DNA of 64,000 nt, taken from assembly GCA_964434885.1 (NCBI GenBank), contig CAYSWQ010000003.1:6882-70881 (forward strand), written 5' to 3'. The translations under genes were made by a program, and so were the position numbers. The notes beneath the pieces were generated by a model. It saw only the letters and a list, made by a program, of their open reading frames with translations. It had not been told where the DNA came from and ran no database searches. Of the stretch, positions 1 through 64,000 are shown in pieces; positions within the stretch are counted from its first letter, which is position 1; every line of letters starts with the position of its first letter. The DNA is from an uncultured Methanosarcinales archaeon. GTDB taxonomy: Archaea; Nanobdellota; Nanobdellia; Woesearchaeales; GW2011-AR9.

Positions 1-197
1 GGATTTCTTAAGTAGTTGATCCAGTTTTGTATTTTATCTTTGCCATCATAGAACATAAAGAATGCCGCAGTACAAGCAATCACTGTGCCAATCGTTCCTG
101 AAATTTCAATCGGCAAATTGGTTTTGAAGATGATTAGAAAGATTAGCAGAAACGCTGGAAAAGCATAAGCTAACTGGACAAAAGTTAGGCCAAACAT
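1..197 (-). CDS. Partial membrane protein; N-terminal part only, gene continues beyond window start
   Basis: Minus-strand ATG at 197-195 opens a hydrophobic reading frame that runs to position 1 with no stop. Next gene in the same direction after the 704-aa membrane protein. Confidence 0.3.
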   Translation of the reverse strand, partial: MFGLTFVQLAYAFPAFLLIFLIIFKTNLPIEISGTIGTVIACTAAFFMFYDGKDKIQNWINYLRN

Positions 198-243
198 TAT
201 TTTTTCTTTATGTTTCAGTTCTGGAGGGATATCATACGCCAAC

Positions 244-2319
244 CTAAATCACCATTTTAATATATTTTGCTGCCTGTTGAATATCTTGTTTAATTCCTGA
301 GAAAGCTGATCTCTTCAAAGTAAATTTAATGCTTAACCATAACGTGTAGTCAATTATCAGGAAACAAACAATCATCACCATAATCTTAGTATTAGCAAAT
401 AATGGAATTTTGATAATCATAGAGCAGGCTAAGATTATCAATAAATCAAAAAAAGTGATGAAGATAAAAATACCTAATAAGTGAAGTAGGAATTTACCAT
501 AGCTTCTTAACGGTGGGATAAAATAGCAAAACAAAGCTAAAGGGAAAATCACCACCCCAAAACAAGCTACAATGTATCTCAAGACTAACATTAACGATGT
601 AATTAATAGAGTAAACAAATAAGAACCAGCATAAACAAACTGCAGTCCAATATTAACTATGTTGTCAGCTGTCAACATGAAAAACTTAGGATCAATCAAG
701 TTAATGATTCCACTATTCAGAATCGTGCTTAAACTCAAAACCACATCATAGATGTAAAAGGAGGCTTGAATCAGAATAATCATCAAGAAAGCATCTTTCA
801 ACATGTCCTTAGCATAAGCTCTTTTGACTGGATCAGCATTACTAACTAAGAAAACTGATCCCGCATAGATGAACAGGAAAATGTAGAAGAAACTTAAGAT
901 GTATCTAATTACTGACCATACGCCATGAAAAATATCTATTGAAGGTTCTGCAGTTAATAATTTCTGAACTGCTAGAAGCAGAGGCAACAAAGGAGCATTG
1001 ATTACTACTAAAATATATTCATAAATTTTCTCAGGTAGACAAGAAGCAATATTTGTTATTCCGCATTCTTTTTGTTGCTGCGGACTAGCAGCAATAACAA
1101 CAGGAACACATAATAAGAGAATCAGCAAAACTGGAATAATTATTTTCTTGAACTGTGATCTTGCTAATCTGTAAATAAGATAGATTAATAGAATAAATGT
1201 AAGCAAGTAAAAAAGTAAATTAAGGTCAGCATTTTTCCCATTGATATTTAGCTTGTCAACTTTCTCCTGGTTAACTGTTAAATTACAGCCGGAAGTAAAA
1301 TTGTAAAAGTGGTTAAAAGCAAATAGATTGCACTGGTCAGTGTTTTTGACATAAAAAGTATTTTGGTCTAGATAAACATTATTTTGTGTGACACGGGTGA
1401 AATTATGGCTTCTGAGATAAGCAAGATAATAAGGTTTCTTGTCAAAGACCAAATCATAATAATGGTTTTGAAATGTTAGGTAAGAGTTATTAAAACTCAA
1501 CTTGAAAAAAGCATAATTATTTACTTTTAAAATTCCTTTAGTGGTGTTGTAGTATTGGTTGATGATCCTTAAGTTAGCTGTTGGTTTTACTTTGTAATAC
1601 TCAACCTCCTTTCCCCCAGAAATATTAATGTGGTCTGGCTGGTAGTTAGAATACCAATAATCACAAGTGTAACAATACTTCTTACATTTCTGACCATACC
1701 ATTTGCAACAGTACTTATTCCATTGATAATGATCTACTTTAATGTTGGTGTCAATATCTAACTTGACTTTGATCTTGCCGTCAGAATTAATTGAAATGTT
1801 ACTGAACTTTTTGTTATCTTGATATTGGTTGTTAAAATAGTATTTCAGTTTAGCTTCGTTCTGGATTAACTGGTAAGTTCTTCTACAATCTCCTTGGCTA
1901 GTGTGAGGATAGTAGGGTGATTGATAATTCAAAGGAACATAAACATAATAGTGGAATTCACTCAAGGCTTTAGTTTTGATAGGAACATACAAAGTTTTAT
2001 TTTCATAAACGGAAGGGAAAATTGCTAACAAACTCAACCAGGCACTTCTGATTGTATGAGAATTGTAAACTGTTGTGTTATCAGGTGGGAAGTTAACAAT
2101 TATTCCTGTGTTGTATTTTTCAACAAAAGAATAGTCAGGAATAATACTCTTGTTATAGAGCAAAGAGGAATAAATCTTATCCTTTTGCGATTCGGTTAAG
2201 TTTGAATTGGTTATATTTTGACAATAAACTGGATCATTAGTTAACTGACAGTTAAAAGAAAATACAAATGGGAGCAATAGTAAGACCATTGCTCCCAAAA
2301 TAAAAATTGTTTTCTTCAT
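244..2319 (-). CDS. Large polytopic membrane protein: signal peptide, Cys-rich extracellular N-domain, about 12 C-terminal TM helices (VirB6/CedA-like topology, function unknown)
   Basis: ORF 244..2358. The likely true start is the internal M of MKKTIFILGAMVLLLLP at 2319, which makes an ATGA overlap with the upstream gene's stop. N-terminal half is hydrophilic with many Cys/Tyr/Asn. C-terminal half is almost all hydrophobic helices. Confidence 0.5.
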   Translation of the reverse strand: MKKTIFILGAMVLLLLPFVFSFNCQLTNDPVYCQNITNSNLTESQKDKIYSSLLYNKSIIPDYSFVEKYNTGIIVNFPPDNTTVYNSHTIRSAWLSLLAIFPSVYENKTLYVPIKTKALSEFHYYVYVPLNYQSPYYPHTSQGDCRRTYQLIQNEAKLKYYFNNQYQDNKKFSNISINSDGKIKVKLDIDTNIKVDHYQWNKYCCKWYGQKCKKYCYTCDYWYSNYQPDHINISGGKEVEYYKVKPTANLRIINQYYNTTKGILKVNNYAFFKLSFNNSYLTFQNHYYDLVFDKKPYYLAYLRSHNFTRVTQNNVYLDQNTFYVKNTDQCNLFAFNHFYNFTSGCNLTVNQEKVDKLNINGKNADLNLLFYLLTFILLIYLIYRLARSQFKKIIIPVLLILLLCVPVVIAASPQQQKECGITNIASCLPEKIYEYILVVINAPLLPLLLAVQKLLTAEPSIDIFHGVWSVIRYILSFFYIFLFIYAGSVFLVSNADPVKRAYAKDMLKDAFLMIILIQASFYIYDVVLSLSTILNSGIINLIDPKFFMLTADNIVNIGLQFVYAGSYLFTLLITSLMLVLRYIVACFGVVIFPLALFCYFIPPLRSYGKFLLHLLGIFIFITFFDLLIILACSMIIKIPLFANTKIMVMIVCFLIIDYTLWLSIKFTLKRSAFSGIKQDIQQAAKYIKMVI

Positions 2320-2321
2320 TT

Positions 2322-2645
2322 TCAGAAGATGTATTGAACAACCAAAGGCGCAATCCAAATTACTATCAAACCAATGATAACTCCCACGGCCATGTTCTTG
2401 GCTCGCTCTTTCTTTGCGTTGTCTCCACCAGCAGTCAAAAATGCTACTCCAGCAAATACCAAGACCAAAACCCCGATAACCGTAGCTGCGTACTTAATGA
2501 AGTTGTAAATCTTCATTATTGGACTTAGTATTGCATCAAACTGCTTTTCATCTTCTTTACTTATTGTTCCGTTAAACTCAATCTTAGCTAACACTAAAGG
2601 GGTAGCTAAGATAAGTAACAGAAGCAAAATTGGCGCCAATTTCAT
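2322..2645 (-). CDS. Small secreted/membrane protein, signal peptide plus two hydrophobic segments (TrbC/VirB2-pilin-like topology)
   Basis: MKLAPILLLLLILATPLVLA signal. GGDNAKKERAK loop between two TM helices. 4-nt overlaps with both neighbours. Confidence 0.45.
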   Translation of the reverse strand: MKLAPILLLLLILATPLVLAKIEFNGTISKEDEKQFDAILSPIMKIYNFIKYAATVIGVLVLVFAGVAFLTAGGDNAKKERAKNMAVGVIIGLIVIWIAPLVVQYIF

Positions 2646-2953
2646 TCTGTTTCACCTCCAATATTTTTATCATTTGAGAATAAATTTCTAAAACCAACAA
2701 CTTCGGGTGGGTCAAGTCTTTCGATTTTAGTTTCAGTTTTTAGTTTGGTTTTTGTTCTTCTGAAACGTCTTGGTTTTAACTTGTAGTAAATCAAGGCAAT
2801 TGACAAGTAAATAAATAATACAAAAACCCCTAACAACATCATGACAACTAAGCCTAACTTGTTCATCCCTAATTCATAAGAAAAAATAAGACTTAAAGGT
2901 AAATAAATACAAAGAAATGCCAAACTAACAATTAATTCTTTTGCTGCGTTCAT
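2642..2953 (-). CDS. Small 2-TM membrane protein with basic cytoplasmic tail (VirB3-like size and topology)
   Basis: Two N-terminal TM helices, then KPRRFRRTKTKLK. Start overlaps the methyltransferase stop (ATGA). Confidence 0.4.
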   Translation of the reverse strand: MNAAKELIVSLAFLCIYLPLSLIFSYELGMNKLGLVVMMLLGVFVLFIYLSIALIYYKLKPRRFRRTKTKLKTETKIERLDPPEVVGFRNLFSNDKNIGGETE

Positions 2954-3879
2954 TTTGATTCAACCTCTATGATTTGTTTAGCAATGGCTTCCGCCATCAA
3001 GGGCGGAACAGCATTGCCAATTTGTTTAACCATGTCATTTTTAGGACCACAGAATTCAAAACTATCAGGAAAACTTTGTAATCGAGCAAGTTCACGAGGT
3101 GTTAAGAACCGGTGATAGAAAGGATGAATATAGATCGGACTAGTGACTATAGTCTTACTTTGTCCGTAAGCATAAAGTCTACACCTACAGAAATTAAAAG
3201 TCTTGGACAATCTTCCGCCTTGAGGCAAACATTTGATTTTAGATAAAATTTCAGGAGAAGTATTAAACCAAACATGCCCATTCAAGCCATTTGGTCTTAA
3301 AGGCAAATCTCCGATTGCTTCAATTACGGTTTTCTTCTTACCAAATGGTTTAGGAAACAAATCTAATTTCTTAGCAATGATGATAACTCGTTCACGATTT
3401 TGAGGAACCCCATAATCTGCAGCATTCAAAATTCGGTAACTTACAGAATAATTTAACTTGATTAGTTCGTGAATAATCTTGTTAATAATTTTCTCTTGAT
3501 CATAATCTTTCATTGATAAAATTCCAGTAACATTTTCAATCACCACAATCTTGGGTCTAATAATACTAACAATCCGAAGAAATTCTTTGTACAACTGGTT
3601 TCTTTTATCTTTGGGATTTCTTTTTCCACAGATAGAAAACCCTTGGCATGGTGGACCACCAACAATAATGTCAACTTTACCTTTCAATTCAGAAAGTTCT
3701 TTACTGCCGATACTGGTTATGTCTGCACAAAAGCACTGTGATCCAGGGTGGTTTTTAAGAAATGTTGTTACTGCTGGCTTCCACCATTCCACACAACCAA
3801 GGATGTTGCAACCTGCTCTTTGAAAACCATGACTAAACCCACCGCAGCCTGCGAACAGGTCGAGAACATTTAATGTCAT
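2950..3879 (-). CDS. DNA (cytosine-5)-methyltransferase
   Basis: Motif I LDLFAGCGG. Motif IV GGPPCQGFS. Motif VI ENV. Motif X QIGNAVPP. 309 aa. Confidence 0.9.
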   Translation of the reverse strand: MTLNVLDLFAGCGGFSHGFQRAGCNILGCVEWWKPAVTTFLKNHPGSQCFCADITSIGSKELSELKGKVDIIVGGPPCQGFSICGKRNPKDKRNQLYKEFLRIVSIIRPKIVVIENVTGILSMKDYDQEKIINKIIHELIKLNYSVSYRILNAADYGVPQNRERVIIIAKKLDLFPKPFGKKKTVIEAIGDLPLRPNGLNGHVWFNTSPEILSKIKCLPQGGRLSKTFNFCRCRLYAYGQSKTIVTSPIYIHPFYHRFLTPRELARLQSFPDSFEFCGPKNDMVKQIGNAVPPLMAEAIAKQIIEVESK

Positions 3880-4019
3880 TTGTTTAACCTCTCGTATTCT
3901 CTAAGAATTTGTTCTCGTCTGTTTTTTGAGTATTTGTAGAGATAATACTGAAAACATACTCTACAATACTTCACCTCTTTTTCCCCTAATGGTTTTCCGC
4001 AGATTCGACACTTTGCCAT
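3876..4019 (-). CDS. 47-aa C4 zinc-ribbon protein, translationally coupled to the methyltransferase
   Basis: Hand translation gives MAKCRICGKPLGEKEVKYCRVCFQYYLYKYSKNRREQILREYERLNK with CxxC..CxxC. Its TGA stop overlaps the MTase ATG (ATGA). Not in the ORF track (<60 aa). Confidence 0.4.
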   Translation of the reverse strand: MAKCRICGKPLGEKEVKYCRVCFQYYLYKYSKNRREQILREYERLNK

Positions 4020-4446
4020 AGAATACTTAATAGTGGAGATAATATTTGAATGTCCTTAACATCTGAACTATATCTAATATATATCTTAGAAAAATCTGTG
4101 GGACTATAATTTTCTCAAAAAAGTAATTTTAGAATTTCTTGTACGTAATACGTTTAGAAGCCCGTAAATTGCGTAAAAAAAGAGGTGATTTTATATATTA
4201 CTTAGGCATATTTATATTATATTGGCACGTAAGTTAAGTAAAGTGTCTTACGGGACGCTGTGGGTCGTGCCAATTTTCAGATTTTTGAGTTTTAAGCTTA
4301 GAAACCTAGCCCGTTAACGTGCTTTACTATCATAAAGTGCATTCTTAGGTATTTTGGGGTTTGAGTGGGTTTAAATTAAGATATTTTGATTACCGTAAAG
4401 AGATAAGTTGTAGTTATTTAATGGTGGTTGTTTTTATAAAATGATA

Positions 4447-4474
4447 AGTGGACAAGTGGACAAGTGCAGGTAGA
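4447..4474 (+). promoter_or_regulatory. Tandem direct-repeat promoter element GTGGACAA-GTGGACAA-GTGCAGGTAG immediately upstream of a TATA-like box (hef promoter)
   Basis: Sequence aaGTGGACAAGTGGACAAGTGCAGGTAGaatatataaata. Near-identical elements at 12782-12808 and 14578-14606, each abutting a TATA-like box. Confidence 0.5.
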
Positions 4475-4514
4475 ATATATAAATAAGTTAATTCTCGATA
4501 AGATAACTATAACA

Positions 4515-6713
4515 ATGTTAAAAGATTTTACTCCTCGTTTGTATCAGCAAACTATTTTAGGAACGATTGTGAGAAAGAACACCTTAGTAGTTTTACCAAC
4601 TGGAATGGGAAAAACAGCATTAGCTTTTATGTTAGCGGCGCAAAGATTGAGGCAATATCCAAATTCTAAAATATTGTTGTTGGCCCCAACTAAACCTCTT
4701 TGTGAACAGCACAGGAATAGTTTTCGAAAATACTTAGATATTGAAGAAGAAAGAATTGTTTTATTTACTGGACATGTTAAGCCGGAAAAGAGAGCAGAAT
4801 TATGGAAAACTGCCCAAGTGATTATTAGTACTCCCCAAGGTTTGGAAAATGACATCATCAATAGAAAAATTGATTTGAGAGAAGTTAGTTTGTTAACTTT
4901 AGATGAGATCCATCATGCTACAGGAGATTATAGTTATGTGTGGGTTGCTAAACAATATGTTAAAATGGCTAAATTTCCACGGGTTTTGGGTTTAACTGCT
5001 TCTCCTGGTTCAGATATGGAAAAGATTAAAGAAGTTTGTCAAAACACATATATTGAAGAAGTTGAAGTTAGAACCAATAAAGACCCAGATGTTAAACCTT
5101 ATGTTCAAGAAGTGAAACAAGAATGGGTCAAAGTGAATTTACCTCCAGAGTTTGTGGAGATTAAGAAATTTTTAGAGGATTGTTATAAAAGTAAATTGAA
5201 ACAAATTCTAGAGTTGGGTTATTGTAATCATATAGGTTTAAATAAAATTGAGTTGATTAAATTACAAGGTCATTTGCAAGGAAGAATTTCTAGAGGAGAA
5301 AGAGAAATGCCAATTTTAAAATCGGTTTCTTTGTTAGCGGAAGCATTGAAAGTTCAGCACGGTTTAGAATTGTTAGAAACCCAAGGAGTAAAAGCAGTGT
5401 TTTCTTACTTAAATCGGTTACAAAAAGAATCTTATTCTACTAAAGTGAAAGCAGTTCGTAATTTAGCTAGAGATGTTAATTTTAAATCGGCCTTGGTTTT
5501 GGTCAATAGTTTGGTTGAGAAAAAGATTGAACATCCCAAATTAACTAAATTAAAAGAACTAGTTAGAGAAGAAGTGAAGAGAGATGATGCACGAATAATT
5601 ATCTTTACTCAATTTAGGGATTCTGGTTCTGAGATTGTGGAAGAATTAAATAAAATTGAAAATGTGATGGCCCAATTATTTGTGGGACAAAGTAAAAAAA
5701 GTGGTACTGGATTAAGTCAAAAAAAACAAAAAGAAGTTCTGGATGATTTTCGAGAAGGGCAGTTTAATATCTTGGTGGCTACTTCAGTAGGAGAAGAAGG
5801 CCTAGATGTCCCTTCAGTAGATTTAGTAATTTTTCATGAACCAGTTCCTAGTGCGATTAGAACTATTCAAAGAGCAGGAAGAACTGGTCGTTTAGAAAAA
5901 GGAAGAGTTATGGTCTTGATGACTAAAGGAACAAGAGATGAAGGTTATCGTTGGAGTGCTTTTCATAAAGAAAAAAGAATGTATGGTGATTTGGAAAAGA
6001 TCAAAAAAGGTTTTTCTTTGAAAGAAAACCCAATAGTTACTTTAGAAAAATTCATCCCAAAAGAACAAGAAGTTTTGATTTTAGCAGACCATCGAGAAAA
6101 AGGAGGAAGAGTAGTCAAGGAATTAATTGATTTGGGAATTAATTTAGAATTAAAACAATTAGAAAGTGCAGACTATATCTTAAGTGGTCGGGTGGGGGTA
6201 GAGAAAAAAGGAATTTATGATTTTGTATCTTCAATAGTTGATGGCAGATTGTTGGAACAAGTTAAATATTTAAAACAAAATTTTGAAAAATGTTTGGTGG
6301 TCGTGGAAGGAGAAGAAGATATTTATTCTGTCCGGAAAGTTCATGCTAATGCAATACGTGGGATGTTGGCGGCAATTACTATTGGATATGGGGTTCCTGT
6401 TTTATATACTAAAAATGCTAAAGATACAGCCGGCCTTTTATCTGTTATTGCTAAAAGAGAGCAGGACAAAGGCAGAGATTATTCTTTGCATGAACGTAAA
6501 CCAATTTCTTTGAAAGAACAGCAAGAATTTATTGTTTCTGCTTTTCCTGGAATTGGTTTGAACACAGCAAAGATTTTGTTGGAACATTTTGGAAGTGTTG
6601 AAAAATTAGTTGGTTCTTCTTTAGCAGAATTACGAGAAATAGAAGGGATTGGAGAAAAGATTTCTTGTAAAATAAAAGAAGTTTTAGAAGCAAAATATGT
6701 TGTTGATAAATAA
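4515..6713 (+). CDS. hef: Hef: helicase-associated endonuclease for fork-structured DNA (SF2 helicase + XPF/ERCC4 nuclease + tandem HhH)
   Basis: LPTGMGKT (Walker A). DEIHHATG (DExH). HEPVPSAIRTIQRAGRTGR (motif VI). C-terminal ILADHREKGG (ERCC4 nuclease). FPGIGLNTAKILLEHFGS...IEGIGEKI (HhH2). ORF opens at 4464 but the conserved start is probably MLKDFTPRLYQ at 4515. Confidence 0.85.
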   Translation: MLKDFTPRLYQQTILGTIVRKNTLVVLPTGMGKTALAFMLAAQRLRQYPNSKILLLAPTKPLCEQHRNSFRKYLDIEEERIVLFTGHVKPEKRAELWKTAQVIISTPQGLENDIINRKIDLREVSLLTLDEIHHATGDYSYVWVAKQYVKMAKFPRVLGLTASPGSDMEKIKEVCQNTYIEEVEVRTNKDPDVKPYVQEVKQEWVKVNLPPEFVEIKKFLEDCYKSKLKQILELGYCNHIGLNKIELIKLQGHLQGRISRGEREMPILKSVSLLAEALKVQHGLELLETQGVKAVFSYLNRLQKESYSTKVKAVRNLARDVNFKSALVLVNSLVEKKIEHPKLTKLKELVREEVKRDDARIIIFTQFRDSGSEIVEELNKIENVMAQLFVGQSKKSGTGLSQKKQKEVLDDFREGQFNILVATSVGEEGLDVPSVDLVIFHEPVPSAIRTIQRAGRTGRLEKGRVMVLMTKGTRDEGYRWSAFHKEKRMYGDLEKIKKGFSLKENPIVTLEKFIPKEQEVLILADHREKGGRVVKELIDLGINLELKQLESADYILSGRVGVEKKGIYDFVSSIVDGRLLEQVKYLKQNFEKCLVVVEGEEDIYSVRKVHANAIRGMLAAITIGYGVPVLYTKNAKDTAGLLSVIAKREQDKGRDYSLHERKPISLKEQQEFIVSAFPGIGLNTAKILLEHFGSVEKLVGSSLAELREIEGIGEKISCKIKEVLEAKYVVDK

Positions 6714-6736
6714 AATAAGAAAAGAAAAATAATAAG

Positions 6737-7201
6737 TTATAATTTTTTTATCTTTTTCAAAAAAACTTTTTCTAATTTTTCAATCTCTCCTAGGGTGTTG
6801 AAAAACAAAGGGTGTCTTTTGTTTTTAGTTTCTATTCTTCCACCATGTAAAAATTTATCCAATTTGAATTGGTTGATTTCTCTATAAGGGACGTAAATCT
6901 TTTTTGATTTTTTTCCTGCTTTTTGGTGGATTGAAATTCCGTGAGCAGATAACTGGTATTCTTCTTTTACCGGGTAAACTCTTTTGAACAGAAAGTTTAT
7001 TCCTAAAAAAACAACAATGAAAATCAATGTTACTACAATAGTGGGGATCCAACTTTGATCAAATGTAGCAAATGAAAATAGAATCACTAAAACCAAAAGA
7101 ATGGATAGTAAAATTGTTTCTGGTTTGAGTAAAAAAACTTTTTCATGAGGGCATTCCCATCGATGTAAGTGTGCTTTTCTCTTTTTATTTTTTTTTGCCA
7201 T
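6737..7201 (-). CDS. Hypothetical membrane protein (basic N-terminus, 2 TM)
   Basis: MAKKNKKRKAHLHRWECPHEK followed by two hydrophobic helices. Confidence 0.35.
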   Translation of the reverse strand: MAKKNKKRKAHLHRWECPHEKVFLLKPETILLSILLVLVILFSFATFDQSWIPTIVVTLIFIVVFLGINFLFKRVYPVKEEYQLSAHGISIHQKAGKKSKKIYVPYREINQFKLDKFLHGGRIETKNKRHPLFFNTLGEIEKLEKVFLKKIKKL

Positions 7202-7202
7202 T

Positions 7203-7439
7203 TTATTTTTTTAGTTGTTTGTTTTTTTGAATGGCCATTATTGGGGCTTTAGCCGTGCTAACTAAAGCAGCAGCAAACATCATGGTAAAGATAATCATAC
7301 AAGCCAAGCCAAAATCTGCACTTACGGGGTAAACATAGTAATAAGATAACAACAATCCAAGAATTGCAGTAACCATAAAACTACTTTTTAAAGGTACTGC
7401 TTGCCAATGTGATACTTTTTTCTTTGGAATTCTAATCAC
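7203..7439 (-). CDS. Small hypothetical membrane protein
   Basis: 78 aa, two TM helices, adjacent to and co-directional with 6737..7201. Confidence 0.3.
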   Translation of the reverse strand: MIRIPKKKVSHWQAVPLKSSFMVTAILGLLLSYYYVYPVSADFGLACMIIFTMMFAAALVSTAKAPIMAIQKNKQLKK

Positions 7440-7463
7440 CTCTTTTCTTTAAGAATAATATAT

Positions 7464-8585
7464 TTATTTATAATCTTTTTGTTTATAAAGATATTTGTCG
7501 ATTAATTTTTCAGCTTGAAGTCTTTTCTTTTGGTGGTTGGCTAAGAAAGAATTAATTTTTTCTATCAAAATTGCCTTTAATTCACCACTAAGTAATTTCC
7601 CAGATTTGTAATCTTTGTAAACTTGCTCCAATTTTTTGTCATCTTCTTCAAAATACTTTAGCCATTGATATGAAACATCAATTTTGGGATTACCTCCTTT
7701 TTTGCGGTGTTCTTCAATTGTTGATTGGCCACCAGAGAATGCATGTTTGTTTATTTTCTTTTTAACTACTTTAGGAGTATCAGTAGTCAAGATGGCATGT
7801 TCTGCAGCAGTAGTGCTCATTTTTCCTTCTAGACCAGTGATAGGGGGCATGAATTTAGCGTGAAGAATGGCTGGTTTGTGATGACCTAATTTTTCTACTA
7901 CATCTCTACTAATCCTAAAGTGGGGGTCTTGATCAATACCCAAGGGAATAAGACAGGGTTTTTTGGTGTTATTTAAAACATTAGGAAGAAAAACTGGAAC
8001 TGTTTGCATAGAAGTGTAAAAAATACTACCTATATTATTGGAATCTTTAAATCCAAAAGCTGCTTTGATAGTTGAAAAGGTAATTTTTTTAGCTACTTTA
8101 ATTGCTTCTGGATACATTATTCCGGCATGTTTGGTGTTGATAAGAAAATGGGTTCTTTTGGGATCAAAACCTAAAGCGATAACATCTAGCATGTTTTCTT
8201 TAGTCCACTCTTGAATTTCCTGATAAGATTTTTTTTTGAACAAAAACTTTTCATCATCAGTAAATTGAAACCACAAATCTACTTTGAATGTGTCTTGAAG
8301 CCATTTAGTAAATATCCAAGTAGCAAGATGTCCCAAGTGGATTGGGCCAGAAGGGCCACAACCAGTATAAAGAAAAAACTTGTTGCCTTTTTCATATTCA
8401 TCTAAACACCACTTTAGATCTCGATGAGCAAAAAATATTCCCCTACGTAAATAAGGATGTATTTCTTTAGTTATTTTTTTGATTCGATTTAAATCTTTAG
8501 AATTGATCTTTTGAATACCAAATTCTTTAACAATGCGATCATAATCAATTTTTCCAGAGACTTCATAAGGATTTACTTTAGACAT
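7464..8585 (-). CDS. trpS: Tryptophanyl-tRNA synthetase (archaeal/eukaryotic type)
   Basis: HIGH-type motif GPSGPIHLGHLATW. KMSKS-type motif GKMSTT. 373 aa. N-terminus PYEVSGKIDYDRIVKEFG is typical of archaeal TrpRS. Confidence 0.8.
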   Translation of the reverse strand: MSKVNPYEVSGKIDYDRIVKEFGIQKINSKDLNRIKKITKEIHPYLRRGIFFAHRDLKWCLDEYEKGNKFFLYTGCGPSGPIHLGHLATWIFTKWLQDTFKVDLWFQFTDDEKFLFKKKSYQEIQEWTKENMLDVIALGFDPKRTHFLINTKHAGIMYPEAIKVAKKITFSTIKAAFGFKDSNNIGSIFYTSMQTVPVFLPNVLNNTKKPCLIPLGIDQDPHFRISRDVVEKLGHHKPAILHAKFMPPITGLEGKMSTTAAEHAILTTDTPKVVKKKINKHAFSGGQSTIEEHRKKGGNPKIDVSYQWLKYFEEDDKKLEQVYKDYKSGKLLSGELKAILIEKINSFLANHQKKRLQAEKLIDKYLYKQKDYK

Positions 8586-8600
8586 AATGTAATGAATTTT

Positions 8601-9332
8601 TTATTGTTTATATATCTTTTTGCTCAATTTTTGATAACAATAGTCTGTTATCCACCTAAGGTTTTCAATATCTTCTTTGTTATAATCAATAAGTAATTCT
8701 AGCCATTCTTTATCTCCAGAAGCATGGAACGCTTTCCATAAATCAACAGGGTTGCCTTTTAATTTGGGGTGTCGAGAGATAGAAAGTTTTTTTTCCACTT
8801 CTTTTAATCCTCCAATCAAATTTAAATTAATACAAAGGGGTTTTAGATCCAAATGGGGCATAGGGAAAGTTAAATTTAATTGTTTTTTTAATTTTGGTAA
8901 GTCAAAGGCGCTGCCATTAAAAGTAATTACAAGTTTGTAATGGGCGAGTTGTTTTTGAAGAATGTTGGTGGTTAAATTTGCTCCATGAACAAAGGTTTTA
9001 GTTTGGTATTCATCTGCTAAACCAACTAAAATTACTTTTCCTTTCGAATCCACTTCAATATCCACATAACAAGTTTCTTCTTTAAAATAATTGTATAATC
9101 TCCAAGTTTCTTTTTGGGGTAAATTTTTTTTGAAATAAGAAGTGTTTTCATTTAAAAGTTGGATTTGGGCTTCTTTAATCTGGCGATCGTAATGGTATTT
9201 TCTTAATTGGGAAATACCTTTAATTTTTTTTGTTTGGAGAAAATTTTGCCAGTCTTTGATACCTTGTTGCCAAAGACTTTGCTCTGTTTTAGTTGATATT
9301 TTGTCTAAAAAAATAAAAGAGTTTCTAATCAT
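8601..9332 (-). CDS. DEDDy-type 3'-5' exonuclease (RNase H-fold, DnaQ/PolB-exo-like)
   Basis: Exo I YVDIEVD. Exo II ITFNGSAFDLPKL. Exo III YNKEDIENL. Confidence 0.5.
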   Translation of the reverse strand: MIRNSFIFLDKISTKTEQSLWQQGIKDWQNFLQTKKIKGISQLRKYHYDRQIKEAQIQLLNENTSYFKKNLPQKETWRLYNYFKEETCYVDIEVDSKGKVILVGLADEYQTKTFVHGANLTTNILQKQLAHYKLVITFNGSAFDLPKLKKQLNLTFPMPHLDLKPLCINLNLIGGLKEVEKKLSISRHPKLKGNPVDLWKAFHASGDKEWLELLIDYNKEDIENLRWITDYCYQKLSKKIYKQ

Positions 9333-10402
9333 AAATCAATCGAGAGTTTCTTGTTTTTTAAATCTATCTTTTTTATCTTTTTTTCTTTTTGTAGTGTTGT
9401 TTTAATTTCGTTCCAATTTTTGGTTTTCTTTAATTTCTTGGTAATTTCAAGTAGTTTATTCAATGGTTGATATTTTTCATAAATTAATTCAGCTTTTTGA
9501 TTGTTTTTTTCGATTAGGTTTTTTTGTTTTTTAACAGATTTTTCCTGTTCTTCAATAATCTTTTTTTGAGAAATAATCTTTTTTTCGTAAGGTGATTTTT
9601 TTTGATTAAAATCAATTGTTTCTAATGCTTCTGAATATGTTTTAGTTGTTTTGGTTGGTTGTTGATTAGTCAAAGAAAAAGGAGTAATCTGTTCTAGATA
9701 AATATTTCCGGTTGGTTTTTTTAGTTTTTTTATTAATAAATTGATTGTTTCAATAATTTGTTTTATTTCTTTGGGCAATGTTTCTTGAGAAGTTTTGTTT
9801 TTATCAATTTGACTTAAAATGCAAACTTCTTCTGCATAAAGACCACCTAAACCCAATTCAATAGCTAACGTAGCAGCTAGATTTTTCCTAGTGCTTTGTT
9901 TTAATATTTCGGTAAGTTGATTTGATGTGAGGTTCTTCCAGTTGTTTGTTGAAGGAGGAGGAACATATTTTTCTTTTGGACGGATAAAACGGTCTTTGAA
10001 TCTTTGTTGATGGACAGCAGCTAAAATGATATTGTCTTTGTTAGTGAGAATTAGATTTCCTGGAGCAAATAGTTCGATGATTAAATTAAATTTTTCTTCT
10101 TTTTGAAGTTCTAAAATTAGAATCCGCTCTGAATCTTTTTGTTTGATATTTTTAATAAAAGAGTTGTTTAGATATTTTCTTAATTGTAAACAAAAACCAC
10201 TTGGTCTTAATGCTGATTTTTTTTCTGAAGCCAAATTTATTATTTTTCCCGGGATAATACGGACTATTTTTTTCTCTTTTTTGTGTAATTGAAAAAAGAA
10301 TTCTTCTTCTACTTGGTAAATTTGTGAAATTTTTCCATCTACTAAAAATTGTAATTCTTGTGTTAATGCAGTCAATTCCAAGGAAGCAATTGATTTTTTC
10401 AT
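9329..10402 (-). CDS. NFACT-N domain protein (FbpA/Rqc2/NEMF N-terminal homolog), apparently lacking the C-terminal NFACT-R/DUF814 part
   Basis: N-terminus MKKSIASLELTALTQELQFLVDGKISQIYQ...LHKK matches the NFACT-N consensus. Lys/Glu-rich coiled coil at the C-terminus. 357 aa against about 600 for full-length archaeal homologs. Confidence 0.4.
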   Translation of the reverse strand: MKKSIASLELTALTQELQFLVDGKISQIYQVEEEFFFQLHKKEKKIVRIIPGKIINLASEKKSALRPSGFCLQLRKYLNNSFIKNIKQKDSERILILELQKEEKFNLIIELFAPGNLILTNKDNIILAAVHQQRFKDRFIRPKEKYVPPPSTNNWKNLTSNQLTEILKQSTRKNLAATLAIELGLGGLYAEEVCILSQIDKNKTSQETLPKEIKQIIETINLLIKKLKKPTGNIYLEQITPFSLTNQQPTKTTKTYSEALETIDFNQKKSPYEKKIISQKKIIEEQEKSVKKQKNLIEKNNQKAELIYEKYQPLNKLLEITKKLKKTKNWNEIKTTLQKEKKIKKIDLKNKKLSIDL

Positions 10403-10529
10403 GATTTAATGGTTAATCTAGTTTAATTTAAATATGTTTTTGATAAAATTGATTTGGTTTTGGTGTGATTTGATAAATGAGTGACTAATTTAGTAAAATT
10501 TATAAAAATCTTTCGAATTATACGATTAA

Positions 10530-11561
10530 ATGAGAGTTTTAGCTAGCAATAAAGAAGAACCAAAATTAGATTTGATAGATAAAAAAATATTGTATTTGTT
10601 ATCTGTTAATGCCCGGTTTTCTTATTCTACAATTGCTAAACATGTTAAATTGTCTCGAGAAGCAGTTAAACAAAGAATCAACAAATTACTAAAAAAAGAG
10701 GTTTTATTGGGTTTTCAAACTGCCATCAATCACCCAATATTAGATTATAATTCCTATCATGTTTTTTTGCAATTAAATAAACTTAACAAAAAACGAGAAG
10801 AAGAAATTGTGAAAAAATTGGGGGCCGATTCGGATGTTAATGCTTTATTAGAATACGAAGGCAAATACAATTTTGAGGTTTCTTACTTGTTAAAAGATAT
10901 TCGGGAGTTGAATACTAAATTAAAAGAATTATCTGGCCAAAGTATCAAAGACTATAATTTTTTTATTTTGTTAGATACTGTTGCTGCCCAAACTTACTCT
11001 CAATGTTTGCATAAATTAGATTTAGATGTAAAGAACATTCGACATGATGGCTCTTTTTTTGGTGATCTGAATAAAAAAAGAACTGGAAAGATAAATTTGG
11101 ATGAAAATGATAAACAATTATTGAAATTTATTAGTGAAGATGCAAGAATTAGTATGACTGAACTGGCAACTAAATTAAAATTGAGTGTAGATTCTGTAAT
11201 CTATAGAATTAAAAAATTAATTAGTTGTGGAGTAATTGTTGGTTTTCGCCCAATAATTAATTATGCTAATTTGGGATATAGTGTGTATTGTTTGTTTTTT
11301 AAATTTAAAAATTTAAATAAATCAAATGAAGACAAATTTAATTATTTCTTTAAAACTCATCCGAATGTTTTGTGGTCTGCTAATTGCCTAGGTCCATTTA
11401 ATAATATTTCTTATTTGGTTGTGAAAGATAGTTTTGAATATCACAACGTGATTAATGAAATTAGAGAGAATTTTTTTGAAATTATTGATAATTATGAAAG
11501 CTTATTGGCTTTTGCTGAATATAAGTATGGTTTCTTTCCAGGTGGGTTGTTGGAAAATTAA
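10530..11561 (+). CDS. Transcriptional regulator with two tandem Lrp/AsnC-type HTH modules
   Basis: DKKILYLLSVNARFSYSTIAKHVKLSREAVKQRINKLLKKEVLLGF and DKQLLKFISEDARISMTELATKLKLSVDSVIYRIKKLISCGVIVGF. Confidence 0.6.
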   Translation: MRVLASNKEEPKLDLIDKKILYLLSVNARFSYSTIAKHVKLSREAVKQRINKLLKKEVLLGFQTAINHPILDYNSYHVFLQLNKLNKKREEEIVKKLGADSDVNALLEYEGKYNFEVSYLLKDIRELNTKLKELSGQSIKDYNFFILLDTVAAQTYSQCLHKLDLDVKNIRHDGSFFGDLNKKRTGKINLDENDKQLLKFISEDARISMTELATKLKLSVDSVIYRIKKLISCGVIVGFRPIINYANLGYSVYCLFFKFKNLNKSNEDKFNYFFKTHPNVLWSANCLGPFNNISYLVVKDSFEYHNVINEIRENFFEIIDNYESLLAFAEYKYGFFPGGLLEN

Positions 11562-11947
11562 TAGTATTTTTCTTGCCAAATTTCAGGCAATAGTTGTTTT
11601 AGTGTGGTTTCTTTATCTTCGCTAAGAATTACTTTGGTGTTTAGATTTTCTTTATTTATTTCGTAAATCATTTCTCGGCATCTCCCACAAGGAGGCAAAA
11701 TTTTACCTTCGTTAGAAATAGCCACAATCTTATTTATCTTATATTCTTTGTTAGTCACCATATTAGCAATAGCACTATGTTCAGCACAAAAACCAATTCC
11801 ACAACAAGCAACAATACTAACTCCCAAGTAAATATTTCCTTTATCTGTAATTAAAGCACAACTAACATCTCCTATTGAAACATTTTCAGAAACTTTATTT
11901 AAATGAGATATTTCTTTTGCTTTTTTAATTAATTCTGTTGGTTCCAT
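11558..11947 (-). CDS. cdd: Cytidine/deoxycytidylate deaminase family protein
   Basis: Zinc-binding motifs CAEHSAI (H/C-A-E) and PCGRCREM (PCxxC). 129 aa. Confidence 0.75.
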   Translation of the reverse strand: MEPTELIKKAKEISHLNKVSENVSIGDVSCALITDKGNIYLGVSIVACCGIGFCAEHSAIANMVTNKEYKINKIVAISNEGKILPPCGRCREMIYEINKENLNTKVILSEDKETTLKQLLPEIWQEKYY

Positions 11948-11960
11948 TTAAAAATAATTA

Positions 11961-12049
11961 GCGCGGAGGGAGACTCGAACTCCCGATCAGAGGGTTGCAG
12001 CCTCTTGCCGTGGCCGCTTGTGGGCTTTAGCCGCTTGGCCATCCGCGCT
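11961..12049 (-). tRNA. tRNA-Cys (anticodon GCA), 89 nt, with an extra 15-17 nt insertion in the D-arm region (probable non-canonical intron)
   Basis: Reverse complement GCGCGGA...TCCGCGC acceptor stem. T-arm GGGAG TTCGAGT CTCCC. Anticodon arm AGAGG CTGCAAC CCTCT with U33, GCA, A37. The region between acceptor and anticodon stems is 36 nt instead of about 19 and contains a duplicated CAAGCGGC. Confidence 0.6.
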
Positions 12050-12742
12050 TGAGTTTAATGCGTTAATTAATCTTTGTTGCTTTATTGGATGTTCAAACCC
12101 AACATATTTAAAAAAGTTTCTGAAAGAAGATTTTTCTATATCAATATGAAGACACCTACTCCTACTACCATCTTTCCTGGTATTTAATTTAAAATGACGT
12201 ACTGGTGAAGACTTAACTCCAAACTTAGCCAACATAGATCTTAGTTGTTCAAAATATCTAATTCCAGAATCAATTAATAAACTATTCTTTGCCATTCTAA
12301 AACTTATTCTCCAACGTAATTTCTTTCCCCTAGTGATGTGTATGCTTCCTTCGTTATCAAATAATCCCCTCAAGTAAGAGCTTTGTATTTCTGGTGTGCC
12401 ATTGAAAACCCACTCGGGAACTACAAACGAATTATTGGTTTTATTTCCTACTGGAGTTCCTATCTCTTTCAAAAAAACACAGATTGGTTTTGAAATAATA
12501 AATAATTTATATCGTCTTGTGGAGTTTGGGCTTTTTTTGGAAGTGCTATCATCTACATAAATTCTTCCTTCTATTTCAAATAAATCGAAAAAACGTTGTT
12601 TGACTGCTTTTATTTCTTCTAAATTCTTTGAATAAAAAGAAGCAAGATATCTCCATTTATCAATTTGTAAATGACCATCTCCCGTTAAATCAGCTACAGT
12701 GCGAGCTAGTTTTGGATTTTTCTTTAAGTGTTGCATTTTCAA
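11987..12742 (-). CDS. Double-motif LAGLIDADG homing-endonuclease-like protein, free-standing
   Basis: LARTVADLTGDGHLQ and LRGLFDNEGSIHI motifs about 100 aa apart, Lys/Arg-rich. The last roughly 20 codons overlap the 5' part of tRNA-Cys. Confidence 0.6.
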   Translation of the reverse strand: MKMQHLKKNPKLARTVADLTGDGHLQIDKWRYLASFYSKNLEEIKAVKQRFFDLFEIEGRIYVDDSTSKKSPNSTRRYKLFIISKPICVFLKEIGTPVGNKTNNSFVVPEWVFNGTPEIQSSYLRGLFDNEGSIHITRGKKLRWRISFRMAKNSLLIDSGIRYFEQLRSMLAKFGVKSSPVRHFKLNTRKDGSRSRCLHIDIEKSSFRNFFKYVGFEHPIKQQRLINALNSSADGQAAKAHKRPRQEAATL

Positions 12743-12781
12743 TTACTACTTTAAATGCAACAAGTAAGAAAATATAAAAAT

Positions 12782-12808
12782 CCTACCTGGACTTGTCCAC
12801 TTGTCCAG
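12782..12808 (-). promoter_or_regulatory. Second copy of the tandem GTGGACAA promoter element (minus strand: CTGGACAAGTGGACAAGTCCAGGTAGG), abutting a TATA-like box upstream of the LAGLIDADG gene
   Basis: Followed on the minus strand by atttttatatttt, then the ATG at 12742 about 28 bp further on. Confidence 0.5.
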
Positions 12809-12839
12809 TTGATTTCAAAAAAATTATTTAGAAATAATA

Positions 12840-12979
12840 TGGACCTGAAGGGATTCGAACCCTCGATCTACAGCTTAGAAGGCTCTAGCGGGACAATTTG
12901 TCCTGTCGCCATATTTGACCCACGTTTGGGGCAAGCCCGGGAACTATGTTCCCCGTGTCCAGGCTAGGCTACAGGTCCA
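12840..12979 (-). tRNA. Intron-containing tRNA (about 140 nt; at least two insertions including a hairpin in the D-loop; isotype unresolved)
   Basis: Reverse complement GGACCTG...CAGGTCC-A acceptor. T-arm GAGGG TTCGAAT CCCTT. D-stem GCCT/GGGC interrupted by GGGGAACATAGTTCCC hairpin. About 45 extra nt between the D and T arms. Confidence 0.55.
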
Positions 12980-13046
12980 TATAGAATTGTTAGAAATAAA
13001 GGTTATTTATAAAATTTAGTATTAAAAAAGAAATAAAAGAAAAAAA

Positions 13047-14168
13047 TTAATTAACATCTTTTAAACCCGCAGTTTCTACAAAAAAGCAAACTTCCCCGTC
13101 TGGTAAGGCAGGTGCATCTATTAACTTTGCCACTCTCGATCCTTTCTTACCTTTTCTCAAGTAAATTCGGAAAGTAGAGGCATGAGCCACAATATGTCCT
13201 CCAATAGAAGCAGTAGGATCTCCAAAGAACTGATCTGGTTTGGCCATTACTTGATTGGTAACATAAACACAGATGTTGTGAGTGTTAGCAACTTTAGCCA
13301 AGGCATGCATATGGCGATTTAATTTCTGCTGTCTTTCTGCTAACGTTCCTCGACCAATATATTCTGCTCGAAAATGAGAAGTTAAAGAATCGACTACTAC
13401 CAACATTACTTTTTTGTTTTGTTCGTTGATTAAGCTTTCTACTTTTTCAGCTAGCAACATTTGGTGGTCAGAGTTATATGCCCTAGCAACCATTATTCTG
13501 CTTAATGCATCTTCTGGATTCAAACCTGCTCCTTCTGCTAATTGGGTGATTCTTTCTGGTCGAAATGTGTTTTCTGTATCAATGTAAACCACAGTGGCAT
13601 CAGGATGAACATTTAATGTATTAACTGCAAGGATATGGCCTACTTGGGTTTTTCCAGAACCGAATTCACCAAAACATTCGGTGATTGCTCCAGTTTCAAA
13701 TCCACCTCCCATTAATGTGTTGAAGTTCTCTGAACCGGTGCTTATTTTAGATACTTGTTCTCTTTTCTTCAAAATATCCATTCCTGATTCAAAACCCATT
13801 TTCATGCTATCTCTTGCAGCATTAATCATCTTTCTAGCGACTGATTCAGAAACACCAGTGGTTTCAATCAATTCTCCAATTGTGGCAACTGCCATGGACA
13901 TCATATCTCGATAACCCGCATTGGCTAGTTTTTCGGCAGTGGCGGCCCCCACTCCTGGAAGGTCCTGGAGAGTGGGTTCTTTTTCAATCTCTTTATTGGG
14001 AGTTAGTTCTAAATTTTTTGTTGTTTTTTCTTCAGTGGTTGGTTTAGGTGTTGTTTCTGGTGTTGATTCTGATACTTGTTCTAATGTTGTTTCTGTGTTT
14101 TCAGTATTTGGTTCTGAATTTTGTTCTAAAATTTCAGTGGGTTCTTCAATTATTTTTTCTTTGGTCAT
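13047..14168 (-). CDS. radA: DNA repair and recombination protein RadA
   Basis: N-terminal HhH LQDLPGVGAATAEKLANAGY. Walker A GEFGSGKTQ. RecA-fold core. C-terminal SRVAKLIDAPALPDGE. Unusual roughly 60-aa T/E/P-rich N-terminal extension. Confidence 0.9.
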   Translation of the reverse strand: MTKEKIIEEPTEILEQNSEPNTENTETTLEQVSESTPETTPKPTTEEKTTKNLELTPNKEIEKEPTLQDLPGVGAATAEKLANAGYRDMMSMAVATIGELIETTGVSESVARKMINAARDSMKMGFESGMDILKKREQVSKISTGSENFNTLMGGGFETGAITECFGEFGSGKTQVGHILAVNTLNVHPDATVVYIDTENTFRPERITQLAEGAGLNPEDALSRIMVARAYNSDHQMLLAEKVESLINEQNKKVMLVVVDSLTSHFRAEYIGRGTLAERQQKLNRHMHALAKVANTHNICVYVTNQVMAKPDQFFGDPTASIGGHIVAHASTFRIYLRKGKKGSRVAKLIDAPALPDGEVCFFVETAGLKDVN

Positions 14169-14179
14169 CTTGCTTTCCT

Positions 14180-14467
14180 CTATTGTGCTTTGAATAGTTC
14201 TTGTTCTTTAAGAACTAAATATTCATAAGCTTTCTGTAACACAATACTTGCTTTTGGCAAGTCATTTATTCTTAAAGAATTGGTGTTTTGCCATTCGCCT
14301 TTTTCATCTTTGTAACAACGATCCAGACTTATGGTTCGATATTCGACTGCTTCTCCGGTTTTGTTTTGGCCTTTGTTAGACCAAATAGTGGCCGAAACTG
14401 ATCCGGCACGATACTTTTTTTCAGGTGTGTTACCTGTACTTTGGTTTTGGGTATTCATTGATACCAC
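14180..14467 (-). CDS. PC4/Sub1-like (YdbC-family) ssDNA-binding protein
   Basis: YRAGSVSATIWSNKGQNKTGEAVEYRTISLDRCYKDEKGEWQNTNSLRINDLPKASIVLQKAYEYL fits the PC4 C-terminal-domain pattern (conserved W, GE..EYR.ISL.R.Y.D..G.W). Stop is 12 bp from the radA start. Confidence 0.45.
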   Translation of the reverse strand: MVSMNTQNQSTGNTPEKKYRAGSVSATIWSNKGQNKTGEAVEYRTISLDRCYKDEKGEWQNTNSLRINDLPKASIVLQKAYEYLVLKEQELFKAQ

Positions 14468-14577
14468 CTCGTTTTGCTATTCGCTTTTTATTTCAAACCA
14501 CAACCAATTTTGATTGCAGCGAGGGGTGGCCAATTGCTTGGCTACGTTTAGTTGGAGTGAGAGGTAGTTTAAATAGT

Positions 14578-14606
14578 CTACCTGGAGTTGTCCACTTGTC
14601 CACTAC
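14578..14606 (-). promoter_or_regulatory. Third copy of the tandem GTGGACAA promoter element (minus: GTAGTGGACAAGTGGACAACTCCAGGTAG) abutting TATA-like tatttaaa, about 110 bp upstream of the PC4-like/radA operon
   Basis: Same element and orientation relative to the downstream gene as at 4447 and 12782. Confidence 0.5.
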
Positions 14607-14716
14607 TCTTTTTTTTGGGCCAGTTTTGGGCTTAATTTTCGTTTTGGAGACTGTTTTGTTGTTTTTTTTAAGTAGACAAAATTATTTTTTAAAGTGTCTT
14701 CTATTAAATTTTTCTG

Positions 14717-15178
14717 TTAAATAATAGTTATTGTTTTGATTATCAAAAAAGTAAAGATCAAGGTTTGAATTAATTTTTCTCCCCAACCATTAGTTTTGAA
14801 AAATCCTTTAATTTTGAAAGAAAATGGGTACATGATTGGAAGGCCTTGTTTAGTTAAAGAATCGGCAAGTAAGTGAGATGTAATTCCAATAAAAATTCCC
14901 CAAGCATAATATTCATTGAATACATATTTGGTTGTTAATGTAGTGAGGATTAAAAAAAATAAAGAGTGGAAGAATCCTCGGTGTTTAGAGAAAAAAGAAG
15001 TTATTTGGCCAATTAAACCTGTCCATTGAGTTGCTTTGCTGTGTTTTTCATCAATATCTGGTAGCAAGCTCCCTAACAAAACAAAAATTAGGAGCAGAAT
15101 TTCATTTCCTCCATTTAGGAATGGTTCAAAAAGGAAAAAGGAAAAAAGTCCTATTAAGATGTGGGTTGGAAATAGCAT
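14717..15178 (-). CDS. YdjM/DUF457-like membrane-bound metal-dependent hydrolase
   Basis: MLFPTHILIG...HRGFFHSLFF...TSHLLADSLT motifs. 4 TM helices. Confidence 0.4.
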   Translation of the reverse strand: MLFPTHILIGLFSFFLFEPFLNGGNEILLLIFVLLGSLLPDIDEKHSKATQWTGLIGQITSFFSKHRGFFHSLFFLILTTLTTKYVFNEYYAWGIFIGITSHLLADSLTKQGLPIMYPFSFKIKGFFKTNGWGEKLIQTLIFTFLIIKTITII

Positions 15179-16161
15179 TAATTTACTTTGTTGAGTTCAG
15201 TTGTGGGGTTGGCTTTTTCTACAATTTGGGCAACAAATTCCAACCGATCAAACATCTCATTGCGATTAACCCTACCAATAACTTTGAATTGTTCTCCCAA
15301 AAGTTCGGTTTTTAGATCTTCAAATAATCCCATGTTTTCTTTAAATTTGACCATTTCTTCGTCAGATTTTCCTAACAAATTATTAGTCTGGTTCTTCCAG
15401 AAAACTCCCCGGATAGTTCCAGTTCCATCATCTAAAACTAAATTAAGAACATAGGAGCTAGCAGCTTCTACTTTACTATGTTCATTACAATAGAAACCAT
15501 CTTCTCGTTCATCAACTCTTTTACTACATTCTGGACAAACATTAAAATATCGGGGATCAAAGACTTGAACCACAGTACCCATTAATTCCACTCCCAAATC
15601 TCCTTCTTTTAAGATATCAATTTTTTTTCTTTCACGGAGTGTGGATTTTTGTTTGACAGTACCAATTGTTTCTCCTTCTGGATTGATTGAGACACTGCTA
15701 CGGTCATTTAAATGAAGTTCTACTTGGTTGAAGTTATTTTCTTTAGCATAACCAGAAGAGATTAGAACTACATCTTCTTCTTTTAATTCATTCATAATAT
15801 CTGCTTGGTCATTCCAACAAGCAATTCGAATAGTTCCTGAATCATCACCAATCACAAAAGCACCTATTTTCCCTTGACGTCCATTCTTATCGAATTCTCG
15901 GATTGGAAATTTTTGGGTTACTTTTCCTAGAACTTCAACTTGTTTCATACCCGCATAAATTTTATTGATTTTAAAACGCCCTTCTTCTTCGACAATTTTA
16001 ATTCCCATTTCATTGGCAATTATGTGGGCAGCGCCTTCTTCAGAAATCAAACCAGAGAGTTCATTAATTTTGGCTTTAATTTTTTCATCTAAATCTTCGG
16101 CAGATAAATTAGATCCTTGTTGAATTTTTTCTTTTAATTCTGCGATAGGGACTTTAAACAT
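15178..16161 (-). CDS. rpa: Replication protein A-like ssDNA-binding protein (OB folds + C4 zinc ribbon)
   Basis: OB-fold pattern KIYAGMKQVEVLGKVTQ...AFVIGDDSGTIRIACWN. Zinc ribbon CPECSKRVDEREDGFYCNEH. Second OB GTIRGVFWKNQ. Confidence 0.65.
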   Translation of the reverse strand: MFKVPIAELKEKIQQGSNLSAEDLDEKIKAKINELSGLISEEGAAHIIANEMGIKIVEEEGRFKINKIYAGMKQVEVLGKVTQKFPIREFDKNGRQGKIGAFVIGDDSGTIRIACWNDQADIMNELKEEDVVLISSGYAKENNFNQVELHLNDRSSVSINPEGETIGTVKQKSTLRERKKIDILKEGDLGVELMGTVVQVFDPRYFNVCPECSKRVDEREDGFYCNEHSKVEAASSYVLNLVLDDGTGTIRGVFWKNQTNNLLGKSDEEMVKFKENMGLFEDLKTELLGEQFKVIGRVNRNEMFDRLEFVAQIVEKANPTTELNKVN

Positions 16162-16272
16162 TTTTTACACCTCTAACTCATTTTTTGGAAAGAAGATTTA
16201 TTTATAAGAATTTGTATTGTTTAGTATTATTGTTTGGTGAGGTTGTTGAGTAGTATTGTTGAATGGTGTTAT

Positions 16273-17073
16273 TTAAGTTGATTGGGTGGCAAAATCTAAA
16301 GCAAAATAATATTTTATGGGCATTAGTTGTTTATTTTTGTAAGCTGAATTTTTGCTTTCTACACAAAAAGCCACTTTTCTAGCTTCGGAATAAAACTTGT
16401 TGGTGCATTCTGAAAATTTCCATTTTGTTAATTTTTTATTTTTAATGTGGTTTTTGATACAGGTTTCTAAGTTTGATTTTTTATTACAAGCAGCCACTAA
16501 ATTGTTGGCAATTTTTCTTAATAAGTTGTATTCTTCTTGTAAATCAAAACCGAGATCAATCTCGAAATCAAGATCATAAGTATAAAGGGCATAATATTTA
16601 TCTGTTTTTGTAGATTTAATTGTTTTTTGATTTGCTTTTCCAAGAATAAAATTCTTTTCTAATTTAAGTGTATTATAATTCTTTTTGGGGCTTTTTTTAT
16701 TTACTCTTTCAGTTAAATCAGTTATAAAATCTTTTGAAAGTGAGGGAGCACAAGAAGCAAAATCTTTTTTCTTATTCCAAACAACATAATGTCTTGTTTG
16801 TGGGCCAATTTTGCCGCAAGGAATTTTATTTATAAATCCTGCGTTTGTGGCTAGTCGATGAATTGAATCTCCAGCTGCTTGTTTAACTAAAAAGTCTGAA
16901 TTGATTAAATCTTGTTCGGCTAAAAAATAATAATTATTAAGAAAATCTATCTGCCAAGTTCCTTTTGGTTCTAAGTTTAAATTAGTTGTTTGGCTGAAAT
17001 AAAAAAATACACCCAAAGCTATAAAAAATCCAAAAACAATGATCCAATGAAAAATTAATGCTTTTTTGTTCAT
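16273..17073 (-). CDS. Pilin-like/secreted protein with class III-type signal (MNKKA + hydrophobic helix)
   Basis: MNKKALIFHWIIVFGFFIALGVFF N-terminus. Last gene of the coupled minus-strand block. Confidence 0.4.
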   Translation of the reverse strand: MNKKALIFHWIIVFGFFIALGVFFYFSQTTNLNLEPKGTWQIDFLNNYYFLAEQDLINSDFLVKQAAGDSIHRLATNAGFINKIPCGKIGPQTRHYVVWNKKKDFASCAPSLSKDFITDLTERVNKKSPKKNYNTLKLEKNFILGKANQKTIKSTKTDKYYALYTYDLDFEIDLGFDLQEEYNLLRKIANNLVAACNKKSNLETCIKNHIKNKKLTKWKFSECTNKFYSEARKVAFCVESKNSAYKNKQLMPIKYYFALDFATQST

Positions 17074-17076
17074 TTT

Positions 17077-17580
17077 TTAAGTTATCTTAAACCCGGTGGC
17101 TGCTTTGTACCGGGCTTGGCCCTCGCTTGTTTTTTCCTCACCTACAATTGTAACAGAAATGGGTTGTTTTTTTCCAATGATCTCTGCACTGGCATAATTT
17201 GATGTTAACCCTCCCCCAACAACAATTGGATAGTACAATTTTTCACCAGGGTATTTGATGATAATGCCTTTAAAAAAAGGGTCTTTTGAATCTAAAAATA
17301 TTTTCTTTACATTTTTTTCTAAACTTGGTTTCAAAGAAGGATTGTTTTCAGTAGCAACGATTAATTCTGTCAAGGTTAATCCATTTTCAGTCGGAGCTCT
17401 TAAATAATTAAACAAAACTTGTTTGGATCTAATTTCATCTAAATTAGAGATTGATGTCAAGTCATTTTTTTTTAAACTCCCATTCAAAATAATACTTGTA
17501 AAAAAGAAAAAAAATACTAAGAGTATAATAATAGTTAACAAATCAATTGCGTCTCCAAATTGGGCTTTCTTATTTCTCAT
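17077..17580 (-). CDS. Archaeal type IV pilin-like protein (class III signal peptide)
   Basis: MRNKKAQ|FGDAIDLLTIIILLVFFFF. 167 aa. Confidence 0.45.
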   Translation of the reverse strand: MRNKKAQFGDAIDLLTIIILLVFFFFFTSIILNGSLKKNDLTSISNLDEIRSKQVLFNYLRAPTENGLTLTELIVATENNPSLKPSLEKNVKKIFLDSKDPFFKGIIIKYPGEKLYYPIVVGGGLTSNYASAEIIGKKQPISVTIVGEEKTSEGQARYKAATGFKIT

Positions 17581-18029
17581 GTTTTTACTTGAACTCCAAC
17601 TTCCAACAAGGCGGGCTGGATTTGGTCTCCTTTTTTTACTAAAATATTTTTGTAGATAGTATAATCTCGGTTATTGAGATAATATTTAGTTGTGGTTATT
17701 TCTTGATTAATATTTGTTAATTTCAAACCAAAATTTGGTTCTTTTTTATCATCCACGGGATAACATTCCCTTAATTTTGTTTCAGTAAATTTTTTGGGAT
17801 CTATAATTCCAGGATAAGTTCGATCTCCTTTTTGATAGGCTAAACAATCAGGAGAATTGATGAATCGATCAATAATGAATGTTGTTTTTATTTGATCGGG
17901 AACGTCGACTACATTTTTTTGAAAATTAAAAATTTGTATAGCGAAGCCGATAATAGCAATTGTAAATACAGTCGATAGAATCATCCAAAAGATAGTTTTT
18001 CTTAGTTCATATTGGGCTTTTTTGTTCAT
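17577..18029 (-). CDS. Archaeal type IV pilin-like protein
   Basis: MNKKAQ|YELRKTIFWMILSTVFTIAIIGFAI. ATGA overlap with neighbour. Confidence 0.45.
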   Translation of the reverse strand: MNKKAQYELRKTIFWMILSTVFTIAIIGFAIQIFNFQKNVVDVPDQIKTTFIIDRFINSPDCLAYQKGDRTYPGIIDPKKFTETKLRECYPVDDKKEPNFGLKLTNINQEITTTKYYLNNRDYTIYKNILVKKGDQIQPALLEVGVQVKT

Positions 18030-18439
18030 TGGTTAACCTCTTTGTCTTTGCATTTACGAATAGTTATGGTTTTGTCTTTTTTTTCTAAACAAAGGGTTTT
18101 TGGTTTTTCTATTGCGCTGTTGGCAAAATAACCCGAAGGTAAATAAAAAGATTTTTGGTTCCTTAGTTTTTCAGATTCCCCTGGTTCAAATACTGAAATT
18201 GTACCTTGTCTCATAACAAAATTGTATTTGCTGATATTATAAGGGTATTGTACTACTGCATCTCCTGGAACACTTACTAAAACATCAATCATCATTTTGA
18301 TATCTTGAGCAGTTCTAATTTTGCTATTATTTTCTGAGGTCGCTAAATTCTTAGCATAGCTAACCAAAATAAAAATAAGAGCCAAAACAGCCAAAACTTC
18401 AAAAATCATTACTAAGATACTGGCAGCTTTTTTGTTCAT
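18026..18439 (-). CDS. Archaeal type IV pilin-like protein
   Basis: MNKKAAS|ILVMIFEVLAVLALIFILV. Confidence 0.45.
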   Translation of the reverse strand: MNKKAASILVMIFEVLAVLALIFILVSYAKNLATSENNSKIRTAQDIKMMIDVLVSVPGDAVVQYPYNISKYNFVMRQGTISVFEPGESEKLRNQKSFYLPSGYFANSAIEKPKTLCLEKKDKTITIRKCKDKEVNQ

Positions 18440-18454
18440 TTTGATAAATCTTAA

Positions 18455-19267
18455 TTATTGATTAATTAACCCATATACAGGTAATTGTTTGCCTTTTACC
18501 ATTTTGTAGGTGACTTTAAGTTCATTACATTTTGGATCCAAACAAATAAAAATTTTATTTTCTTTATTTAGTAGATAAATTGCATTTCTACGATAACCTA
18601 AATTAAAGGAAAAAGGAAAATTGTTTAAAGGCAATAGTTGGTGTCCGGCAGAATCTCTTCCGAGGAAAAATCCTCCTTTTAAGGTATATTCTTCTTTGTT
18701 TGTTCCTTCTATTGCCAACCAATCAGTAAAAGGAATAGTTCTCATTTTGGTGATATCTACTCGGAGTTCTTTTTGGGTTCCAAGATTTATTTTTCCGATT
18801 CCTTTGCATTTAGATTTTGTGTATTTGATAATTGGCTTCCAATTTTTTTGTTTATCATAGAATGAAGATACTGATTTGAAAAGACAGATACAGGCCTGTT
18901 CTTTACAATCTTTTGCTTCAGGATTAGACCAAGAAACACACCCTTCTTTTTGATTGGGTAAAGTTAAACTCTTAGCACAAGCTTCTACTTTAGCTGCCCC
19001 TTGACTAAAACCCACAATTGTTGTTTTGTCATCTAAAATTAAATTGGTTATTTCTGTTTGATCTTTGTTTTTTTCAAAAGTTATGATTTTTTTAACAAAT
19101 TTATCAAAACTGTCTTCGGCTTGAGAAGGACCAATAAATTTGGCTACGAACATAATGGTAGGAACAAACACCATGAAAGTTAAAACTATCATTACTAGTG
19201 CTTTGAGGACTAATTGTGCTTTTTTCATTGAATTAAATTTATGTTTGTTTACTCTTTTTAGTATCAC
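18455..19267 (-). CDS. Pilin-like protein (probable start at internal MKKAQ, position 19228)
   Basis: MKKAQLVLKALVMIVLTFMVFV. Cys-containing globular domain. Confidence 0.4.
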   Translation of the reverse strand: MILKRVNKHKFNSMKKAQLVLKALVMIVLTFMVFVPTIMFVAKFIGPSQAEDSFDKFVKKIITFEKNKDQTEITNLILDDKTTIVGFSQGAAKVEACAKSLTLPNQKEGCVSWSNPEAKDCKEQACICLFKSVSSFYDKQKNWKPIIKYTKSKCKGIGKINLGTQKELRVDITKMRTIPFTDWLAIEGTNKEEYTLKGGFFLGRDSAGHQLLPLNNFPFSFNLGYRRNAIYLLNKENKIFICLDPKCNELKVTYKMVKGKQLPVYGLINQ

Positions 19268-19592
19268 AATCTTTGTTAAGTTCGGTTACTTTTGCATCAG
19301 TAGTAGTAGTACTTGGACAACCAGGGAACTCTTTGTTTTTAGTTGTTCCTGCATCACAAGGACATTTATCAAATAAGTCACCAATATTATCATTGTCATA
19401 ATCTCCTAATGCACTAATTTTTTCTCCTAGGTTTCCATAAGCACCTTCTCCGCCTTTCTGGAACCAAATGATTACTAAAGTAACAACAACAACTGCTAAG
19501 ATTGCTAGAACCAATTGTTGCCAAGTCATGGCTTTTTTATTGAATAACATTTTATCACCATTAATTTTTTTATTTTCCTGCAATATCTCCAC
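19239..19592 (-). CDS. Pilin-like protein with thrombospondin-type-3-like Ca-binding repeat
   Basis: MLFNKKAMTWQQLVLAILAVVVVTLVII. DYDNDNIGDLFDKCPCD. Confidence 0.4.
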   Translation of the reverse strand: MEILQENKKINGDKMLFNKKAMTWQQLVLAILAVVVVTLVIIWFQKGGEGAYGNLGEKISALGDYDNDNIGDLFDKCPCDAGTTKNKEFPGCPSTTTTDAKVTELNKDCDTKKSKQT

Positions 19593-20484
19593 TAAAACAA
19601 TTTTTTTGTGCGGTTTTCAAATCACTCAAATAAATTGTGCTGGTATCTCTTTCTGTGTAGAGGTTTTTGTAGATATCGGCGGCGGCACTGAGAGATTGTT
19701 GGGTTGCACCAGCCGCTCCACTTCCAGCCAAATATAATCCTGGGCCAGCAAAAATACCACTCTTCAACATAATTACTCCTCCGGCTGCTACGGCCAGGTT
19801 TCCGAAAGCCCGACCTCCTTTTTTGAGAATTGTTTCCCAAGAAACTTTTTTGTTCTTAGCACCAAAACTAATCCCATAAGCATGGTTAGGTTTAATATCT
19901 GCTTGAATAACGACTCTACCTGGACCTCCGTGGCTTTGAAAATATTCTATGTATTTTTTGCCTGCCTTATCATAAGGATTATTAAGAAGATATTTATAAA
20001 AATCATTAAAAGAAATTTGGTCTCCTTTCTCAAAACCATCGGTATTTTTAATAAAAAGAGAATAACATAAAAAACAATCATTTTTTTTACTAAATTCAGG
20101 TAAAACTGTTTTGGTTGCCCCTTCTTCAACTGCTTCTGATGCTAAGTCTTTCTTAAGTATTTCTTCGTATCGACCTTCCCCAAACATCCACCAACATTGA
20201 GCCATGCTATCTGCGATCTGTTTTTTTACTTTTTCTTTATCTTCTTTGATATCTTGATCACAAGTTTTACATAATAAAGGAGAAGTGTGGATGTCTTGGT
20301 TATCTATTTGAATAGTGGTAGTGGTAGCTCTTAAGTTGACACTCCATTGACAAATCTCTTCTGCTTTTTTACAATCATCAGTAGTACTAAAATTAATAAC
20401 TATGGGGGCCAAAACTAGAAAAGAAACAATGGTAATGATTGCCCCAACTAAAAAAGAGGAGGCTTCTACTGCTCGTTTATTCAT
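19570..20484 (-). CDS. Pilin-like/secreted protein (304 aa)
   Basis: MNKRAVEASSFLVGAIITIVSFLVLAPIV N-terminus. First gene of the 20.5-16.3 kb block. Confidence 0.4.
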   Translation of the reverse strand: MNKRAVEASSFLVGAIITIVSFLVLAPIVINFSTTDDCKKAEEICQWSVNLRATTTTIQIDNQDIHTSPLLCKTCDQDIKEDKEKVKKQIADSMAQCWWMFGEGRYEEILKKDLASEAVEEGATKTVLPEFSKKNDCFLCYSLFIKNTDGFEKGDQISFNDFYKYLLNNPYDKAGKKYIEYFQSHGGPGRVVIQADIKPNHAYGISFGAKNKKVSWETILKKGGRAFGNLAVAAGGVIMLKSGIFAGPGLYLAGSGAAGATQQSLSAAADIYKNLYTERDTSTIYLSDLKTAQKNCFSGDIAGK

Positions 20485-20597
20485 CTATCTAACCTCTTAA
20501 TTATAATTAAAGAAGTAGCATATAAAAAACTTGTGTTTGATTTTAATAATTGCATAATCTTTAAATATTATTATTTATCAGTAGTTATTGATTTAAG

Positions 20598-21512
20598 ATG
20601 AAATTTTGGTTCAAAAAAATGTTTCCTTACTTAGCAGCGGGAATAATGGTGGTAAGTAGCTGTAAGAAGGAAGAAGACGATAAAAATGTACTTCAATCAT
20701 TAGATAAAATAGTACAAGAAGAAGCTCTAACTCCTGTGCCTTGGCATTTTCATAAAAAAATAACTAAATACATGGTTCGAGAAATTAATAAAGATGAATC
20801 AAGGGAATGTATCTTGACCGAATATGTTAAAGAAGATTTGGATCGAAGATCAGAAGAGTTAATTTATGTTTTGAAGAAAGTCCCCAAAGTGGGAGATGGT
20901 TTAGGTGATTTTTTTTCTAGTACAAAAAAAATGTTAATTGATTATCCTCAACACATAACCACTCAACTAGAAAAAAAAGGGGTGCTCAAAGATACTTGTC
21001 CAGCATTGGTGACTTGGCAAGGTGATCCTCTTATCTGGAATATCTCTCCTAGTTTGTCATTAAGAATATATCGGTGTATGAAAGAAGTTCCAGTAGAAAA
21101 GTGTACAGATGGCATAGACAATGATTGTGATGGAGAAGAAGATTTTGGAGATAGTGATTGTCATAAAACCTCTCCAAAAATACAAGAACCCAAATGCAAT
21201 TATTCTGTTTTTATGTCAAAATCAAAAAAAAGAATTAGTCAATATTTAGGAATTTTTCCTAGCCAAATTACTTTTGAAAAAGGCGAATTTAGACCAGGAA
21301 AAGGGGTTTCGGTAGCAATATCTACACCTAATGGGGATGCTTTATTTGGAAAAATTCTGCCGATTTTAGAAAAAAAATTAGGTAGGGGATCTGGTCGAAT
21401 TGTAAAAATGTGGAGCCATATTGATGGGGGCCCAATGGCTAATGGGTGTTATGTCAATCTGCAAAGATATGATCGCTTGGTGAGAATCCAGGTTTTTTCA
21501 GATATTTATTAA
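20598..21512 (+). CDS. Putative lipoprotein with MopE-like CxDGxDNDCDG metal-binding motif
   Basis: Signal + VVSSCKKEED lipobox-like. CTDGIDNDCDGEEDFGDSDC. Only plus-strand gene inside the pilin-like region, convergent with a 4-nt overlap onto 21509..22882. Confidence 0.4.
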   Translation: MKFWFKKMFPYLAAGIMVVSSCKKEEDDKNVLQSLDKIVQEEALTPVPWHFHKKITKYMVREINKDESRECILTEYVKEDLDRRSEELIYVLKKVPKVGDGLGDFFSSTKKMLIDYPQHITTQLEKKGVLKDTCPALVTWQGDPLIWNISPSLSLRIYRCMKEVPVEKCTDGIDNDCDGEEDFGDSDCHKTSPKIQEPKCNYSVFMSKSKKRISQYLGIFPSQITFEKGEFRPGKGVSVAISTPNGDALFGKILPILEKKLGRGSGRIVKMWSHIDGGPMANGCYVNLQRYDRLVRIQVFSDIY

Positions 21513-22882
21513 CTTGCTTCCCAACGGTATTTTTTAGTTGATATTTCTCGACAAGTTACTGTAATTTTTCGTATTGGGTTTTCCGATCCAGCAAAATAAT
21601 TATTCAATTCTAATTTTTTTCCTTTAGATAACTCATTACATTCATACCAATAGCGATCCGGTCCACAAACCAAAGGATAATTATCAGAAATGTGCCATTG
21701 AAAATCTTTCTCCCAAAAATTTTTAGCTAAATTCTTTTGATCTGCAGTGTCAGCTGGAATGCTGCGAATGGTTTCAACTATTCTCTTTTTACCAAGCCCT
21801 TGTAGTGGTCGGAAGAGTTTCCAATCAGAACGAGAAATAAGACTGCCAATCTTTGCTTCTCCAGTAGCACAATGTTTTTGTGAAGTATCTGTTGCTAACA
21901 AGGCACACCCTTTGAGTTGACTGGGTGTTAATTTATTGCACTGGCTTTGATAAGTATGACAGGCTAAACCACCAGGACATTTTCCTCTAATAGGTAATTT
22001 TTTTGGATTTTCACCATCTCCCATTAATTCTACCCACCAATATTTTTTCCACTCTCCTTCTTTTCCACAAAGTTTTAGATTTCCAGTAGATACTTGATAA
22101 CCAATTGAATTCTTAGTATTTTGGTCGTCCCCTAAATAATTATTGTTTAAGCCATCTTCTGTATTCCCTCTTTTAACAGAAGGGAAAAAACAAATAGATC
22201 TATCTTTTGATAAATAAAGCCAACCCCCATCTTCTAAACCAGAAGTTTTTTTCTCTGTTTTTCCATCTTTGGTGATGGGATAATCAATCCGATTATGATT
22301 AAAACCCAAAGTTGGAGCCGAATAATACAAGCTTAACCAACCAACATTCTGATGATATTTTGAAGGATTTGGTTTCTTATTGGTAGCTAGATATTTAAAA
22401 TAAAAATTAGCAGAAATTGGGTTGTTCTGATCATCTTCTCCAGCAATGACACAGGGTTTAAATCCTTTGATATCTTTATTTAATTTTTTAGTTAATTCGA
22501 TATCAATTTGTTTACCACCTAAACTTTCAATCCCAATAGAATCTTTAGATAATGAAATTACTGTACCTTTTTCTTGTAAAATTGGTAATCCTGAACGACT
22601 ATAATCTTTAACTCGATAATTCATAAAACATTCTGTTCTCTTACTTTCAAGCATACTTTTGATGGTGGAGACTAATTTAGTAATTGCTTTGTTGTGTTCT
22701 ACTGGAACTTGAACTTTTTTTCCGGCAATCTTATCTTTGCCTACTTCAAAATCAGGAACATATCCCTTTAATCCTTCTTTTATCCCACTCAAATCATCAA
22801 AACCCCCCGACATCCAGATTAAAGAAAGAACGAGAGCTACTGAAGCAATAATCATAATGGTTAATGTTCGGGAAGCAACCAT
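21509..22882 (-). CDS. Membrane-anchored extracellular protein (457 aa, N-terminal TM, Cys-rich)
   Basis: MVASRTLTIMIIASVALVLSLIW anchor. Many Cys/Gly/Trp in the ectodomain. Confidence 0.4.
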   Translation of the reverse strand: MVASRTLTIMIIASVALVLSLIWMSGGFDDLSGIKEGLKGYVPDFEVGKDKIAGKKVQVPVEHNKAITKLVSTIKSMLESKRTECFMNYRVKDYSRSGLPILQEKGTVISLSKDSIGIESLGGKQIDIELTKKLNKDIKGFKPCVIAGEDDQNNPISANFYFKYLATNKKPNPSKYHQNVGWLSLYYSAPTLGFNHNRIDYPITKDGKTEKKTSGLEDGGWLYLSKDRSICFFPSVKRGNTEDGLNNNYLGDDQNTKNSIGYQVSTGNLKLCGKEGEWKKYWWVELMGDGENPKKLPIRGKCPGGLACHTYQSQCNKLTPSQLKGCALLATDTSQKHCATGEAKIGSLISRSDWKLFRPLQGLGKKRIVETIRSIPADTADQKNLAKNFWEKDFQWHISDNYPLVCGPDRYWYECNELSKGKKLELNNYFAGSENPIRKITVTCREISTKKYRWEAS

Positions 22883-23025
22883 TATCTATTTCCTCCAAAC
22901 TTAGAAAGCAAGCCTTGAAGAAAACTACCTAAATCATTATACCAAATAACTACTAAGATTAACAAAACAATTGCTAAAATCATTAAAACTAAAATCCACA
23001 TTTCCATTCCTTTTTTTCCTTTCAT
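22882..23025 (-). CDS. 47-aa single-TM peptide (hand-translated; not in ORF track)
   Basis: MKGKKGMEMWILVLMILAIVLLILVVIWYNDLGSFLQGLLSKFGGNR. TAATG overlap with the downstream gene and ATGA overlap with the upstream one. Confidence 0.3.
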   Translation of the reverse strand: MKGKKGMEMWILVLMILAIVLLILVVIWYNDLGSFLQGLLSKFGGNR

Positions 23026-23168
23026 GGCAATAACCTTCCTCTTAGTTTAAAGATGTAGAATAACAAAGCCAAACCCATAATCACAACCAAAATAATTACC
23101 ACGAGGTAAGTGGTGCTAATGTGTTGGGCCTTGTGGTTGTTAAAAAGAGACTTTAATTGAGTAAACAT
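23022..23168 (-). CDS. 48-aa single-TM peptide (hand-translated; not in ORF track)
   Basis: MFTQLKSLFNNHKAQHISTTYLVVIILVVIMGLALLFYIFKLRGRLLP. Coupled to both neighbours. Confidence 0.3.
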   Translation of the reverse strand: MFTQLKSLFNNHKAQHISTTYLVVIILVVIMGLALLFYIFKLRGRLLP

Positions 23169-23171
23169 TTT

Positions 23172-23513
23172 TCATGTTTTTTTCTTAATGCCCAGACAGC
23201 AAACTGACTTTTTGGTTGTGTCGGTAGAAGGTTTACAAGTGAAAGCAGACGAAAAACGGCATTCGGAAAAACCTACCCCTGCTCCACTACCACAAGCAGC
23301 ACTACATGCTTTACTGGCAGTGTTTGTTCCTTGGGTTGTGCAAAAACCACCTTTACTTTCACAATTAAGTAATCCAGATTCTAAAGTGCCAGTTTTCCCA
23401 GTGAAAATTAAAAGCAAGATTACTAAAACCACCAAAGCAATAATGGCAGTAATAACAATCCAAAAAGTGTTACCTTGGGCTTTCTTCATTTTATTTCCAC
23501 GCGCAAGTAGCAC
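23172..23513 (-). CDS. Archaeal type IV pilin-like protein with Cys-rich C-terminus
   Basis: MKKAQ|GNTFWIVITAIIALVVLVILLLIF. C-terminus CESKGGFCTTQG...CSAACGSG...CCLG. Confidence 0.45.
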   Translation of the reverse strand: MLLARGNKMKKAQGNTFWIVITAIIALVVLVILLLIFTGKTGTLESGLLNCESKGGFCTTQGTNTASKACSAACGSGAGVGFSECRFSSAFTCKPSTDTTKKSVCCLGIKKKT

Positions 23514-23847
23514 TTAAACAATTAGTTTGAGTGGAATAAGCCTTACATCTCGATATTTCTTGTTTAAGTGTGCTAGCAGCAGTATCTTTAGCTGTGTCTG
23601 TCTTTGCTGCACCCATGGCTGTTCTAAACGCATTTTCTTTAGATGTGGTTGGATGACAACTCCCATAATTTATTTTTAATTTAATTAATTCAGCATCACC
23701 AGCTTGACTTACACCAGTCTTAAAAATTCCAATTCTACCTGTAAAAATCATTACTAAAAGCACCAAAACAATTAAAGCGATAGCCGCCACAATTATTACA
23801 TTTAAAGAAAGACCTTGTCCTTTTTTATTAAATCTCATCATCTTCAC
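23491..23847 (-). CDS. Archaeal type IV pilin-like protein
   Basis: MRFNKKGQ|GLSLNVIIVAAIALIVLVLLVMIF. Confidence 0.45.
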   Translation of the reverse strand: MKMMRFNKKGQGLSLNVIIVAAIALIVLVLLVMIFTGRIGIFKTGVSQAGDAELIKLKINYGSCHPTTSKENAFRTAMGAAKTDTAKDTAASTLKQEISRCKAYSTQTNCLSATCAWK

Positions 23848-23988
23848 CTCAATACAAATATATCTTTCTAAAAAAGAATTAATCTATATAAATCTTACCT
23901 TTCGTTTAAGTTTATTTAAGAGAAAGAAGGTAAAAATATATTTAATACTTGTTGTCTAATTTTTTAAACTATGTTTTTAATATTGCTA

Positions 23989-24531
23989 TTAATCACACAA
24001 TTTAAGAATGCTGATTACTTGTCCAGCGTTAGTGGGGAGAGGAAATGCGCCAGAAGAATCTGTGTCTTTCTTGCGACAACCGCGCCCACCTTCGTCTATT
24101 AAATAAATTAATTCAATTTCGTTTTGGTTTTGTAATAAGTAAGATTTAAATTCATATCTTTTGTTGAGTTTTCCTTTTCCAAGAGTTTTATTTAACAAAG
24201 CCCCAATAGTTTTGTTTAAAAAATCACAAGAATGTAAATTATTACATTGATATTCGGAATTTGTGTTTTTGTATAACGCACAATCTTCTAATAACTCATT
24301 TTGAATAAACAAAGGTTCTTTAATGAAATTTCCATAATAATCTTGGTGTTCACAAAGGGCACTGGTTTTCATTAATGCCCCCATCGCACTAGATGCTAAA
24401 AACTCTCGGGCAATTACTTTTTTAGTAGTATCTTCAACTAAAGAAAATTTAGCCATAAACAAAATTCCAAGAGTAGCCAAAATAACAATAATTACTAAGC
24501 CAATTAATTCTATTTGTCCTTTGGAATTCAT
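23989..24531 (-). CDS. Archaeal type IV pilin-like protein
   Basis: MNSKGQ|IELIGLVIIVILATLGILFMA. Confidence 0.45.
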   Translation of the reverse strand: MNSKGQIELIGLVIIVILATLGILFMAKFSLVEDTTKKVIAREFLASSAMGALMKTSALCEHQDYYGNFIKEPLFIQNELLEDCALYKNTNSEYQCNNLHSCDFLNKTIGALLNKTLGKGKLNKRYEFKSYLLQNQNEIELIYLIDEGGRGCRKKDTDSSGAFPLPTNAGQVISILKLCD

Positions 24532-25058
24532 GAAAAAACCTCCACAGTTAACATTCCAAATTTATATTCTCCTTGTTTTTCTTTGCCTTTGACAGAATCT
24601 TTTAAAGTTAATAAGAAATGGGTTGATTCTTTTTGTTTGCTACCAACCAAGGTACCATTAGCTAATTTTACTTTTTTTGGTTTATTATATAATACCCAGC
24701 TCTCATTCCCAGGATAAATTTCTGAAACAGTAATTTTAGTGAATGGAAATAAATCAAAATAATAGTCTCCAAAATTGTTTTTAAATGTTTTTTGTGCTTG
24801 TTTAACTTTCAGAAGATCTAAACAATAGAGTTCTGGTTCTGCTTCTCCACGACTACAAATTAATTCTGGGAGAAAAATAGTTTTAGAAGTTATCTCGACT
24901 GCTTTTTTGCCCATTTTTTCGGCTTGTTTCTCTTGAAAAGCCACTTCACTATATTTAGTGTAAAAAATAATTCCAAAAAGAATTAAGACAAAGAAAATAA
25001 ACATAACTCCAATTGTTTCCATCATCCTCATTTGAGCTTTTTTTGTCTTGTATTTCAT
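24528..25058 (-). CDS. Archaeal type IV pilin-like protein
   Basis: MKYKTKKAQ|MRMMETIGVMFIFFVLILFGIIF. ATGA coupling. Confidence 0.45.
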   Translation of the reverse strand: MKYKTKKAQMRMMETIGVMFIFFVLILFGIIFYTKYSEVAFQEKQAEKMGKKAVEITSKTIFLPELICSRGEAEPELYCLDLLKVKQAQKTFKNNFGDYYFDLFPFTKITVSEIYPGNESWVLYNKPKKVKLANGTLVGSKQKESTHFLLTLKDSVKGKEKQGEYKFGMLTVEVFS

Positions 25059-25083
25059 TTTAGTATTTTAGTTTAAGGTTTAG

Positions 25084-26235
25084 TTAATACAATTGGATAC
25101 AACTTTTTGATTGTAATTCTTTGTTTAATCTTTTCAACTCTTGGGCTGGTTTTAAAACATCTGAACAAGTGGAATAACCACTAACAATACAAGTTGAGGT
25201 GGCACCTTTAATTCTTTGTAATATATTTTGTATGTTGGTGGTTTTCTGTTTGTGTAAAATTAGTTGGCATTCATTTTTATTCTCGGCTGTTGGTTTTTGA
25301 TAATAACTCAAAATCTCTTTTAATTTTCCTCCCACTGAACCAGTGGTCCCACCATAAATTTCATTTAAATATTGCATTCTACGAAAAACTTTCATCATAT
25401 TGCATTGATAGCTTTTCCCATTCTCAGAAAAAATAGCGGCGAATTTAGCAGAATCTGGTTGGTCTCCAAGAGAAATTATTTTAGTAGTATCAATTTTTTC
25501 CCAGAACCGACCTTTCTTTTGATAATAAGTTGCAGTAATCCCTCCAACAAAACTAACAGCAGTAACTTGGGAATCTGCTAGTTTGATTAGTGGAGTGGGA
25601 ACTAATCCTTTATCTTGAATATATGTTCCAACTAAATCAACAATTCTTATTTGGTTAGTTTTTCCAGGAACTAATGTAGTTAAATCTTTAACAAATTCAA
25701 CATTGAAAAAATTTTGAGAAGTTTTCTTTTCTGATTTAATGGCTTTTTCTAATCTATTCCAAAAAGGGCTGGAACTACCCACTACAAAATATTTGTTATT
25801 ACTTGAACTAACAATTAATAAATCCATTATTTTATATGGGAAGTGATACGGTAAAGACCACAACAACAATTTAGTAGTTTGAATATTTTTAGGAGCAAAA
25901 ATAGGTTGTAATTTGGTTGATTTGGAGTTTCTTCCTTTAATTCCAAAGTTAGAAATTCCTTCTTCACATTTGAATTCAAAAACATAATTGGAGAGACCGC
26001 TTGTTTTAATGGAACTCATTGTCTTTTCAGAAACAGAAGCCCCGATTAAGATTGATTCTAAAACATCAACAACATCTCTTTGGAGATCTTCTTCAGCAGC
26101 AGATTTTTGTTTAACAACAATCCCGACAAAAAACATTAAAATTACTGCCCCAGCAATTAAAATATAAACCCAATTAAAAGCAACTTGAACTTGAGCAGAT
26201 TTAGATAACTGAAAAAGATTTTGTTTTGATGACAT
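25084..26235 (-). CDS. Pilin-like/membrane-anchored protein (383 aa)
   Basis: MSSKQNLFQLSKSAQVQVAFNWVYILIAGAVILMFFVGIVV N-terminus. Confidence 0.35.
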   Translation of the reverse strand: MSSKQNLFQLSKSAQVQVAFNWVYILIAGAVILMFFVGIVVKQKSAAEEDLQRDVVDVLESILIGASVSEKTMSSIKTSGLSNYVFEFKCEEGISNFGIKGRNSKSTKLQPIFAPKNIQTTKLLLWSLPYHFPYKIMDLLIVSSSNNKYFVVGSSSPFWNRLEKAIKSEKKTSQNFFNVEFVKDLTTLVPGKTNQIRIVDLVGTYIQDKGLVPTPLIKLADSQVTAVSFVGGITATYYQKKGRFWEKIDTTKIISLGDQPDSAKFAAIFSENGKSYQCNMMKVFRRMQYLNEIYGGTTGSVGGKLKEILSYYQKPTAENKNECQLILHKQKTTNIQNILQRIKGATSTCIVSGYSTCSDVLKPAQELKRLNKELQSKSCIQLY

Positions 26236-26236
26236 T

Positions 26237-26749
26237 TTAAGTGTCTGCAGACAATTCTGTTCTATCTCCTTTTCCTTCTAAGACTAGTTTAAATCTACCT
26301 TTGTTAATAGGTAGGCAAAGATAATCATTAGTCATACTAATCTCATATACTTTAAGGGGAATTTCCGATGCAGGTTTTAAAAATACATTTCGATCTGATT
26401 TGCTCCATCCTCCTCCTTGAGCGGCAGCAGTTTTCCAAGTATCGCAAGCAAAAACACCTAGTTTAGAGAGACAATCTGCAGGTGGTTTTTTACTCAAATC
26501 AATAAAACACACTTGAGAATATTTAGGAGGGAGAGTAAATGTTTTAATTCTAACTGAACCATATTCTGTGTAGATTTTCTTAACATTGGATTCTAGGTCA
26601 GTTTTAAATCTTGTAAATTCAACTTTTTCACCTTTATCTAAAAAATCATTTACTGCCTTGAAACCAAAAATGACAATCAAAGCGAAGGTAATTGCGGCCA
26701 CCATAAAGATAAAGACTTGACCAATAGCCATGGCTTTTTTATTTTTCAT
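26237..26749 (-). CDS. Archaeal type IV pilin-like protein
   Basis: MKNKKAMAIGQVFIFMVAAITFALIVIFG. Start overlaps the giant gene's stop. Confidence 0.45.
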   Translation of the reverse strand: MKNKKAMAIGQVFIFMVAAITFALIVIFGFKAVNDFLDKGEKVEFTRFKTDLESNVKKIYTEYGSVRIKTFTLPPKYSQVCFIDLSKKPPADCLSKLGVFACDTWKTAAAQGGGWSKSDRNVFLKPASEIPLKVYEISMTNDYLCLPINKGRFKLVLEGKGDRTELSADT

Positions 26750-29700
26750 TTTTTCCTCTCATCACTAATTTTTTTTAATTTATCGAAGATGCTTTTGGCT
26801 TCTCCTTTAGAAACTACTTCGTGAACAGGTTTGTCTTGAGTTTTGGTAGCAATGTTTTCTAATTTTGCAAAAACACCTTTTTCTCCGTGTTTTAAACCAG
26901 GCCGAATAGTTTCTTTCTTTTCAACATATTTTTGAGCTAATTGACCCACTCTTTCTTGGTGAGGAATTTCTTTATTTAATAAAGGATTAAGGTGAGGGAT
27001 TGTTTTAGATTCTTGGCTAAATTCTCCAAAAAGCGATTTTCTAACTTGGGTTTTTTCTTTTTTGGCTCTAACTCTTCGTAAACCAAAAATCTTGTGTTTC
27101 CAAGAAGTGATGGTTGGTTTTGGTTTTTGACTAACTGAAGGGGGGGCTGGTCCTCTAAATTTAGCAGGCATTGGTTTTCCTGGACCATGAACAGATTCAT
27201 AATAAAAGACCAAGTAACCACTTCCTCCAAGAACCAAGATAATTCCTAAGGATAAAATTATCCATGCTAACAAACTAGATTTGGAGGTTTTGGTTGTAGT
27301 TTTAGTTGTGGTTGGTTTGGTTGTAGTGGTTGGTTTTTTAGTAATAGTTTTCTTTGGAGCATCAGCATAACAAGGATCATAATATCCAGAATATTCTTCG
27401 TAATTCGAATAATTATCGGTATCATAATCTTCTTTGTCATCTGTTATTCCATCTCCATCAGAATCTTTTTTGAGATAGTCTAAATAACATTTAGTACTTT
27501 GGTCATTATATAATTTTTCCCAAGAATCAGGTAAACCATCTCCATCAGTATCTGCAGAAGATTGGGAAGTTGTGGTTTGTCCAGATGCACATCCAGTTGA
27601 ATCGACATATTTGCCGGCAGTAGTACTGGCACATTTATCACAACTATCTGTAACTCCATCTCCATCAGAATCTTTGAAAGTTATTTTTGTTGTTCTAGTT
27701 TTGTTGTTACCTTTTGGATCAGCAACATAATAACAAATCCATTCAGTTCGTTTTAATGAAATCTTTTGACCATTATAATTAAATGCGGGTTTACAACTAC
27801 CTTCAACAGAACTTTGATAATAATCAAACTTGTCGCAACTTGTTTCGTCAGTACATTTCATCTCTACTTCTACTGCACTACAAGTATCATTAGTTTGAAA
27901 AGAGACAACTGGAGCAGTGACATCTTTATTACATTCAGAATATTTACTATCAACTGCTAAGAAACCATCACTCTCTACTAAAGTTCCAGTGTTTCCGGCT
28001 TTATCAGTTGCTTTTACTTTAATGAAATACTTTCCATTTTTAGTTAATTTGTATTTTATTTTGAAAGGTGAAGTAGCAGCCAAAGAGCCTTTAGAAACTA
28101 TTTTTTTAACAGAGCTATTAGTAACTTCATATAATTCATAATAATAACTAGAGAGGTTTCCTTCATCAGTATAAACATATATCTTTGGAGTATCACTCAA
28201 ACCACAAGAATATTTTTGATCATTGACACTAGTTATTTTTGGTGGGGTTTGATCAACAATAAATTCTATTTTGCCTTCTCTTTTTTCACCCGCAATATTA
28301 CATTTTATTAGATAATAATATTTGCCTTCTGTTAATTTTCCTAAAGAGTGTTGGTGTTTAGTAGAACCAGTAGTTTTGAAAGTAGTGGTATTATATTTAC
28401 AAATTGCTCTCTTGTTAGTTGTTGCTCCTAATTTAACTGCTGTTCCAGAAACATATCCTTTGGGAGAAGTAGAGAGAATATTTCCTTGAACAGAATAATC
28501 TACAGTAAAAGTGATATTTTTTGGTTCAGAAACATTACCTGCTCCATTTTTACATTGAGTAACAAGATTGTATGTTTTTTTAGTCCCACCAAATGAAATT
28601 CTGAACCAAGTGGTGTGTTTGGTATTTAATGTTTTATTATTGACTCCTGGAAAAGGATATATCATGGAGGAATAAGTTGCCTTACCATCATTGTATTTAC
28701 AAATAGTTTTATCGTCGGTCTCAATAAATAAATTAGTGCCTACTCCTTCATTAACAGAAGCTGGTTGAGCATAGGCTTTTTTAATTACTGGTTTGGTGGG
28801 ATCATATTCTAAATTAATTTTCTGAACTGGCCCTAATTTATTACCTAAATCTTTGCACTTAACAAAAATTGTTTTAATTCCTCCTTTTTTGTTGTAGGTA
28901 GAAATAACCTTGCCGGGGAATTTACTTGTTCCATCATTATAATAATAATTTCCTCCAGATTTTGTTTTCTTTAGTTTTTGATGAGAAGGCACTTTTTCAT
29001 AATTAAAAATAGGGTTGAAATCAAAACGACAACTGCTAGTTGGTACTTTGGTGGAAATAACTAAACTGAAATTTGGGTGATAACTAATACCCCATTTTTC
29101 TCCATTATAAGAATAAGGAGTGGGACTGACTAAATTGATTCCAAACCCTTCAATAGATACTTGACCACAATTAGGAGGGGTTTCTTTGTTTCCTCCAGTA
29201 TCTACAGAATAATAACAAACTTGAGTAGATTTATTTAAACTAACTGGTTTAGTGAATTCTTTATATCCGGAAGAAAACTGAGAAGCACAACCAGAACCCA
29301 AACAATAAAAGGTTTTGTTGTAACCAAAACCAGAAACAGAATATTTGAAACTACTAATTTTGGCAGAATCTACAAAAATAGATTTCCAACCTTTAGTAGA
29401 TTGAATTACGGTTCTATTTCCTTCAGTTAAAACTATGTTAGTTTTTGGGCCCGAAATATCAATTTGAAAAATAAAAAAATCTTCTTTAATTTTTTGAGTT
29501 AAAAGATCTTTACAAATGGCTTTGTATGTTCCACTATAATTTCCTGTTTTTAAGGAAAGAGATTTAGTTTTATGTTTTTTATTTGTGGTATCAGCAGTAA
29601 AGTCTGCTACTTTTAAATTTTTGGCGTCGTATAAGCTACAAGTTGCTTTGGTAGCTGTCTTTAATTGGAAATAAGGGGAAGTGGTAGTTATTGGTCCTTT

Positions 29701-32700
29701 TGGATAAATGATATCTATGGCTGGTTCTAAATCAAAAACAAATTGTTTATTTTGAGTATTTTTATTATTGTAATCATCTATACAATTAATAGTTAAGTTG
29801 TAAATTATCCCCGGTAAACTTTTGAAGATGGCTTGTTTATTTTTCTCTTGACGAGTTATTTTTTTGGTTTGTAATGTGCTTTTAGGAAGTAAAGGATCTA
29901 ATTTAAATTCACAACCCATTGGTTCATTGATGCCAGTTAAATAAATTGTTAAATCTGTTTTATCGATTGTAGTAGTATAATTACTTTTGATTTGAAATTG
30001 AGGTTTTTCAGTGTCAATAAAAATAAATTCTTCGCGAACAGTTTCTTGATTAAAATATCTATCTTTAGAATAATATCTGAGGCGATAGGTTTCCCCTTTA
30101 ATGATTTTTCCTTGTAGCGCTTTTACAATATCGGCGGAAGCAATTTCAGTATTTAATTTACCGGGGTATTTTGTCTCTTGGAAAGAAGTACATTTTGGTG
30201 TATTGGATTTAGAATCAGCAAGACAATAACCCAATACCCCTAAGCGGCTTTCATTGTCTGTGCCTTGGAAAGTTAAATTTGTTTGTGATAAAGAAACAAT
30301 TTTTACTTTTCCGGCTGGAAGGATACTTGTAGTTGGAGCCTGATTATCTATTTGACAAAGAGTTGTTTCTCCTGCCGTAAACTGAGAACAATCATCTTTG
30401 CCATCACCATCTCCATCTTTGATGCATCCATGTTCGTCAAACTTTTTTGCTTGACCTTTCCAAACACATTTGCCCCAACCACATTGATCTTTGGAAGAAG
30501 TGATGGTTCCAAGTGAATTTTTTAAAGGTTGATCTCCAACACATTCAGTTTGAGTACTATAAGAATAACAATTGTGAGTTTTGTCTGGTTGAGTACCACA
30601 AGATTTACATTCAGTTAAGTCGTAATAAGAGAAACACCTTCCTAATTGAGAACAAACGGAAGAAGTACAATAATAATTTTCAAAAAGAGAGGAAGAGGCA
30701 CTACAACTTTTACATTGGTCATCTTTTTTATAGTCTTTTTCAACACAATAACCATGGCCAGTTTCTTCCAAGATTGGTAAAGAAAGAATATTTTCAAAAT
30801 TTTTATAGATATTTAACCCCGTGCCAGCTGAAACCCAATTACAAGTAGTACCTAAACAATTATTGATATCACAAGCATCTTTGCTTTGATAATCAAAACA
30901 AGATTTGATGTTAGCACAGCTATCACATTTGTTGACTACGGATTGAGTGTAATCATAATAACAGTAGTTTGTAGGTTCTCCTGATTTAATAGTAGTTGAT
31001 TTAACTCCATAACAAGTTTGACGATTGTAATATAAACCAAAAGGAGTAGCTGCTTGTGGAATCAAACTACATTTTCCAGCATCTTTACATGTGGCAGTAG
31101 TAGAAGTTATTTCAGCACAATAATAAGCACTACCTTTTGTATCTAAAACAGAACAATCTTTAGAAAGGGTTTTTTTATTTTGATTATTACAAGACCACAT
31201 TTTCTTTCTATCTTTTAAATCGTTAGAACAAAAAGTGGCCCATCCTGCTTTTTCTGAATATTGATTCTCACAGATTTGATCTCCCATTGTTACTGAGATT
31301 TTAACAGGGGTAGAAAACCTAGTTTTAACATCAGTATAGACTGCAGTGATTTGATAACTATATTTGCCACCCCATTCTACTTGATCATCTAAATAAGAGA
31401 ACATGGCAGGAGAAGCAGAAAATTGAGCAACTTGTTTGCCATTTTTAAACTTAACAATTTGATAGGCACTAACTTCAGGACAAGGTTTAGTCCATTGTAA
31501 GGAAATTTTCTTAACTCCTTTAATATGATTAGCAGTAAACTTTTCTACACTTTTAGATTGATTTTTTCCACCATAACTACATTGACCAATATATTTAGTA
31601 AGAAGAAGGTCTTGGGTTTTTGTTTCTCCAGATTGTAAATTTATTTTTAATTTCTTTTTCAATTCATAATCCGAATACGTAGCAGAGATTTCTTGCGATC
31701 CAGTAGATAATTCTAATTGGTAATAACCCAAAGGAGAATATTGGGAGTAACTTTTGAATATTCCATTGACAGAAATACTAGCACCATATATTTTTTCATC
31801 TCCAATATTATCTCCATCTTTATCTAACCAAACATAACCTTTAATCCCTTGTAATTTGGTTGTTTCTAAGAGAAAATTTTTCTTGTCGTCTTGTGTTTTG
31901 AGAGTATAACTTTGGTCTTTGGTAGTGTAACCATATTTAGCAAGAGTAAAAATATATTTTTCTTTTGGGACTAGATTTTTAGCAGTGTAAAAACCATTTT
32001 TATCAGATAGAACTGAACCTGATGTAGAGGTGCTTTTCCAAGAAATTAGAACTCTATTAAGTGGTTTGCCATCTTTGTCTTTAACATAACCAGATAGTTG
32101 GGCAGTACCTACTAATTTTTTTAGGGTGAAGTTTAATTCTGTAGTTTGGTTGGTTTTGAGTGTGATTGGTTGATTGATTGTAATATATCCGGATTTTATT
32201 AGTTTGATTAAATGAGTTCCAGGATCATTTTGGAAAGAATAAATTCCAGTTGAAGATGTTGTTTGTGTTTTTCCTTTTAATTCAATTTTAACGCCAGAGA
32301 GAGGGTTTTTGTTTTGGTCGAGTATGGTCCCTTTTAAAGTAACTTGGTTTGTCTTTACTCCACAAGATTGAGAACATTTTGTTGAATCCATTGTGGGGTC
32401 TGTTAGTTTGGTAATCCAAGATTCAAAAGTGGTTAAACCTTCTTTTTTAGCAATATTAAGACAATTCCACTTTGTACCTCCACTTTGTTGATAATAACAA
32501 GTGTTAGAAACTTTACAACACCCAGCAGAACACCAATCATTATAATTTGTTTCAGTTACTTCTTGCCAGCCAGTTTCTTTACCTTTATCTTGTTTTTCAG
32601 CTTCTAACTGACATTCCCCTTGGGTCATGGTTTGACAGTTTACACTACAAGTGATTGATTTACAGGTGGGAATTCCGGAACAATCTTTTCCTGGGTTGAA

Positions 32701-32895
32701 AAAAGAAGTGTATTGTTTAGTTTCTCCAAGGGCTTTGATTTTGTAATCTGCTAGTGCTTTTTCTTCGGTGATTTTCTGACAATAGAGGCTTTTTGAGGAT
32801 TTGGGATAATAATAACATCCATCTAAAGCAAAAGCAGAACTAATTAAAACTAGGAAAATTATAATACTAATTACAGCTACACCTCTTTTTTTCAT
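26746..32895 (-). CDS. Giant (2049 aa) type-I membrane surface protein / putative adhesin. Domain order: signal peptide, N-terminal Cys-rich domain, carboxypeptidase-regulatory-like and other beta-rich domains, thrombospondin-type-3-like Ca-binding repeats, Thr/Lys-rich stalk, TM helix, about 150-aa cytoplasmic tail
   Basis: MKKRGVAVISIIIFLVLISSAFA signal. CSAGCCK and WNCLNIAKKEGLTTF in the N-domain. GVKIELKGKTQTTSSTGIYSF (CarbopepD_reg-like). DSDGDGVTDSCDKC / DTDGDGLPDSW / DSDGDGITDD. TTTKPTTTKTTTKTSK stalk. LLAWIILSLGIILVLGGSGYLVFYY TM. Confidence 0.7.
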   Translation of the reverse strand: MKKRGVAVISIIIFLVLISSAFALDGCYYYPKSSKSLYCQKITEEKALADYKIKALGETKQYTSFFNPGKDCSGIPTCKSITCSVNCQTMTQGECQLEAEKQDKGKETGWQEVTETNYNDWCSAGCCKVSNTCYYQQSGGTKWNCLNIAKKEGLTTFESWITKLTDPTMDSTKCSQSCGVKTNQVTLKGTILDQNKNPLSGVKIELKGKTQTTSSTGIYSFQNDPGTHLIKLIKSGYITINQPITLKTNQTTELNFTLKKLVGTAQLSGYVKDKDGKPLNRVLISWKSTSTSGSVLSDKNGFYTAKNLVPKEKYIFTLAKYGYTTKDQSYTLKTQDDKKNFLLETTKLQGIKGYVWLDKDGDNIGDEKIYGASISVNGIFKSYSQYSPLGYYQLELSTGSQEISATYSDYELKKKLKINLQSGETKTQDLLLTKYIGQCSYGGKNQSKSVEKFTANHIKGVKKISLQWTKPCPEVSAYQIVKFKNGKQVAQFSASPAMFSYLDDQVEWGGKYSYQITAVYTDVKTRFSTPVKISVTMGDQICENQYSEKAGWATFCSNDLKDRKKMWSCNNQNKKTLSKDCSVLDTKGSAYYCAEITSTTATCKDAGKCSLIPQAATPFGLYYNRQTCYGVKSTTIKSGEPTNYCYYDYTQSVVNKCDSCANIKSCFDYQSKDACDINNCLGTTCNWVSAGTGLNIYKNFENILSLPILEETGHGYCVEKDYKKDDQCKSCSASSSLFENYYCTSSVCSQLGRCFSYYDLTECKSCGTQPDKTHNCYSYSTQTECVGDQPLKNSLGTITSSKDQCGWGKCVWKGQAKKFDEHGCIKDGDGDGKDDCSQFTAGETTLCQIDNQAPTTSILPAGKVKIVSLSQTNLTFQGTDNESRLGVLGYCLADSKSNTPKCTSFQETKYPGKLNTEIASADIVKALQGKIIKGETYRLRYYSKDRYFNQETVREEFIFIDTEKPQFQIKSNYTTTIDKTDLTIYLTGINEPMGCEFKLDPLLPKSTLQTKKITRQEKNKQAIFKSLPGIIYNLTINCIDDYNNKNTQNKQFVFDLEPAIDIIYPKGPITTTSPYFQLKTATKATCSLYDAKNLKVADFTADTTNKKHKTKSLSLKTGNYSGTYKAICKDLLTQKIKEDFFIFQIDISGPKTNIVLTEGNRTVIQSTKGWKSIFVDSAKISSFKYSVSGFGYNKTFYCLGSGCASQFSSGYKEFTKPVSLNKSTQVCYYSVDTGGNKETPPNCGQVSIEGFGINLVSPTPYSYNGEKWGISYHPNFSLVISTKVPTSSCRFDFNPIFNYEKVPSHQKLKKTKSGGNYYYNDGTSKFPGKVISTYNKKGGIKTIFVKCKDLGNKLGPVQKINLEYDPTKPVIKKAYAQPASVNEGVGTNLFIETDDKTICKYNDGKATYSSMIYPFPGVNNKTLNTKHTTWFRISFGGTKKTYNLVTQCKNGAGNVSEPKNITFTVDYSVQGNILSTSPKGYVSGTAVKLGATTNKRAICKYNTTTFKTTGSTKHQHSLGKLTEGKYYYLIKCNIAGEKREGKIEFIVDQTPPKITSVNDQKYSCGLSDTPKIYVYTDEGNLSSYYYELYEVTNSSVKKIVSKGSLAATSPFKIKYKLTKNGKYFIKVKATDKAGNTGTLVESDGFLAVDSKYSECNKDVTAPVVSFQTNDTCSAVEVEMKCTDETSCDKFDYYQSSVEGSCKPAFNYNGQKISLKRTEWICYYVADPKGNNKTRTTKITFKDSDGDGVTDSCDKCASTTAGKYVDSTGCASGQTTTSQSSADTDGDGLPDSWEKLYNDQSTKCYLDYLKKDSDGDGITDDKEDYDTDNYSNYEEYSGYYDPCYADAPKKTITKKPTTTTKPTTTKTTTKTSKSSLLAWIILSLGIILVLGGSGYLVFYYESVHGPGKPMPAKFRGPAPPSVSQKPKPTITSWKHKIFGLRRVRAKKEKTQVRKSLFGEFSQESKTIPHLNPLLNKEIPHQERVGQLAQKYVEKKETIRPGLKHGEKGVFAKLENIATKTQDKPVHEVVSKGEAKSIFDKLKKISDERKK

Positions 32896-33020
32896 TTTTT
32901 TCGTTTTAAAAGCTTGATTATAACTTCTTCATAACTCTGCCTGGGATGAATTTTTAATTTATTGAGCGCTTTGACTGTCTCTTTGGAAAGTTTGATAGTA
33001 GTGATTTGTTTTTGTTTCAT
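32892..33020 (-). CDS. 42-aa ribbon-helix-helix (CopG/MetJ-like) DNA-binding protein, translationally coupled (ATGA) to the giant surface protein gene
   Basis: Hand translation MKQKQITTIKLSKETVKALNKLKIHPRQSYEEVIIKLLKRKK. Beta-strand (TTIKLSKET) followed by two helices in RHH register. Not in ORF track. Confidence 0.45.
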   Translation of the reverse strand: MKQKQITTIKLSKETVKALNKLKIHPRQSYEEVIIKLLKRKK

Positions 33021-33042
33021 CTTATTTTAAGCTTATTTCTTA

Positions 33043-33054
33043 TGGTATACCTAA
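33043..33054. promoter_or_regulatory. Palindromic box tGGTATACCtaa (copy 1), about 24 bp upstream of the RHH gene start
   Basis: GGTATACC is a perfect 8-bp palindrome. An identical 12-mer recurs 90 bp further upstream. Confidence 0.35.
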
Positions 33055-33132
33055 GTATCTTTTTGTATATTTATGTATCTTTTATTATATTTTGGTGTCG
33101 TTTGATATGCTTTATTATAATAAAGTATTCTG

Positions 33133-33144
33133 TGGTATACCTAA
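33133..33144. promoter_or_regulatory. Palindromic box tGGTATACCtaa (copy 2)
   Basis: Identical 12-mer to 33043-33054. Both lie in the 300-bp intergenic region ahead of the RHH/giant-protein operon. Confidence 0.35.
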
Positions 33145-33194
33145 AGAATTTAAAAAGGTTTTGGTTGGAGAAAGGACGAGAAAAAATGAAAAAA

Positions 33195-34403
33195 TTACTT
33201 ACGATCAACGATTTCTTTTAAGCGGTGGAAAATGGCTTGGGCTTCTTTTTCACCAATTTTTTTGATTTCTTCGGTTTTTAATTTAGCAATATTTTTTTCA
33301 ACTTCCTGAAAGAAATCTCTCTCTTTTTGGGATTTTTTCCAGTGGGTTTTCTTTAATTCATGGATATGGGCTACTTTTTCTAGTAAATCAACATATGTTT
33401 TTTTGTGGTGGGTTGGTTCACCAAAAATATCAAACAATTCTTTTTTTTTCTTTTCAATGTGATGTTTTCTTTTAATGTGGTGTTCTTCGGGTTTTGAATA
33501 TGAAGGGATCTTAAAAAGTGGTTTTTTAGTAAGGGTTGGTTTTTTTATTTTGGGAATTGGTTGTTTGTTTCTTTGATGAGCTATATATAAGAAGGCAGCA
33601 ATTAGGATTAACACTAATAAGAACCAAAACCACAATCTAGAAGAATTTTTTTTGGGTGTTTGTGTTGAAGTTGATTTAATAGTTGTTTGAGTTTTTGGTT
33701 TTGTTGTGGTTTGTGAAGAAGTTGTTGTTTTTGAAGTAGATGTTAGTTGTGTTATAGTGCTTGCTTGAGAAGATGTTGTTTGGGTAGCTAAACCAGTAGT
33801 TGTTGGTGTTTTTTGAGTTGAAGAAGTAGTTGGTTGTTGAGCAGTTGAAGTTGTTGTTTTTGGTGTTGTGATTGATGAAGTAGGTTTTGCTGTAGTTGAT
33901 GGGTAAGTTGTTGCTTGAGTGGTTGTGCTTTGAGTACATAAAGAACTACAAGCTGTTTTTGTTGTTTTAGAATCAAAATTAAATGTAGTAATACCTTTGT
34001 TTTTAGCAGCGATTTCACAAGACCATTGATTTTTTTGATAAGTACATGATTTTTGATTATTATAAGTGAATTGACAACAACCTGGACTACACCAAGAATA
34101 TTCTTTGCCGCTGGGAATTGGACCACCAAGACATTTACCTTGGTATTGATAATCACAGGTGCTTTTACAATAAATTTCTTGACATTGAGGAAAGTAAATA
34201 GAATTTTCACATTTTTGATTAGAGAAAAAAGATTCTTTAAAATTACAAGTACTATAAGTAGAACATTCATCTTGAGCATCTGTTTTTTCTAAGTCATAAC
34301 AATATAATGCGCTGCTTTTGAAAGTGAAACAACCTTCTTCAGCTAAAATAAAAGGAATTGAGATTAGGAAAAGAATACCAATTATTAAACCTCTTTGATT
34401 CAT
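33195..34403 (-). CDS. Surface protein paralogous to the giant protein: signal peptide, same N-terminal Cys-rich domain, mucin-like Thr/Ser/Gln stalk, TM helix, same conserved cytoplasmic tail
   Basis: N-domain CSPGCCQ and WSCEIAAKNKGITTF match CSAGCCK and WNCLNIAKKEGLTTF of the giant. About 100-aa T/S/Q-rich stalk. TM RLWFWFLLVLILIAAFLYIAH. C-terminus EKEAQAIFHRLKEIVDRK against EAKSIFDKLKKISDERKK in the giant. Confidence 0.6.
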   Translation of the reverse strand: MNQRGLIIGILFLISIPFILAEEGCFTFKSSALYCYDLEKTDAQDECSTYSTCNFKESFFSNQKCENSIYFPQCQEIYCKSTCDYQYQGKCLGGPIPSGKEYSWCSPGCCQFTYNNQKSCTYQKNQWSCEIAAKNKGITTFNFDSKTTKTACSSLCTQSTTTQATTYPSTTAKPTSSITTPKTTTSTAQQPTTSSTQKTPTTTGLATQTTSSQASTITQLTSTSKTTTSSQTTTKPKTQTTIKSTSTQTPKKNSSRLWFWFLLVLILIAAFLYIAHQRNKQPIPKIKKPTLTKKPLFKIPSYSKPEEHHIKRKHHIEKKKKELFDIFGEPTHHKKTYVDLLEKVAHIHELKKTHWKKSQKERDFFQEVEKNIAKLKTEEIKKIGEKEAQAIFHRLKEIVDRK

Positions 34404-34498
34404 ATAACTTATTAATTATTATTTGTTTATAATTATTTTGTTATAGTTTTGTTAAAAAAACAAATAAAATTATAATATATTAGGTAATTATTGTTAAA

Positions 34499-35038
34499 AT
34501 GAAAACAAATTTGGTCTTGATGGAAGAAAGTAAAATTGATTCTTTGGGTTTTGATAGAACTTTGTTTTTGGGGAAGGATTTTGTTTTGGTTGTTGGGGAA
34601 AATAAGAAAGAGTTGTTGAAAAAGATTAGTAAAGCTAAACAACAAGGGTTGAAAGTTGTTGTTAGAGTTAGTTCTGAAGAAATTTTGAGGTTTGTTGTTG
34701 AAAAAACTGCTGTTAATATGATTATTGGTCAAGAAAAAATTAATTTAAAAGATTCTGTTCATTTTCTTCGAGGAGGATTAGATCAAGTTAGTTGTAAAAT
34801 TTGTGCTGAGAAAGGAATTATTGTTGGTTTTAGTTTTGGAGATATTTTAAGTTTGAATGGGGTTGCTAGAAGTAAGTTGTTGGGTCGGATGAAATTTAAT
34901 ATTAAATTATGTAAAAAATATGGTGTTAAATGTTATTTTGGAAGTTTTGCTGATGATTTTTTTGGATTGAGAAGTAGTCATGATTTGCAGAATTTTTGGG
35001 AAGTTTTGGGTGGAATTGGGAATTGTTTAGAGATTTGA
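34499..35038 (+). CDS. Possible RNase P protein subunit Rpp30-like (TIM-barrel)
   Basis: 179 aa. The C-terminal FGSFADDFFGLRSSHDLQNFWEVLG resembles the Rpp30 SSGA..LR.P.D motif. Weak. Confidence 0.3.
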   Translation: MKTNLVLMEESKIDSLGFDRTLFLGKDFVLVVGENKKELLKKISKAKQQGLKVVVRVSSEEILRFVVEKTAVNMIIGQEKINLKDSVHFLRGGLDQVSCKICAEKGIIVGFSFGDILSLNGVARSKLLGRMKFNIKLCKKYGVKCYFGSFADDFFGLRSSHDLQNFWEVLGGIGNCLEI

Positions 35039-35097
35039 TTTTCTTGTCGAGATGTAGCAATATTTATAAATAAAAAAGAATTGCTTTATAGTTATAT

Positions 35098-38000
35098 ATG
35101 AATATAAAAAGAGGGATGTGGTTTATCGTATTAATAGTTCTAGTTATTTTTTTGAGTGGAATTGTTTTTGGAGCTACTTGTAAAACAGGAGAAACAGATT
35201 GTAGTGGAACTTGTGTAGATATCAAAACAAGTTCAAGTAATTGTGGTGCTTGTGGTACTGCTTGTAAAACAGGAGAGTCTTGTTCTAGTGGAAAATGTGT
35301 AACAAGTAGTAGTGGAAATACCTGTGATTCAGATAGTGAATGTGGAAAAGGAAGTAATTGTGTGGCAGGAGTGTGTAAAGCTAAAAGTGCTGGAACTACT
35401 AATTCAGGAAAGTTGCCTGTAAATACAGATCGAACTCAGGTATTGGGAGCAAATGTTGAGGCCCCAGCTGCATTATCTGCGTGTGATTATGAGAATGAAG
35501 GAGATCATTTGGATTGTTTTAGAGACGCATCTCCTGCTGGTTCTTATTTATATGGAGGTAGTGGATATGTTGGGATAGATGATTCTGATAGAGCAGGAAT
35601 TGTATTGAAACCAAAAGGAATTGATGCAGGAGATTGTACATTGGCAAGTGTAATGCTTAATAAAAAACAACCAGGAGCAAAAGGGTGTAAAATTGTAATA
35701 GTTGAAGATGATTCAGCAGAGGTTGTGGATGATGATGATGGGGCAATGGGAGAAGTTAAAAAAGGGTTTGTTTTAAGTTATGATTATGATCGTGTAGTAT
35801 CATCACAAAAAAAATATGATGAATTTATTGAAATATATGGTCAATTTGAATTCACTAGGGTGCTTTGTGATGCTGATGATGCGAGAGATGCTCTTGAAGA
35901 AGCATATTTTCAAACAGAATTTCCATATATTTGTGCGGATGATGTTTATTGGCATAAATGTGAGACCAAAGGAAAGATAACTTGGGCCAATGATTATTTA
36001 TATAATTGTACTGACGACGAAAATCTTAATTTATATTGGGATATTAGAGGTATTGATAAAGATCACGATGGTTATACTGATGATAAAGATTGTGCTGATG
36101 ATCCTCATGGAGAAGGAATGCAATTAGTTGGTTGTCCAACAGATTTAAGTAAAGAAGTATGTGATCCAGTAAAACATTCTCGTTGTGCAATTTGTATTAA
36201 TCCAGGAAGACCAGAAACGTGTGGAGATGGATTAAATAATGATTGTGATTTAGGGAAAAAATCATTAAAACAATTAGATGGTCTTACTAAAGATAATTGT
36301 CATTTAAATAGATATGCTTGTGAAAAGAAACAAGGGATTGATAAAGATGGAATAGAATATGGTCCTACTCACACCAATATTTTTGGAGAAACATTATCTT
36401 GGAAGGAAGTAAAAAATTCTAAAGGGAAAGATGGATATTGTTGTGGTTTTGAAGGGGCCAAAGATTTAGGGAAAATTGCTACTGGAAAAGAAGGTAATTT
36501 TATTTGTTTGAATCGGAACAAACAACTAACTGGAAGTGCCACTGGAAAAATTCCTGGATGGGATACTAAAATTTGTGGAGATACTTGGTGTTGGATTTGG
36601 GCTACTGGTGCTGCTGCTTTTCAAATAACAACAGTTAAAAAACCAGGAGAGCAGCCATATGATATTGTTTCCAATAATAAAGAATGGCATGAATGTAAAG
36701 CCAACTTAAAAGATCAGAAATTACCTTTTACTCTTTCAAAAAGCAAAACATTAGATTATGAGTGGTTAGAAAAAATTACTAATAGATTTAGGTGTTATCA
36801 AGAAGGAAATCATTGGTCTTGGACAGAATGCTATGGGAAAAATGATAAACCCCAAAATAAGAATGCTAAAGGAAGAGTAGCAGGAGATGGTGTTTATTCT
36901 CTTTTTATTGATGTTAAAGGAGAAAAAATAGGTTCAACAATTGAATTAAAATCAAGTGATTATTCTTTATTTTATGGAAAAAATTATGCTTATGATTTTA
37001 GTGGATATGATAATTTGGAATTTATGTTAAGGTTTGTAGATAAAAGTGGAAAACCAGTTGGAAAAGATAAATTAACTTTGCCGGCGAATGTAAGGATGTT
37101 AATTTATGGACCAAAACAAGTAGATGAAAAAGGAAAAACTTCTGATTTATTATATCTAGATCAAAATGTTTTAGGTTATGTAATAAATGGTCCTCATTTT
37201 AGTGATCAAAATTGGATGCATGTAAAAGTTCCAATTCTCAACTTAAAAGGAGTTCAAAGTATTATTTTAAAAAGTGCTCGTGAACAAGACAAGATTGCAG
37301 TAAAAAATGTTTATTTGAGTAAAGGAAATTCTTCTTTAACTCCTTTATGTTCGGGTAAAGATACTAGAGATTATAACTCATGGATAAGTAATATTGATCA
37401 AGCTGATAAAACCAATCCCATTACAGGAGAAGAAATTTGTAAAGATCATTATGGTGCAAATTCTTGGTTAGGTAGTTATGGGAAAAAAGAAGTGGAAACA
37501 ATTACAGCTAGTTGTTGTGGAAATAGTCCAAAAGAATATTATGGAAAAAATTCGAAGAACAATTATGGTTGTTGGAATTCTCAATCAATTAAACCCGGAG
37601 CAACAATAATGAATACTAAATTTACTGTAATTTCTCAAGAAACACAAGTGGAAATGAATTATCCAGAGATTAGTTTTGATTATGTTTTGGAAGTAGAAAA
37701 CCCACTAAGTAACCAAGAAGTGCTTAGTGTATCTACAGAACCAAAAACAGATTGTGATAAAAGTAAAAAAGATAAGATTGCAATTTATAAAGGATATATT
37801 TACAAATGTAGTGGATTACAATGGAAAAGAACAGAAGATAGAATATTGGATTATAATTTACAATCCAAAAAAGTTGATGAAGATATAAAAAAATTAGCTC
37901 AAAAACAAACAAAAACAGATAAAATAAGTATTACTTCTGGACCAATTAAACTTTTGAATTGGAGTGGTGAAATTAAAAATGTGGTTCCTTTTATTAATAT

Positions 38001-40437
38001 TTTAAATCGCTATTGGGACACTCCAAAAAAATTAACTCTTAATTTTACTCATAAAACTACAAACAAAAATGACCAGAAAATGATTAAGTTGAAGATAATA
38101 GATAGTAATTCTTTAACGGAATATGAAGAATCAGTAGATTTATTAAAATTAAAAGGAACAAAAGCAGATTTCTTTTTGATGGCAGAAATAACAGATTATT
38201 ATTCAATTAAAAAGAAAATAGATATTAATAAAACCTCAAAACCAATTACTAAAGAATATACTTGTGATCAAGAAGAATGTCTTTTTCCTTTGCCTGGTTT
38301 TCCCCCTTATACTATAACTAATCCTTACCCAGAATTGTATGAATTATATTTTGTAGATAATACTGGAGAAACATTAGTTACTAAAACCAACAACAAGTTT
38401 ACTAAATCAGGAAATTTGAAAGCTAAAAAAGTTTCACAACAAGTAATTTTTATTAATCAAAAAGATGATTCTTCATTAAATAAAACCCAAGATCAAGGTT
38501 TTTATGGTTGTCAAGCAGCTAAGTTTATTGAAGATGTGGAAGTTGATAAAAAGAAACTCTTAACAAATTTACCTTATTGTTCAGTTAAAGGAAATTATTT
38601 TTGTAGTTTTAGTGTGCCTCATACTAAAAACCAAGAAAAATATAATACAATTAATGCATGGAGTAAAGAAGATTTAACTCAAATTGGTTATTCTCCTTTA
38701 ACTGCGAAAGAAAGTGTACCTACTTATTTTTCATTAATTAAAAATTCAAAAATATCTCCTACTAAAAGAAATTATTCTTCTAGTGTGGTGCCTGGAAAAA
38801 ATTTTGTTTCAAATCCAGAATTTAGTTTTCAAGGTAAAATTTTACCTCATTGGGAAATTTTTAAGAATAATAAATTAGAAACCGATGAAAAACAATATTT
38901 AAAATCAGATAAAGAAACATTACTAATTCCCACTGGAGTAATCTTAAAATCAGAAAAAATTGCAATTCCAAAAAACCAAGATTTATCTTTTTCCCAAAAT
39001 AAAAGTGGAAAAGTAATTATTTCTTTAGTAAATAAAGATGGTAAAATCACCCCAGTTACAAGTAATTTAAAATTCAACACTGGAAAAAATTCTTATTTAT
39101 TTTTAGAATTTACTGGTGAAGTAAATAAACCTTTTTTACAAGTTGTGGATGAATTGGGAAGAGCTGATTATAAATACAATACTAATTACTTAGCTAGAAG
39201 TGGTTCAGCTTGTTGTCCAGATAATTATTGTTGGAATGGGTATGCTTGTATCAAACCAATGGATACTTATAGTTATATGACAGAAAAAATTGGGAAAGGG
39301 AGAGAATATAGGTGTTTACAAGGGGCTTGGAAATATCTTCCTCCTCAATGGGATTGGAATTATAACCAATATGGTTTTTGTAATCAACCAAAACAATGTT
39401 TTGTTTTAAGTAGTTTATCAGGAGGGAATTCAAAATATTTAGCTAATGATTTCTATGAAGGAAAAATTCCTAGTTGTGTTAATAATGAAGAGTATATTTT
39501 TGATAATTATTGTGAGAATGGAAACTGGACTTCAAGAACCAAATATCTTGCAGACACATTAATTAATTTTGCAGAAAGTGATGAATATGTGTTGTATTGT
39601 ACTGATTATAAAGGAACATTAATTGATTATCGGACTTCAGAAAATTATATTGGTGGTTCGGTTTCAGCTAAAATTAACAAGTCTGTTACATTAGGTAGTG
39701 CAATTGAAAATAAAACTGTGGTAGAATCTTCAAAGGCTTGTTTCCCAAAATTGTTAGGTGGGACTGGAGAAAAATTAATTGCTGAAAAAGATAATACATG
39801 CATTAATAATGTTTGTGTCTTACGTTTTAAGGAAGGAGGGAAATTTAAAACTGCTTTTGCTACTTCATTAAATAAAAAATTAAATGATACTAGTTCTTTT
39901 CTAAGAGCAATGAATTTAGATCCAAAGAAAGTTGTTTGTCCAACTGGAAAAGATTTTGTAAAATGTACAAGTAGTTTAACAGGAGATTTGTGGTATAATA
40001 ATCAAACCAATAGTATAATCTATGGGAAAGAAGGAATTAAAGTAAGTGGAACAGTATGGGGTAAAGTTAAGAAATGGTTTAGTTCATTATTTGGTGGACC
40101 AAAAATTACTCAAGAGAAAAAAATGGTACAGAAAGGAACAGTTTTTAGAGAATTATTTTTATTAAATAAAGATAAGAAAAAAATTCGGGCAGTACAAGAA
40201 ATTTTTCCTAAGAAAAAAGCATTAATAGTAGAATATGAAGGATTTAAATCTCCTGTGTGTGATTATCTAAATCACTTAAAAGTTCCTTTAGCGGCCCAAT
40301 CAGAAGTTCTAGAGAGTGCTTCTGGATTACAGAAATTAAATTGTACAACTAACGGAACCATTCAGAAATTTGTGGCAGTAGAAAGTTTAGATTATTGGTG
40401 GCCACAATTGACAGGAATGTTGAGAGTTGGGAAGTAA
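35098..40437 (+). CDS. Giant (1779 aa) secreted Cys-rich protein with MopE-like and TSP3-like metal-binding motifs, no membrane anchor
   Basis: Signal MNIKRGMWFIVLIVLVIFLSGIVFGA. Repeated CxxGxxxC modules (TCKTGETDCSGTCVDIKTSSSNCGACGTACKTGESCSSGKCV). DKDHDGYTDDKDCADD. CGDGLNNDCDLG. No C-terminal TM helix. Confidence 0.6.
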   Translation: MNIKRGMWFIVLIVLVIFLSGIVFGATCKTGETDCSGTCVDIKTSSSNCGACGTACKTGESCSSGKCVTSSSGNTCDSDSECGKGSNCVAGVCKAKSAGTTNSGKLPVNTDRTQVLGANVEAPAALSACDYENEGDHLDCFRDASPAGSYLYGGSGYVGIDDSDRAGIVLKPKGIDAGDCTLASVMLNKKQPGAKGCKIVIVEDDSAEVVDDDDGAMGEVKKGFVLSYDYDRVVSSQKKYDEFIEIYGQFEFTRVLCDADDARDALEEAYFQTEFPYICADDVYWHKCETKGKITWANDYLYNCTDDENLNLYWDIRGIDKDHDGYTDDKDCADDPHGEGMQLVGCPTDLSKEVCDPVKHSRCAICINPGRPETCGDGLNNDCDLGKKSLKQLDGLTKDNCHLNRYACEKKQGIDKDGIEYGPTHTNIFGETLSWKEVKNSKGKDGYCCGFEGAKDLGKIATGKEGNFICLNRNKQLTGSATGKIPGWDTKICGDTWCWIWATGAAAFQITTVKKPGEQPYDIVSNNKEWHECKANLKDQKLPFTLSKSKTLDYEWLEKITNRFRCYQEGNHWSWTECYGKNDKPQNKNAKGRVAGDGVYSLFIDVKGEKIGSTIELKSSDYSLFYGKNYAYDFSGYDNLEFMLRFVDKSGKPVGKDKLTLPANVRMLIYGPKQVDEKGKTSDLLYLDQNVLGYVINGPHFSDQNWMHVKVPILNLKGVQSIILKSAREQDKIAVKNVYLSKGNSSLTPLCSGKDTRDYNSWISNIDQADKTNPITGEEICKDHYGANSWLGSYGKKEVETITASCCGNSPKEYYGKNSKNNYGCWNSQSIKPGATIMNTKFTVISQETQVEMNYPEISFDYVLEVENPLSNQEVLSVSTEPKTDCDKSKKDKIAIYKGYIYKCSGLQWKRTEDRILDYNLQSKKVDEDIKKLAQKQTKTDKISITSGPIKLLNWSGEIKNVVPFINILNRYWDTPKKLTLNFTHKTTNKNDQKMIKLKIIDSNSLTEYEESVDLLKLKGTKADFFLMAEITDYYSIKKKIDINKTSKPITKEYTCDQEECLFPLPGFPPYTITNPYPELYELYFVDNTGETLVTKTNNKFTKSGNLKAKKVSQQVIFINQKDDSSLNKTQDQGFYGCQAAKFIEDVEVDKKKLLTNLPYCSVKGNYFCSFSVPHTKNQEKYNTINAWSKEDLTQIGYSPLTAKESVPTYFSLIKNSKISPTKRNYSSSVVPGKNFVSNPEFSFQGKILPHWEIFKNNKLETDEKQYLKSDKETLLIPTGVILKSEKIAIPKNQDLSFSQNKSGKVIISLVNKDGKITPVTSNLKFNTGKNSYLFLEFTGEVNKPFLQVVDELGRADYKYNTNYLARSGSACCPDNYCWNGYACIKPMDTYSYMTEKIGKGREYRCLQGAWKYLPPQWDWNYNQYGFCNQPKQCFVLSSLSGGNSKYLANDFYEGKIPSCVNNEEYIFDNYCENGNWTSRTKYLADTLINFAESDEYVLYCTDYKGTLIDYRTSENYIGGSVSAKINKSVTLGSAIENKTVVESSKACFPKLLGGTGEKLIAEKDNTCINNVCVLRFKEGGKFKTAFATSLNKKLNDTSSFLRAMNLDPKKVVCPTGKDFVKCTSSLTGDLWYNNQTNSIIYGKEGIKVSGTVWGKVKKWFSSLFGGPKITQEKKMVQKGTVFRELFLLNKDKKKIRAVQEIFPKKKALIVEYEGFKSPVCDYLNHLKVPLAAQSEVLESASGLQKLNCTTNGTIQKFVAVESLDYWWPQLTGMLRVGK

Positions 40438-40500
40438 TTGTTTATTATTATTCTTAAAAATAGTAAAACATATAAAAAAGAGAATAAAATTAAGAATAAA

Positions 40501-41136
40501 ATGACAAAAACTATTCTTTTTGATTTTTGGGGAACACTGGTAGAACAAGGAGTTTGGAGTCCGGTAAAACAAGTAAGAAATGTTTTAGGTATAGGGATGC
40601 CTTTTGCAGAATATATTACTAGAATGGAAACTGCTTTTATGACTCAATCTTTTCCTAGTTTAAAAGAAGGGTTTGAAAATGTATTTTTTGAATTTGGTCT
40701 TTCTCCTCAAGAAGAAAAAATTGAAAATTTAATTGGAATGTGGAATAAATCTTGGATGTTAGCTGAACCATATCCAGAAACGAAAGAAGTGTTAAAAAAA
40801 TTAAGAGAAAATCATAAATTAATTTTGGTTTGTAATGCAGATAATTTTTCAGTAAATCAAGTTTTAGATAAATTTGGTTTAAGAGAACTTTTTGATAATA
40901 TTTTTTTCTCTTATGAGCTTGGTTTGATAAAAACAAACAAACTCTTTTTTCAGACTATTCTTAAACAGCTTAATCTTACTCCAGAAGAATGTATTTTGGT
41001 AGGAGATAGTATTCAAAGTGATATTATTCCTGGTCGTCGCGCTGATTTAGAAGTAGTTTTGGTTGATAGAAAAAATCATCGAGATTTCCATCCTAAAATT
41101 AAAAGTTTGGAAGACTTGGAAAAAATAATTTCTTAA
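40501..41136 (+). CDS. HAD-superfamily hydrolase
   Basis: Motif I LFDFWGTLV. Motif IV VGDSIQSDI. ORF opens at 40438 but the likely start is MTKTILFDF at 40501. Confidence 0.55.
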   Translation: MTKTILFDFWGTLVEQGVWSPVKQVRNVLGIGMPFAEYITRMETAFMTQSFPSLKEGFENVFFEFGLSPQEEKIENLIGMWNKSWMLAEPYPETKEVLKKLRENHKLILVCNADNFSVNQVLDKFGLRELFDNIFFSYELGLIKTNKLFFQTILKQLNLTPEECILVGDSIQSDIIPGRRADLEVVLVDRKNHRDFHPKIKSLEDLEKIIS

Positions 41137-41143
41137 TTGAAAG

Positions 41144-41225
41144 AGTGGCTTTGCACTTTAAACTTTCTTGATGGAAAGTAATAAAGTGGCTTTGCACTTT
41201 AAACTTTCTTGATGGAAAGTAATAA
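41144..41225. repeat. Perfect 41-bp tandem duplication (2 copies), each unit carrying TTTAAA plus the inverted repeat ACTTTC-ttgatg-GAAAGT
   Basis: agtggctttgcactttaaactttcttgatggaaagtaataa appears twice back-to-back, immediately upstream of rnz. Confidence 0.8.
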
Positions 41226-41253
41226 AAAGTAATTATCTTTTCTAATATTTATA

Positions 41254-42147
41254 ATGGAAATTACTATTTTGGGTACTGCTTGTATGCAACCTACAAAAGA
41301 TAGAAACCACGTAGGCATTTTACTTAGTTATGGGAAGGAAAAAATATTATTTGATTGTGGAGAAAATATTCAAAGACAATTAAGAATTGCTGGTTTAAAG
41401 CCTGCCAAAATAACCAAACTCTTTATTTCTCATTGGCATGGAGATCATGTTTTGGGAGTTCCTGGTTTAATGAGTAGCATGGGTGCAGATAATGCTGCAG
41501 GAAAACTACTCATTTATGGTCCTAAAGGAACTAAAAAAAGAATTGAATATCTAAGAAAAGCATTTGAAAGCAAACATATGGTGGATTATGAAGTTCATGA
41601 AATTGTACCTGTTGGTAAAAAAGTTAAAAAAATTGAATTTGATAATTATTTCTTTGAAGTTCGTAATTTAGAACATGGTGTTGGTTGTTTAGGATATAGA
41701 ATGGTTGAAAAAGATAAATTAAAAATTAAACCTAAATTTGTTAAAAAAATTCCAGGTATTTTGTTGGGAAACTTACAAAAAGGAAAAAATATTGAATTTG
41801 AAGGAAAGAAAATCAAATCTCCTGAAGCAACTTATTTGGTTCCTGGTAAAAAGATAGTTATTTTAATGGATACTCGGCCATGTACTACTTTTGTTAAATT
41901 AGCCCAAGAAGCTGATTTATTAATTACAGAAGCGACTTATTTAGATGAACATAAAGATAAAGCAGAAGAATATTTACATTTAACTGCAAAAGAAGCAGGT
42001 ATGTTGGCAAACCAAGCCAATGTTAAGAAATTAATATTATTACACTTTAGTTCTCGGTATAAAGATATTTCTTTGATTAGAGAAGAAGCAAAAGAAGTTT
42101 TTGAAGATGTTGTTTGTGCTGAAGATTTTATGAAATTTAAAATATGA
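41254..42147 (+). CDS. rnz: Ribonuclease Z (tRNA 3'-processing endonuclease, metallo-beta-lactamase fold)
   Basis: HxHxDH motif SHWHGDHVLGVPGL. 297 aa. Confidence 0.8.
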   Translation: MEITILGTACMQPTKDRNHVGILLSYGKEKILFDCGENIQRQLRIAGLKPAKITKLFISHWHGDHVLGVPGLMSSMGADNAAGKLLIYGPKGTKKRIEYLRKAFESKHMVDYEVHEIVPVGKKVKKIEFDNYFFEVRNLEHGVGCLGYRMVEKDKLKIKPKFVKKIPGILLGNLQKGKNIEFEGKKIKSPEATYLVPGKKIVILMDTRPCTTFVKLAQEADLLITEATYLDEHKDKAEEYLHLTAKEAGMLANQANVKKLILLHFSSRYKDISLIREEAKEVFEDVVCAEDFMKFKI

Positions 42148-42539
42148 ATACTAAAGCCAAAGGAACAAAAGGAGAAAGAGATTTGATTAAATTATTCAAT
42201 GAAGCTGGATGGAGTGCAATTAGAAGTGCTGGTTCTGGTTCTCAAAGTTATCCTTCTCCTGATTTATTAGTAGGAAATGCTGTTCGTAGATTAGCAATTG
42301 AATGTAAAGTAACTAAAAATAAGAAAAAATATTTTTATTCTTCAGAAATTGAACAATTAAAAGAATTTTCCCAGAATTTTGGAGCAGAAAGTTGGATAGG
42401 AGTTAAATTTCCCCAAGAAAAGTGGTATTTTTTGATTTTAGAAGATTTAGAATGTACTGGTACTTGTTTAGCTATTTCTTTAGAACAAGCAAAATTAAAA
42501 GGTTTATTGATAGAAGAATTAATTAATAAAGATATTTAA
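42144..42539 (+). CDS. hjc: Holliday junction resolvase Hjc
   Basis: KGTKGERDLIKLFNEAGWSAIRSAGSGS...DLLVGNAVRRLAIECKVTK matches the archaeal Hjc catalytic core (E..D..E-x-K). ATGA overlap with rnz. Confidence 0.8.
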   Translation: MNTKAKGTKGERDLIKLFNEAGWSAIRSAGSGSQSYPSPDLLVGNAVRRLAIECKVTKNKKKYFYSSEIEQLKEFSQNFGAESWIGVKFPQEKWYFLILEDLECTGTCLAISLEQAKLKGLLIEELINKDI

Positions 42540-42618
42540 GCCTATAAAAAGAAAGATTTAAAATATAAAAGAAACGAAAGATTTAAAAGTGTTACTTACC
42601 AATGATTCTTATTTATAA

Positions 42619-43266
42619 ATGAAATTAACTCAAAATAAAATTGATGAAATTGTTTTAGAAATTATTGGAGATGAAGGTCTACGTTTAGTGAAAGCACTAA
42701 AAGGAAAAGAAAATATCTCTGAATTCACTTTAGCTACTAAACTAAGAAGAGATATTAAATTAGTTAGACACATGTTATATAAATTACATAATTTTAATTT
42801 GGTTAGTTCTACTAGAAAAAAAGATAAACAAAAAGGATGGTATGTTTATTATTGGACAATCATCCCAGAAAATATTAAATTTTTATATTTAAAGAAAAGA
42901 AGTAAATTATTAGAAAAGTTAAAAATTAAATTAAAAAAAGAAGAAACAGATCATTTTTTTACTTGTAATAAAAAATGTGTCCGTTTAGATTTTGATCAAT
43001 CTTTAGATTTTGAGTTTCATTGTCCAGAATGTGGAGAATTAGTTTCTCAAGATAAGAATACTACAAGAATTAATCAATTAATGAAAAAAATTGAAAAATT
43101 AGAAAAAGAATTAGAAGAAGAAAAGAAAAATAAAATAATTCAACTTAAAAAAGAAGCAAAAAAAAGAGAACTTGAAAAGAAAAAAGAGGTTGTAAAGAAA
43201 ATAACAGTTAAAAAAAAAGTTATTAAAAAAACCAGTAAATCAAAAACAAAAGTTAAAAAGAAATAA
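42619..43266 (+). CDS. tfe: Transcription factor E (TFE/TFIIE-alpha homolog): winged helix + zinc ribbon + Lys/Glu-rich tail
   Basis: N-terminal wH LRLVKALKGKENISEFTLATKLRRDIKLVRHMLYKLHNFNLV. Zinc ribbon CNKKC...CPECGELV. Confidence 0.6.
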   Translation: MKLTQNKIDEIVLEIIGDEGLRLVKALKGKENISEFTLATKLRRDIKLVRHMLYKLHNFNLVSSTRKKDKQKGWYVYYWTIIPENIKFLYLKKRSKLLEKLKIKLKKEETDHFFTCNKKCVRLDFDQSLDFEFHCPECGELVSQDKNTTRINQLMKKIEKLEKELEEEKKNKIIQLKKEAKKRELEKKKEVVKKITVKKKVIKKTSKSKTKVKKK

Positions 43267-43268
43267 AA

Positions 43269-43466
43269 TTATTTTCTTTTACGTTTTTTAACTGCTTTTT
43301 GAATTTTCATTTCTTCTTTTAAAATTCTTCCAGTTAATCTTTGAATATTGGATTCCATTCCAGCTACTCTTCTTTCTAAAATTAATAATACTCTTAAAGA
43401 ATAAACTATTGCTGCTAATGTACCAATAATAACTGCTAAAATAAAATTTTCCATCTGTAATACCAT
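43269..43466 (-). CDS. Small single-TM protein with basic tail
   Basis: ILAVIIGTLAAIVYSLRVLLIL TM, then KAVKKRKRK. Confidence 0.25.
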   Translation of the reverse strand: MVLQMENFILAVIIGTLAAIVYSLRVLLILERRVAGMESNIQRLTGRILKEEMKIQKAVKKRKRK

Positions 43467-43564
43467 TTTGATTCACCTCTTTTTGAATATCTTAATTAAA
43501 TTTTAAAAATATATAAATCTATCGTTAAGTTGAGAATAAAAAAGTTTGTTATGTTGGATATGAG

Positions 43565-43590
43565 ACCCCTTGATTTCCTATGGAGAAGGT
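43565..43590 (+). promoter_or_regulatory. ORB-like origin recognition box 1 (gaCCCcTTgATTTCCTATGGagaagg)
   Basis: Core TTCCTATGGA resembles the mini-ORB TTCCAGTGGAAA. G/C-rich in an AT-rich context. Confidence 0.5.
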
Positions 43591-43807
43591 GTTTTGATTT
43601 TGTTGTAGGTTTTGTTTTTGAATTAAATTAAGAAAGATTATTTTTTGAAATATAATAAATTAATTTTTAATTTAATAAATAAATATAAAATTGAAAAGGA
43701 TATTATATTTTGATGAACCAATAAAATTAAATTTTTTATTAAAAATAATTAATGATTTTATTTGATTTATTTTTCTTCATTTTTTTATTTTAATATAATA
43801 TAATATG

Positions 43808-43847
<40 letters not shown>

Positions 43848-44171
43848 TAGAAAATAAATAATAAATAAAATTGATTTTTGATTATATTAATTTATTTTAT
43901 ATTAAAGAAAGAAGAGAAAGAAAAGTAGTTTATTTAATTTTGAAAAGAATTTTTTTAATGAAAAAGATTAAATATTATTATTTGAAATTATTTTTCTTTT
44001 ATTATTTTTAATATGATTATATTTATTTTAATTTGTTTTTATATTATTAAAAAGAATATTATTTATTTTTGTTAATATTTTAATGTTGTTTTAGATTAAA
44101 TTTTGTTTTAGTTTATCTTAATTATTATTTTGTTTTTTATCTTTTTTTAGATAACCAATTAAATTTTAATG

Positions 44172-44189
44172 TTCCATAGGAAATAAAGG
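44172..44189 (-). promoter_or_regulatory. ORB-like box 2, inverted orientation (reverse complement CCTTTATTTCCTATGGAA)
   Basis: Forms an inverted pair with box 3, about 63 bp apart. Confidence 0.5.
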
Positions 44190-44252
44190 TGAGTCTGTAG
44201 GAGAAGAACAAAAATGTGTTTTTTGATATCTATTTTAGATAATTCTTATTTA

Positions 44253-44274
44253 GACCCTTATTTCCTATAGAAAA
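44253..44274 (+). promoter_or_regulatory. ORB-like box 3 (gaCCCTTATTTCCTATAGaaaa)
   Basis: Same orientation and near-identical sequence to box 1. About 90 bp upstream of the cdc6 ATG. Confidence 0.5.
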
Positions 44275-44362
44275 TATTATTTTACTTACTAAAGTAACAC
44301 CAAAAAGATTAAATAGTAGTTCCACAAGAAATGAAGGTGTATCTGTAATAAGATGAAGGTGA

Positions 44363-45565
44363 ATGATGAAAATAGGTAATTTTTTTGATAATTTTTTGAA
44401 AAAAGATTCAATTTTTTTAGATAAAACTATTTTACAATCTTCTTATTTACCAAATAATGTTTTGTATAGAGAAGAACAAATTATGGAAATTGCAAATGTT
44501 TTAGCTCCTGCTTTGAGATTAGAGAAACCTTCTAATTTATTTTTATTTGGAAAAACAGGAACTGGAAAAACATTAACAACAAAACATTTGTTGAATTCCA
44601 TGAAAGAAACTGCTAGAGCTAATAATATTCCTTTGAAAACCGTTTTCATAAATTGTAAGTTAAAAAGAGTAGCAGATACAGAATATAGATTGATTGCACA
44701 ATTAATTAGAGAATTTAAACAACAGGTTCCTCCAACAGGTTTACCCACAGATGAAGTATATAATATATTTTATGGATTATTAGATAGACAAAAACAAGTA
44801 GTAATTTTAGTTTTAGATGAAATAGATCAATTAACTAATAAAATAGGAGATGAAGTATTATATAATTTAACTCGGATTAATTCTGAATTAAAAAATGCAC
44901 AATTATGTTTAATTGGAATTTCAAATCGTTTAATTTTTTCTGACAATTTAGATCCTCGGATAAAAAGTTCATTAAGTCAGGAAGAAATAATTTTTCCTCC
45001 TTATAATGCTTTACAAATTCAAACAATTTTGAATGAGAGAGCAGTTAAAGCATTTAAAGAAGATATTATTGAAGCAGGAGTGGTTGAAAAATGTGCTGCA
45101 TATGCAGCTAGAGATCATGGTGATGCAAGAAGAGCAATTGATTTGTTAAGAATTGCAGGAGAATTAGCAGATAGGTCAGGTTCAGAAATAATTAAAATAA
45201 ATCATTTAGATGAAGCAGAGAAGAAAATTGAAAGAGATAGAATTATTAATTCAGTAGTTGGTCAACCAAAACAATTTCAAGGAGTTTTATACTCTGTTAT
45301 TTTAATTGCACAACAAAAGAATATTTTTTTTACAGGAGAAATTTATGATATTTACAAAAAAATATGTCAACAAGTTAGATTTAGTGTATTAACACAAAGA
45401 AGAGTAAGTGATATTGTGGCAGAATTAGATATGTTGGGATTAATTAATGCAAAAATTATTTCTAAAGGAAGATATGGAAGAACAAGAGAAATTTCTTTAG
45501 CAATTAGTGAAGATATTTTGATAAAATTAAGAGAATTGCTAGAAAAATCATTAGGTATTTCTTAA
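44363..45565 (+). CDS. cdc6: Cdc6/Orc1 origin recognition / replication initiator protein
   Basis: AAA+ Walker A LFGKTGTGKT. Walker B VLDEIDQL. C-terminal winged helix. 400 aa. Confidence 0.9.
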   Translation: MMKIGNFFDNFLKKDSIFLDKTILQSSYLPNNVLYREEQIMEIANVLAPALRLEKPSNLFLFGKTGTGKTLTTKHLLNSMKETARANNIPLKTVFINCKLKRVADTEYRLIAQLIREFKQQVPPTGLPTDEVYNIFYGLLDRQKQVVILVLDEIDQLTNKIGDEVLYNLTRINSELKNAQLCLIGISNRLIFSDNLDPRIKSSLSQEEIIFPPYNALQIQTILNERAVKAFKEDIIEAGVVEKCAAYAARDHGDARRAIDLLRIAGELADRSGSEIIKINHLDEAEKKIERDRIINSVVGQPKQFQGVLYSVILIAQQKNIFFTGEIYDIYKKICQQVRFSVLTQRRVSDIVAELDMLGLINAKIISKGRYGRTREISLAISEDILIKLRELLEKSLGIS

Positions 45566-45566
45566 G

Positions 45567-47102
45567 ATGGATCAAGTAGGTTTGATTAAACAAGGTTTTG
45601 AAAAGAAGGTTTTATTAAATAGAGAAATGTTAGATTCTCAATTATTTCAAAAAGATACTTTTTGGAATAATTTTAATGGAAAAGAATCTTTTTTGATATT
45701 AAATGAAGACAATTTTTATTTTTTGAAAAATTTTTCAAAAGAATCATCTTTTGAGTATGATAAATTGAGGGTTGATTTAGAAAAAAAAGATGAAATAGAA
45801 GAATATATTTCTTTTTTAAGAGGATTGAAAAAAGAACAACAAAGATTTCCTTTGGTTGTTGAAAATTCTTTTGAAAATATTCCTAAGAAATATGAGATAA
45901 GAGATTTTACTAAGTTTTTTGTTTCTCGATATAAATTTATGGAGAAATTATTACGACCACGACAAGAATTAAATGGAGTATTATCTATAAGTAAAATTGT
46001 TGCTAAAAAAGACAGAGAAAATGTTTCTTTAATTGGAGTAGTTGTAGATATTAGTCAAACAAGAAATAATAATTTTATTATTACTTTAGAAGATTTAACT
46101 GGTCAAGTTAAAATATTAATTAATCAAGATAAACAAGATTTATGCAATTTAGCAAAAACAATTGTAGTTGATGAAGTTTTAGGTGTAACAGGGATGTGGG
46201 GAGGAGAAATAATTTTTGCAGATAATTTGATTTGGCCAGATATTCCTTTAACCAATCCTTTGAAGAAATTTTCAGAAGATATTTATACTGTTTTTCTTTC
46301 TGATATTCATGTTGGAAGTACTAATTTTTTAGGGAAAGAATTTGGAAAATTTTTAGATTGGTTAAATGGAAAAATTGGTGATTCTAAACAACAAGAGTTA
46401 GCTAATAAAATTAAATATGTTTTTATTGTTGGAGATTTAGTAGATGGAATTGGTATTTATCCTGGACAAGATAAAGAATTAGATATTAAAGATATTTATG
46501 AACAGTATCAAGAAGCAGCTAGGTTGTTAGATAAGATACCTAAAACGGTACAAATTATAATTTGTCCGGGAAATCACGATGCGTTACATTTAGCTGAACC
46601 ACAACCTGCATTCAATCCAAAATATGTTCAACCCCTTATGGAAATATCTAATGTGATGTTGGTTTCAAATCCAGGAGTTGTGAATATTTGTGAAGGAAAT
46701 GGTTTTTCTGGTTTTAATGTTTTGTTGTACCATGGATATAGTTTTGATTATTATGTGGCTAATGTTGATTCAATTAGAAACCAAGGAGGATATAATCGGG
46801 CAGATTTGATTATGAAATTTTTGTTAAAACGTCGACATTTAGCACCTTCTTTTACTTCTACACCTTATTTACCTTTACATGCAGAAGACCCGTTATTGAT
46901 TAAGAGAATTCCAGATTTTTTTATTACAGGACATATTCATTATGCAATTGCAGCTAATTATCGAAATGTAACAATGATTAGTGGCTCTTGTTGGCAAAGT
47001 AAAACAGATTTTCAAGAAAAAGTTGGACACGAACCAGAACCAGCTAGAGTACCGATGGTGAATTTAAAGACGAGAGAGATAAAGATTGTGAAGTTTGAGT
47101 GA
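45567..47102 (+). CDS. DNA polymerase II (PolD) small subunit DP1 (calcineurin-like phosphoesterase, 3'-5' exonuclease)
   Basis: N-terminal OB region. Phosphoesterase motifs FLSDIHVGS, GDLVDG, GNHD, GHIH. Start 2 nt after the cdc6 stop. Confidence 0.85.
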   Translation: MDQVGLIKQGFEKKVLLNREMLDSQLFQKDTFWNNFNGKESFLILNEDNFYFLKNFSKESSFEYDKLRVDLEKKDEIEEYISFLRGLKKEQQRFPLVVENSFENIPKKYEIRDFTKFFVSRYKFMEKLLRPRQELNGVLSISKIVAKKDRENVSLIGVVVDISQTRNNNFIITLEDLTGQVKILINQDKQDLCNLAKTIVVDEVLGVTGMWGGEIIFADNLIWPDIPLTNPLKKFSEDIYTVFLSDIHVGSTNFLGKEFGKFLDWLNGKIGDSKQQELANKIKYVFIVGDLVDGIGIYPGQDKELDIKDIYEQYQEAARLLDKIPKTVQIIICPGNHDALHLAEPQPAFNPKYVQPLMEISNVMLVSNPGVVNICEGNGFSGFNVLLYHGYSFDYYVANVDSIRNQGGYNRADLIMKFLLKRRHLAPSFTSTPYLPLHAEDPLLIKRIPDFFITGHIHYAIAANYRNVTMISGSCWQSKTDFQEKVGHEPEPARVPMVNLKTREIKIVKFE

Positions 47103-47180
47103 GTTTGTGGAGTTTAAAATGCTCTGTTCTACCCCAACAATATTTATATAGTCTTGTTCTTCTGAAATTGTTGAGGAAAA

Positions 47181-50100
47181 ATGGCTGAAACAGTTGCTTC
47201 TAAAAGAGTACACAAATATTTTAACCAAATAGAAGAAGGAATTACTGAAAGTTATAGGGTTGCAGGAGAGATGAGGAAGAAAGGATTAGATCCAGAAGAT
47301 AGAGTTGATATTCCTTTGGCCCGAAATATGGCAGAAAGAGTCACAGGTTTAATTTCTATTGCGGCACCAGAGTTGGCTGATGAGAAAATCAAAGCAACCG
47401 TTTCTAATCGAATCCAAGAACTAGAAAAAGAATATGCTTTGTTAGATTGGAGGGTGGCTTTGAAAATTGGAGAAGAAGTTGCGAAAGAGAAATTTTGTAA
47501 ATTTAAAGACAAACTAGAAGCAATGGAAATTGGTATCCGAATGGGATTTGCATATTTGACCTTAGGAATTGTTTCTGCTCCTTTAGAAGGATTTATTGGT
47601 TTGAAAATAAAAAAAAGAAAAGATGGAAAAGAATATTTGGCACTACAATATGCTGGTCCAGTAAGGGGTGCAGGGGGAACGGCTTCAGCAACTTCTGTAA
47701 TTTTAGGAGATTACATTAGAACAGTAATGGGTTATGCAAAATATGATCCAGATGAAAAAGAAGTTAATCGTTGGGCAGCAGAAATTCATGATTATCATGA
47801 TAGAGTTACCAATTTACAATATCACCCTTCAGATGAAGAATTAAAATTTATTGCCCAACATATTCCAATTGAGATCGATGGAGACCCAACAGAAAAATTT
47901 GAAGTCTCTAATTATAAGGATTTACCAAGGATTGAAACTAATAGGTTGAGGGGAGGTTTTTGCTTGGTGTTGGCAGAAGGAGTTTCTCAAAAATCACCTA
48001 AACTTTGGAAAAGATTGAGTAAATGGGGAAAAGAATTTGGTTTAGAATGGGATTTCTTAGAGGAATTTTTAGAATTACAGAAAAAAGTAAAAGCGAAAGG
48101 AAAAACTTCAAAAGATTCAGACGAAAAAATTAAACCAAATTATACTTATATCAAAGACATTGTGGCAGGTAGACCTGTTTTAGCACACCCTTTGGCAGCA
48201 GGAGGATTTCGATTAAGATATGGACGAGCAAGAACTACTGGGTTTTCTGCAGCGGCCCTACACCCTTCTACATTGCTTTGTTTAAATAAATATATTGCAA
48301 TTGGAACACAAATTAAGGTTGAGCGTCCTGGTAAAGCAGCATCTATTTCAATTTGTGATTCTATTGAAGGACCAATTGTTAGATTAGAAGACCAAACAGT
48401 AATTCAGTTAAATAGTTTAACCAAAGCTAAAGAAGTATATAATCAAATTGAAAAAGTATTATTTTTAGGAGATATTTTGTTTAATTATGGGGATTTTTCT
48501 GAAAATGGACATAGTTTGGTTCCAGTAGGATATTGTCCAGAGTGGTGGGTTTTGGAGTTAGAGAAAGCAATAGTAGATACTTTTGGTAATTTGGATTTTG
48601 AAAAATTTAGTAATTTGGTTGGTATTGATCTAGAAAGGTTGAGAACTTTTTTTGAGCAACCTTTGTTTAATTTTCCAACAATTGAAGAAGCAATTAAAAT
48701 TTCAGAAGAAATGAAAATACCTTTGCATCCAGAATTTACATATCATTGGAAATTAATTTCTGGTCAAGAATTGGCTTTGTTGAAAGAATGGTTAATTTCT
48801 GGAAGTTTCAAAAAAGAAGGAGAAAATTTCTTAAAAATTATTTTACCTTTAAATGAAGAAACCAAAAAAATAAAAGAGATTATGGAGAAGATAGGAGTAA
48901 TTCATTTAGTAAGTAATAAAGAAAATGTGGTTTTAGATGCCCAGAACAGTGCAATTTTTTCTTATTGTCTTAATTTTCAAACACCAGAAGATTTGAAAAA
49001 AAATAATTTTCCTGAAGGAAAAAACGCGTTAGAAATTATTAATCAAATTAGTAAGGTTTTTTTAAGAGATAAAAGTGGAACATTTATTGGAGCGCGGATG
49101 GGACGTCCAGAAAAGGCCAAAATGAGAAAAATGACTGGTTCACCACATGGAATGTTTCCAGTAGGAGCAGAAGGAGATAGATTAAGGTGTTTTCAATCAG
49201 CATTACAAGCAGGAAAAATTAGGGCCGATTTTCCTTTGTTTTTTTGTAATAATTGTTCAAAAAAAACAATTTATCGAAGATGTGAAAGATGTGATGAAAA
49301 AACTGAACCACAATATTTTTGTCGTTTTTGTGGAGATTTAAAAGAAAATTCTTGTAACCATGGAGAACCACAAAAATATAAAACACAAGATTTGGAGATA
49401 AAACATTATTTTGATAGTGCATTAAAAAAACTTGGAACACGAACATTTCCAGATTTAATTAAAGGTGTGAGAGGAACAGCTAATAACAGCCACATTACTG
49501 AAAATTTAATTAAACCTATTTTAAGAGCTAAACATGAAATTTTTGTTAATAAAGAAGGGACCACCCGTTATGATTGTACTGAACAACCAATTACTCATTT
49601 CAAACCTAAAGAAATACATACTTCGGTAGAAAAATTAAAAGAATTAGGATATGACCAAGATATTTTAGGAAAAGAATTGGTTGATGAAAATCAAGTTTTA
49701 GAATTATTTCCTCAAGATGTTGTGCTTCCAGGATATGATGATTTAGAAGGCTCAGCACCAAGGGTTCTTTTTCAAACTGCTAATTTTTTAGATGAATTAA
49801 TGGTTAAATTTTATGATGCTAAACCATTTTATAATTTAAAATCAAAAGAAGATTTGGCGGGCCATTTGGTAGTGGGGTTAGCACCACATACTTCTGCTGG
49901 ATTAGTGGGAAGAATTATTGGATATTCACAAACCCAGGGGTTGTTGGCACACCCAATGTATCATGCAGGTTTACGTCGAGATTGCGATGGAGATGAAGCA
50001 GCAGTGATGTTGTTATTAGATGCGTTGCTTAATTTTTCTCGACAATTTTTACCAGAAGCAAGAGGAAGTAAAACAATGGATGCGGCATTAGTATTAACTG

Positions 50101-50732
50101 GGATTTTAGTTCCTTCAGAAGTTGATGATCAAGTTTTAGGGATGGATACTGTTTGGAAATATCCTTTAGAAATGTATGAGGCAGCCATGGAATATAAAAA
50201 CCCATGGGATATTAAAGTAGAACAATTGGCTAACCGGTTAGATAAAGAAAACCAATATGAAGATTTTGGTTTTACACACCCAGTAGGAAATATCAATAAT
50301 GGAATTTTGTGTTCTGCTTATAAAACACTTCCTTCGATGGCTGAGAAATTGGAAGGCCAAATGGAAATTGCGACACGAGTTATGGCGGTAAAAACAGGAG
50401 ATGTTGCGCGATTAGTAATTGAAAAACATTTTATGAAAGACATTAAAGGAAATTTAAGAAAATTTTCAATGCAACAATTTAGATGTGTAAAGTGTAACGA
50501 GAAATATCGTCGGCCACCTTTGATGAATAAATGTTCTAAATGTAATAATCGTTTGTTGTTTACTATCTCTCAAGGTTCGGTAGTTAAATATCTAAAACCA
50601 AGTTTAAAATTATCGGAGAAATTTGAATTTTCCCCTTATTTAAAACAATCTTTGGAATTGGTTGAAGATAATGTTAATTTGGTATTTGGTAAGGAGAAAG
50701 ATAAACAAGTTGGGTTGGCTGGGTTTATTTAA
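47181..50732 (+). CDS. DNA polymerase II (PolD) large catalytic subunit DP2, intein-free
   Basis: 1183 aa. Internal Cys clusters (CNNCSKKTIYRRCERCDEKTEPQYFCRFCG). C-terminal zinc finger QFRCVKCNEKYRRPPLMNKCSKCNN. Layout characteristic of DP2. Confidence 0.85.
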   Translation: MAETVASKRVHKYFNQIEEGITESYRVAGEMRKKGLDPEDRVDIPLARNMAERVTGLISIAAPELADEKIKATVSNRIQELEKEYALLDWRVALKIGEEVAKEKFCKFKDKLEAMEIGIRMGFAYLTLGIVSAPLEGFIGLKIKKRKDGKEYLALQYAGPVRGAGGTASATSVILGDYIRTVMGYAKYDPDEKEVNRWAAEIHDYHDRVTNLQYHPSDEELKFIAQHIPIEIDGDPTEKFEVSNYKDLPRIETNRLRGGFCLVLAEGVSQKSPKLWKRLSKWGKEFGLEWDFLEEFLELQKKVKAKGKTSKDSDEKIKPNYTYIKDIVAGRPVLAHPLAAGGFRLRYGRARTTGFSAAALHPSTLLCLNKYIAIGTQIKVERPGKAASISICDSIEGPIVRLEDQTVIQLNSLTKAKEVYNQIEKVLFLGDILFNYGDFSENGHSLVPVGYCPEWWVLELEKAIVDTFGNLDFEKFSNLVGIDLERLRTFFEQPLFNFPTIEEAIKISEEMKIPLHPEFTYHWKLISGQELALLKEWLISGSFKKEGENFLKIILPLNEETKKIKEIMEKIGVIHLVSNKENVVLDAQNSAIFSYCLNFQTPEDLKKNNFPEGKNALEIINQISKVFLRDKSGTFIGARMGRPEKAKMRKMTGSPHGMFPVGAEGDRLRCFQSALQAGKIRADFPLFFCNNCSKKTIYRRCERCDEKTEPQYFCRFCGDLKENSCNHGEPQKYKTQDLEIKHYFDSALKKLGTRTFPDLIKGVRGTANNSHITENLIKPILRAKHEIFVNKEGTTRYDCTEQPITHFKPKEIHTSVEKLKELGYDQDILGKELVDENQVLELFPQDVVLPGYDDLEGSAPRVLFQTANFLDELMVKFYDAKPFYNLKSKEDLAGHLVVGLAPHTSAGLVGRIIGYSQTQGLLAHPMYHAGLRRDCDGDEAAVMLLLDALLNFSRQFLPEARGSKTMDAALVLTGILVPSEVDDQVLGMDTVWKYPLEMYEAAMEYKNPWDIKVEQLANRLDKENQYEDFGFTHPVGNINNGILCSAYKTLPSMAEKLEGQMEIATRVMAVKTGDVARLVIEKHFMKDIKGNLRKFSMQQFRCVKCNEKYRRPPLMNKCSKCNNRLLFTISQGSVVKYLKPSLKLSEKFEFSPYLKQSLELVEDNVNLVFGKEKDKQVGLAGFI

Positions 50733-51049
50733 TTCTCTGCTAAGTAAACTTCAGCATGAGGGATTTTTTCTACAATTAAAATTCTATCTTTGTTGATTAA
50801 ATCTGAAAAAAGTTGAATAGAATGTTCGCCAGTTAAATGTAAAATGTAAGCGCTTTTGGCTAGTTCTTTTATTTGGTTGGGTTCTTTTTCTTCACCTTGG
50901 TAGAATTCTTTAGTTAAATCTAATTGTAAGTTGTTTTCTAGAAATTTTTTACCCAAAATCTCTTTGTCTGTAACGACTAAGATATTTCCATGTGGTCCTT
51001 GGTGGGTTTTAACTATGAATTTCATTTTCTGGTCTAAGATACCATTCAT
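50729..51049 (-). CDS. DUF424-like archaeal protein
   Basis: VVTDKEILGKKF...FYQGEE pattern. 106 aa. Confidence 0.35.
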   Translation of the reverse strand: MNGILDQKMKFIVKTHQGPHGNILVVTDKEILGKKFLENNLQLDLTKEFYQGEEKEPNQIKELAKSAYILHLTGEHSIQLFSDLINKDRILIVEKIPHAEVYLAEN

Positions 51050-51449
51050 CTAGGGCAGCAGTTTGTTCAGTTAAAAGATCTAATGTTGAATTTAACCCAC
51101 CCAATGCAAATGCGAAATCATCGGTTCTAATCCTTCCTTGGGTGATGTGTTTCCCGACTTCTTCAAAATATCTGTGATATTGCAAATATGTTTCTTGGCA
51201 TCTTCCTTCATAAGGTATTGTTCCAGTAGGACCCATTCCTGAAATTTTTCCAAAATTTTCGAAAAAAGACCTACATTCATCGGAAAGAACATATAATAAA
51301 ACATCTCCCCATTTCATTTTCACTTTCGTTGGAGAAATGGGTTCTTCTCTTAATAGACTAGTTAACCCAGGGATAAATTGTTTAATTTTTTGTGGTGGTA
51401 AGAGATCAGTCATTTTATTTGAAACTTTTAACTGGTTTTTTAGTACCAC
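51009..51449 (-). CDS. Hypothetical protein (probable start MTDLLPP, position 51413)
   Basis: No motif recognised. Overlaps the aIF2-beta stop region when the longest ORF is taken. Confidence 0.3.
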   Translation of the reverse strand: MVLKNQLKVSNKMTDLLPPQKIKQFIPGLTSLLREEPISPTKVKMKWGDVLLYVLSDECRSFFENFGKISGMGPTGTIPYEGRCQETYLQYHRYFEEVGKHITQGRIRTDDFAFALGGLNSTLDLLTEQTAALDEWYLRPENEIHS

Positions 51450-51834
51450 AAGCCATACATTTTAGATAACTAATTCCTTCAATATCTATTAATTGAGTAT
51501 CTGGTTTACCACATTCAGAACAAACCACAAATTCACTAAGATATTTCTTGATTTTTTTATTAATTAAAGAAGCAGGTAATTTTGATCCAAAAATAACTCG
51601 ACTACCAATAATTTTTCCAGGAGTAGCCAATTCACGAAATAAAAATTTTAATAAATGATGTACATCTCTTTCTAATTGTTTAGCGATTTGTTTTAAATTA
51701 ATAATAATTGTTTTGTTTCCTTCTAAATGACCTTTAACTTTGTCTAATTTAAATCTTTGATAATCTACTGCTTTTTCAGGAATTTCTTTTTCGGCCTTTG
51801 CTAAAAGTTTTTCATAATCCATTTTTATTTTCAT
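51415..51834 (-). CDS. Translation initiation factor aIF2 beta subunit
   Basis: MDYEKLLAKAEKEIPE. TIIINLKQIAKQLERDVHHLLKFLFRELATPG. C-terminal zinc ribbon CSECGKPDTQLI...CMACGTKKPV. Confidence 0.8.
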   Translation of the reverse strand: MKIKMDYEKLLAKAEKEIPEKAVDYQRFKLDKVKGHLEGNKTIIINLKQIAKQLERDVHHLLKFLFRELATPGKIIGSRVIFGSKLPASLINKKIKKYLSEFVVCSECGKPDTQLIDIEGISYLKCMACGTKKPVKSFK

Positions 51835-51928
51835 AATTTGAAGATTTTATAAATCTTTAGTAAATATTGGTGTTTTACACGAGTAATTAAATAAATACAT
51901 TTATAAATTAAAAAGATTTCTTTAAGAT

Positions 51929-52768
51929 ATGGTGTTAGAGGCTCTGATAAATCCTTTTGCTTTGAGAAAAAGACCTTGGGAGATGTTTATTGGTGGTTTT
52001 TTTTATTCAGTGATTGGTTTATTTCTTTCATATTTGGTATTTCGTGAAGTGTCAGGAATATTGATGGTATTTTTAGTAGTAATGGCCACATTTCCTCTTT
52101 TATATACTGTAATTAAGAGAGAAGAAGAAATTGATTTAAAATATAAAAAAGAATGGGCAATTTTAAAAGAACATTCCCATGTGATTCTTTTTTTGATTTT
52201 TTTGTTTTTAGGGATTACAACTGCTTTTGTATTATGCTATGTTTTTTTACCTGCAACAATGGTTAATACTATTTTTTCATTACAAACCAAAGCAATCCAT
52301 GAAGTTAATGTTAAAGTAGTAGGGAATGTTACTGCGTTCGGTTTGTTTAAAAGAATCTTTTTTAATAATATTAAAGTGTTGTTTTTTTGTTTAGCTTTTG
52401 CATTTATATATGGGGCGGGAGCAATTTTTATTTTAACTTGGAATGCTTCTGTAATTGCAGCAGCAATTGGAAGTTTAATTAAAACAGAACTAGCACAAAC
52501 TGCTTCTTATGTAGGAATGGCTTCCATCTCATCTTATTTTGGAATAGCAGCGTTTAGTTTTATGAGGTATATGACGCACGGGATATTTGAAATAGCAGCT
52601 TATTTTATTGCTGGATTAGCAGGAAGTATAATTTCGATTGCTGTAATCAGACATAACCTAGATAATAATCAAGTGGTTTATGATGCCACAGAATTAATTA
52701 TTTTGAGTTTAGCAGTGTTAGTAATTGCAGCAGTGATTGAAGTTTTTGTAACACCTGTCTTTTTTTAG
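51929..52768 (+). CDS. Polytopic membrane protein (DUF95/SpoIIM-like)
   Basis: 6-7 TM helices. NNIKVLFFCLAFAFIYGAGAIFILTWNAS. Confidence 0.35.
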   Translation: MVLEALINPFALRKRPWEMFIGGFFYSVIGLFLSYLVFREVSGILMVFLVVMATFPLLYTVIKREEEIDLKYKKEWAILKEHSHVILFLIFLFLGITTAFVLCYVFLPATMVNTIFSLQTKAIHEVNVKVVGNVTAFGLFKRIFFNNIKVLFFCLAFAFIYGAGAIFILTWNASVIAAAIGSLIKTELAQTASYVGMASISSYFGIAAFSFMRYMTHGIFEIAAYFIAGLAGSIISIAVIRHNLDNNQVVYDATELIILSLAVLVIAAVIEVFVTPVFF

Positions 52769-53397
52769 AGAACTTTTACTTTTCCAGGTAAATTTTGAAA
52801 GATTTCTCCTTCTTTTAACATTTTATCAATTAGTTCATCAACTTGATTAATTTCAGCTTTGCTTTTAATTACTTCAATAAGAACACCTTCACCAGAATCT
52901 AACTCTCGAATCAATTCTATAATTTGTTGATTGTCAGATTCAAATTCTTGGGATTGATTTTTTTCTTCAGTTGGTGGTTTTTCTTCTGGTTCTTTAAGAG
53001 GGAGAACATTAAGCAATTCAGCACGTCGAACTTTTAACCATTCTTGATCAATTTTTTTGATAATTTCTGGGGCAATATATTTTTCATCATTATAGACGCG
53101 AATTTTTCCAATAATTAAGATTGCTGTTCCCAAAGCAAGGGAATTACTGTTTTTTATTTCTTCAAAACTACGAAGTTTAATGCTGCCAGAACCATCATCT
53201 ACACTAAAATTTACCATTGCCCCATTAACTTCTTTATCAATAATAACTCCCATCAAATTAACTCGAGAAATTTTTTGGTTGTTTTTAGTTAATAAATAAT
53301 TAGGTTTCCAACCTTCTTCTGTAAAATATTTTCCATTTTGAAGGGTTTCAATGTTAGTTTTGACAGCTACTTGTCTTTCTTGAATTTCTTCTGCCAT
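52765..53397 (-). CDS. RPA32-like protein: OB fold + C-terminal winged helix, co-operonic with mcm
   Basis: OB pattern SRVNLMGVIIDKE...VDDGSGSIKLRSF...ILIIGKIRVYNDEKYIAPEII. Acidic linker. C-terminal NQQIIELIRELDSGEGVLIEVIKSK (wH). Probable start MAEE at 53397, 2 nt after the mcm stop. Confidence 0.45.
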   Translation of the reverse strand: MAEEIQERQVAVKTNIETLQNGKYFTEEGWKPNYLLTKNNQKISRVNLMGVIIDKEVNGAMVNFSVDDGSGSIKLRSFEEIKNSNSLALGTAILIIGKIRVYNDEKYIAPEIIKKIDQEWLKVRRAELLNVLPLKEPEEKPPTEEKNQSQEFESDNQQIIELIRELDSGEGVLIEVIKSKAEINQVDELIDKMLKEGEIFQNLPGKVKVL

Positions 53398-53398
53398 T

Positions 53399-55420
53399 TT
53401 AGAGTTTTTGGATGAATCCTCTTCGCGGTTCAAAAAGATCTCCTCCCCTTCTTAGTTTTTCAATTACCTCTTCCACATCACTGGTTTTAATTCCTTTGCT
53501 TTCTGCTCTTTCAGTAACTGCTTCTAATGGAATCACTTTCCCCATTTCATTTTCTAAAGTATCTATAATTTCTCTAACAACACTGATTTTGCTTCTTTCT
53601 TTAGCAGGAATACCAGAACTAATTCGATCAATATCAATCACGCCTGTTTCTGAGTCTTTAGCGATTTGACCTAAACAGAAATCAACCATTTCAACTGCCT
53701 TTTCAGCATCACGTTTTAACACTTTTTTTGATAATCTTATTTTAGCAGAAGCTTCAGCTAATCTAACCAATGCTTCTAATTGTCGAGCAGTGATAGGAAC
53801 ACTTTTGATTCCTGCTTCATCTCCTTGACCAGAATTTCTCATTTGAACATAATATCTTTGTAGTTCGTCAATAGCTTCTTCAGTAAGAACTGGTTTTATA
53901 CTAGTTCTAACATAAGTAATATATTTTTTTAATAAGTCGGTATCAATTTCTACTTCTTTACCTTCTGGATTTTGATGAAGGTTTAAAATGTGTCTAGCAA
54001 GAAGTTCATCTTTTGTTTTATCTGGAAGATCTTTAATAGGAAAAATAAGATCAAATCTATTGATTAATGCAGGAGGTAAATTGATTTGTTCAGCAACCAA
54101 ACCATAAGGATCAAATCTTCCAAATTTTGGGTTAGCGGCCGCTAAGACTGTTGTTTCACATCTTAATGTGGCTTGAATGTTAGCTTTACTGATGCTTACA
54201 GATTGTTGTTCTAATGCTTCGTGCATCGCAGAACGATCTTCTTTACTCATCTTATCCATTTCATCAATCATTACGAATCCTTTGTTAGCAAGAACCAATG
54301 CACCTGCTTCTAAGCTCCATCCTCCAAGAAATTCATCTTTTACTACAGATGCCGTTAATCCGGCCCCAGATACACCTTTACCGCTAACATATCTCGATTT
54401 GGGAGCGATCTTAGTAATTCTTTTTAATAATTGAGACTTTGCTGCACCAGGATCTCCAATTAAAAGAACGTGCATGTCTCCCCTAGTGATGGCTCCATCT
54501 TTTCTTTTCTTTCTAACTCCACCTACTAGTTGTAGAATAAGGGCTTCTTTGATTTTATCATGACCAAAAATAGAGGGGGCGCTACTATTGACTAATTTTG
54601 AATAAATGTTTGGGTCTTGGCTTAATTCCTTAATTTGTTCAGTTTCTTCGGGAGTTATTTCTAAAGAACTAAAATCATCTTGGACTGGTTCAATAAAATT
54701 AGCTTCGATAATTAAATCAAATTTAGTTGATTTTCCTCCCGACCTTAGATTAATAGGGACTTCAGTAACCCAACCAACCACCCTTACTTTGTTTCCTGGA
54801 CTTGTTTTTCTATCAGTCATTGGGCTAACTAAATCATTTTTTAGAAAAACATTCATTCTTTTTGGTTGAACTCCCCCTTCTAAGTCCTCTGGAGCTTCTT
54901 CTAAGACTATTCCTTGACCATCTACAAGTTCTTTAGTTAATTCTTTGAATTTGCCTTTTCGACCACAACCACAACGAGAAGGTTCACGATATTTGCTTTC
55001 TAATTGCAAAACGGTAAGAATATTTCCACAACTAGGACATTCAAATCGAGCAGTTAGAACATGAGGACGAACATCACTTTTTTGTCTAACAATACCTTCC
55101 ATCCAGAGTAGTTTAGTAAGGTGCTTGCTTCTAATTTCACTAATAAGGATTTTTTGACTTTCGGGTAAATTGATGAATCTTAAATGGAAACGAGATACTT
55201 TTTTGGGTAAATCAAAATCTTTGATTGCTAATTCTCCCGCCTTGAGAATTTCTTCTGGATGTTCTAATAATTCTTCGGCTAATTCTGGATTAAATTTAGT
55301 TAATTCAAAGAAATCAAAAATCATGTGGTTGTTTCCTTTTCTAACAGTTTCTAATAATTCAGGTTCATAACTAGCTTCAATAAATTCTCTGAAAATTTTT
55401 ATTTGTTCATTAACTTCCAT
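53399..55420 (-). CDS. mcm: MCM replicative helicase
   Basis: Zn finger CPSCGN...CGCG. Walker A LLIGDPGAAKSQLL. Walker B IDEMDKM. Arginine finger SRFDLIF. C-terminal wH. 673 aa. Confidence 0.9.
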   Translation of the reverse strand: MEVNEQIKIFREFIEASYEPELLETVRKGNNHMIFDFFELTKFNPELAEELLEHPEEILKAGELAIKDFDLPKKVSRFHLRFINLPESQKILISEIRSKHLTKLLWMEGIVRQKSDVRPHVLTARFECPSCGNILTVLQLESKYREPSRCGCGRKGKFKELTKELVDGQGIVLEEAPEDLEGGVQPKRMNVFLKNDLVSPMTDRKTSPGNKVRVVGWVTEVPINLRSGGKSTKFDLIIEANFIEPVQDDFSSLEITPEETEQIKELSQDPNIYSKLVNSSAPSIFGHDKIKEALILQLVGGVRKKRKDGAITRGDMHVLLIGDPGAAKSQLLKRITKIAPKSRYVSGKGVSGAGLTASVVKDEFLGGWSLEAGALVLANKGFVMIDEMDKMSKEDRSAMHEALEQQSVSISKANIQATLRCETTVLAAANPKFGRFDPYGLVAEQINLPPALINRFDLIFPIKDLPDKTKDELLARHILNLHQNPEGKEVEIDTDLLKKYITYVRTSIKPVLTEEAIDELQRYYVQMRNSGQGDEAGIKSVPITARQLEALVRLAEASAKIRLSKKVLKRDAEKAVEMVDFCLGQIAKDSETGVIDIDRISSGIPAKERSKISVVREIIDTLENEMGKVIPLEAVTERAESKGIKTSDVEEVIEKLRRGGDLFEPRRGFIQKL

Positions 55421-55522
55421 CTGTAAAACCCACCCAAGGTTAGTTTCTAGAATTGTTATTTTTATTTAAAATTATATGTTCGGGAGAACATATTGAAAAG
55501 AATTAAGAAAAAAAAGATAAAT

Positions 55523-56074
55523 TTATTTTTTATCTAATACTTTTTTAAGGACTTCAATCAGTTTGTCTGTAGTTTCATTAACTTCTTCTTCAGTTTTAGT
55601 TCCAGTACAAACAATCTTTCCATTACTAAATAACAAGAAAGTAGCGTTGGTTCCTTTTAATTTGTGTACTAACCCAGGAAATTGTTCTGGTTCATATTCG
55701 GTGTGTGGTAATTTAATTCCTAAAATATTTAGGTTTAGATCCATTCCAACACTACCAGAAGCAACAATGTTTTGTACTTTAATTTCTGGAGTAACAGTAA
55801 CCACAATATTTAGTTTTTTTACTGATTTGATGATAGCTAAGATTGCCTTATCAACATCTTTCATATTTCTTGCTCCAGTACAAACAATTTTTCCAGAACT
55901 AAAAACCAAAGCAGTTGTTTTAGGTTCTTTAATTCTTAATACCAGACCTGGAAATTGTTCTGGATTATATTCGGTGTTTGACAGAGTTGCTGCCATCTTT
56001 TCTAAAGGAATGTCTTTTTTTAAATCAGAACTAATAACAATATTTACAATTTCAATTTCTTTCTTTTTAGCCAT
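55523..56074 (-). CDS. tbp: TATA-box binding protein
   Basis: Two direct repeats IVNIV(I/A)S..L...L......EY(N/E)PEQFPGLV..(I/L)K.......LFS.GKIVCTG. 183 aa. Confidence 0.9.
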   Translation of the reverse strand: MAKKKEIEIVNIVISSDLKKDIPLEKMAATLSNTEYNPEQFPGLVLRIKEPKTTALVFSSGKIVCTGARNMKDVDKAILAIIKSVKKLNIVVTVTPEIKVQNIVASGSVGMDLNLNILGIKLPHTEYEPEQFPGLVHKLKGTNATFLLFSNGKIVCTGTKTEEEVNETTDKLIEVLKKVLDKK

Positions 56075-56323
56075 TATAATCCCCCCGATAATTTACTATT
56101 GACTAGTGTTTTCATTTATAAAGCAATGTTCTTTTTAAATATTTCCTTTATAAATGAAGAAATTTGTGTTTTGGTTTTTATTTTTAAAGGAGTATTTTTA
56201 TTCTTTAAAAATACACACCCCCTTGTTTCCGATGGAATTAATGACGTGAAAAATTGTTTTTTGTTTTCTATGAGAAATTGGGGTTGTGTGATTGTGTTGA
56301 TTTAATAAAAGATAAAATAAAAA

Positions 56324-56656
56324 TTAATAAGCTAAACAACTACATAATTTGTAACCTTTGTTTAATGCTTCAGTTTTGTTTTTGAAGATCTTTCGATTTT
56401 CTTTTTTAATATTCTGGGCATGTAAACAATTAGAAACATGTAATTTTTTTCCTGTTTTTGAAACAACATATGTTTTGTTTTTTGTTTTGGTGGTTGTTGG
56501 TTTGTTTTTAACTAAAAGTAAATGTAATTGTTTATTTTCTTTTTCTAAGTGGTTTATTCTATCTAAGATATAATTAATATTGGTTTGGATGTTAATTACA
56601 TCAGTTTTAACGTTTTGAAATGAAATTGCTAATTTTTCTTTTTCTTTATAGTTCAT
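56324..56656 (-). CDS. Small protein with N-terminal coiled coil and Ada-like metal-binding C-terminal domain
   Basis: YVVSKTGKKLHVSNCLHAQNIKKENRKIFKNKTEALNKGYKLCSC resembles the Ada_Zn_binding pattern (Y..TG...C.........N...F...EA...GY.PC..C). Confidence 0.3.
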   Translation of the reverse strand: MNYKEKEKLAISFQNVKTDVINIQTNINYILDRINHLEKENKQLHLLLVKNKPTTTKTKNKTYVVSKTGKKLHVSNCLHAQNIKKENRKIFKNKTEALNKGYKLCSCLAY

Positions 56657-56788
56657 TTTGGTTTCCTCCTTTTTGTTTAATTATGTTTATTCTTTAAATA
56701 TTTTTTGTTTATTTGTTACTTTAAAGTGCTAAATTAATTGGTTATTTTAAAACAAATCTTTTTATACTTGTAGTTAATTTATTGTTAA

Positions 56789-57808
56789 ATGACACCCGAA
56801 CAAAAATTAGAATTGTTGAAGAGGAATACTCAAGAGATTGTAACTGAAGAAGAGATGTTGAAATTATTACAGACTAAGAAGCAGCCGGTTGTTTATTTGG
56901 GAACAGCGATTACTGGTAGACCACATATTGGTTATTTTGTTTGGGTTTTGAAGATGGCTGATTTTTTGAAAGCCGGTTTTAAAGTTAAAGTTTTATTGGC
57001 AGACCTACATGGCGCATTAGATAATTGTCCTTGGGAAGTTTTGGAAAAAAGATACAAATATTATACTAAAATTATTCCTTTGATGTTTAAAGCAGTAGGG
57101 GCCGATGTTGGTAATTTAGAATTAATAAAAGGATCTGATTTTCAATTAGAAAAAGAATATATTTTAGATACATTAAAAGTAGCTACTAAAGTTTCTATCA
57201 ATGATGCCAAACGAGCGGCTTCAGAAGTAGTTAAGTTTGGAGAAAACCCAAAATTAAGTGGGTTAATATATCCAATTATGCAGTCTTTAGATGAAGAATA
57301 TTTGAAAGTAGATGTGCAATATGGTGGGATTGATCAAAGGAAGATTTTGATGTTTGCTCGGGAAAACCTACCTAAAATTGGATATAAAGCAAGAGTAGAA
57401 TTTATGACTCCTTTGATGCCTGGGTTGATTGGGAAAAAAATGAGTGCTTCTGATCCAAAATCTAAAGTTGATTTGTTAGATGATCCAAAAACTGTGCAGA
57501 AAAAAATTAATGGGGCCCATTGTGAAGCAGGAGTAGTAGAAGATAATGGTGTTTTGTCTTTTTTGAAATATGTAGTAATGACTTTGAAAGATGATGCTGG
57601 TGAGAAATTTGTGATTGAAAGACCAGAGAAGTTTGGAGGTAATTTAACTTTTGATAATTATGAAGCAGTAGAAGAAGCTTTTGTTAAGAAAGAATTACAC
57701 CCTTTGGATTTGAAAATGGCTTTAGCTAAAGAAATTAGTAAGTTGTTAGAACCTTTTCAGAAACAAAAAGAGAAATTGGAGAAAGTTGTTGAGGAAGGAT
57801 ATTCTTAA
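56789..57808 (+). CDS. tyrS: Tyrosyl-tRNA synthetase (archaeal type)
   Basis: MTPEQKLELLKRNTQEIVTEEE. HIGH-type GRPHIGY. KMSAS in GKKMSASDPKSK. 339 aa. Confidence 0.85.
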   Translation: MTPEQKLELLKRNTQEIVTEEEMLKLLQTKKQPVVYLGTAITGRPHIGYFVWVLKMADFLKAGFKVKVLLADLHGALDNCPWEVLEKRYKYYTKIIPLMFKAVGADVGNLELIKGSDFQLEKEYILDTLKVATKVSINDAKRAASEVVKFGENPKLSGLIYPIMQSLDEEYLKVDVQYGGIDQRKILMFARENLPKIGYKARVEFMTPLMPGLIGKKMSASDPKSKVDLLDDPKTVQKKINGAHCEAGVVEDNGVLSFLKYVVMTLKDDAGEKFVIERPEKFGGNLTFDNYEAVEEAFVKKELHPLDLKMALAKEISKLLEPFQKQKEKLEKVVEEGYS

Positions 57809-57813
57809 TTTTT

Positions 57814-58302
57814 TTGATAATTTTTTTAAATGGTTTGCTTTTTTTAAATAAAATGGAAAATTGTGCAACTGCAAGAAGAATGGACCCAAGCGATATTTAT
57901 GACGGAACAAATCAGAACGAGTTGTATCTAGATTATATTTTGAATACAGATCCTTTTCAAAGACTAAGTTTATCTCATACTTCTGATTTTGGACACGGGT
58001 TTTTGGAACAAAATCCAAATAGACCAAAAAAAGAACACGATACATTAATTTTATCTTTAGATAGTTTAAAAGAAAGAGATTTGGAAGTATTTAATCATTT
58101 ATTAGAAAATATTGCTAGAAATACTTGGTATGATCATATGCAACTTAATTTTCAAGATCAAGGGGTTTTGAAAAATTCACAACAAAGAGTATTTCATGAA
58201 GAACTAGGTAGTTATATGATCGGAGAAAATTCAATGAATTACTCTCATAAAATTAGAATTCTAAGGTATCATTTGGGTTTAGATAAATTAGCTAGAGGAT
58301 AA
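57814..58302 (+). CDS. Hypothetical protein
   Basis: No recognisable motif. 162 aa. Confidence 0.25.
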   Translation: MIIFLNGLLFLNKMENCATARRMDPSDIYDGTNQNELYLDYILNTDPFQRLSLSHTSDFGHGFLEQNPNRPKKEHDTLILSLDSLKERDLEVFNHLLENIARNTWYDHMQLNFQDQGVLKNSQQRVFHEELGSYMIGENSMNYSHKIRILRYHLGLDKLARG

Positions 58303-58304
58303 TT

Positions 58305-59507
58305 TTAAGAACCTTCAACTATTGCTAAACAATAATTTTTGAAGTATTTTTTTATTACGCGTTTTATATCTTTAGTGGATACTTTTTTTATTTTTTTGAT
58401 ATATTGTGTTATTTGTTCAGCTTTTTCAACTTGTTCCCAGAAGACCAATGCATCCGCTAGTTTTTGATTGTCTTCGGTTTCTAATAAATAATTACCTTCT
58501 AAGTAGGTTTTTGATTCGTTTAGTTCTTTTTCAGAGAGATTATTTAGGTCGTTAAGTTTTTTCAAAACTGCTTTTTTAGCAATAGGAACTTTCTTGCGAT
58601 CAGTACTTAGATAGATAGCAAAGTAACCATAATCTCCATCACAAGCGTGTTGAGTGCCAACTTCATAAGCTAAGCCTAACTTACTACGAATCTCTTGAAA
58701 CATCCAACCAGATTGTCCGCGTCCTAAAATACCACTAATAACATCCAAGGTATAGCTATCTGGATGTTTTCGGGAAATAGTTTTATATCCTAAAACAAAA
58801 TAAGTATTTGTGATTTTTCTTTTTTCTTTTTTGATTTTGTTTTTCTTAGACAATGGTTCTTTAGTGCTGGGCAAAGTGATTGTTTTTTGAGCTGAACGAG
58901 TGAATTTTTGTTCAACTTTTTTCCGCCAGTTAGGAATATTACCAACAATAGAAAGGACGATATTATTGGGGTTGTAATATTTATTATAATAATCTAAAAC
59001 TTTTTTCCGAGTTAGTTGTTGGATTACTTTTTTATCTCCATATGTTGGAAATTTGGCGGGATGAAGGTCGAAAATATTTTTTTCAAATAAAATCCATTGA
59101 TAGAAGCGTGGTTCGTCATTAACCATATCAATTTCTTTGATAACAATTTTCTTTTCTTTTTCAATTCCTTTTTCAGAAAAAAGAGGATTTTGTAAAATAT
59201 CTGTTAACACATCCAAACCAATATCAAAATGTTTATTGAGAACTTTTACAAAGAAACAAGTTCTTTCACTAGAGGTATAAGCATTTAAGTCTCCACCAAT
59301 CTTTTCTATTTCATTAGCAATTTCTTGACTGGTAGGTCTTTTTTTAGTCCCTTCGAAAACCATATGTTCAAGGAAGTGAGAGATTCCTCTTTCAGATTTG
59401 GTTTCGTTATTGCTTCCAACTTTGACTAGAAATTCAATTGCTACAGAATTGGTTTCTTTTTTTTGATATATTACAGTGAGACCATTTTTGAGTTTAATTT
59501 TTTGCAT
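58305..59507 (-). CDS. M16-family zinc metallopeptidase (pitrilysin-like)
   Basis: Inverted zinc motif HxxEH in GISHFLEHMVFEGT, plus the downstream E. 400 aa. Confidence 0.75.
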   Translation of the reverse strand: MQKIKLKNGLTVIYQKKETNSVAIEFLVKVGSNNETKSERGISHFLEHMVFEGTKKRPTSQEIANEIEKIGGDLNAYTSSERTCFFVKVLNKHFDIGLDVLTDILQNPLFSEKGIEKEKKIVIKEIDMVNDEPRFYQWILFEKNIFDLHPAKFPTYGDKKVIQQLTRKKVLDYYNKYYNPNNIVLSIVGNIPNWRKKVEQKFTRSAQKTITLPSTKEPLSKKNKIKKEKRKITNTYFVLGYKTISRKHPDSYTLDVISGILGRGQSGWMFQEIRSKLGLAYEVGTQHACDGDYGYFAIYLSTDRKKVPIAKKAVLKKLNDLNNLSEKELNESKTYLEGNYLLETEDNQKLADALVFWEQVEKAEQITQYIKKIKKVSTKDIKRVIKKYFKNYCLAIVEGS

Positions 59508-59606
59508 CCAAGGAGTAATTTATTTTTGTTTATAATGGTTTCTGAGAAAAGCAATTAAATCGAAAAGAAACAAAATAATTATAAACAATCAAAATTTAAT
59601 AATTCT

Positions 59607-60653
59607 ATGAAACTTCCGGAATTACAAAAAGAGTTGCGGAAAAAGAAGATATCTTATTTGTTATTGACTAATAAAGACCCTAATTTTACTTATTTTACTG
59701 GATTGAAAGGAACTTCTTTTGCCTTGTTGTTTGTTCCGCGGAAAGGAAAACCTTTCTTGTTTGTTACTTCTTTAGATAAAGAGAAAACTAATTCTTCTAC
59801 TGAGAATGTGTTAATTGAGAAACCATGGGAAGTAAATTTGAAGAAAAAGATTAAACCAAAAGTGTTAGGTTATAATGCACAGACAATGACAGTTTATGCT
59901 TATAAGAAATTTAAGAAGATTTTTCCAAAAGTTAAATTTGTTGATTGGTCAAAATATTTGTGTTGTTTAAGAATTGAAAAAACTAAACAAGAATTAAGTA
60001 GTCCGCGGAAAGCAGCAAAATTAACAGTGTTGGCTTTTGAAGGGATAATTAAAGGGTTGAAGAAAAAGAGATTTAAGACAGAAAACGACATAAAGTTTTA
60101 TTTAGAGAAATTTGCGTTAGATAATAATACAGAATTGTCTTTCCCCCCAATTGTAGCTTCTGGGAAAAACACTAGAAATCCTCATCATCAGACTTCTAAT
60201 CAAAATTTGAAGAAAGGTTTTTTGTTATTGGATTTTGGGATTTCTTATCAAAATTATTGTTCAGATATGACTCGGATGGTATATTTGGGAAAACCTGGGC
60301 CGCGGGAATTGGCCATGTATAATTTTTTATTAGATGTGCAAGTTAAGACAATAAAGAATTTGAAATTAGGAAAAACAGCAGGACAGATAGAAGCTCAGGC
60401 GCGTAAGGATTTGGGAAAGTATTCTTCTTATTTCATTCATGGATTAGGACATGGAACCGGAATTGAGATTCATGAATTACCAAGTTTGAGTCCAGATTCG
60501 GAAGACAAAATTAAGAAAAATCAAGTTTTTACTATAGAACCAGGGATTTATTTCAAAGATTTTGGGTTACGGATTGAAGATACAATTTTGATGAAAGAAA
60601 AACCAGTGATTTTAACTAAATGTACAAAAGAATTGGTATGTGTTAGTTGGTAA
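59607..60653 (+). CDS. M24-family Xaa-Pro aminopeptidase/dipeptidase
   Basis: HGLGHGTGIEIHE. FTIEPGIY. DFGISYQNYCSDMTR metal ligands. 348 aa. Confidence 0.8.
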   Translation: MKLPELQKELRKKKISYLLLTNKDPNFTYFTGLKGTSFALLFVPRKGKPFLFVTSLDKEKTNSSTENVLIEKPWEVNLKKKIKPKVLGYNAQTMTVYAYKKFKKIFPKVKFVDWSKYLCCLRIEKTKQELSSPRKAAKLTVLAFEGIIKGLKKKRFKTENDIKFYLEKFALDNNTELSFPPIVASGKNTRNPHHQTSNQNLKKGFLLLDFGISYQNYCSDMTRMVYLGKPGPRELAMYNFLLDVQVKTIKNLKLGKTAGQIEAQARKDLGKYSSYFIHGLGHGTGIEIHELPSLSPDSEDKIKKNQVFTIEPGIYFKDFGLRIEDTILMKEKPVILTKCTKELVCVSW

Positions 60654-60744
60654 AAAGTAGTTTTTATTCTTAAAATAATGGTTTATTATTATAATTTCTT
60701 ACTTTAGAGTAATTATATTCCGAAACATTTATATAATAGTCGAT

Positions 60745-61890
60745 GTGTTACTACTAAAAAATAATATTTTATTAAAATTTAAGCGAGGGAAATATAAAAT
60801 GGTATTAAGAAATTTGCGTGATTTTTTGGTTTCTACTGTAGCTGCAGGAAGTATGTTGGCAGCTGTAAGTTGTACGGAAGTAAATACTAACACTTATGTT
60901 GGTTATCCTGATAAAGGACAAAGAGCAGACATTGAGATGTCTGATGCTTCTCGAGATAATGATTTGAAAGTTAGTGTTGATGCTGGTGTTGCTCCAGATT
61001 ACAAAGTAACTGCTGATTTGGGATTAGATAGCAAAGTATTAGATTCTAAAGCTGATACTTTGAAAGCTGATGCTAAGACTTCAGATATTTTGGTTGCAGA
61101 TAAATCATTACCTGATGCTCAAACACCTGATACTAAAGTTGATGCTAGTGCACCAGACAACAAAGTACCTGATCAAAAATTACTAGATTCTCAAACACCA
61201 GATATGGCAGTGGCAGATTTGAGTGTAGATAAAACATCACCTGATACTTACAAAGCACCAGATAGCAAAGTAGCAACCCCAGATAGTACATTGGCAGATT
61301 TGAATGTTGCAGATAAATCATTGCCCGATACTTCTTACAAAGCAGATATGGCTGTTGCAAAACCAGACACATTAACAGCTGATGCAACTTCACCTGATTA
61401 CCAAATAGCTAAAGATGGTGCAGTTGTTAAAGATATGGCCCAAGATGGAACTGTTGTTATCTTTAAAGACGGTGCGACAGCAGATAGTGGAAAAGGCTGT
61501 ACTAGTTTGGAAAAAGCTTTAACTTGTTTAGGAACTAAATATCAAACATTAACAACTCCAGGATGGGCAGCTTATGAAGCTAAGCAAAATGGATATAAAA
61601 ATGTTATAACTGATGAAAATAAGTTTAAACAAGGAGTAGCTGCAGGAAACCCATGTACTGCTTCAAAAATATTTAATAATCAGACTTGTGCAGATTATTT
61701 GAAGAAAGCTACACCTGGTTCTGCTGTTGTTGAATTAAAAGATTCAAACAATATTAGAATTACTGGTTATTTGCCATTCGATCAAGCAATGGGATTAGAA
61801 GCTTTAGCTAAAGGTAAATTAAAAGGAGTAAAGTGTGCTATCTATGGTACATCATTACCTACTGCTAAAATTACTTGCTTTAATAAATAA
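60745..61890 (+). CDS. Surface (lipo)protein with about 15 tandem degenerate PDxKV/ADxKS repeats
   Basis: Signal + AAVSC. Repeats APDYKVTADLGLDSKVLDSKADTLKADAKTSDILVADKSLPDAQTPDTKV. Globular C-terminal domain. Confidence 0.45.
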   Translation: MLLLKNNILLKFKRGKYKMVLRNLRDFLVSTVAAGSMLAAVSCTEVNTNTYVGYPDKGQRADIEMSDASRDNDLKVSVDAGVAPDYKVTADLGLDSKVLDSKADTLKADAKTSDILVADKSLPDAQTPDTKVDASAPDNKVPDQKLLDSQTPDMAVADLSVDKTSPDTYKAPDSKVATPDSTLADLNVADKSLPDTSYKADMAVAKPDTLTADATSPDYQIAKDGAVVKDMAQDGTVVIFKDGATADSGKGCTSLEKALTCLGTKYQTLTTPGWAAYEAKQNGYKNVITDENKFKQGVAAGNPCTASKIFNNQTCADYLKKATPGSAVVELKDSNNIRITGYLPFDQAMGLEALAKGKLKGVKCAIYGTSLPTAKITCFNK

Positions 61891-61906
61891 TGTGAGGAAA
61901 TACAAA

Positions 61907-63805
61907 ATGTTAAAAAAAATATTTTTTTTGTTTGTGTTGGTTTTGTTAACTGCATCTATCGTTCCGTCCGGATTAGCTGTGACTAATGATGAAGCATTAT
62001 TACAATATCAATTACAATCATTGACACAGTCAAGTACATTACTTACTCTAGAGTTTAAGAGTGTAAATACCAATTACAAATCTCAAGGGCCTGTTAAAAG
62101 TGTTTTGTTAGCAATGGTTAACTTAGAACAAGCTTTTGCTGGTCAAGTAACAGAGATTCAAAAACACAAAGCAAAAGCAACGTCTTTAGGATATACTGCT
62201 TTAGCTACCGGTTTTGATAGTTTGTTGTTTGCTGATCAAGCAACTTATAATTATTTGAAAGGACAATTAGATGTTGTAGATATCGACAGAGATGGAATCG
62301 CCACATCTAAAGACAATTGTCCTAACAAAGCCAATGCTGATCAGAAAGATGATGACAAGGACGGTATTGGAGATGTATGTGATGCTGTTGTTAATCAAGA
62401 TCCTGTTTTGACTGTTACTGGAACTACAAGCGTAGTGGCTGGTCAAAAAATAACTTTGACTTTAAAAGCAACAGATAAAGATAATAATAAATTGGTTTTG
62501 GCAGTAGCTGAATCACATTCTGGACCAAGTAAATTAACTTTGACTGATAAATTTAAAGATAATGGAGATGGAACAGGAACTTTTACTTGGACTACTACAG
62601 ATAAAGATTTTGGAGATTATCCTTTAGTTTTCAGTGTGAATGATGGTAAAGTTAATATTTATTCATATGTTACTTTGAAAGTTTCCAAAAGTTTTCCAGT
62701 TCCAGTATTAGACAAGATTTTACCTCAAAAAATTGAAGAAGGTAAGAAATTGGAATTTATTGTTAAAGCAACTGATCCAAAAAACGATAAGCTTGTTTTA
62801 ACAACTAGTGCCTTACCAACAGGAGCAGTGTTTAAAGATAATGGGGATGGAACTGGTAAGTTTACTTGGACTCCAACTTATAGTCAAGCTAAGACTTACA
62901 CCATTACATTTACAGCTAAGAACACCATTCCTTTGTCTTCTTACACGCCTGTGAAAATTGAAGTTGTTGATGTTCCTACTACTGGAAACAAAAAACCAGT
63001 TTTCAATACTATTGGCACTAAGACTGTAAAAGAAGGAGTTAAGTTAGAGTTTACAGTAAGTGCTACTGATGCTGATACAGCAGATACTTTGGTTTATTCA
63101 ACAGGAGTTTTACCAACAGGAGCTACTTTTGATAAAACAACTAAGAAGTTTACTTGGACTCCATCTTACACTCAAGCTACAACTTACACAGTTGTTTTTA
63201 AAGTAACTGATGGAAAAGAGACAGTTGAACAAAAAGTAACAATTAAGGTAACAGAATCATCTGCTAATGAAGCAAGTTATGATGCTTTGAAGAAGAAGTA
63301 TGATAATTATGTTGATGAATATGATGATTACGAAGAAGATTTAGAAGATGCTAAAGATGATAAAGACAAAGATGATATCAAAGATGCTAAAGATGATCTA
63401 GATGATTTGAAAGATGATCTAGATGATCTAGATGATGATATTGATACCTTACAGAAGAAAGTTACTGATTCTTCTTTGAAGAAGAAGTTGAATGATTTAG
63501 AAGATGATGTCAAAGATTTGATTGATGACATTAAATATCTTTTAAAAGATTCTAGTAGCAGTTCATCTTCAAGTACAAGTACTGTGTCTTCTTATACACC
63601 AACCAAAACAACTTCAACTGGAACAACTACAACTCCTGGTGTCGTAGTAAATAATTTGAAAACTCCTGCTTTAACCGGAGCAACTACAACCACCACAACT
63701 GGAACTAGTTGGGATGATATTAGATTAGTTGTTTGGGTAGTAGCAGGAATTATCATCTTGCTAGCAGTGATCATCTTTTTGATCAAGTTGTTGTTAAGAC
63801 CTTAG
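61907..63805 (+). CDS. Cell-surface protein: signal peptide, TSP3-like Ca-binding repeat, three cadherin/He_PIG-like Ig repeats, acidic coiled coil, Ser/Thr stalk, C-terminal TM anchor
   Basis: DIDRDGIATSKDNCPNKANADQKDDDKDGIGDVCD. Three repeats of the form L.LT.....T..DNGDGTG.FTWTPTY.QA.TY. DDLKDDLDDLDDDIDTLQKK. SSSSSSST. VVWVVAGIIILLAVIIFLIKLLLRP. Confidence 0.55.
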   Translation: MLKKIFFLFVLVLLTASIVPSGLAVTNDEALLQYQLQSLTQSSTLLTLEFKSVNTNYKSQGPVKSVLLAMVNLEQAFAGQVTEIQKHKAKATSLGYTALATGFDSLLFADQATYNYLKGQLDVVDIDRDGIATSKDNCPNKANADQKDDDKDGIGDVCDAVVNQDPVLTVTGTTSVVAGQKITLTLKATDKDNNKLVLAVAESHSGPSKLTLTDKFKDNGDGTGTFTWTTTDKDFGDYPLVFSVNDGKVNIYSYVTLKVSKSFPVPVLDKILPQKIEEGKKLEFIVKATDPKNDKLVLTTSALPTGAVFKDNGDGTGKFTWTPTYSQAKTYTITFTAKNTIPLSSYTPVKIEVVDVPTTGNKKPVFNTIGTKTVKEGVKLEFTVSATDADTADTLVYSTGVLPTGATFDKTTKKFTWTPSYTQATTYTVVFKVTDGKETVEQKVTIKVTESSANEASYDALKKKYDNYVDEYDDYEEDLEDAKDDKDKDDIKDAKDDLDDLKDDLDDLDDDIDTLQKKVTDSSLKKKLNDLEDDVKDLIDDIKYLLKDSSSSSSSSTSTVSSYTPTKTTSTGTTTTPGVVVNNLKTPALTGATTTTTTGTSWDDIRLVVWVVAGIIILLAVIIFLIKLLLRP

Positions 63806-63881
63806 GGTTTTATTTTTTTTCTTTTATTTTCTAGTAAGTTTTAAAAATAAGAAGTTATTAATCAGATTGGTGAGGTTCAAA

Positions 63882-64000
63882 TGGCAAAAAAACAAGAAGC
63901 GGAAATGTCTAACGAAGAGAAGATGGGTTTTCATAAAGGGAGCTTAGCTACTTTAACGAAAGAAAGAGAAGAAATGTTAAGAATATTACAAATTGTTGAA
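63882..64000 (+). CDS. Partial CDS (runs off window end), hypothetical
   Basis: MAKKQEAEMSNEEKMGFHKGSLATLTKEREEMLRILQIVE with no stop before the window end. Confidence 0.25.

Follow-up and report, generated by a model that had tools for sequence, protein, structure and literature searches.

Several described systems come close to the locus analysed here. Conjugative type IV secretion systems (T4SS) of the monoderm type (MPF-FATA) are found in the Mycoplasma ICE, with Mbov_0397 as VirB4 and Mbov_0395 as a pilin-like protein, and in the Clostridioides CTn, with the VirB4 CD1110, PrgI and PrgH. Conjugative plasmids, as well as phages, also carry orphan or anti-restriction DNA methyltransferases. 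In Crenarchaeota, the Ced (CedA/CedA1/CedB) and Ted (TedA/TedB/TedC) systems import DNA, and channel-pilin homology has been described for both CedA/CedA1 and VirB6/VirB2 (Beltran et al. 2023, PMC9905601). The Patescibacteria (CPR) have a chromosomal T4SS as well, and 37 of their VirB4 proteins cluster with archaeal homologues (Quinonero-Coronel et al. 2025, PMC12102498).

A minimal operon in a Woesearchaeota chromosome

The window analysed, a stretch of 64,000 nt, belongs to a tiny uncultured archaeon of the Woesearchaeota (DPANN). Its positions 1-4019 are the front part of a minimal type IV secretion-like operon, which is chromosomal and runs in the order zinc ribbon, C5-methyltransferase (MTase), small transmembrane (TM) protein, VirB2-like pilin, VirB6-like protein and VirB3-VirB4. 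Its features are as follows:

4020-4463, no strand: 444-bp intergenic region that separates the operon from the divergent Hef gene and presumably contains the promoters
3876-4019, minus: zinc ribbon of 47 aa (CxxC..CxxC), first gene of the operon, homologues in 9 loci
2950-3879, minus: C5 cytosine DNA methyltransferase of 309 aa, with all catalytic motifs and a short target-recognition region
2642-2953, minus: 103-aa protein with two TM helices and a linker rich in K; a GFRNLF..GG motif is conserved at its C-terminus
2322-2645, minus: VirB2-like pilin precursor of 107 aa, in which a signal peptide precedes two TM helices joined by a basic loop
244-2319, minus: 691-aa membrane protein with a signal peptide, a Cys-rich beta ectodomain and a probable VirB6-like polytopic domain
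1240-2256, minus: beta-rich ectodomain at residues ~22-360 of the 691-aa protein, with 10 Cys and 12 N-x-S/T sequons
247-1152, minus: probable VirB6/TrbL-like polytopic domain of ~300 aa (residues 390-691; AF2 pLDDT 91.8, pTM 0.82)
769-924, minus: pilin-like helical hairpin within the VirB6-like domain (residues 466-517)
1-242, minus: first 80 codons of a VirB3(PrgI)-VirB4 fusion ATPase (TTG start at 242), with two N-terminal TM helices

The coordinates and strand of the five ORFs (4019-3876, 3879-2950, 2953-2642, 2645-2322 and 2319-244) stand as the earlier note gave them, as do ATGA overlaps at three junctions. The chain of overlaps claimed for all five genes is nevertheless broken between the pilin and the 691-aa gene, which are separated by a 2-nt spacer (TGAAAATG). 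The last gene encodes 691 aa and not 704, a length that corresponds to a longer ORF from a TTG at 2358. One nucleotide further on starts the sixth minus-strand ORF, the membrane protein already noticed as running off the window. The gene tables show many other 4-nt overlaps in this genome, so that the coupling of the operon is ordinary architecture and no statistical oddity. The number of independent loci with conserved homologues ranges, depending on the gene, from 9 to more than 20, and the ORFs of the operon are real genes, including that of the zinc ribbon, which public gene calls on identical contigs have missed. The succession of zinc ribbon, TM protein, pilin, VirB6-like protein and VirB4 is conserved across the Woesearchaeota; it occurs in more than 20 loci, whose contigs reach 0.9 Mb, and some genomes have two or three copies.

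On its upstream side, the operon shares the intergenic region with the divergent Hef gene (4464-6713). The unusually long leader previously assigned to 3880-4460 includes the 47-aa ORF, and the true intergenic stretch, 4020-4463, holds nothing special: it has no Rfam match and no fold signal (RNA fold z = -0.27), and it is not alignable with relatives, with no conservation. The genes around the cluster are core ones (Hef, TrpRS, RadA, Cdc6, PolD, MCM), and a candidate replication origin (oriC) lies ~40 kb away.

Components of the secretion-like machine

The pilin passes the curated Pfam threshold of T4SS_pilin (PF18895, 44.7 bits vs a cut-off of 26.6) and falls just under that of TrbC (27.4 vs 27.9), which confirms the signal-peptide pilin proposed before. 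A hydropathy scan, used for the topology of the 103-aa protein, the pilin and the 691-aa protein, gives it a signal peptide plus two TM helices, and its mean identity over 18 loci is 62%. The window-edge ORF passes Pfam PrgI (PF12666, VirB3-like; 32 bits vs 27), and its full-length form, a fusion of 1036 aa, is found on an identical metagenome contig (L007:12078-15188). This protein matches P-loop_TraG (5.6e-29), DUF87 and AAA_10 in Pfam, and VirB4 in the PDB (4ag5, 2.3e-33). Its alignment to NCBIfam VirB4_plasma extends end to end, from query residues 6-833 to profile positions 4-893 of 894. The VirB4-type ATPase that the earlier note proposed to look for does follow directly past the window edge, which leaves the T4SS reading standing. 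Relatives of this VirB4 are located on contigs of up to 1.47 Mb. On the identical contigs, a serine recombinase and a DUF5679 partner follow ~0.6 kb past VirB4, and in the locus L027 a homologous resolvase comes directly after it. The occurrence of such a resolvase after VirB4, here and in L027, fits mobility, as do the two to three copies of some genomes.

The 691-aa protein has no sequence match in Pfam, NCBIfam or the PDB, and an HMM search against the PDB was empty. Its 36 close homologues all come from Woesearchaeota, and among its 689 matches in the representative library many are split into an N-only gene of ~450 aa and a C-only gene of ~300 aa. The large extracellular Cys-rich domain described in the earlier note is recovered by the hydropathy scan and residue counts. 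Its model is confident (AF2 pLDDT ~85-95), and it finds no fold match at E<=0.001 in PDB or BFVD (best query TM-scores <=0.14). For the polytopic domain, a Foldseek search against the PDB places TrwI/VirB6 of R388 at ranks 1, 2, 4 and 5 (8rtd_L, 8rt9_F, 7o3v_G, 7o3v_F), with weak scores for the top two (prob 0.96-0.99, E 0.035-0.042, TM 0.29-0.39). Members of the family also match TrbL_4 (0.0021) and TrbL weakly, and homologues show weak precomputed matches to TrbL_3. The hairpin aligns with the pilin profile (hhalign probability 94.7%, E 5.7e-8), and 18 of the 31 C-only family members weakly match Pfam T4SS_pilin. Together, these results lend moderate support to the suggested relation with VirB6.

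The 103-aa protein was a candidate for the VirB3 equivalent, which we rejected, as the VirB3/PrgI domain sits in the window-edge ORF fused to VirB4. It matches no family in our family searches, its C-terminal motif alone is conserved in an alignment of 10 loci, and it is a lineage-specific membrane protein of the operon. The zinc ribbon follows the pattern C-x2-C...C-x2-C-x2-F-x2-(W/Y)KY over 9 loci and lies directly upstream of the TM/pilin genes where the MTase is missing. A pilin and a PrgI domain that pass Pfam, followed by VirB4, and with moderate support the VirB6-like protein bear out the reading of these genes as the membrane core of a T4SS-like machine.

A methyltransferase clade co-inherited with the operon

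The identity of the MTase is as firm as those of the pilin, the PrgI/VirB3 domain and VirB4 (Pfam PF00145, 1.9e-75; TIGR00675, 9.8e-65), and its PDB relatives include M.HaeIII, M.HhaI and DNMT1. As already remarked, it has no restriction partner: there is no endonuclease or Vsr beside it, and no Vsr in the window. It falls within a clade of 96 clusters linked to the T4SS-like operon, whose boundary is sharp (at least 46% identity inside, ~40% for generic MTases). Orthologues (54-65% identity) adjoin the operon in 13 of 23 loci, in three positions: after the zinc ribbon, in the gap between pilin and VirB6-like genes (L019), or after VirB4 (L042). The arrangement seen here, between zinc ribbon and 2-TM protein, recurs in L015, L021, L035 and L044. 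All three clade members chosen without the T4SS genes adjoin T4SS genes, and in 8 of the 96 clusters the zinc ribbon is fused to the N-terminus of the MTase. For 23 clade members, the longest contig equals in size that of the VirB4 or VirB6-like matches.

One MTase clade has thus been co-inherited with the operon, and such a tight evolutionary linkage makes a functional tie likely. An MTase that travels with the cluster in so many relatives hints that the machine handles DNA, and the element may, as the earlier note supposed, methylate the DNA that it handles. However, orthologues are absent from ~10 of the 23 loci, which indicates that the machine can do without the MTase. Integrases, reverse transcriptases, HsdR/HsdM and further methylases surround several loci, so that the linkage could be due in part to a hotspot of defence or mobilome genes.

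Known systems and competing readings

The Woesearchaeota operon resembles MPF-FATA systems in its PrgI-family VirB3 domain, in the small pilin-like hairpin protein and polytopic VirB6-like protein just upstream of VirB4, and in VirB4 itself, which aligns to VirB4_plasma of the Mycoplasma ICE (2.6e-96) and to conju_CD1110 (7e-90). However, this VirB4 scores below both equivalog cut-offs (323 vs 590 and 302 vs 325, respectively), and the vicinity of the operon yielded neither a relaxase or T4CP nor a VirB8-like protein or cell-wall hydrolase. An archaeal host, a ~340-aa ectodomain on the VirB6-like protein, and the presence of zinc-ribbon, GFRNLF and C5-MTase genes in the operon set it further apart. 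In architecture it is like Ced and Ted: all are archaeal and chromosomal, do without a relaxase, and bring together a VirB2-like pilin, a channel protein of VirB6-like type and a VirB4-like ATPase. As in Ced, the channel protein holds a segment homologous to its cognate pilin, and the cleavable signal peptide of the pilin recalls TedC (PMC9905601). In contrast, its VirB4 is long, fused to VirB3 and best matched by the monoderm-type curated models, the operon comes from the DPANN and not from Thermoproteota, none of HerA, Rad50 and ParA turned up in its neighbourhood, and an MTase linkage is unreported for Ced and Ted (the word “methyltransferase” is absent from the text of PMC9905601).

The patescibacterial T4SS likewise belongs to ultrasmall, episymbiont-type organisms and combines a chromosomal, relaxase-less VirB4 with PrgI/VirB3, VirB6 and PF18895-type pilins near the origin. 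It differs in the domain of life, in that no VirB3-VirB4 fusion was found in that study, and in its reported neighbours, which include no DNA methyltransferase (the rRNA enzyme KsgA is the sole “methyltransferase” named in PMC12102498). Like the orphan MTases of plasmids and phages, the Woesearchaeota enzyme is solitary, without a cognate endonuclease, and accompanies DNA-transfer genes; unlike them, it is translationally coupled inside a mating-pore operon, occasionally fused to a zinc ribbon, and has stayed with the operon through deep divergence.

On balance, we regard as probable a domesticated, relaxase-less minimal T4SS, akin to Ced/Ted or the patescibacterial system, which would combine DNA traffic with marking by the MTase. 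A membrane-anchored VirB4 hexamer would drive the extraction and assembly of pilin and also move substrate through the VirB6-like channel, whose glycosylated Cys-rich ectodomain may touch the partner cell. The substrate would most likely be DNA, moved from cell to cell without a relaxase as in archaeal Ced/Ted import, and the MTase, translated together with the machine and in some cases fused to the zinc ribbon, would methylate traffic-linked DNA as a self mark or as protection from restriction. Counting against DNA transfer, the authors of the patescibacterial study favour functions other than conjugation (PMC12102498). A device for host interaction or feeding (adhesion, exchange of proteins or small molecules with a host cell), of the kind suggested for Patescibacteria and nanohaloarchaeal VirB4 systems, with the MTase as an unrelated passenger by linkage alone, is rather unlikely in our opinion. 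It would agree with the large, glycosylated channel-protein ectodomain, suggestive of partner-cell recognition, with the loci devoid of MTase, with the patescibacterial T4SS being essential for epibiotic growth (PMC12102498), and with the giant VirB4/TraG-domain proteins of nanohaloarchaea proposed as secretion channels (PMC10266531). However, pure hitch-hiking does not predict an MTase with intact motifs kept at 54-65% identity in genomes of ~1 Mb, coupled inside the operon, moved within it at least twice with the linkage kept, and repeatedly fused to the operon's own zinc-ribbon gene.

The cluster as the transfer module of an ICE or integrated plasmid, integrated and excised by the serine recombinase and with the MTase as anti-restriction cargo in new hosts, seems unlikely to us. 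The recombinase with its DUF5679 partner after VirB4 and the L027 resolvase agree with it, together with the tyrosine recombinases and reverse transcriptases beside homologous loci, the multiple copies (two divergent ones back to back in L012) and the ICE-derived origin of the closest curated VirB4 models. Moreover, no relaxase can be recognised in archaeal conjugative plasmids either (PMC9905601), which makes the absence of this enzyme weak evidence. Nevertheless, precomputed Pfam tables hold no relaxase or coupling-protein family match in the window or up to 10 kb past its edge, no direct or att repeats flank the cluster, and no replication gene or conserved cargo accompanies it. Of the integrase and tRNA attachment site that the earlier note proposed to look for, the recombinase is present, and no tRNA adjoins the cluster (the nearest, tRNA-Leu, is 8 kb off). 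Composition does not clearly shift (GC 0.35 over 2001-4000 vs 0.31 for the window). With Hef, TrpRS, RadA and other core genes on the flanks, these observations go against the integrated DNA-transfer or uptake element first suggested. Paralogues within one genome are ~46% identical in the VirB6-like protein, indicating ancient copies and not recent transposition.

Very improbable, finally, is an MTase paired with an unrecognised endonuclease in a conventional type II restriction-modification system, the T4SS genes being mere neighbours. HsdR, HsdM and N6_N4 MTases do cluster near several loci, and nearby distant C5-MTases in L013 and L014 look like classical modules, one preceded by an RHH-like ORF and the other accompanied by a Vsr. 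Here, however, the window is devoid of Vsr, and the MTase is flanked by two conserved operon members, a zinc ribbon and a 2-TM protein, neither nuclease-like nor nuclease-sized, as in the four loci with the same arrangement.

Layout and conservation of the operon

With their tiny genomes, DPANN archaea are thought to live at the expense of other cells, and little is known about their exchange of material with such partners. The conserved, chromosomal, relaxase-less T4SS-like operon described here, on the minus strand at window 1-4019, is a concrete candidate for such an exchange of material. All five ORFs that the earlier note had read in this region were found where it placed them, together with a sixth at the edge of the window:

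Genes of the operon
4019-3876, minus strand: 47-aa CxxC..CxxC zinc ribbon, from ORF reading
3879-2950, minus strand: 309-aa C5 DNA methyltransferase (PF00145, TIGR00675)
2953-2642, minus strand: 103-aa small TM protein, without curated family
2645-2322, minus strand: 107-aa pilin (Pfam T4SS_pilin)
2319-244, minus strand: 691-aa membrane protein without curated family, its C-terminal domain probably VirB6-like
242-3 within the window, minus strand: edge ORF (PrgI) with a TTG start at 242, continuing past the window edge

The chain of ATGA overlaps proposed for these genes holds for the first three junctions, whereas at the next two the genes stand 2 nt and 1 nt apart; as four-nucleotide overlaps are frequent throughout the genome according to its gene tables, this coupling is ordinary operon architecture. 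Two lengths had to be revised. The 704 aa assigned to the fifth ORF fits a longer, TTG-initiated reading, 2319-244 encoding 691 aa, and the unusually long leader of 580 bp had counted the 47-aa ORF in, the true intergenic region being 4020-4463 (444 bp). The latter is common to the operon and to the divergently transcribed gene of a Hef helicase-nuclease (4464-6713; DEAD, ERCC4 and HhH domains). A special leader or non-coding RNA was considered for 4020-4463 and rejected, given the absence of any Rfam match at E<=1, a fold z of -0.27 and the fact that the sequence of relatives is not alignable, and scans of the same region for sigma-70-type promoter-like and terminator-like signals remained at background level.

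Placing the window proteins on another 27 loci revealed a conserved core order of zinc ribbon, small TM protein, pilin, VirB6-like protein and VirB3-VirB4; a metagenome scan gave at least 7 loci. Searches of Pfam, NCBIfam and PHROGs returned no curated family for the 47-aa, 103-aa and 691-aa proteins. The zinc ribbon is kept in nine loci with the pattern C-x2-C...C-x2-C-x2-F-x2-(W/Y)KY and, since it lies directly upstream of the TM/pilin genes in the loci that have no methyltransferase, it is a member of the operon and not a methyltransferase accessory as such. Its gene (3876-4019, minus strand) is absent from the public gene calls on contigs identical to ours (tables of L001, L007 and L002), so that this conserved ORF represents an unannotated small gene. 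Another 47-aa ORF, upstream of a divergent methyltransferase in locus L013, was tried as a zinc ribbon and discarded as RHH-like and unrelated (8942-9085, minus strand, beside an unrelated C5-methyltransferase, the orthologous one being absent). In the small TM protein the sole conserved part is a C-terminal GFRNLF..GG motif. This protein had been taken for VirB3, which it is not: the PrgI/VirB3 domain sits on the edge ORF, fused to VirB4.

Some genomes carry two to three copies of the operon. Locus L012 (GCA_964498285.1, CAZCGN010000001.1, locus coordinates 1-15213) has a back-to-back pair of divergent methyltransferase-pilin-VirB6-like-VirB4 operons, separated by two tyrosine recombinase genes and with VirB6-like proteins only 46% identical, and a third, partial copy of the same MAG is found on another contig (L032). 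In relatives, insertions recur where the VirB6-like and VirB4 genes meet, with a UvrD-type helicase in one case and a reverse transcriptase in another (L013, 12099-14531; L031, 10817-12469), and with 0.8-3 kb of uncharacterised DNA in the gaps of L015, L020, L023, L026 and L030. Conserved synteny as a sign of vertical descent was also considered, and this argument was dropped because the TrmB and AsnC-type neighbours that keep recurring share only 25-30% identity and thus correspond to paralogous regulator families.

ATPase, pilin and probable channel protein

A 46.6-kb JGI contig matches the first 8 kb of the window with 100% identity, and a 126.8-kb ENA contig encodes the same methyltransferase protein, unchanged. 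Read on identical contigs, the edge ORF makes up the first 80 codons of a 1036-aa protein, the rest of which lies outside the window and in which a PrgI domain, made of two TM helices at the N-terminus, is fused to a VirB4 ATPase. The PrgI part (window 3-242, minus strand) reaches 32 bits against PF12666, with a cut-off of 27, and the ATPase matches P-loop_TraG (5.6e-29), DUF87, AAA_10 and, in the PDB, the VirB4 of Thermoanaerobacter (4ag5, 2.3e-33). Its best NCBIfam models are VirB4_plasma of Mycoplasma-ICE (2.6e-96, essentially full length) and conju_CD1110 (7e-90), both scoring under their equivalog cut-offs. The best 120 relatives of this ATPase bear archaeal labels, except for one 'Cloacimonetes' MAG.

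Downstream of VirB4 there are genes for a 69-aa 2-TM protein, a 50-aa DUF5679 zinc ribbon and a 256-aa serine recombinase (15269-16589 of the identical contig L007, outside the window). The condition under which the earlier note would have given up its T4SS reading, with neither an ATPase nor an integrase in the vicinity and no kinship to T4SS, therefore does not refute that reading, as both a VirB4 and a serine recombinase are encoded just past the edge. The recombinase is small and of the resolvase/invertase type; it recurs after VirB4 in L027, as the 69-aa protein does in L026, and the sequence ATATTGGAGGTGA is found upstream of both the 69-aa gene and the pilin gene.

The proposal of a VirB2-like pilin was confirmed, as the 107-aa protein scores 44.7 bits against PF18895 (T4SS_pilin), above the curated cut-off of 26.6, and falls narrowly under that of TrbC/VirB2 (27.4 against 27.9). 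It has a signal peptide, a basic loop and two TM helices, and a mean identity of 62% over 18 loci.

The 691-aa protein has 36 close homologues, all of them in Woesearchaeota MAGs (some mislabelled as Methanosarcinales), and a profile search of 1.84 billion representatives collected 689 relatives. Many of these are split genes coding for either the N-terminal (about 450 aa) or the C-terminal part (about 300 aa), which indicates a fusion of two modules. The N-terminal module is an ectodomain (residues ~22-360) with 10 cysteines and 12 N-x-S/T sequons, whose beta-rich model is confident (pLDDT about 90); fold searches with it against the PDB and BFVD gave nothing at E<=0.001 and uniformly low TM-scores.

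The C-terminal domain is probably, not provenly, VirB6-like. Its model, built from 42 sequences, has a pLDDT of 91.8 and a pTM of 0.82, and a Foldseek search of the PDB (350,542 chains) placed TrwI/VirB6 of the R388 T4SS at ranks 1, 2, 4 and 5. This ranking is suggestive of VirB6, but the two top matches have weak scores (prob 0.96-0.99, E 0.035-0.042, TM 0.29-0.39). Independently of the fold search, hhalign matched the pilin profile to residues 466-517 within the 691-aa protein (94.7%, E 5.7e-8), and a pilin-in-channel relation of this kind has been described for CedA/CedA1 and VirB6/VirB2 (Beltran et al., PMC9905601). Weak T4SS_pilin matches occur in 18 of 31 C-only family members, which also include one weak TrbL_4 match (0.0021) and one weak TrbL match, and two homologues show weak precomputed matches to TrbL_3. 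The kinship with VirB6 that had been anticipated is suggested by these fold ranks, weak as their scores are, and is not backed by any HMM match to the PDB: profile searches with the 691-aa family against the PDB, Pfam and NCBIfam gave nothing significant.

A linked clade of C5-methyltransferases

The second gene of the operon encodes a complete, 309-aa C5 DNA methyltransferase (PF00145, 1.9e-75 over residues 4-304; TIGR00675, 9.8e-65) with M.HaeIII, M.HhaI and DNMT1 as PDB relatives. Motifs I (FxGxGG), IV (PCQ), VI (ENV), VIII (QxRxR) and X (GNAVP) are all present, and can be read in the translation as DLFAGCGG, GGPPCQGFS, ENV, QNRER and GNAVPP. A database search delimited its clade as 96 clusters at >=46% identity, with a sharp drop to the generic methyltransferases at about 40%; in eight of these clusters the zinc ribbon is fused to the methyltransferase N-terminus.

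The orthologous enzyme adjoins the operon in 13 of the 23 informative loci, with identities of 54-65% among eight orthologues compared pairwise. Its usual position is after the zinc ribbon; in L019 it is found between the pilin and VirB6-like genes, and in L042 just after VirB4, with a small opposite-strand peptidase gene in between. When further clade members were picked without regard to T4SS genes, all three adjoined such genes. The longest contig of 23 clade members equalled in size that of VirB6-like or VirB4 matches, and pairwise identities of methyltransferase and VirB6-like proteins correlate only modestly (r = 0.47). The linkage of the clade to the operon speaks for a cargo that is DNA or whose effects involve DNA. 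Unrelated C5-methyltransferases are found near three more loci, one of them with Vsr: in L014 (8801-9199, minus strand), a Vsr mismatch endonuclease lies beside such an enzyme, the orthologous methyltransferase being absent. Clusters of N6/N4 methyltransferases, DUF2779 and type I R-M genes occur upstream of several loci.

A rival explanation would see the methyltransferase as half of an unrecognised R-M pair. No adjacent cognate endonuclease of a type II system was found in the window, in agreement with the earlier note: both neighbours of the methyltransferase are conserved operon genes with no match to a nuclease family, and there is no Vsr in the window. CpG depletion was tried as a footprint of the enzyme and rejected, relatives without the orthologous methyltransferase being equally low or lower (0.23-0.79). 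The observed/expected ratio is 0.45 in the window and 0.22-0.79 in related loci (L012-L031), where it peaks in those richest in GC, and CpG is depleted irrespective of the operon methyltransferase.

Nature of the system and its genomic surroundings

The best reading of these data is a domesticated, relaxase-less, minimal chromosomal T4SS. Pfam tables precomputed for the 64-kb window and 10 kb past its edge list neither a relaxase nor a coupling protein (VirD4/TraG), a result to be read with the fact that divergent archaeal relaxases could escape Pfam. Among the neighbours there are core genes for Hef, TrpRS, RadA, an RPA-like protein, Hjc, TFE, Cdc6/Orc1, both PolD subunits, MCM and TBP, and a PHROGs search gave generic methyltransferase and ATPase matches only, and hence no sign of a virus. 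The earlier note had placed the start of the window inside an integrated element, and an integrated conjugative element would indeed account for the recombinases, the multiple operon copies and the ICE-like VirB4. Against it stand the missing boundaries, cargo and recent copies; despite the serine recombinase, repeats around the cluster that could pass for att sites are short and at chance level, and the nearest tRNA is 8 kb off, so the claim of integration was not sustained. A further rival keeps the machine as a host-interaction device and makes the methyltransferase its passenger; the large ectodomain of the channel protein speaks for it, and the recurrent linkage of the methyltransferase clade against it.

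As a domesticated T4SS, the operon parallels in architecture the Ced and Ted DNA-import systems of crenarchaea (PMC9905601; compared with that paper by shared layout and by the pilin-in-channel relation) and the chromosomal, origin-proximal T4SS of Patescibacteria (PMC12102498), while its VirB4 is nearest to MPF-FATA (monoderm) conjugation machinery. Unlike all of these, it has a VirB3-VirB4 fusion, a channel protein with an ectodomain, two small proteins specific to the lineage and a linked methyltransferase clade. Alongside Ced and Ted it would represent a third kind of minimal T4SS in archaea, and an archaeal counterpart of the Patescibacteria system, whose genes are essential for epibiotic growth (PMC12102498). 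We came across no account of this kind of system from Woesearchaeota in the searchable literature. The closest published case from DPANN is that of giant nanohaloarchaeal proteins with VirB4/TraG domains (PMC10266531), and in a Black Sea study that also recovered Woesearchaeales MAGs, VirB4 was reported for Patescibacteria alone (PMC8067304). Some of these ATPases are already named 'VirB4-like' by NCBI's pipeline; the component is thus annotated and the system undescribed.

From the methyltransferase linkage, the example of Ced/Ted and what is generally known of anti-restriction methylases, we infer that the substrate may be DNA and that the methyltransferase would act on transfer-connected DNA. 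That Woesearchaeota, and perhaps DPANN more widely, possess a domesticated DNA-trafficking T4SS whose zinc-ribbon/C5-methyltransferase module marks transfer-connected DNA is a conjecture that we consider rather unlikely. In this reading the module could methylate incoming host or conspecific DNA at entry; alternatively, the own genome would be marked, making imported DNA distinguishable before it is recombined or consumed. If true, the conjecture would build into a secretion or uptake machine a link to epigenetic self-marking that is undescribed for Ced/Ted, Patescibacteria and classical conjugation systems. The methyltransferase linkage offers a testable handle, a 5mC motif that would be directly readable in long-read or EM-seq metagenomes.

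Several other features of the window deserve mention. Its most AT-rich stretch (43270-44362, GC 0.21-0.24) lies just upstream of cdc6 (44363-45565) and PolD (45567-50732) and contains three ORB-like elements TCCATAGGAAATAAAGG at 43568, 44173 and 44254-44287. The replication origin probably lies here, some 40 kb away from the operon; the Patescibacteria T4SS has likewise been reported as origin-proximal (PMC12102498). About 17 consecutive genes at window ~16270-26750 lack any Pfam match, and beside them two giant predicted surface proteins are encoded, a 2049-aa protein with CarboxypepD_reg repeats (26746-32895) and a 1779-aa protein that weakly matches Stig1 (35098-40437), all of which may form a host-interaction or mobile gene block. 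Finally, a LAGLIDADG-like ORF (11987-12736, minus strand; weak Pfam match on an identical contig) overlaps by about 60 nt a 91-nt tRNA-Leu(CAA) gene (11959-12049), and is called as a gene on the public contig L002 and uncalled on L001.

Follow-up and report, generated by a model that had tools for sequence, protein, structure and literature searches.

A conserved tandem-box promoter element as a putative regulator site at recombination genes of marine Woesearchaeota

Within a stretch of 64,000 nucleotides of woesearchaeal DNA (the window), three promoters carry nearly the same short sequence directly upstream of the TATA box, which raises the question of whether it is a site at which a regulator docks or something without a regulatory role. 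A preliminary description had reported three near-identical, co-oriented sites; these are present and lie within 1-3 nt of where it placed them. At all three sites the element consists of two tandem [G/C]TGGACAA boxes, a G-rich 12-nt spacer and a TATA octamer, and the reported TATA box downstream of every copy is confirmed, 12 nt from the core in each case. Site 1, upstream of hef on the plus strand, has the boxes GTGGACAA (4448-4455) and GTGGACAA (4456-4463) and a PWM score of 29.8 bits. They are followed by the spacer GTGCAGGTAGAA (4464-4475), G-rich at the BRE position, the TATA octamer TATATAAA (4476-4483), a predicted transcription start at about 4506 and the hef ATG at 4515. Site 2, on the minus strand upstream of a LAGLIDADG gene, reads CTGGACAA (12808-12801) and GTGGACAA (12800-12793), with a score of 28.3 bits, then the 12-nt spacer GTCCAGGTAGGA (12792-12781) and the TATA octamer TTTTTATA (12780-12773); the ATG is at 12736, and the resulting TATA-to-ATG distance of about 36 nt is usual for promoters of the window. 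Site 3, also on the minus strand, precedes an operon that encodes a small protein and RadA. Its core, GTGGACAA (14603-14596) plus GTGGACAA (14595-14588), scores 29.8 bits and is followed by the 12-nt spacer CTCCAGGTAGAC (14587-14576), the TATA octamer TATTTAAA (14575-14568), a predicted transcription start at about 14545 and the small-protein ATG at 14458. The TATA boxes of all three sites are near consensus, and TATA-to-ATG distances of element promoters match those of other promoters in the window. The DNA that flanks each of the three copies is unrelated to that flanking the others.

The identities given earlier to the genes served were upheld by Pfam and NCBIfam for Hef, the LAGLIDADG protein and RadA. 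The hef gene (4515..6713, plus strand) encodes a helicase-ERCC4-HhH fork-repair nuclease with Pfam DEAD, Helicase_C, ERCC4 and HHH matches, and exceeds the cutoff of the NCBIfam Hef equivalog (883 bits against 610). The LAGLIDADG_3 endonuclease gene (11987..12736, minus strand; Pfam LAGLIDADG_3) is free-standing and encodes 249 aa. Its product resembles the homing-endonuclease domains of inteins, and in NCBIfam it matches the intein portions of RtcB, RFC and GyrA; the 3' end of the gene overlaps tRNA-Leu(CAA) at 11959-12049. Two tRNA genes flank Site 2, and Site 1 adjoins a T4SS-like mobile module. The recombinase gene radA (13047..14168, minus strand; Pfam Rad51) scores 453 bits with the NCBIfam RadA equivalog, whose cutoff is 259. 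The first gene of the radA operon (14180..14458, minus strand) encodes a conserved 92-aa protein that had been labelled PC4-like, a label that could not be confirmed: Pfam and NCBIfam contain no match, and fold searches gave no decisive one. The 505 homologues of this protein are confined to Woesearchaeota and Nanoarchaeota, and its AlphaFold model (pLDDT 85.6) contains four strands and one helix.

The element is rare and specific. When the 16-mer was sought with up to 3 mismatches, exactly 3 matches were found in the window, against 0.30 expected, and none of 100 shuffles reached 3. The 3' half, GGACAASTSCAGGTAG, gave the same 3 matches against 0.47 expected, and the 5 exact copies of GTGGACAA in the window all fall within the three elements. 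In a PWM scan of the window the scores were bimodal, the three sites reaching 28-30 bits and everything else at most 13 bits, in agreement with the earlier statement that no other promoter of the 64 kb shows the motif. The scan was extended to the relatives L016, L018, L019, L140, L143, L144, L147, L148 and L145, in which, together with the window, true sites scored 23-30 bits and the best other score was at most 18 bits. Copies inside coding sequence or at many promoters of unrelated genes had been named as grounds for rejection, and none were found in the 64 kb and about 115 kb from relatives; these relatives were found using two target genes as baits, and the sequence inspected from element-bearing genomes amounts to only about 180 kb. 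Of about 34 upstream regions inspected in the window, 3 carry the element, and the candidate of a general core promoter element (BRE/TATA), which would be expected at most promoters, was rejected on this count. The description of a real promoter-proximal cis-element confined to recombination-related genes is borne out by its absence from about 30 other window promoters, including, as negative controls, those of orc1/cdc6, both PolD subunits (DP1 and DP2), MCM, TBP and TFE. The idea that it is common to recombination and repair genes holds for hef and radA but not for hjc (42144-42539) or two RPA-like genes (15178-16161 and 52765-53433), all of which lack it.

Comparison with relatives provides a second line of evidence. 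The element is found at orthologous hef and radA-operon promoters, a total of 6 promoters in four related marine populations. At the hef locus of L014/L016 (Hef 82% identical) a perfect element with an identical core drives xerA-hef, and in L018 (Hef 75% identical) the element is GTAGACAACTAGACAA. The radA operon carries it in L140 and L144 (small protein 84% and 77% identical, respectively) and, as a degenerate copy, in L147 (69% identical). In L143, which derives from the same genome as L018, the copy CTGGACAACTAGACAG drives a LAGLIDADG_2 gene, different from the LAGLIDADG gene of the window, followed by the small-protein gene and radA. When the window is aligned with L016 by blastn, alignment is confined to the element and TATA box, and with L140 the similarity begins exactly at the element. 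Across the window and its relatives, the core is two abutting 8-bp boxes of the form [G/C]T[G/A]GACAA. In 9 of 9 distinct promoters it has the orientation of the gene, ends about 5 nt before the BRE position and is separated from the TATA box by exactly 12 nt, a spacing kept although the spacer sequence diverges (the three window sites, L016, L140, L144, L143, L018 and L147). Variants change together within a genome, as shown by a TAGACA variant at both promoters of GCA_974946905.1. The element had been described as a 27-mer; the tandem 8-mer and its fixed spacing are indeed conserved, but the whole 27-mer is not, since its CAGGTAG portion, present at all five promoters of the window genome and a Tara population, is lineage-specific and replaced in relatives by CGGGCAAG, CGGACAAAG or CAGATAAG. 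Orthologous promoters were the other check that had been suggested: the closest relatives have the element at the 12-nt spacing. It is nevertheless restricted to a lineage, being absent at hef of L019 (Hef 70% identical) and L148 (72%), so that the system is young or fast-evolving.

The sequence around the core has further regularities. The CAGGTAG segment occupies the BRE position, where it is atypically G-rich against the A-rich norm of the genome. The 7-mers at this position contain on average 2.9 G, whereas those of 17 other promoters in the window average 0.7 G (Mann-Whitney p = 6e-5). Judged by composition only, the BRE of the element promoters deviates from consensus and is weak-BRE-like; the near-consensus TATA boxes argue against a generally weak promoter. 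The 12-nt segment between boxes and TATA, which overlaps the BRE position, is semi-conserved (C-R-G-R-Y-A-R), and in L018 and L147 it forms a third GGACA box. A further one or two half-sites are found 65-98 nt upstream of the core; over 9 promoters 7 were observed where 0.35 were expected (Poisson 1e-7). One of these, GTAGACAA (14672..14679, plus strand), is inverted with respect to the radA operon and lies 76 nt upstream of the Site 3 core. An inverted half-site occupies an equal position (-75/-76) in L016 and L140, and the non-orthologous xerA-hef promoter of L016 and radA promoter of L140 have a common layout, with a direct half-site at -98 and an inverted one at -75.

A conserved structured 5' leader (14459..14545, minus strand) is found at the radA operon only; its predicted fold recurs in 4 orthologues, with compensatory changes. 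Like the auxiliary half-sites, it had escaped the preliminary description. In order, the leader comprises hairpin 1, an invariant CCCUCG, hairpin 2 and an invariant stretch UGAAAUAAAAAGCGAAUAGCAA; it has no match among Rfam families. The CCCUCG is predicted to pair with the Shine-Dalgarno sequence CGAGG and so to sequester it. This leader may be a second layer of control on the operon, and the CCUCG/Shine-Dalgarno pairing suggests that it would act on translation.

The same element stands at hef, at radA and at a homing-endonuclease gene and is kept in relatives, and it is therefore probably a docking site for a regulator. As far as sequence can tell, it very probably is a functional, putative transcription-factor site that defines a co-regulated gene set. 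The absence of unrelated copies, together with the presence at orthologous promoters, favors the transcription-factor-controlled regulon proposed in the preliminary description, whose interpretation is, overall, partly supported. The most likely explanation is that the element at the recombination genes is a putative docking site of a regulator that controls recombination and repair jointly. On the best reading, the small regulon in this marine clade of Woesearchaeota (DPANN) comprises hef, joined by xerA in one relative, together with the small-protein/radA operon and LAGLIDADG endonuclease genes, the last of which would have come under the same type of promoter. A multimeric factor may bind both boxes and extend cooperatively to the distal half-sites. 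Because the site directly adjoins an atypically G-rich, non-consensus BRE, the bound factor may help to recruit TFB/TBP, which would be activation as at the GvpE UAS, EarA boxes, the ara-box and TFB-RF1 sites. The genes of the regulon would then be turned on jointly whenever the cell requires recombination, for instance after DNA damage or where replication forks stall or break. Damage inducibility is inferred purely from the functions of the genes. To the full statement, a lineage-specific recombination regulon including activation by recruitment of TFB, we give about even credence.

A somewhat unlikely alternative keeps the same site and regulon but makes the factor a repressor with LexA-like logic, which, bound to the tandem boxes and the adjoining third box, covers the BRE and blocks TFB/TBP until a damage or replication-stress signal inactivates it and releases the genes. 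The semi-conserved 12-nt segment, with its third GGACA box in L018 and L147, overlaps the BRE position and suits a repressor just as well; basal promoter strength may be high, given TATA boxes close to consensus; and a recombinase gene belongs to the regulon, as in bacterial SOS regulons. Archaeal repressors commonly occlude the BRE/TATA, but the best-conserved part of the element, the tandem 8-mers, is wholly upstream of the BRE, a position typical of activators (PMC5512572). Also against repression, the sequence at the BRE position departs from the A-rich norm as in activator-dependent promoters, and the site is a direct repeat with no palindrome.

On another reading, also rather unlikely, the element is real but conveys a signal of the cell cycle or growth phase rather than of DNA damage, recombination and dimer resolution being needed after replication. 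Such a signal would account for the gene set no less well than DNA damage would, especially for xerA, a gene of chromosome dimer resolution that is the first under the element in one relative. Tandem 8-bp boxes resemble operators of the RHH type, for example the metboxes of MetJ. Sulfolobales are reported to time cell-cycle genes by small RHH repressors (PMC13199686). However, the replication genes of the window (orc1/cdc6, PolD and MCM) lack the element, and no cell-division genes were seen under it.

The element would be a promoter class rather than an operator if it were an extended core-promoter signature read by an alternative general factor, a paralogue of TFB or TBP, which we regard as improbable. 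Alternative TFBs do serve stress responses in other archaea, and both the rigid 12-nt spacing to TATA (9 of 9 promoters) and the unusual sequence at the BRE position accord with this possibility. TFB, however, reads only 6-7 nt (PMC5512572), and the boxes, at 13-28 nt upstream of TATA, are outside this reach; the half-sites 65-98 nt upstream, some of them inverted, are typical of regulators and not of general factors, and a single TBP gene was seen in the window. Finally, a dispersed repeat, mobile-element end or chance similarity with no regulatory role is suggested by the position of Site 2 between tRNA genes and beside a homing-endonuclease gene, by the mobile module next to Site 1 and by the tyrosine recombinase gene that follows the L016 element, but it is scarcely credible given the shuffles, the lack of copies in coding or unrelated regions of the 64 kb and about 115 kb from relatives, and the dissimilar flanks without terminal inverted repeats. 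The recombinase narrowly passes the XerA equivalog (220.4 bits; cutoff 220), and its locus is in other respects syntenic with the window. The comparative data effectively refute this reading: orthologous promoters keep the element, in gene orientation and never at a distance other than 12 nt from TATA. A Xer/dif site (about 28 bp, two inverted arms around a central spacer) was rejected on the basis of the direct-repeat layout and the three promoters per genome; no xerA was found in the window.

How does this element compare with known systems? Like the bacterial SOS box bound by LexA, it is one cis-element for a recombinase and other repair genes, and in both cases selfish elements hitch-hike on the regulon. 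The gene set likewise includes the radA operon and hef, with xerA in a relative, but hjc and the RPA-like genes are without the element, and the SOS box is a palindrome bound by a LexA dimer, whereas the present site is a direct tandem repeat in an archaeal TATA/BRE context. Archaea would not be expected to encode LexA. Among archaeal promoter motifs for a repair regulon, the only well-established one is the DNA-damage-responsive element of Sulfolobales, ANTTTC, which is bound by Orc1-2 and has ups, ced and tfb3 as targets (PMC6061795). It resembles the element in being a short promoter motif, one that defines a damage-handling regulon, but its targets exclude radA and hef, its factor is an Orc1/Cdc6 paralogue, and by direct reading ANTTTC is absent from both strands of the three window elements. 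The one Orc1/Cdc6 seen in the window adjoins a putative origin, and nothing ties it to the element. Sta1, a winged-helix protein, activates the promoter of a radA paralogue in Sulfolobus (PMC2175319), which is likewise an archaeal recombinase-family gene promoter, but Sta1 is crenarchaeal, serves one gene and binds another sequence. A tandem Lrp/AsnC-like protein encoded at 10530-11561 has a sub-threshold match to the Sta1 family (33.7 bits against a cutoff of 80), which is no evidence for a link to Sta1.

Closer likenesses are found among sites adjoining the BRE. EarA boxes, the ara-box and TFB-RF1 sites act at weak BREs (PMC5512572; PMC5937170). They share with the element short repeated boxes directly upstream of a BRE that departs from the genome norm (here G-rich versus A-rich), and their mechanism, recruitment of TFB, is the one proposed here, where activation is inferred; their motifs, factors and target genes are unrelated. 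The GvpE UAS of haloarchaeal gas-vesicle promoters likewise consists of two 8-nt portions directly upstream of the BRE/TATA and tolerates no change of distance (PMC2241852), just as all 9 promoters with the element keep it 12 nt from TATA, and both have a fixed orientation and occur at few promoters. The two differ in sequence (TGAAACGG-type versus GTGGACAA), in the spacing of their halves (4 nt apart in the GvpE UAS, directly abutting here), in the distal auxiliary half-sites that only the element possesses, and in their setting, the one serving gas vesicles in Halobacteria under the activator GvpE and the other recombination genes in a DPANN lineage. The position and orientation, the constrained distance, the 6-8-nt repeated boxes and the deviating BRE are those of the archaeal promoter-proximal UAS class, to which Ptr2 sites also belong, and the site is best read as an archaeal UAS next to a weak BRE.

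The pair of tandem boxes with its TATA sequence is a real, conserved and lineage-specific cis-regulatory element, and it marks out a small regulon of recombination genes in marine Woesearchaeota. The three sites in the window were found where the preliminary description, which had proposed a repair regulon, placed them, and in gene orientation they have a common layout: two abutting 8-nt boxes, 12 nt and a TATA octamer. At site 1 (+), the boxes GTGGACAA GTGGACAA (4448-4463), the spacer GTGCAGGTAGAA and the TATA octamer TATATAAA (4476-4483) precede hef as first gene, with its ATG at 4515. Site 2 (-) has the boxes CTGGACAA GTGGACAA (12808-12793), the spacer GTCCAGGTAGGA and the octamer TTTTTATA (12780-12773), upstream of a LAGLIDADG gene with its ATG at 12736. 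At site 3 (-), the boxes GTGGACAA GTGGACAA (14603-14588), the spacer CTCCAGGTAGAC and the octamer TATTTAAA (14575-14568) are followed by the gene for a 92-aa protein (ATG 14458) and then by radA. When the window was searched with the 16-mer, allowing up to 3 mismatches, only these three sites were matched, compared with 0.30 matches expected, and three matches were reached in 0 of 100 shuffles; the 3' part of the element gave the same three matches. All five exact copies of GTGGACAA in the window lie within elements, and beyond the element the three copies have nothing in common. A PWM of the tandem boxes scores 23-30 bits at the true sites and no more than 13 bits in the remainder of the window, and no other score in the roughly 115 kb from relatives exceeds 18 bits.

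The 34 upstream regions that were inspected have the usual archaeal layout, an A-rich BRE followed by a TATA sequence such as TTTATAAA, with about 30-40 nt from TATA to ATG, a distance to which sites 1 and 2 conform. At the element, the 7 nt in the BRE position are rich in G: they contain 2.9 G on average, whereas the mean for 17 other promoters is 0.7 G (p = 6e-5). No copy was found at the window's orc1/cdc6, PolD DP1 and DP2, MCM, two RPA-like genes, hjc, TBP or TFE-alpha. Since orc1/cdc6, PolD, MCM, the RPA-like genes and hjc lack it, the element does not appear to be a signature of replication or the cell cycle, nor does it cover all recombination genes. Two other features of this replication and recombination gene set were noted. 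An AT-rich intergenic region of 1.1 kb upstream of orc1/cdc6 (43266-44363), with the PolD and MCM genes nearby, carries inverted, mini-ORB-like copies of TCCATAGGAAAT(A)AAGG (43568-43584, 44173-44189 and 44254-44287) and is probably the replication origin. Just upstream of the operon for a tRNase Z-like metallo-beta-lactamase and Hjc there are two copies of a 32-nt direct repeat, CACTTTAAACTTTCTTGATGGAAAGTAATAAA (41155-41253, +), each with an internal palindrome CTTTC..GAAAG; this repeat may be another regulatory site.

The window, with a G+C content of about 31%, belongs to a contig from an uncultivated marine archaeon, and several marine metagenomes contain its sequence too, with contigs as long as 127 kb. 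The nearest homologues with a name belong to Candidatus Woesearchaeota or Nanoarchaeota, that is, to DPANN archaea. Judged by sequence, the identities of Hef (DEAD, Helicase_C, ERCC4 and HhH domains; NCBIfam equivalog, 883 bits) and of RadA (NCBIfam equivalog, 453 bits) are secure. The product of the site 2 gene is a free-standing LAGLIDADG_3 protein, like the homing-endonuclease domains of the RtcB, RFC and GyrA inteins. The 92-aa protein encoded by the first gene of the radA operon is conserved in 505 Woesearchaeota or Nanoarchaeota sequences; it had been labelled PC4-like, a name that was not borne out, as there was no sequence match in Pfam, NCBIfam or PDB and Foldseek gave nothing significant. 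The neighbourhoods of two of the promoters are also of note. Bordering the hef promoter is a T4SS-like module (244-3879, -) that extends past the window start (L145/L146, 10001-18149) and includes a C5 cytosine methylase, a TrbC/VirB2-type pilin, a VirB4/TraC-like ATPase and a serine resolvase. The module is possibly conjugative, and for DPANN archaea it is out of the ordinary. In the window, as in all relatives but L147, the radA-operon promoter is immediately preceded by an RPA-like and a YdjM-family gene (14717-16161, -), neither of which carries the element. The ydjM gene of E. coli is LexA-regulated.

A scan of 185,579 species genomes for the pattern GGACAAGTGGACAANNNCAGGT gave three matches, all bacterial and due to chance, and the motif-bearing genomes of this lineage are not among the species representatives scanned. 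The same pattern in metagenome contigs identified one true relative, L014, together with two chance matches; scans of viral contigs with the 14-mer core returned noise, with no match that had a TATA sequence at the right distance. The other relatives were reached by homology to Hef and to the 92-aa protein. In the Tara population (L014/L016; Hef 82% identical) the boxes and spacer GTGGACAAGTGGACAA-GTGCAGGTAGAC and the TATA TTTATATA precede a tyrosine recombinase gene and then hef; the recombinase barely passes the XerA equivalog model (220.4 bits, cutoff 220) and the locus 3' of hef is syntenic with the window. Promoters followed by the small-protein gene and radA were found in the Tara population (L140-L142; small protein 84%; GTGGACAACTGGACAA-GTCCAGGTAGAC; TATA TATTTAAA), in L144 (77%; GTGGACAAGTGGACAA-CCACGGGCAAGA; TATA TATATAAA) and, with a degenerate element, in L147 (69%; ACTGGTCACTGGACAT-GCGCGGACAGAG; TATA TTTATATA). 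The genome GCA_974946905.1 has both promoters, one serving hef (L018; Hef 75%; GTAGACAACTAGACAA-CAACGGACAAAG; TATA TATATAAA) and one serving a LAGLIDADG_2 gene, the small-protein gene and radA (L143; small protein 70%; CTGGACAACTAGACAG-GCTCAGATAAGA; TATA TATATAAA). The element is absent at the hef genes of L019 (Hef 70% identity) and L148 (72%). Comparison of the element across the relatives' promoters indicates that the tandem boxes and their 12-nt register to TATA are conserved within the clade, and that the CAGGTAG segment is lineage-specific.

Several observations point to functional conservation. When the window was aligned by blastn with L016 the alignment consisted of the element plus TATA only, and with L140 similarity began exactly at the element. 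The variant TAGACA is present in both promoters of GCA_974946905.1, and CAGGTAG in each of the five promoters that the window genome and the Tara population have between them. Such co-changing of variants within genomes is expected if one trans-acting factor were tracked by all the sites. Auxiliary half-sites accompany the boxes, inverted at -75/-76 in the window radA, L016 xerA-hef and L140 radA promoters and direct at -98 in L016 and L140, at -86 in L144 and at -65 in L143; seven were observed compared with 0.35 expected (Poisson, 1e-7). The layout of these half-sites is identical in the L016 and L140 promoters, which are not orthologous.

The leader of the radA operon (14545-14459, -) is unusually long, at about 87 nt, and is conserved in L140 (4797-4884), L144 (4234-4318) and L147 (9790-9874). 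Each orthologue, folded separately, gave the same predicted architecture: a first hairpin, an invariant CCCUCG paired with the Shine-Dalgarno sequence CGAGG, a second hairpin and an invariant, unpaired, A-rich UGAAAUAAAAAGCGAA(N)AGCAA. Pairing in both hairpins is kept by multiple compensatory changes, among four sequences, which are few for covariation, and the window leader folds better than shuffled sequences (z = -3.15). Neither the element nor the leader matched a known RNA family in Rfam searches at gathering and E-value thresholds, and the invariant leader motif had no further occurrence in the window and relative sequences examined or in viral contigs. A split or half tRNA was dismissed, as there was no tRNA match. 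The leader looks like a cis-regulatory RNA not described before.

LAGLIDADG genes of different families adjoin the radA operon in three related genomes. The LAGLIDADG_3 gene of the window (11987-12736) has its own copy of the element, that of L147 (11308-12306) directly follows radA without one, and the LAGLIDADG_2 gene of L143 (6786-7571), unrelated to the window gene, stands between the element and the gene for the small protein, where it replaces the 5' part of the leader. Inteins with LAGLIDADG_3 domains are present in the Hef (P0025, P0118) and eRF1 (L147, 18595-20165) genes of some Woesearchaeota, and these are a likely source of the window's free-standing endonuclease. The final 60 or so nt of its ORF are overlapped by tRNA-Leu(CAA) (11959-12049, -), so that the endonuclease gene is wedged between two tRNA genes. 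The other is an unannotated tRNA-like gene directly upstream of site 2 (12841-12978, -; GGACCTG...TTCGAATCCCTTCAGGTCCA), which neither ARAGORN nor Rfam called; removal of about 61-64 nt from its D-arm region led to a tRNA-Arg(TCT) call; a large intron in a non-canonical place probably interrupts this tRNA.

As a promoter-proximal pair of tandem 8-bp boxes, fixed in orientation and register and accompanied by distal half-sites, the element is confined to the radA operon, LAGLIDADG genes and hef, the last joined by xerA in one relative, and it is conserved in the clade. The boxes would be bound by a multimeric, sequence-specific factor, positioned just upstream of a non-consensus BRE. Archaeal activators usually act just upstream of the BRE (PMC5512572). 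This position, together with the likeness to the GvpE UAS, favours activation through recruitment of TFB/TBP. A repressor that occludes the BRE is a strong competing explanation, given that the 12-nt segment shows partial conservation and, in two genomes, is a third GGACA box. As for the factor itself, a 343-aa protein encoded between hef and radA (10530-11561, +) consists of two fused Lrp/AsnC-type units with two HTH domains; it is conceivable but unsupported as the binder of the tandem boxes, as no link between it and the element was found and it is not syntenic in the relatives; nor was a link found for a TrmB-family gene just outside the window. Readings of the element as a dif site, a MITE or a general BRE were dismissed, and the sigma-70 resemblance (TGGACA-17-TATATT) was dismissed in an archaeon with RadA, Hef, MCM, Orc1, PolD, TBP and TFE. 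Judged from gene function alone, the signal would be damage, replication stress or cell-cycle stage.

It is possible, although on balance we consider it doubtful, that marine Woesearchaeota, which are genome-reduced DPANN archaea, have their own SOS-like recombination regulon with two layers of control and hitch-hiking endonucleases. According to this joint reading, the tandem GTGGACAA boxes, with their constant register relative to TATA, would be read by a dedicated factor that turns on hef, xerA and the radA operon upon replication stress or DNA damage. The previously undescribed structured leader RNA would gate translation of the radA operon by sequestering the Shine-Dalgarno sequence. The unrelated LAGLIDADG_3 and LAGLIDADG_2 genes, of the window and of GCA_974946905.1, would have come independently under this type of promoter and, if so, the endonucleases would be made exactly upon induction of the host recombination machinery that they need. 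The element suggests that homing endonucleases exploit host control of recombination and, with the leader RNA, that even very small genomes keep recombinase levels under tight control. The 16-bp core and its fixed geometry offer a testable handle for DNA-affinity capture of the factor, for defining the regulon in MAGs and for reading metatranscriptomes.

To our knowledge, archaeal recombination or repair regulons with a defined cis-element are limited to the Sulfolobales (Orc1-2 with TFB3) and a few haloarchaeal observations, and we know of almost nothing on gene regulation in DPANN archaea. No description of the motif turned up in searches of the literature. Architecturally, its nearest counterparts are the archaeal UAS-type sites of GvpE, EarA, the ara-box and TFB-RF1. 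The layout of the GvpE UAS, with two 8-nt portions beside the BRE, is nearly the same, and that UAS is intolerant of any change in distance (PMC2241852). In their biology, the ANTTTC/Orc1-2 damage regulon of the Sulfolobales (PMC6061795), Sta1 at the promoter of a radA paralogue (PMC2175319) and the bacterial SOS box come closest. The element differs from all these systems in motif, lineage and gene set, and it belongs among the archaeal promoter-proximal regulator sites, an already known kind.

Follow-up and report, generated by a model that had tools for sequence, protein, structure and literature searches.

In the bacterial SOS regulon, a palindromic LexA box precedes recA, ssb, dinD, ydjM, genes for small peptides, and prophage genes. 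The RDRM of the Deinococcus DdrO-IrrE system is a non-LexA operator common to recA, ssb, and damage-response genes; its 17 bp form a palindrome to which an XRE-family repressor binds, and a metalloprotease cleaves this repressor. On the level of translation, T4 gene 32 autoregulation and the leaders of ribosomal-protein operons rely on operators that sequester the Shine-Dalgarno (SD) sequence. Free-standing homing endonucleases beside conserved genes are known from the 'intronless homing' of phage T4, while WhiA is a transcription factor derived from a LAGLIDADG protein that has lost the catalytic acidic residues. In archaea, the damage-response motif of the Sulfolobales is a short hexamer. 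The network defined by this promoter motif involves Orc1-2 and TFB3 (PMC6061795, PMC6101594), and one report on Sulfolobus states that repair and homologous recombination genes are not induced by UV (PMC2246294). Candidates for archaeal leaders are listed in PMC7247131.

The window, i.e., the whole stretch of 64,000 nucleotides analysed here, belongs to a tiny-celled archaeon of the DPANN/Woesearchaeota type. The original prediction had combined seven genes of this window into a single damage-response island. The listed genes all exist; their ORFs are located on the minus strand at the coordinates given below, and domain searches confirm their identities with the exception of a proposed PC4-like protein, here named P95. 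We consider it rather probable that the core unit is smaller, namely the P95-radA operon with two layers of control, and that it belongs to a recombination/DNA-damage regulon spanning the lineage. The features are as follows.

4449..4473, plus strand: motif copy in the Hef promoter, exact 25-mer with tandem GTGGACAA repeats and CAGGTAG
4515..6713, plus strand: Hef helicase-nuclease (Pfam DEAD, Helicase_C, ERCC4, HHH_2/5)
11558..11947, minus strand: cytidine-deaminase-family gene, cdd-like (PF00383, 35 bits)
11960..12048, minus strand: tRNA-Cys(GCA) (Rfam RF00005, 46.7 bits)
11987..12736 (ORF to 12742), minus strand: free-standing double-motif LAGLIDADG nuclease gene (PF14528, 39 bits)
12783..12807, minus strand: motif copy in the LAGLIDADG promoter, exact 25-mer upstream of the TATA box TTTTTATATTTT
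12840..12978, minus strand: tRNA-Arg(UCU) (ARAGORN with introns allowed; Rfam 3' part, 22 bits)
13047..14168, minus strand: radA recombinase, second operon gene (Pfam Rad51, 273 bits, and HHH_5)
14180..14458, minus strand: P95, first operon gene, 92 aa, of a conserved family without annotated member
14459..14543, minus strand: structured leader RNA, about 85 nt (covariation, CM, MFE fold)
14566..14602, minus strand: P95-radA promoter, motif at 14578-14602 and TATA box TATTTAAA at 14566-14573
14717..15178, minus strand: YdjM/DUF457 membrane-hydrolase-family gene (PF04307, 100 bits)
15178..16161, minus strand: RPA-type ssDNA-binding protein (Pfam tRNA_anti-codon OB and Rep_fac-A_C zinc ribbon; NCBIfam replication factor A)

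The window contains exactly three copies of the 25-mer TGGACAAGTGGACAAnTnCAGGTAG, compared with zero in 100 shuffles. These copies precede hef, the LAGLIDADG gene, and P95-radA, and thereby bear out the suggestion that island genes share the promoter motif of hef. In this genome, the motif is composed of two GTGGACAA repeats followed by CAGGTAG. Its equivalent in relatives consists of tandem CACTGGACA repeats and CGGnTAG abutting the TATA box, with the full form CCACTsssC-CACTGGACA-n4-CGGmTAG. The TATA box of hef, ATATATAAATA, lies just downstream of the motif at about 4476-4486, and translation likely starts at ATG 4515 (732 aa), downstream of this box; GTG 4464, the start of the mechanical ORF 4464-6713, overlaps the promoter and was rejected.

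Relatives were sampled with approximately 10 kb on either side of P95 per genome. Essentially all of the about 80 species have the motif in front of P95-radA, and its spacing to the TATA box is constant (21-22 nt) in about 72 related loci. A PWM scan of 81 sources (1.14 Mb, both strands) revealed 96 matches of at least 12 bits, whereas shuffled copies of 40 of the 81 sources gave one match. Additional sites in related loci precede RadC, Xer-type integrase, Bro-N, and LAGLIDADG genes. An independent metagenome scan with a 19-mer yielded at least 105 sites having a downstream ORF. Among the matches listed, these ORFs encode P95 (at least 19), a 45-aa peptide (at least 14), Bro-N/RhuM (at least 13), Xer (at least 8), RadC (at least 7), KilA-N (at least 6), LAGLIDADG (at least 5), DinD (at least 5), ORF6N (at least 3), and Hef (at least 1) proteins, and most of the non-P95 ORFs begin 61-65 nt after the motif. 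The Hef motif, among the matches listed, is confined to this genome and one metagenome contig; it does not occur in L009. The motif-linked DinD is an equivalog match to NCBIfam NF008573 (357 bits, cut-off 242); in E. coli, LexA regulates dinD (PMC6590174).

Judged by their sequences, the motif-marked genes are an SOS-like set. Since the motif marks dinD, radC, xer, and further genes in relatives, a repair/recombination regulon is plausible. It is solely from the gene content of this regulon that we infer damage induction. On the transcriptional layer, the composite operator abuts the TATA box at a fixed distance, and we infer a DNA-binding factor acting at it, as well as the direction of the regulation.

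Together, the regulon and P95-radA look like an archaeal counterpart of the bacterial SOS system that has not been described before. Three elements emerged as new: the shared promoter motif with its SOS-like gene set, the structured leader, and the P95 family. As in the SOS regulon, the recombinase gene is the anchor member of a group of repair or damage genes that share an upstream operator; antirepressor-type genes, integrases, and a true orthologue of DinD are also in the set. In contrast to it, the promoter is of the archaeal type and has a TATA box, a tandem direct repeat with a third box abutting the TATA box takes the place of the palindrome, no LexA-like regulator was seen, short of a genome-wide search, YdjM and the ssDNA-binding RPA adjoin the operon and yet lie outside the motif regulon, and radA has an additional, predicted layer of translational control. 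The Deinococcus system likewise has a non-LexA operator shared with the recombinase and differs in its palindrome and its cleaved repressor, to which nothing comparable came up here. With the Sulfolobales response, the locus has in common an archaeal, putatively damage-responsive network defined by a promoter motif; the putative regulon here differs in being centred on radA, hef, radC, and dinD, in its composite element of about 35 nt, and in belonging to a DPANN lineage.

Motif-linked genes other than P95-radA are mostly leaderless, and among the motif-bearing genes the structured leader is found at P95-radA only. On the minus strand, its parts are arranged as follows.

14529-14542, minus strand: hairpin P1
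14520-14527, minus strand: anti-SD, pairing with the SD at 14464-14470 to form helix P0
14498-14519, minus strand: hairpin P2
14486-14495, minus strand: invariant single-stranded UGAAAUAAAA

A further element, P3, is a mini-hairpin of only 2-3 bp with a GNRA-type loop. In the unfitted MAFFT alignment A5, 85% of the cells are paired, and the covariation score amounts to 0.458, compared with 0.197 in shuffles (0 of 500 reach 0.458) and at most 0.133 in slid controls; compensatory changes affect all eight pairs of P2 and both pairs of P3. The fitted alignment A6 (84 rows) reveals compensatory changes in 14 of 15 pairs, including four of the five of the anti-SD:SD helix, where the core CCUC:GAGG is nearly invariant, such that P0 is supported mostly by conservation together with a handful of compensatory cases. 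CM searches identified a single leader in each of 79 of the 80 loci, and no credible match outside the P95-radA leaders over 1.14 Mb. The leader of the window is matched by CM R1 at 14456-14529 (60.3 bits, E 1e-10), and its unconstrained MFE fold (z -2.69) is identical to the consensus and leaves no base of the SD unpaired. In 14 metagenome loci outside model building, the leader follows about 77 nt after the motif. No Rfam family matches it.

On the translational layer, the anti-SD (CCUC) and the SD (GAGG) pair across the P0/P2/P3 three-way junction, which also carries the single-stranded UGAAAUAAAA. With the SD hidden by this pairing, P95 and the radA gene close behind it are predicted to remain untranslated by default. 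A factor or ligand that binds the junction would relieve this block; by analogy with the autoregulation by T4 gp32, this factor could be P95 or RadA itself. As in operators of the T4 gene 32 type, a leader helix occludes the SD beside a conserved single-stranded A-rich tract, and the first downstream gene encodes a probable nucleic-acid-binding protein. The architecture, P1 followed by the P0/P2/P3 junction, differs from these operators in being new and without Rfam match, as does the position of the leader in front of an archaeal recombinase operon.

The 95-aa ORF of P95 most likely starts at ATG 14458, giving 92 aa, preceded by the SD GAGGTGG at 14464-14470. The family comprises 3116 clusters at 50% identity and occurs in 403 GTDB species genomes, and not one of 209 close homologues has a Pfam match; searches of PDB, Pfam, NCBIfam, and PHROG gave no match to P95. 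The AF2 model (pLDDT 82) shows four beta-strands and a long C-terminal helix. The conserved residues W29, Y52, W59, R50, R66, and K79 suggest nucleic-acid binding, and P95 may act with RadA as a small partner that binds nucleic acids, or regulate it, a role to which no homology or fold match lends support. It resembles the PC4/Sub1/YdbC, Whirly, and PUR-repeat binders in size, in the predicted order of four antiparallel strands and a helix, and in a sheet with conserved aromatic and basic residues; this likeness is topological only, without sequence, profile, or significant structural match. The assignment to PC4/Sub1 is not supported: PF02229 has no match in 35 family members even at E values up to 10, hhalign gives probabilities of 0.3% for human PC4 and 0.47% for an alignment of PC4, and no Foldseek match reaches E 1e-3.

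The neighbourhood is conserved in part. The gene radA, which starts 11 nt after the P95 stop codon, directly follows P95 in 69 of 72 related loci, and the order RPA-(YdjM)-P95-RadA is repeated in relatives: of 42 loci, 33 have RPA upstream of P95 and 24 have YdjM there, in 16 cases directly after RPA. Cdd and the tRNAs, which lack the motif, are not conserved neighbours and are absent from 80 of 80 related loci; they are incidental bystanders. The start of YdjM, whose assignment holds, shares 1 nt with the stop codon of RPA, suggesting coupling to RPA. As read from the upstream region, these two genes have a TATA promoter of their own at about 16190-16205 without the motif, so that the bacterial analogy of ydjM as an SOS gene, on which the original prediction drew, does not extend to them via the motif regulon. 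RPA-YdjM is a separately promoted neighbour, often syntenic with P95-radA. The RPA protein itself combines OB folds with a C-terminal zinc ribbon.

These data also bear on other explanations of the locus. That all seven genes form one damage-response island, with a PC4/Sub1-type ssDNA binder and an SOS-like YdjM, appears quite improbable. Their common orientation within 4.6 kb, the gene order repeated in relatives, and the LexA regulation of ydjM in E. coli speak for it, as do the strand order shared with PC4, Whirly, and PUR domains and the fact that the only near-full-length PDB alignments by Foldseek are to the PUR repeat protein 3nm7. The TM-score of the latter, however, is 0.26, the PC4 tests all failed, the motif-free RPA-YdjM promoter is separate, 18 of 42 loci lack YdjM, and cdd, the tRNAs, and the LAGLIDADG gene of the window are missing from all 80 related ones. 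As to cdd, the tRNAs, and PC4 membership, the island is already largely refuted. A mere chance juxtaposition in an ordinary compact genome deserves hardly any credence: DPANN genomes are gene-dense, and cdd and the tRNAs are indeed incidental, but for the P95-radA core this is refuted by synteny, by three copies of a 25-mer where zero are expected, and by one covarying leader per locus.

More weight, while still unlikely, has the view that the motif, instead of being a damage-response operator, represents a class of promoters used by mobile or selfish elements, or else a strong promoter or BRE variant specific to the lineage, radA having obtained it for unrelated reasons, e.g., by homing endonucleases inserting nearby repeatedly with their promoter. 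The non-P95 motif genes are mostly Bro-N, KilA-N, ORF6N, RhuM, Xer, LAGLIDADG, and RadC genes, i.e., typical mobile-element cargo, which makes a mobile-element/stress promoter class possible; in 7 of 81 genomes, P95-radA is flanked by LAGLIDADG genes, which belong to three different families, and a distant P95 relative is located in a virus-like contig. Yet the motif accompanies P95-radA in essentially all of about 80 species with or without a LAGLIDADG gene nearby, so that the host operon must have had it ancestrally and did not import it; the motif set includes repair or damage genes, namely those of Hef, RadA, RadC, and a bona fide DinD, and an element of about 35 nt with direct repeats is far longer than a BRE. 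Similarly doubtful is a passive leader, acting as RNA thermometer, as mRNA-stability or processing structure, or in constitutive attenuation of translation, with no switch operated by ligand or protein. ROSE and fourU thermometers work by SD:anti-SD pairing alone, P3 is tiny, and the leader is known here without ligand or binding partner. RNA thermometers rarely conserve unpaired sequence, whereas the 10 nt of UGAAAUAAAA are invariant or nearly so and the GNRA-type loop is kept in about 80 species whose helices drift, a pattern that favours a specific binding surface over simple thermolabile pairing.

The LAGLIDADG gene of the window (249 aa from ATG 12736) is a species-specific insertion, found only in the same-species contigs L001 and L002. 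It matches intein endonuclease domains in the NCBIfam search, and would be a mobile nuclease that acquired, or landed behind, the regulon promoter. The recurrence of such genes beside the highly conserved radA is reminiscent of 'intronless homing', from which their position behind host regulon promoters differs. Some LAGLIDADG genes of relatives share a C-terminal HTH with WhiA, and one has a weak LAGLIDADG_WhiA match (E 2e-4, below threshold); in contrast to WhiA, the nuclease of the window retains both catalytic acidic residues (LTGDGHL, LFDNEGS). Its ORF ends, with the stop codon, inside tRNA-Cys (62 nt overlap).

For cdd, the score against NCBIfam cytidine deaminase PRK05578 (67 bits) is just below the cut-off of 74. 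Both predicted tRNAs are real. The tRNA-Cys(GCA) contains a non-canonical intron of about 17-20 nt in the D-loop (a 20-nt insert in the Rfam alignment); the Leu call of the default ARAGORN run is a mis-call. The second one, tRNA-Arg(UCU), detected only under intron-tolerant settings, carries an intervening sequence of about 65 nt in its 5' half, and each spliced candidate is called Arg(TCT).

The window has a GC content of about 31%, is archaeal in sequence, and recurs on two ENA metagenome contigs (L001 and L002). Its close relatives are all labelled Woesearchaeota or Nanoarchaeota, i.e., DPANN. The original prediction described a compact, damage-responsive genome-maintenance island at 11558-16161, with Hef nearby under the same promoter motif. 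According to Pfam, Rfam, ARAGORN and ORF reading, the genes listed for this stretch are indeed present on the minus strand, with small corrections.

Genes of the proposed island, and Hef
11960-12048, minus strand: tRNA-Cys(GCA), Rfam 46.7 bits
Between the two tRNA genes, minus strand: LAGLIDADG ORF, PF14528 39 bits
12840-12978, minus strand: tRNA-Arg(UCU), 139 nt, found only with introns allowed
Minus strand: cytidine-deaminase-family gene (cdd), PF00383 35 bits; NCBIfam cytidine deaminase 67 bits, just below cut-off
Minus strand: radA, PF08423 (Rad51) 272.6 bits at residues 135-371, HHH_5 at residues 66-120
Minus strand: YdjM/DUF457 gene, PF04307 100.2 bits (cut-off 29), residues 1-133
Minus strand: RPA gene, PF01336 (OB folds) in two stretches, PF08646 (C-terminal zinc ribbon) 38.9 bits
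4464/4515-6713, plus strand: Hef gene with DEAD, ResIII, Helicase_C, ERCC4, HHH_2 and HHH_5 domains

RadA combines the Rad51 ATPase core with an N-terminal HhH domain, and Hef an SF2 helicase with ERCC4 nuclease and HhH2 domains. RPA has the OB folds and C-terminal zinc-ribbon domain of archaeal RPA, the motif CPEC...CNEH being readable in its sequence; it matches the NCBIfam replication factor A models under their equivalog cut-offs. The YdjM protein scores only 52 bits against PRK11648 (cut-off 216) and is therefore classed, by profile score, as a member of the PF04307 family and not as the E. coli equivalog.

Directly before radA lies P95, an ORF of 95 codons (92 aa from its likely start). 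Using the P95 family alignment (A1), we fetched relatives from GTDB species genomes, 403 of which encode one. The neighbourhoods of the best 80 of these 403 loci, with up to 10 kb of flank per side, were searched with all window proteins by tblastn. RadA lies at most 600 nt downstream of P95 in 69 of the 72 loci with enough flank. Of 42 loci, 33 have RPA upstream of P95 and 24 have YdjM there, in 16 cases directly after RPA. Not one of the 80 loci has cdd, the LAGLIDADG ORF or the double AsnC-type regulator near P95, and Hef is near it in just one (L009). The window has 11 nt between P95 and radA, a 1-nt overlap of the RPA stop and YdjM start, and 249 nt between YdjM and P95. By these synteny counts and spacings, P95 and radA form an operon that is the conserved core, often preceded by a syntenic RPA-YdjM pair, while cdd and the tRNAs are bystanders. 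The original prediction is partly right: a coherent, conserved and co-regulated repair module exists, made up of P95-radA, unlinked regulon members such as Hef and, as a syntenic neighbour, RPA-YdjM, and not of the whole seven-gene stretch.

Two further features adjoin this region. At 16273-20484 (minus strand) six ORFs without a Pfam or NCBIfam family follow in succession, five of which start with archaeal class III (prepilin-like) signal peptides (MNKKAQ.., MRNKKAQFG.., MNKRAVEAS..). Four of them, the hypothetical genes o304a, o137, o150 and o266, form a block that usually precedes RPA in related loci, and their order is kept in many relatives. The six ORFs may represent a pilus or surface-structure cluster adjoining the recombination genes. 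On the other side, a 343-aa protein with two tandem AsnC/Lrp-type HTH modules (10530-11561, plus strand) converges on cdd; it is not a conserved operon neighbour.

Hef, the LAGLIDADG ORF and P95 are preceded by identical upstream sequence. The window contains TGGACAAGTGGACAAnTnCAGGTAG exactly three times, and 100 shuffles do not contain it at all, which bears out the common promoter motif, and every copy ends 1-3 nt ahead of a TATA box. In 80 related loci the P95 promoter element, tandem repeats plus a third box, reads (G)CCACTsssC-CACTGG(A/T)CA-AsnnCGGmTrG, with the TATA box at a constant distance of 21-22 nt, counted from where the proximal repeat begins. A PWM derived from 72 P95 promoters, which replaced a too strict regex scan (73 sites), gave 96 matches of at least 12 bits on both strands of 81 sources (1.14 Mb), and a single match in shuffled copies of 40 of the 81 sources. 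Away from P95 promoters, the matches precede genes for RadC/JAB, Xer-type tyrosine recombinase, Bro-N and LAGLIDADG proteins.

An independent scan of JGI metagenome contigs with one common 19-mer variant, CCACTCCCGCACNGGACAA, returned at least 120 stretches. Of the 120 matches listed, 93 are followed by a correctly spaced TATA box, and 105 by an ORF.

Genes downstream of the CCACTCCCGCACNGGACAA motif, out of 105 ORFs among the matches listed
P95: 19
Conserved 45-aa peptide: 14
Bro-N/RhuM: 13
Xer-type recombinase: 8
RadC: 7
KilA-N: 6
LAGLIDADG: 5
DinD: 5
ORF6N: 3
Hef: 1

The assignments of RhuM, KilA-N, ORF6N, Bro-N and LAGLIDADG_3 were confirmed by Pfam, and the DinD group scores 357 bits against the NCBIfam equivalog 'DNA damage-inducible protein D' (cut-off 242). 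Also among the matches listed, a few are plainly unrelated chance matches in high-GC contigs, and one ORF behind the motif matches the C5 cytosine DNA methyltransferase of the window by blastp; the window copy of that gene (2950-3879, minus strand) lacks the motif. Most of the listed ORFs other than P95 start 61-65 nt after the motif start. Such genes are probably leaderless, because the start codon then lies at about the expected transcription start. For P95, the distance is 130-170 nt in most of the 19 listed cases.

The second commonest gene behind the regulon promoter among the matches listed encodes a 41-45-aa peptide (M..MVDLST.TI.RLF..QVQELT.RT....EDTFDYQLSGGWIQ), which begins about 70-85 nt after the motif (L087, L089, L096, L127, L129, L138, L149 and other contigs) and has no match in Pfam, NCBIfam or PHROG. 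At many P95 loci, e.g., L004, L006, L013, L023, L027, L033 and L046, further CACTGGACA repeats are found about 100-150 nt upstream of the promoter, often inverted (TTTGTCCAGTGG) or as a second tandem pair. They may serve as a distal operator (looping) or as the promoter of a divergent gene.

A reading of the motif as a MITE-like repeat was considered and rejected: it keeps a fixed place relative to the TATA box and recurs at the same promoter in about 80 species. One cis element stands upstream of several repair or damage genes. By gene content, the putative regulon is SOS-like, since it comprises a recombinase, a fork-repair nuclease-helicase, RadC, DinD, site-specific recombinases, antirepressor-type DNA binders and selfish nucleases. 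In E. coli, dinD and ydjM are LexA-regulated (PMC6590174). The membership of YdjM in an SOS-type regulon, on which the original prediction had drawn, finds no support here, as the motif is absent upstream of RPA-YdjM.

Across related loci, sequence is conserved between the TATA box and the start codon of P95 and forms a structured RNA leader. From 5' to 3', it consists of hairpin P1, the stretch CCUC(G/A)C, a variable hairpin P2, (U)UUGAAAUAAAA, P3, AAGAGGUG and AUG. P3 is a mini-hairpin with a GNRA-type loop (GC-GAAA-GC, CC-GAAA-GG or GG-GAAA-CC), and helix P0 pairs an anti-SD with the SD. In the window, the SD is GAGGTGG at 14464-14470, and the P95 ATG lies most likely at 14458. With a plain MAFFT alignment of whole leaders, RNAalifold recovered P1 only (five pairs, four with compensatory changes), because the variable P2 was misaligned. 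This was cured by A5, a MAFFT alignment of 30 trimmed leaders of uniform geometry that was fitted to no structure. In A5, 85.4% of the cells in P0, P2 and P3 are paired, and the covariation score is 0.458 compared with 0.197 for shuffled alignments (0 of 500 reach the observed value) and at most 0.133 with the partners slid. Compensatory changes occur in all eight pairs of P2 and both pairs of P3, and the four core pairs of P0 (CCUC:GAGG) are nearly invariant.

The covariance model deduced from A5 (R1) has a single match per locus in 79 of 80 loci, each directly upstream of P95, and no other credible match in 1.14 Mb; its match in the window (14456-14529) scores 60.3 bits. In 14 metagenome loci that had not contributed to R1, the model likewise places the leader about 77 nt beyond the 19-mer motif, on its downstream side. 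In an alignment of 84 rows, which was fitted to R1, paired cells make up 92.7%, and compensatory changes occur at 14 of 15 pairs; for P0 in this fitted alignment, four of five pairs have at least one compensatory case, the variants being CCUU:AAGG, CUCC:GGAG and ACCC:GGGU. An automated anti-SD search was discarded, as the distant helices it picked were spurious and a restricted version had a high control background; the evidence for anti-SD:SD pairing rests on column-wise pair counts. The unconstrained fold of the window leader (-26.1 kcal/mol, z = -2.69) contains P1, P0, P2 and P3 with the SD fully paired. The leader has no Rfam family (the best match, 12 bits, is noise), and the window passes Rfam only for tRNA. 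The conserved structure, which includes the SD, is thus supported by covariation, by one R1 match per locus and by the minimum free energy fold; given also the lack of an Rfam family, the leader is a new, well-supported candidate for a cis-regulatory RNA. In its default state, it is predicted to hide the ribosome-binding site of the recombinase operon. The unpaired, invariant UGAAAUAAAA and the GNRA-type loop stay fixed while the helices drift, a pattern suggestive of a surface to which a protein or ligand binds specifically.

P95 itself had been proposed to be a PC4/Sub1-like single-stranded DNA-binding protein. This assignment is unsupported by all comparisons made. There was no match to PF02229 at E ≤ 0.1, nor in 35 family members at E ≤ 10, and no match to the PDB by sequence or, PC4 chains included, by profile. 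Profile-profile comparison of A1 by hhalign gave a probability of 0.3% against human PC4 and of 0.47% against an 11-sequence PC4 alignment of low diversity. Foldseek found no match at E ≤ 1e-3 in PDB or BFVD, and no PHROG or NCBIfam family applies. In the AF2 monomer (pLDDT 82), four antiparallel strands (14-21, 24-34, 40-53, 59-62) are followed by a long helix (67-93). The top Foldseek matches (NTF2-like, CaMKII hub) were dismissed, as they align about 55 residues of the sheet only. The best near-full-length match of the monomer is Borrelia Pur-alpha (3nm7), with a TM of 0.26 and a probability of 0.3-0.5. What links P95 to PC4/Whirly/PUR is the order of secondary structure elements and weak full-length alignments to Borrelia Pur-alpha only.

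P95 represents a large family. Its 209 close homologues are all unnamed and without a Pfam domain, and a search with the full profile yielded 3116 clusters (50% identity), of which 902 reach E ≤ 1e-10. The invariant residues include W29, Y52, W59, R50, R66 and K79, and some members have an acidic C-terminal tail with a hydrophobic tip (EE..IIM/VVM). Binding of nucleic acid by P95 is plausible because of the conserved aromatic and basic residues, the obligatory pairing with radA and the position right behind the leader. Genetically inseparable from radA, this unannotated family is a candidate recombination mediator or regulator. A distant member, P0270, is encoded at 1360-1710 of contig L203, which looks viral with its densely packed small same-strand ORFs and a thymidylate synthase gene; hence, the family may extend to archaeal viruses or phages.

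The architecture of the P95-radA locus is established at the sequence level with high confidence; damage inducibility, a regulator and the role of P95 are what we infer. A response of the regulon to DNA damage would accord with its gene content. Literature searches for the regulon, the leader or P95 returned nothing relevant. To our knowledge, LexA is absent from archaea. The known archaeal damage regulators Orc1-2 and TFB3 belong to Sulfolobus, a different lineage, in which repair genes are reported as not induced (PMC2246294). In this best-studied archaeal damage response, recombination genes are not induced, whereas the putative regulon described here is a repair and recombination gene set.

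It is conceivable, if rather improbable in our estimation, that an SOS-like system independent of LexA exists in DPANN archaea and has P95 as its switch. As a small dimeric nucleic-acid binder, P95 would repress its own operon and the regulon, acting at the tandem-repeat operator, at the leader junction UGAAAUAAAA or at both, and single-stranded DNA or RadA filaments generated by damage would titrate it away. If so, recombinase supply would be coupled directly to the amount of single-stranded DNA, and homing endonucleases would be wired into that signal. New in this study are the candidate SOS-like DPANN regulon, the putative SD-sequestering leader RNA and the large unannotated protein family tied to radA. 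They provide three widely conserved handles on radA control in an uncultivated lineage, found in about 400 species-level genomes: a long operator marking a repair and recombination gene set that includes a true DinD, a new structured leader predicted to gate translation of the recombinase operon, and the P95 family. All three could be examined in vitro by means of recombinant protein together with synthetic DNA or RNA, with no need for culturing.

The LAGLIDADG ORF of the window carries the motifs VADLTGDGHL and LRGLFDNEGSI with both catalytic acidic residues kept, has a copy of the regulon promoter of its own, and was found only in same-species contigs. Since a complete tRNA gene stands on either side of it, an origin as a tRNA intron was rejected. 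Three LAGLIDADG families, that of the window ORF among them, flank P95-radA in seven of 81 genomes. A LAGLIDADG_3+HTH family lies about 100 nt after radA in L010, L011, L018, L043 and L065. In L060, a LAGLIDADG_2 gene (9073-9945) sits exactly between the P95 promoter/operator and the leader, so that P95-radA must there be read through the endonuclease gene. Metagenome contigs have further LAGLIDADG genes behind the motif. In the simplest interpretation, homing endonucleases of the free-standing kind have inserted time and again next to radA, which is highly conserved, and behind promoters of the regulon, where they would be expressed when recombination is up. For those bearing an HTH, a WhiA-like regulatory role is a possible alternative. 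On the simplest reading, the locus suggests that LAGLIDADG homing endonucleases are expressed in step with the recombination programme of the host.

Lacking a stop of its own, the LAGLIDADG ORF extends 62 nt into the tRNA-Cys gene, which contains the last 20 or so codons of the ORF and the TGA (11987-12048, minus strand); therefore, maturation of the tRNA 5' end would sever the mRNA ahead of the stop codon. A TATA-like TTAATTAA is found within the ORF, about 20 nt before tRNA-Cys. The D-loop of tRNA-Cys(GCA) has a non-canonical insert of about 17-20 nt flanked by the repeat AAGCGGC, which is why ARAGORN by default misassigns the gene as a 91-nt tRNA-Leu(CAA). In tRNA-Arg(UCU), about 65 nt of extra sequence within the 5' half contain two or three perfect small hairpins (GGGAAC-ATA-GTTCCC, GGACA-AAT-TGTCC), and the gene probably has two non-canonical introns on this account. 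Enumeration of splice variants left thousands accepted by ARAGORN and thereby did not fix the intron boundaries.

Elsewhere in the window, three very long ORFs of 2049, 1779 and 1183 aa are located at 26746-32895 (minus strand), 35098-40437 (plus strand) and 47181-50732 (plus strand), respectively. The GC skew is strongly positive from about 33 kb to about 51 kb. The GC content is exceptionally low (17.6%) at 43001-44000, a region mostly without long ORFs between those at 42619-43266 and 44363-45565.
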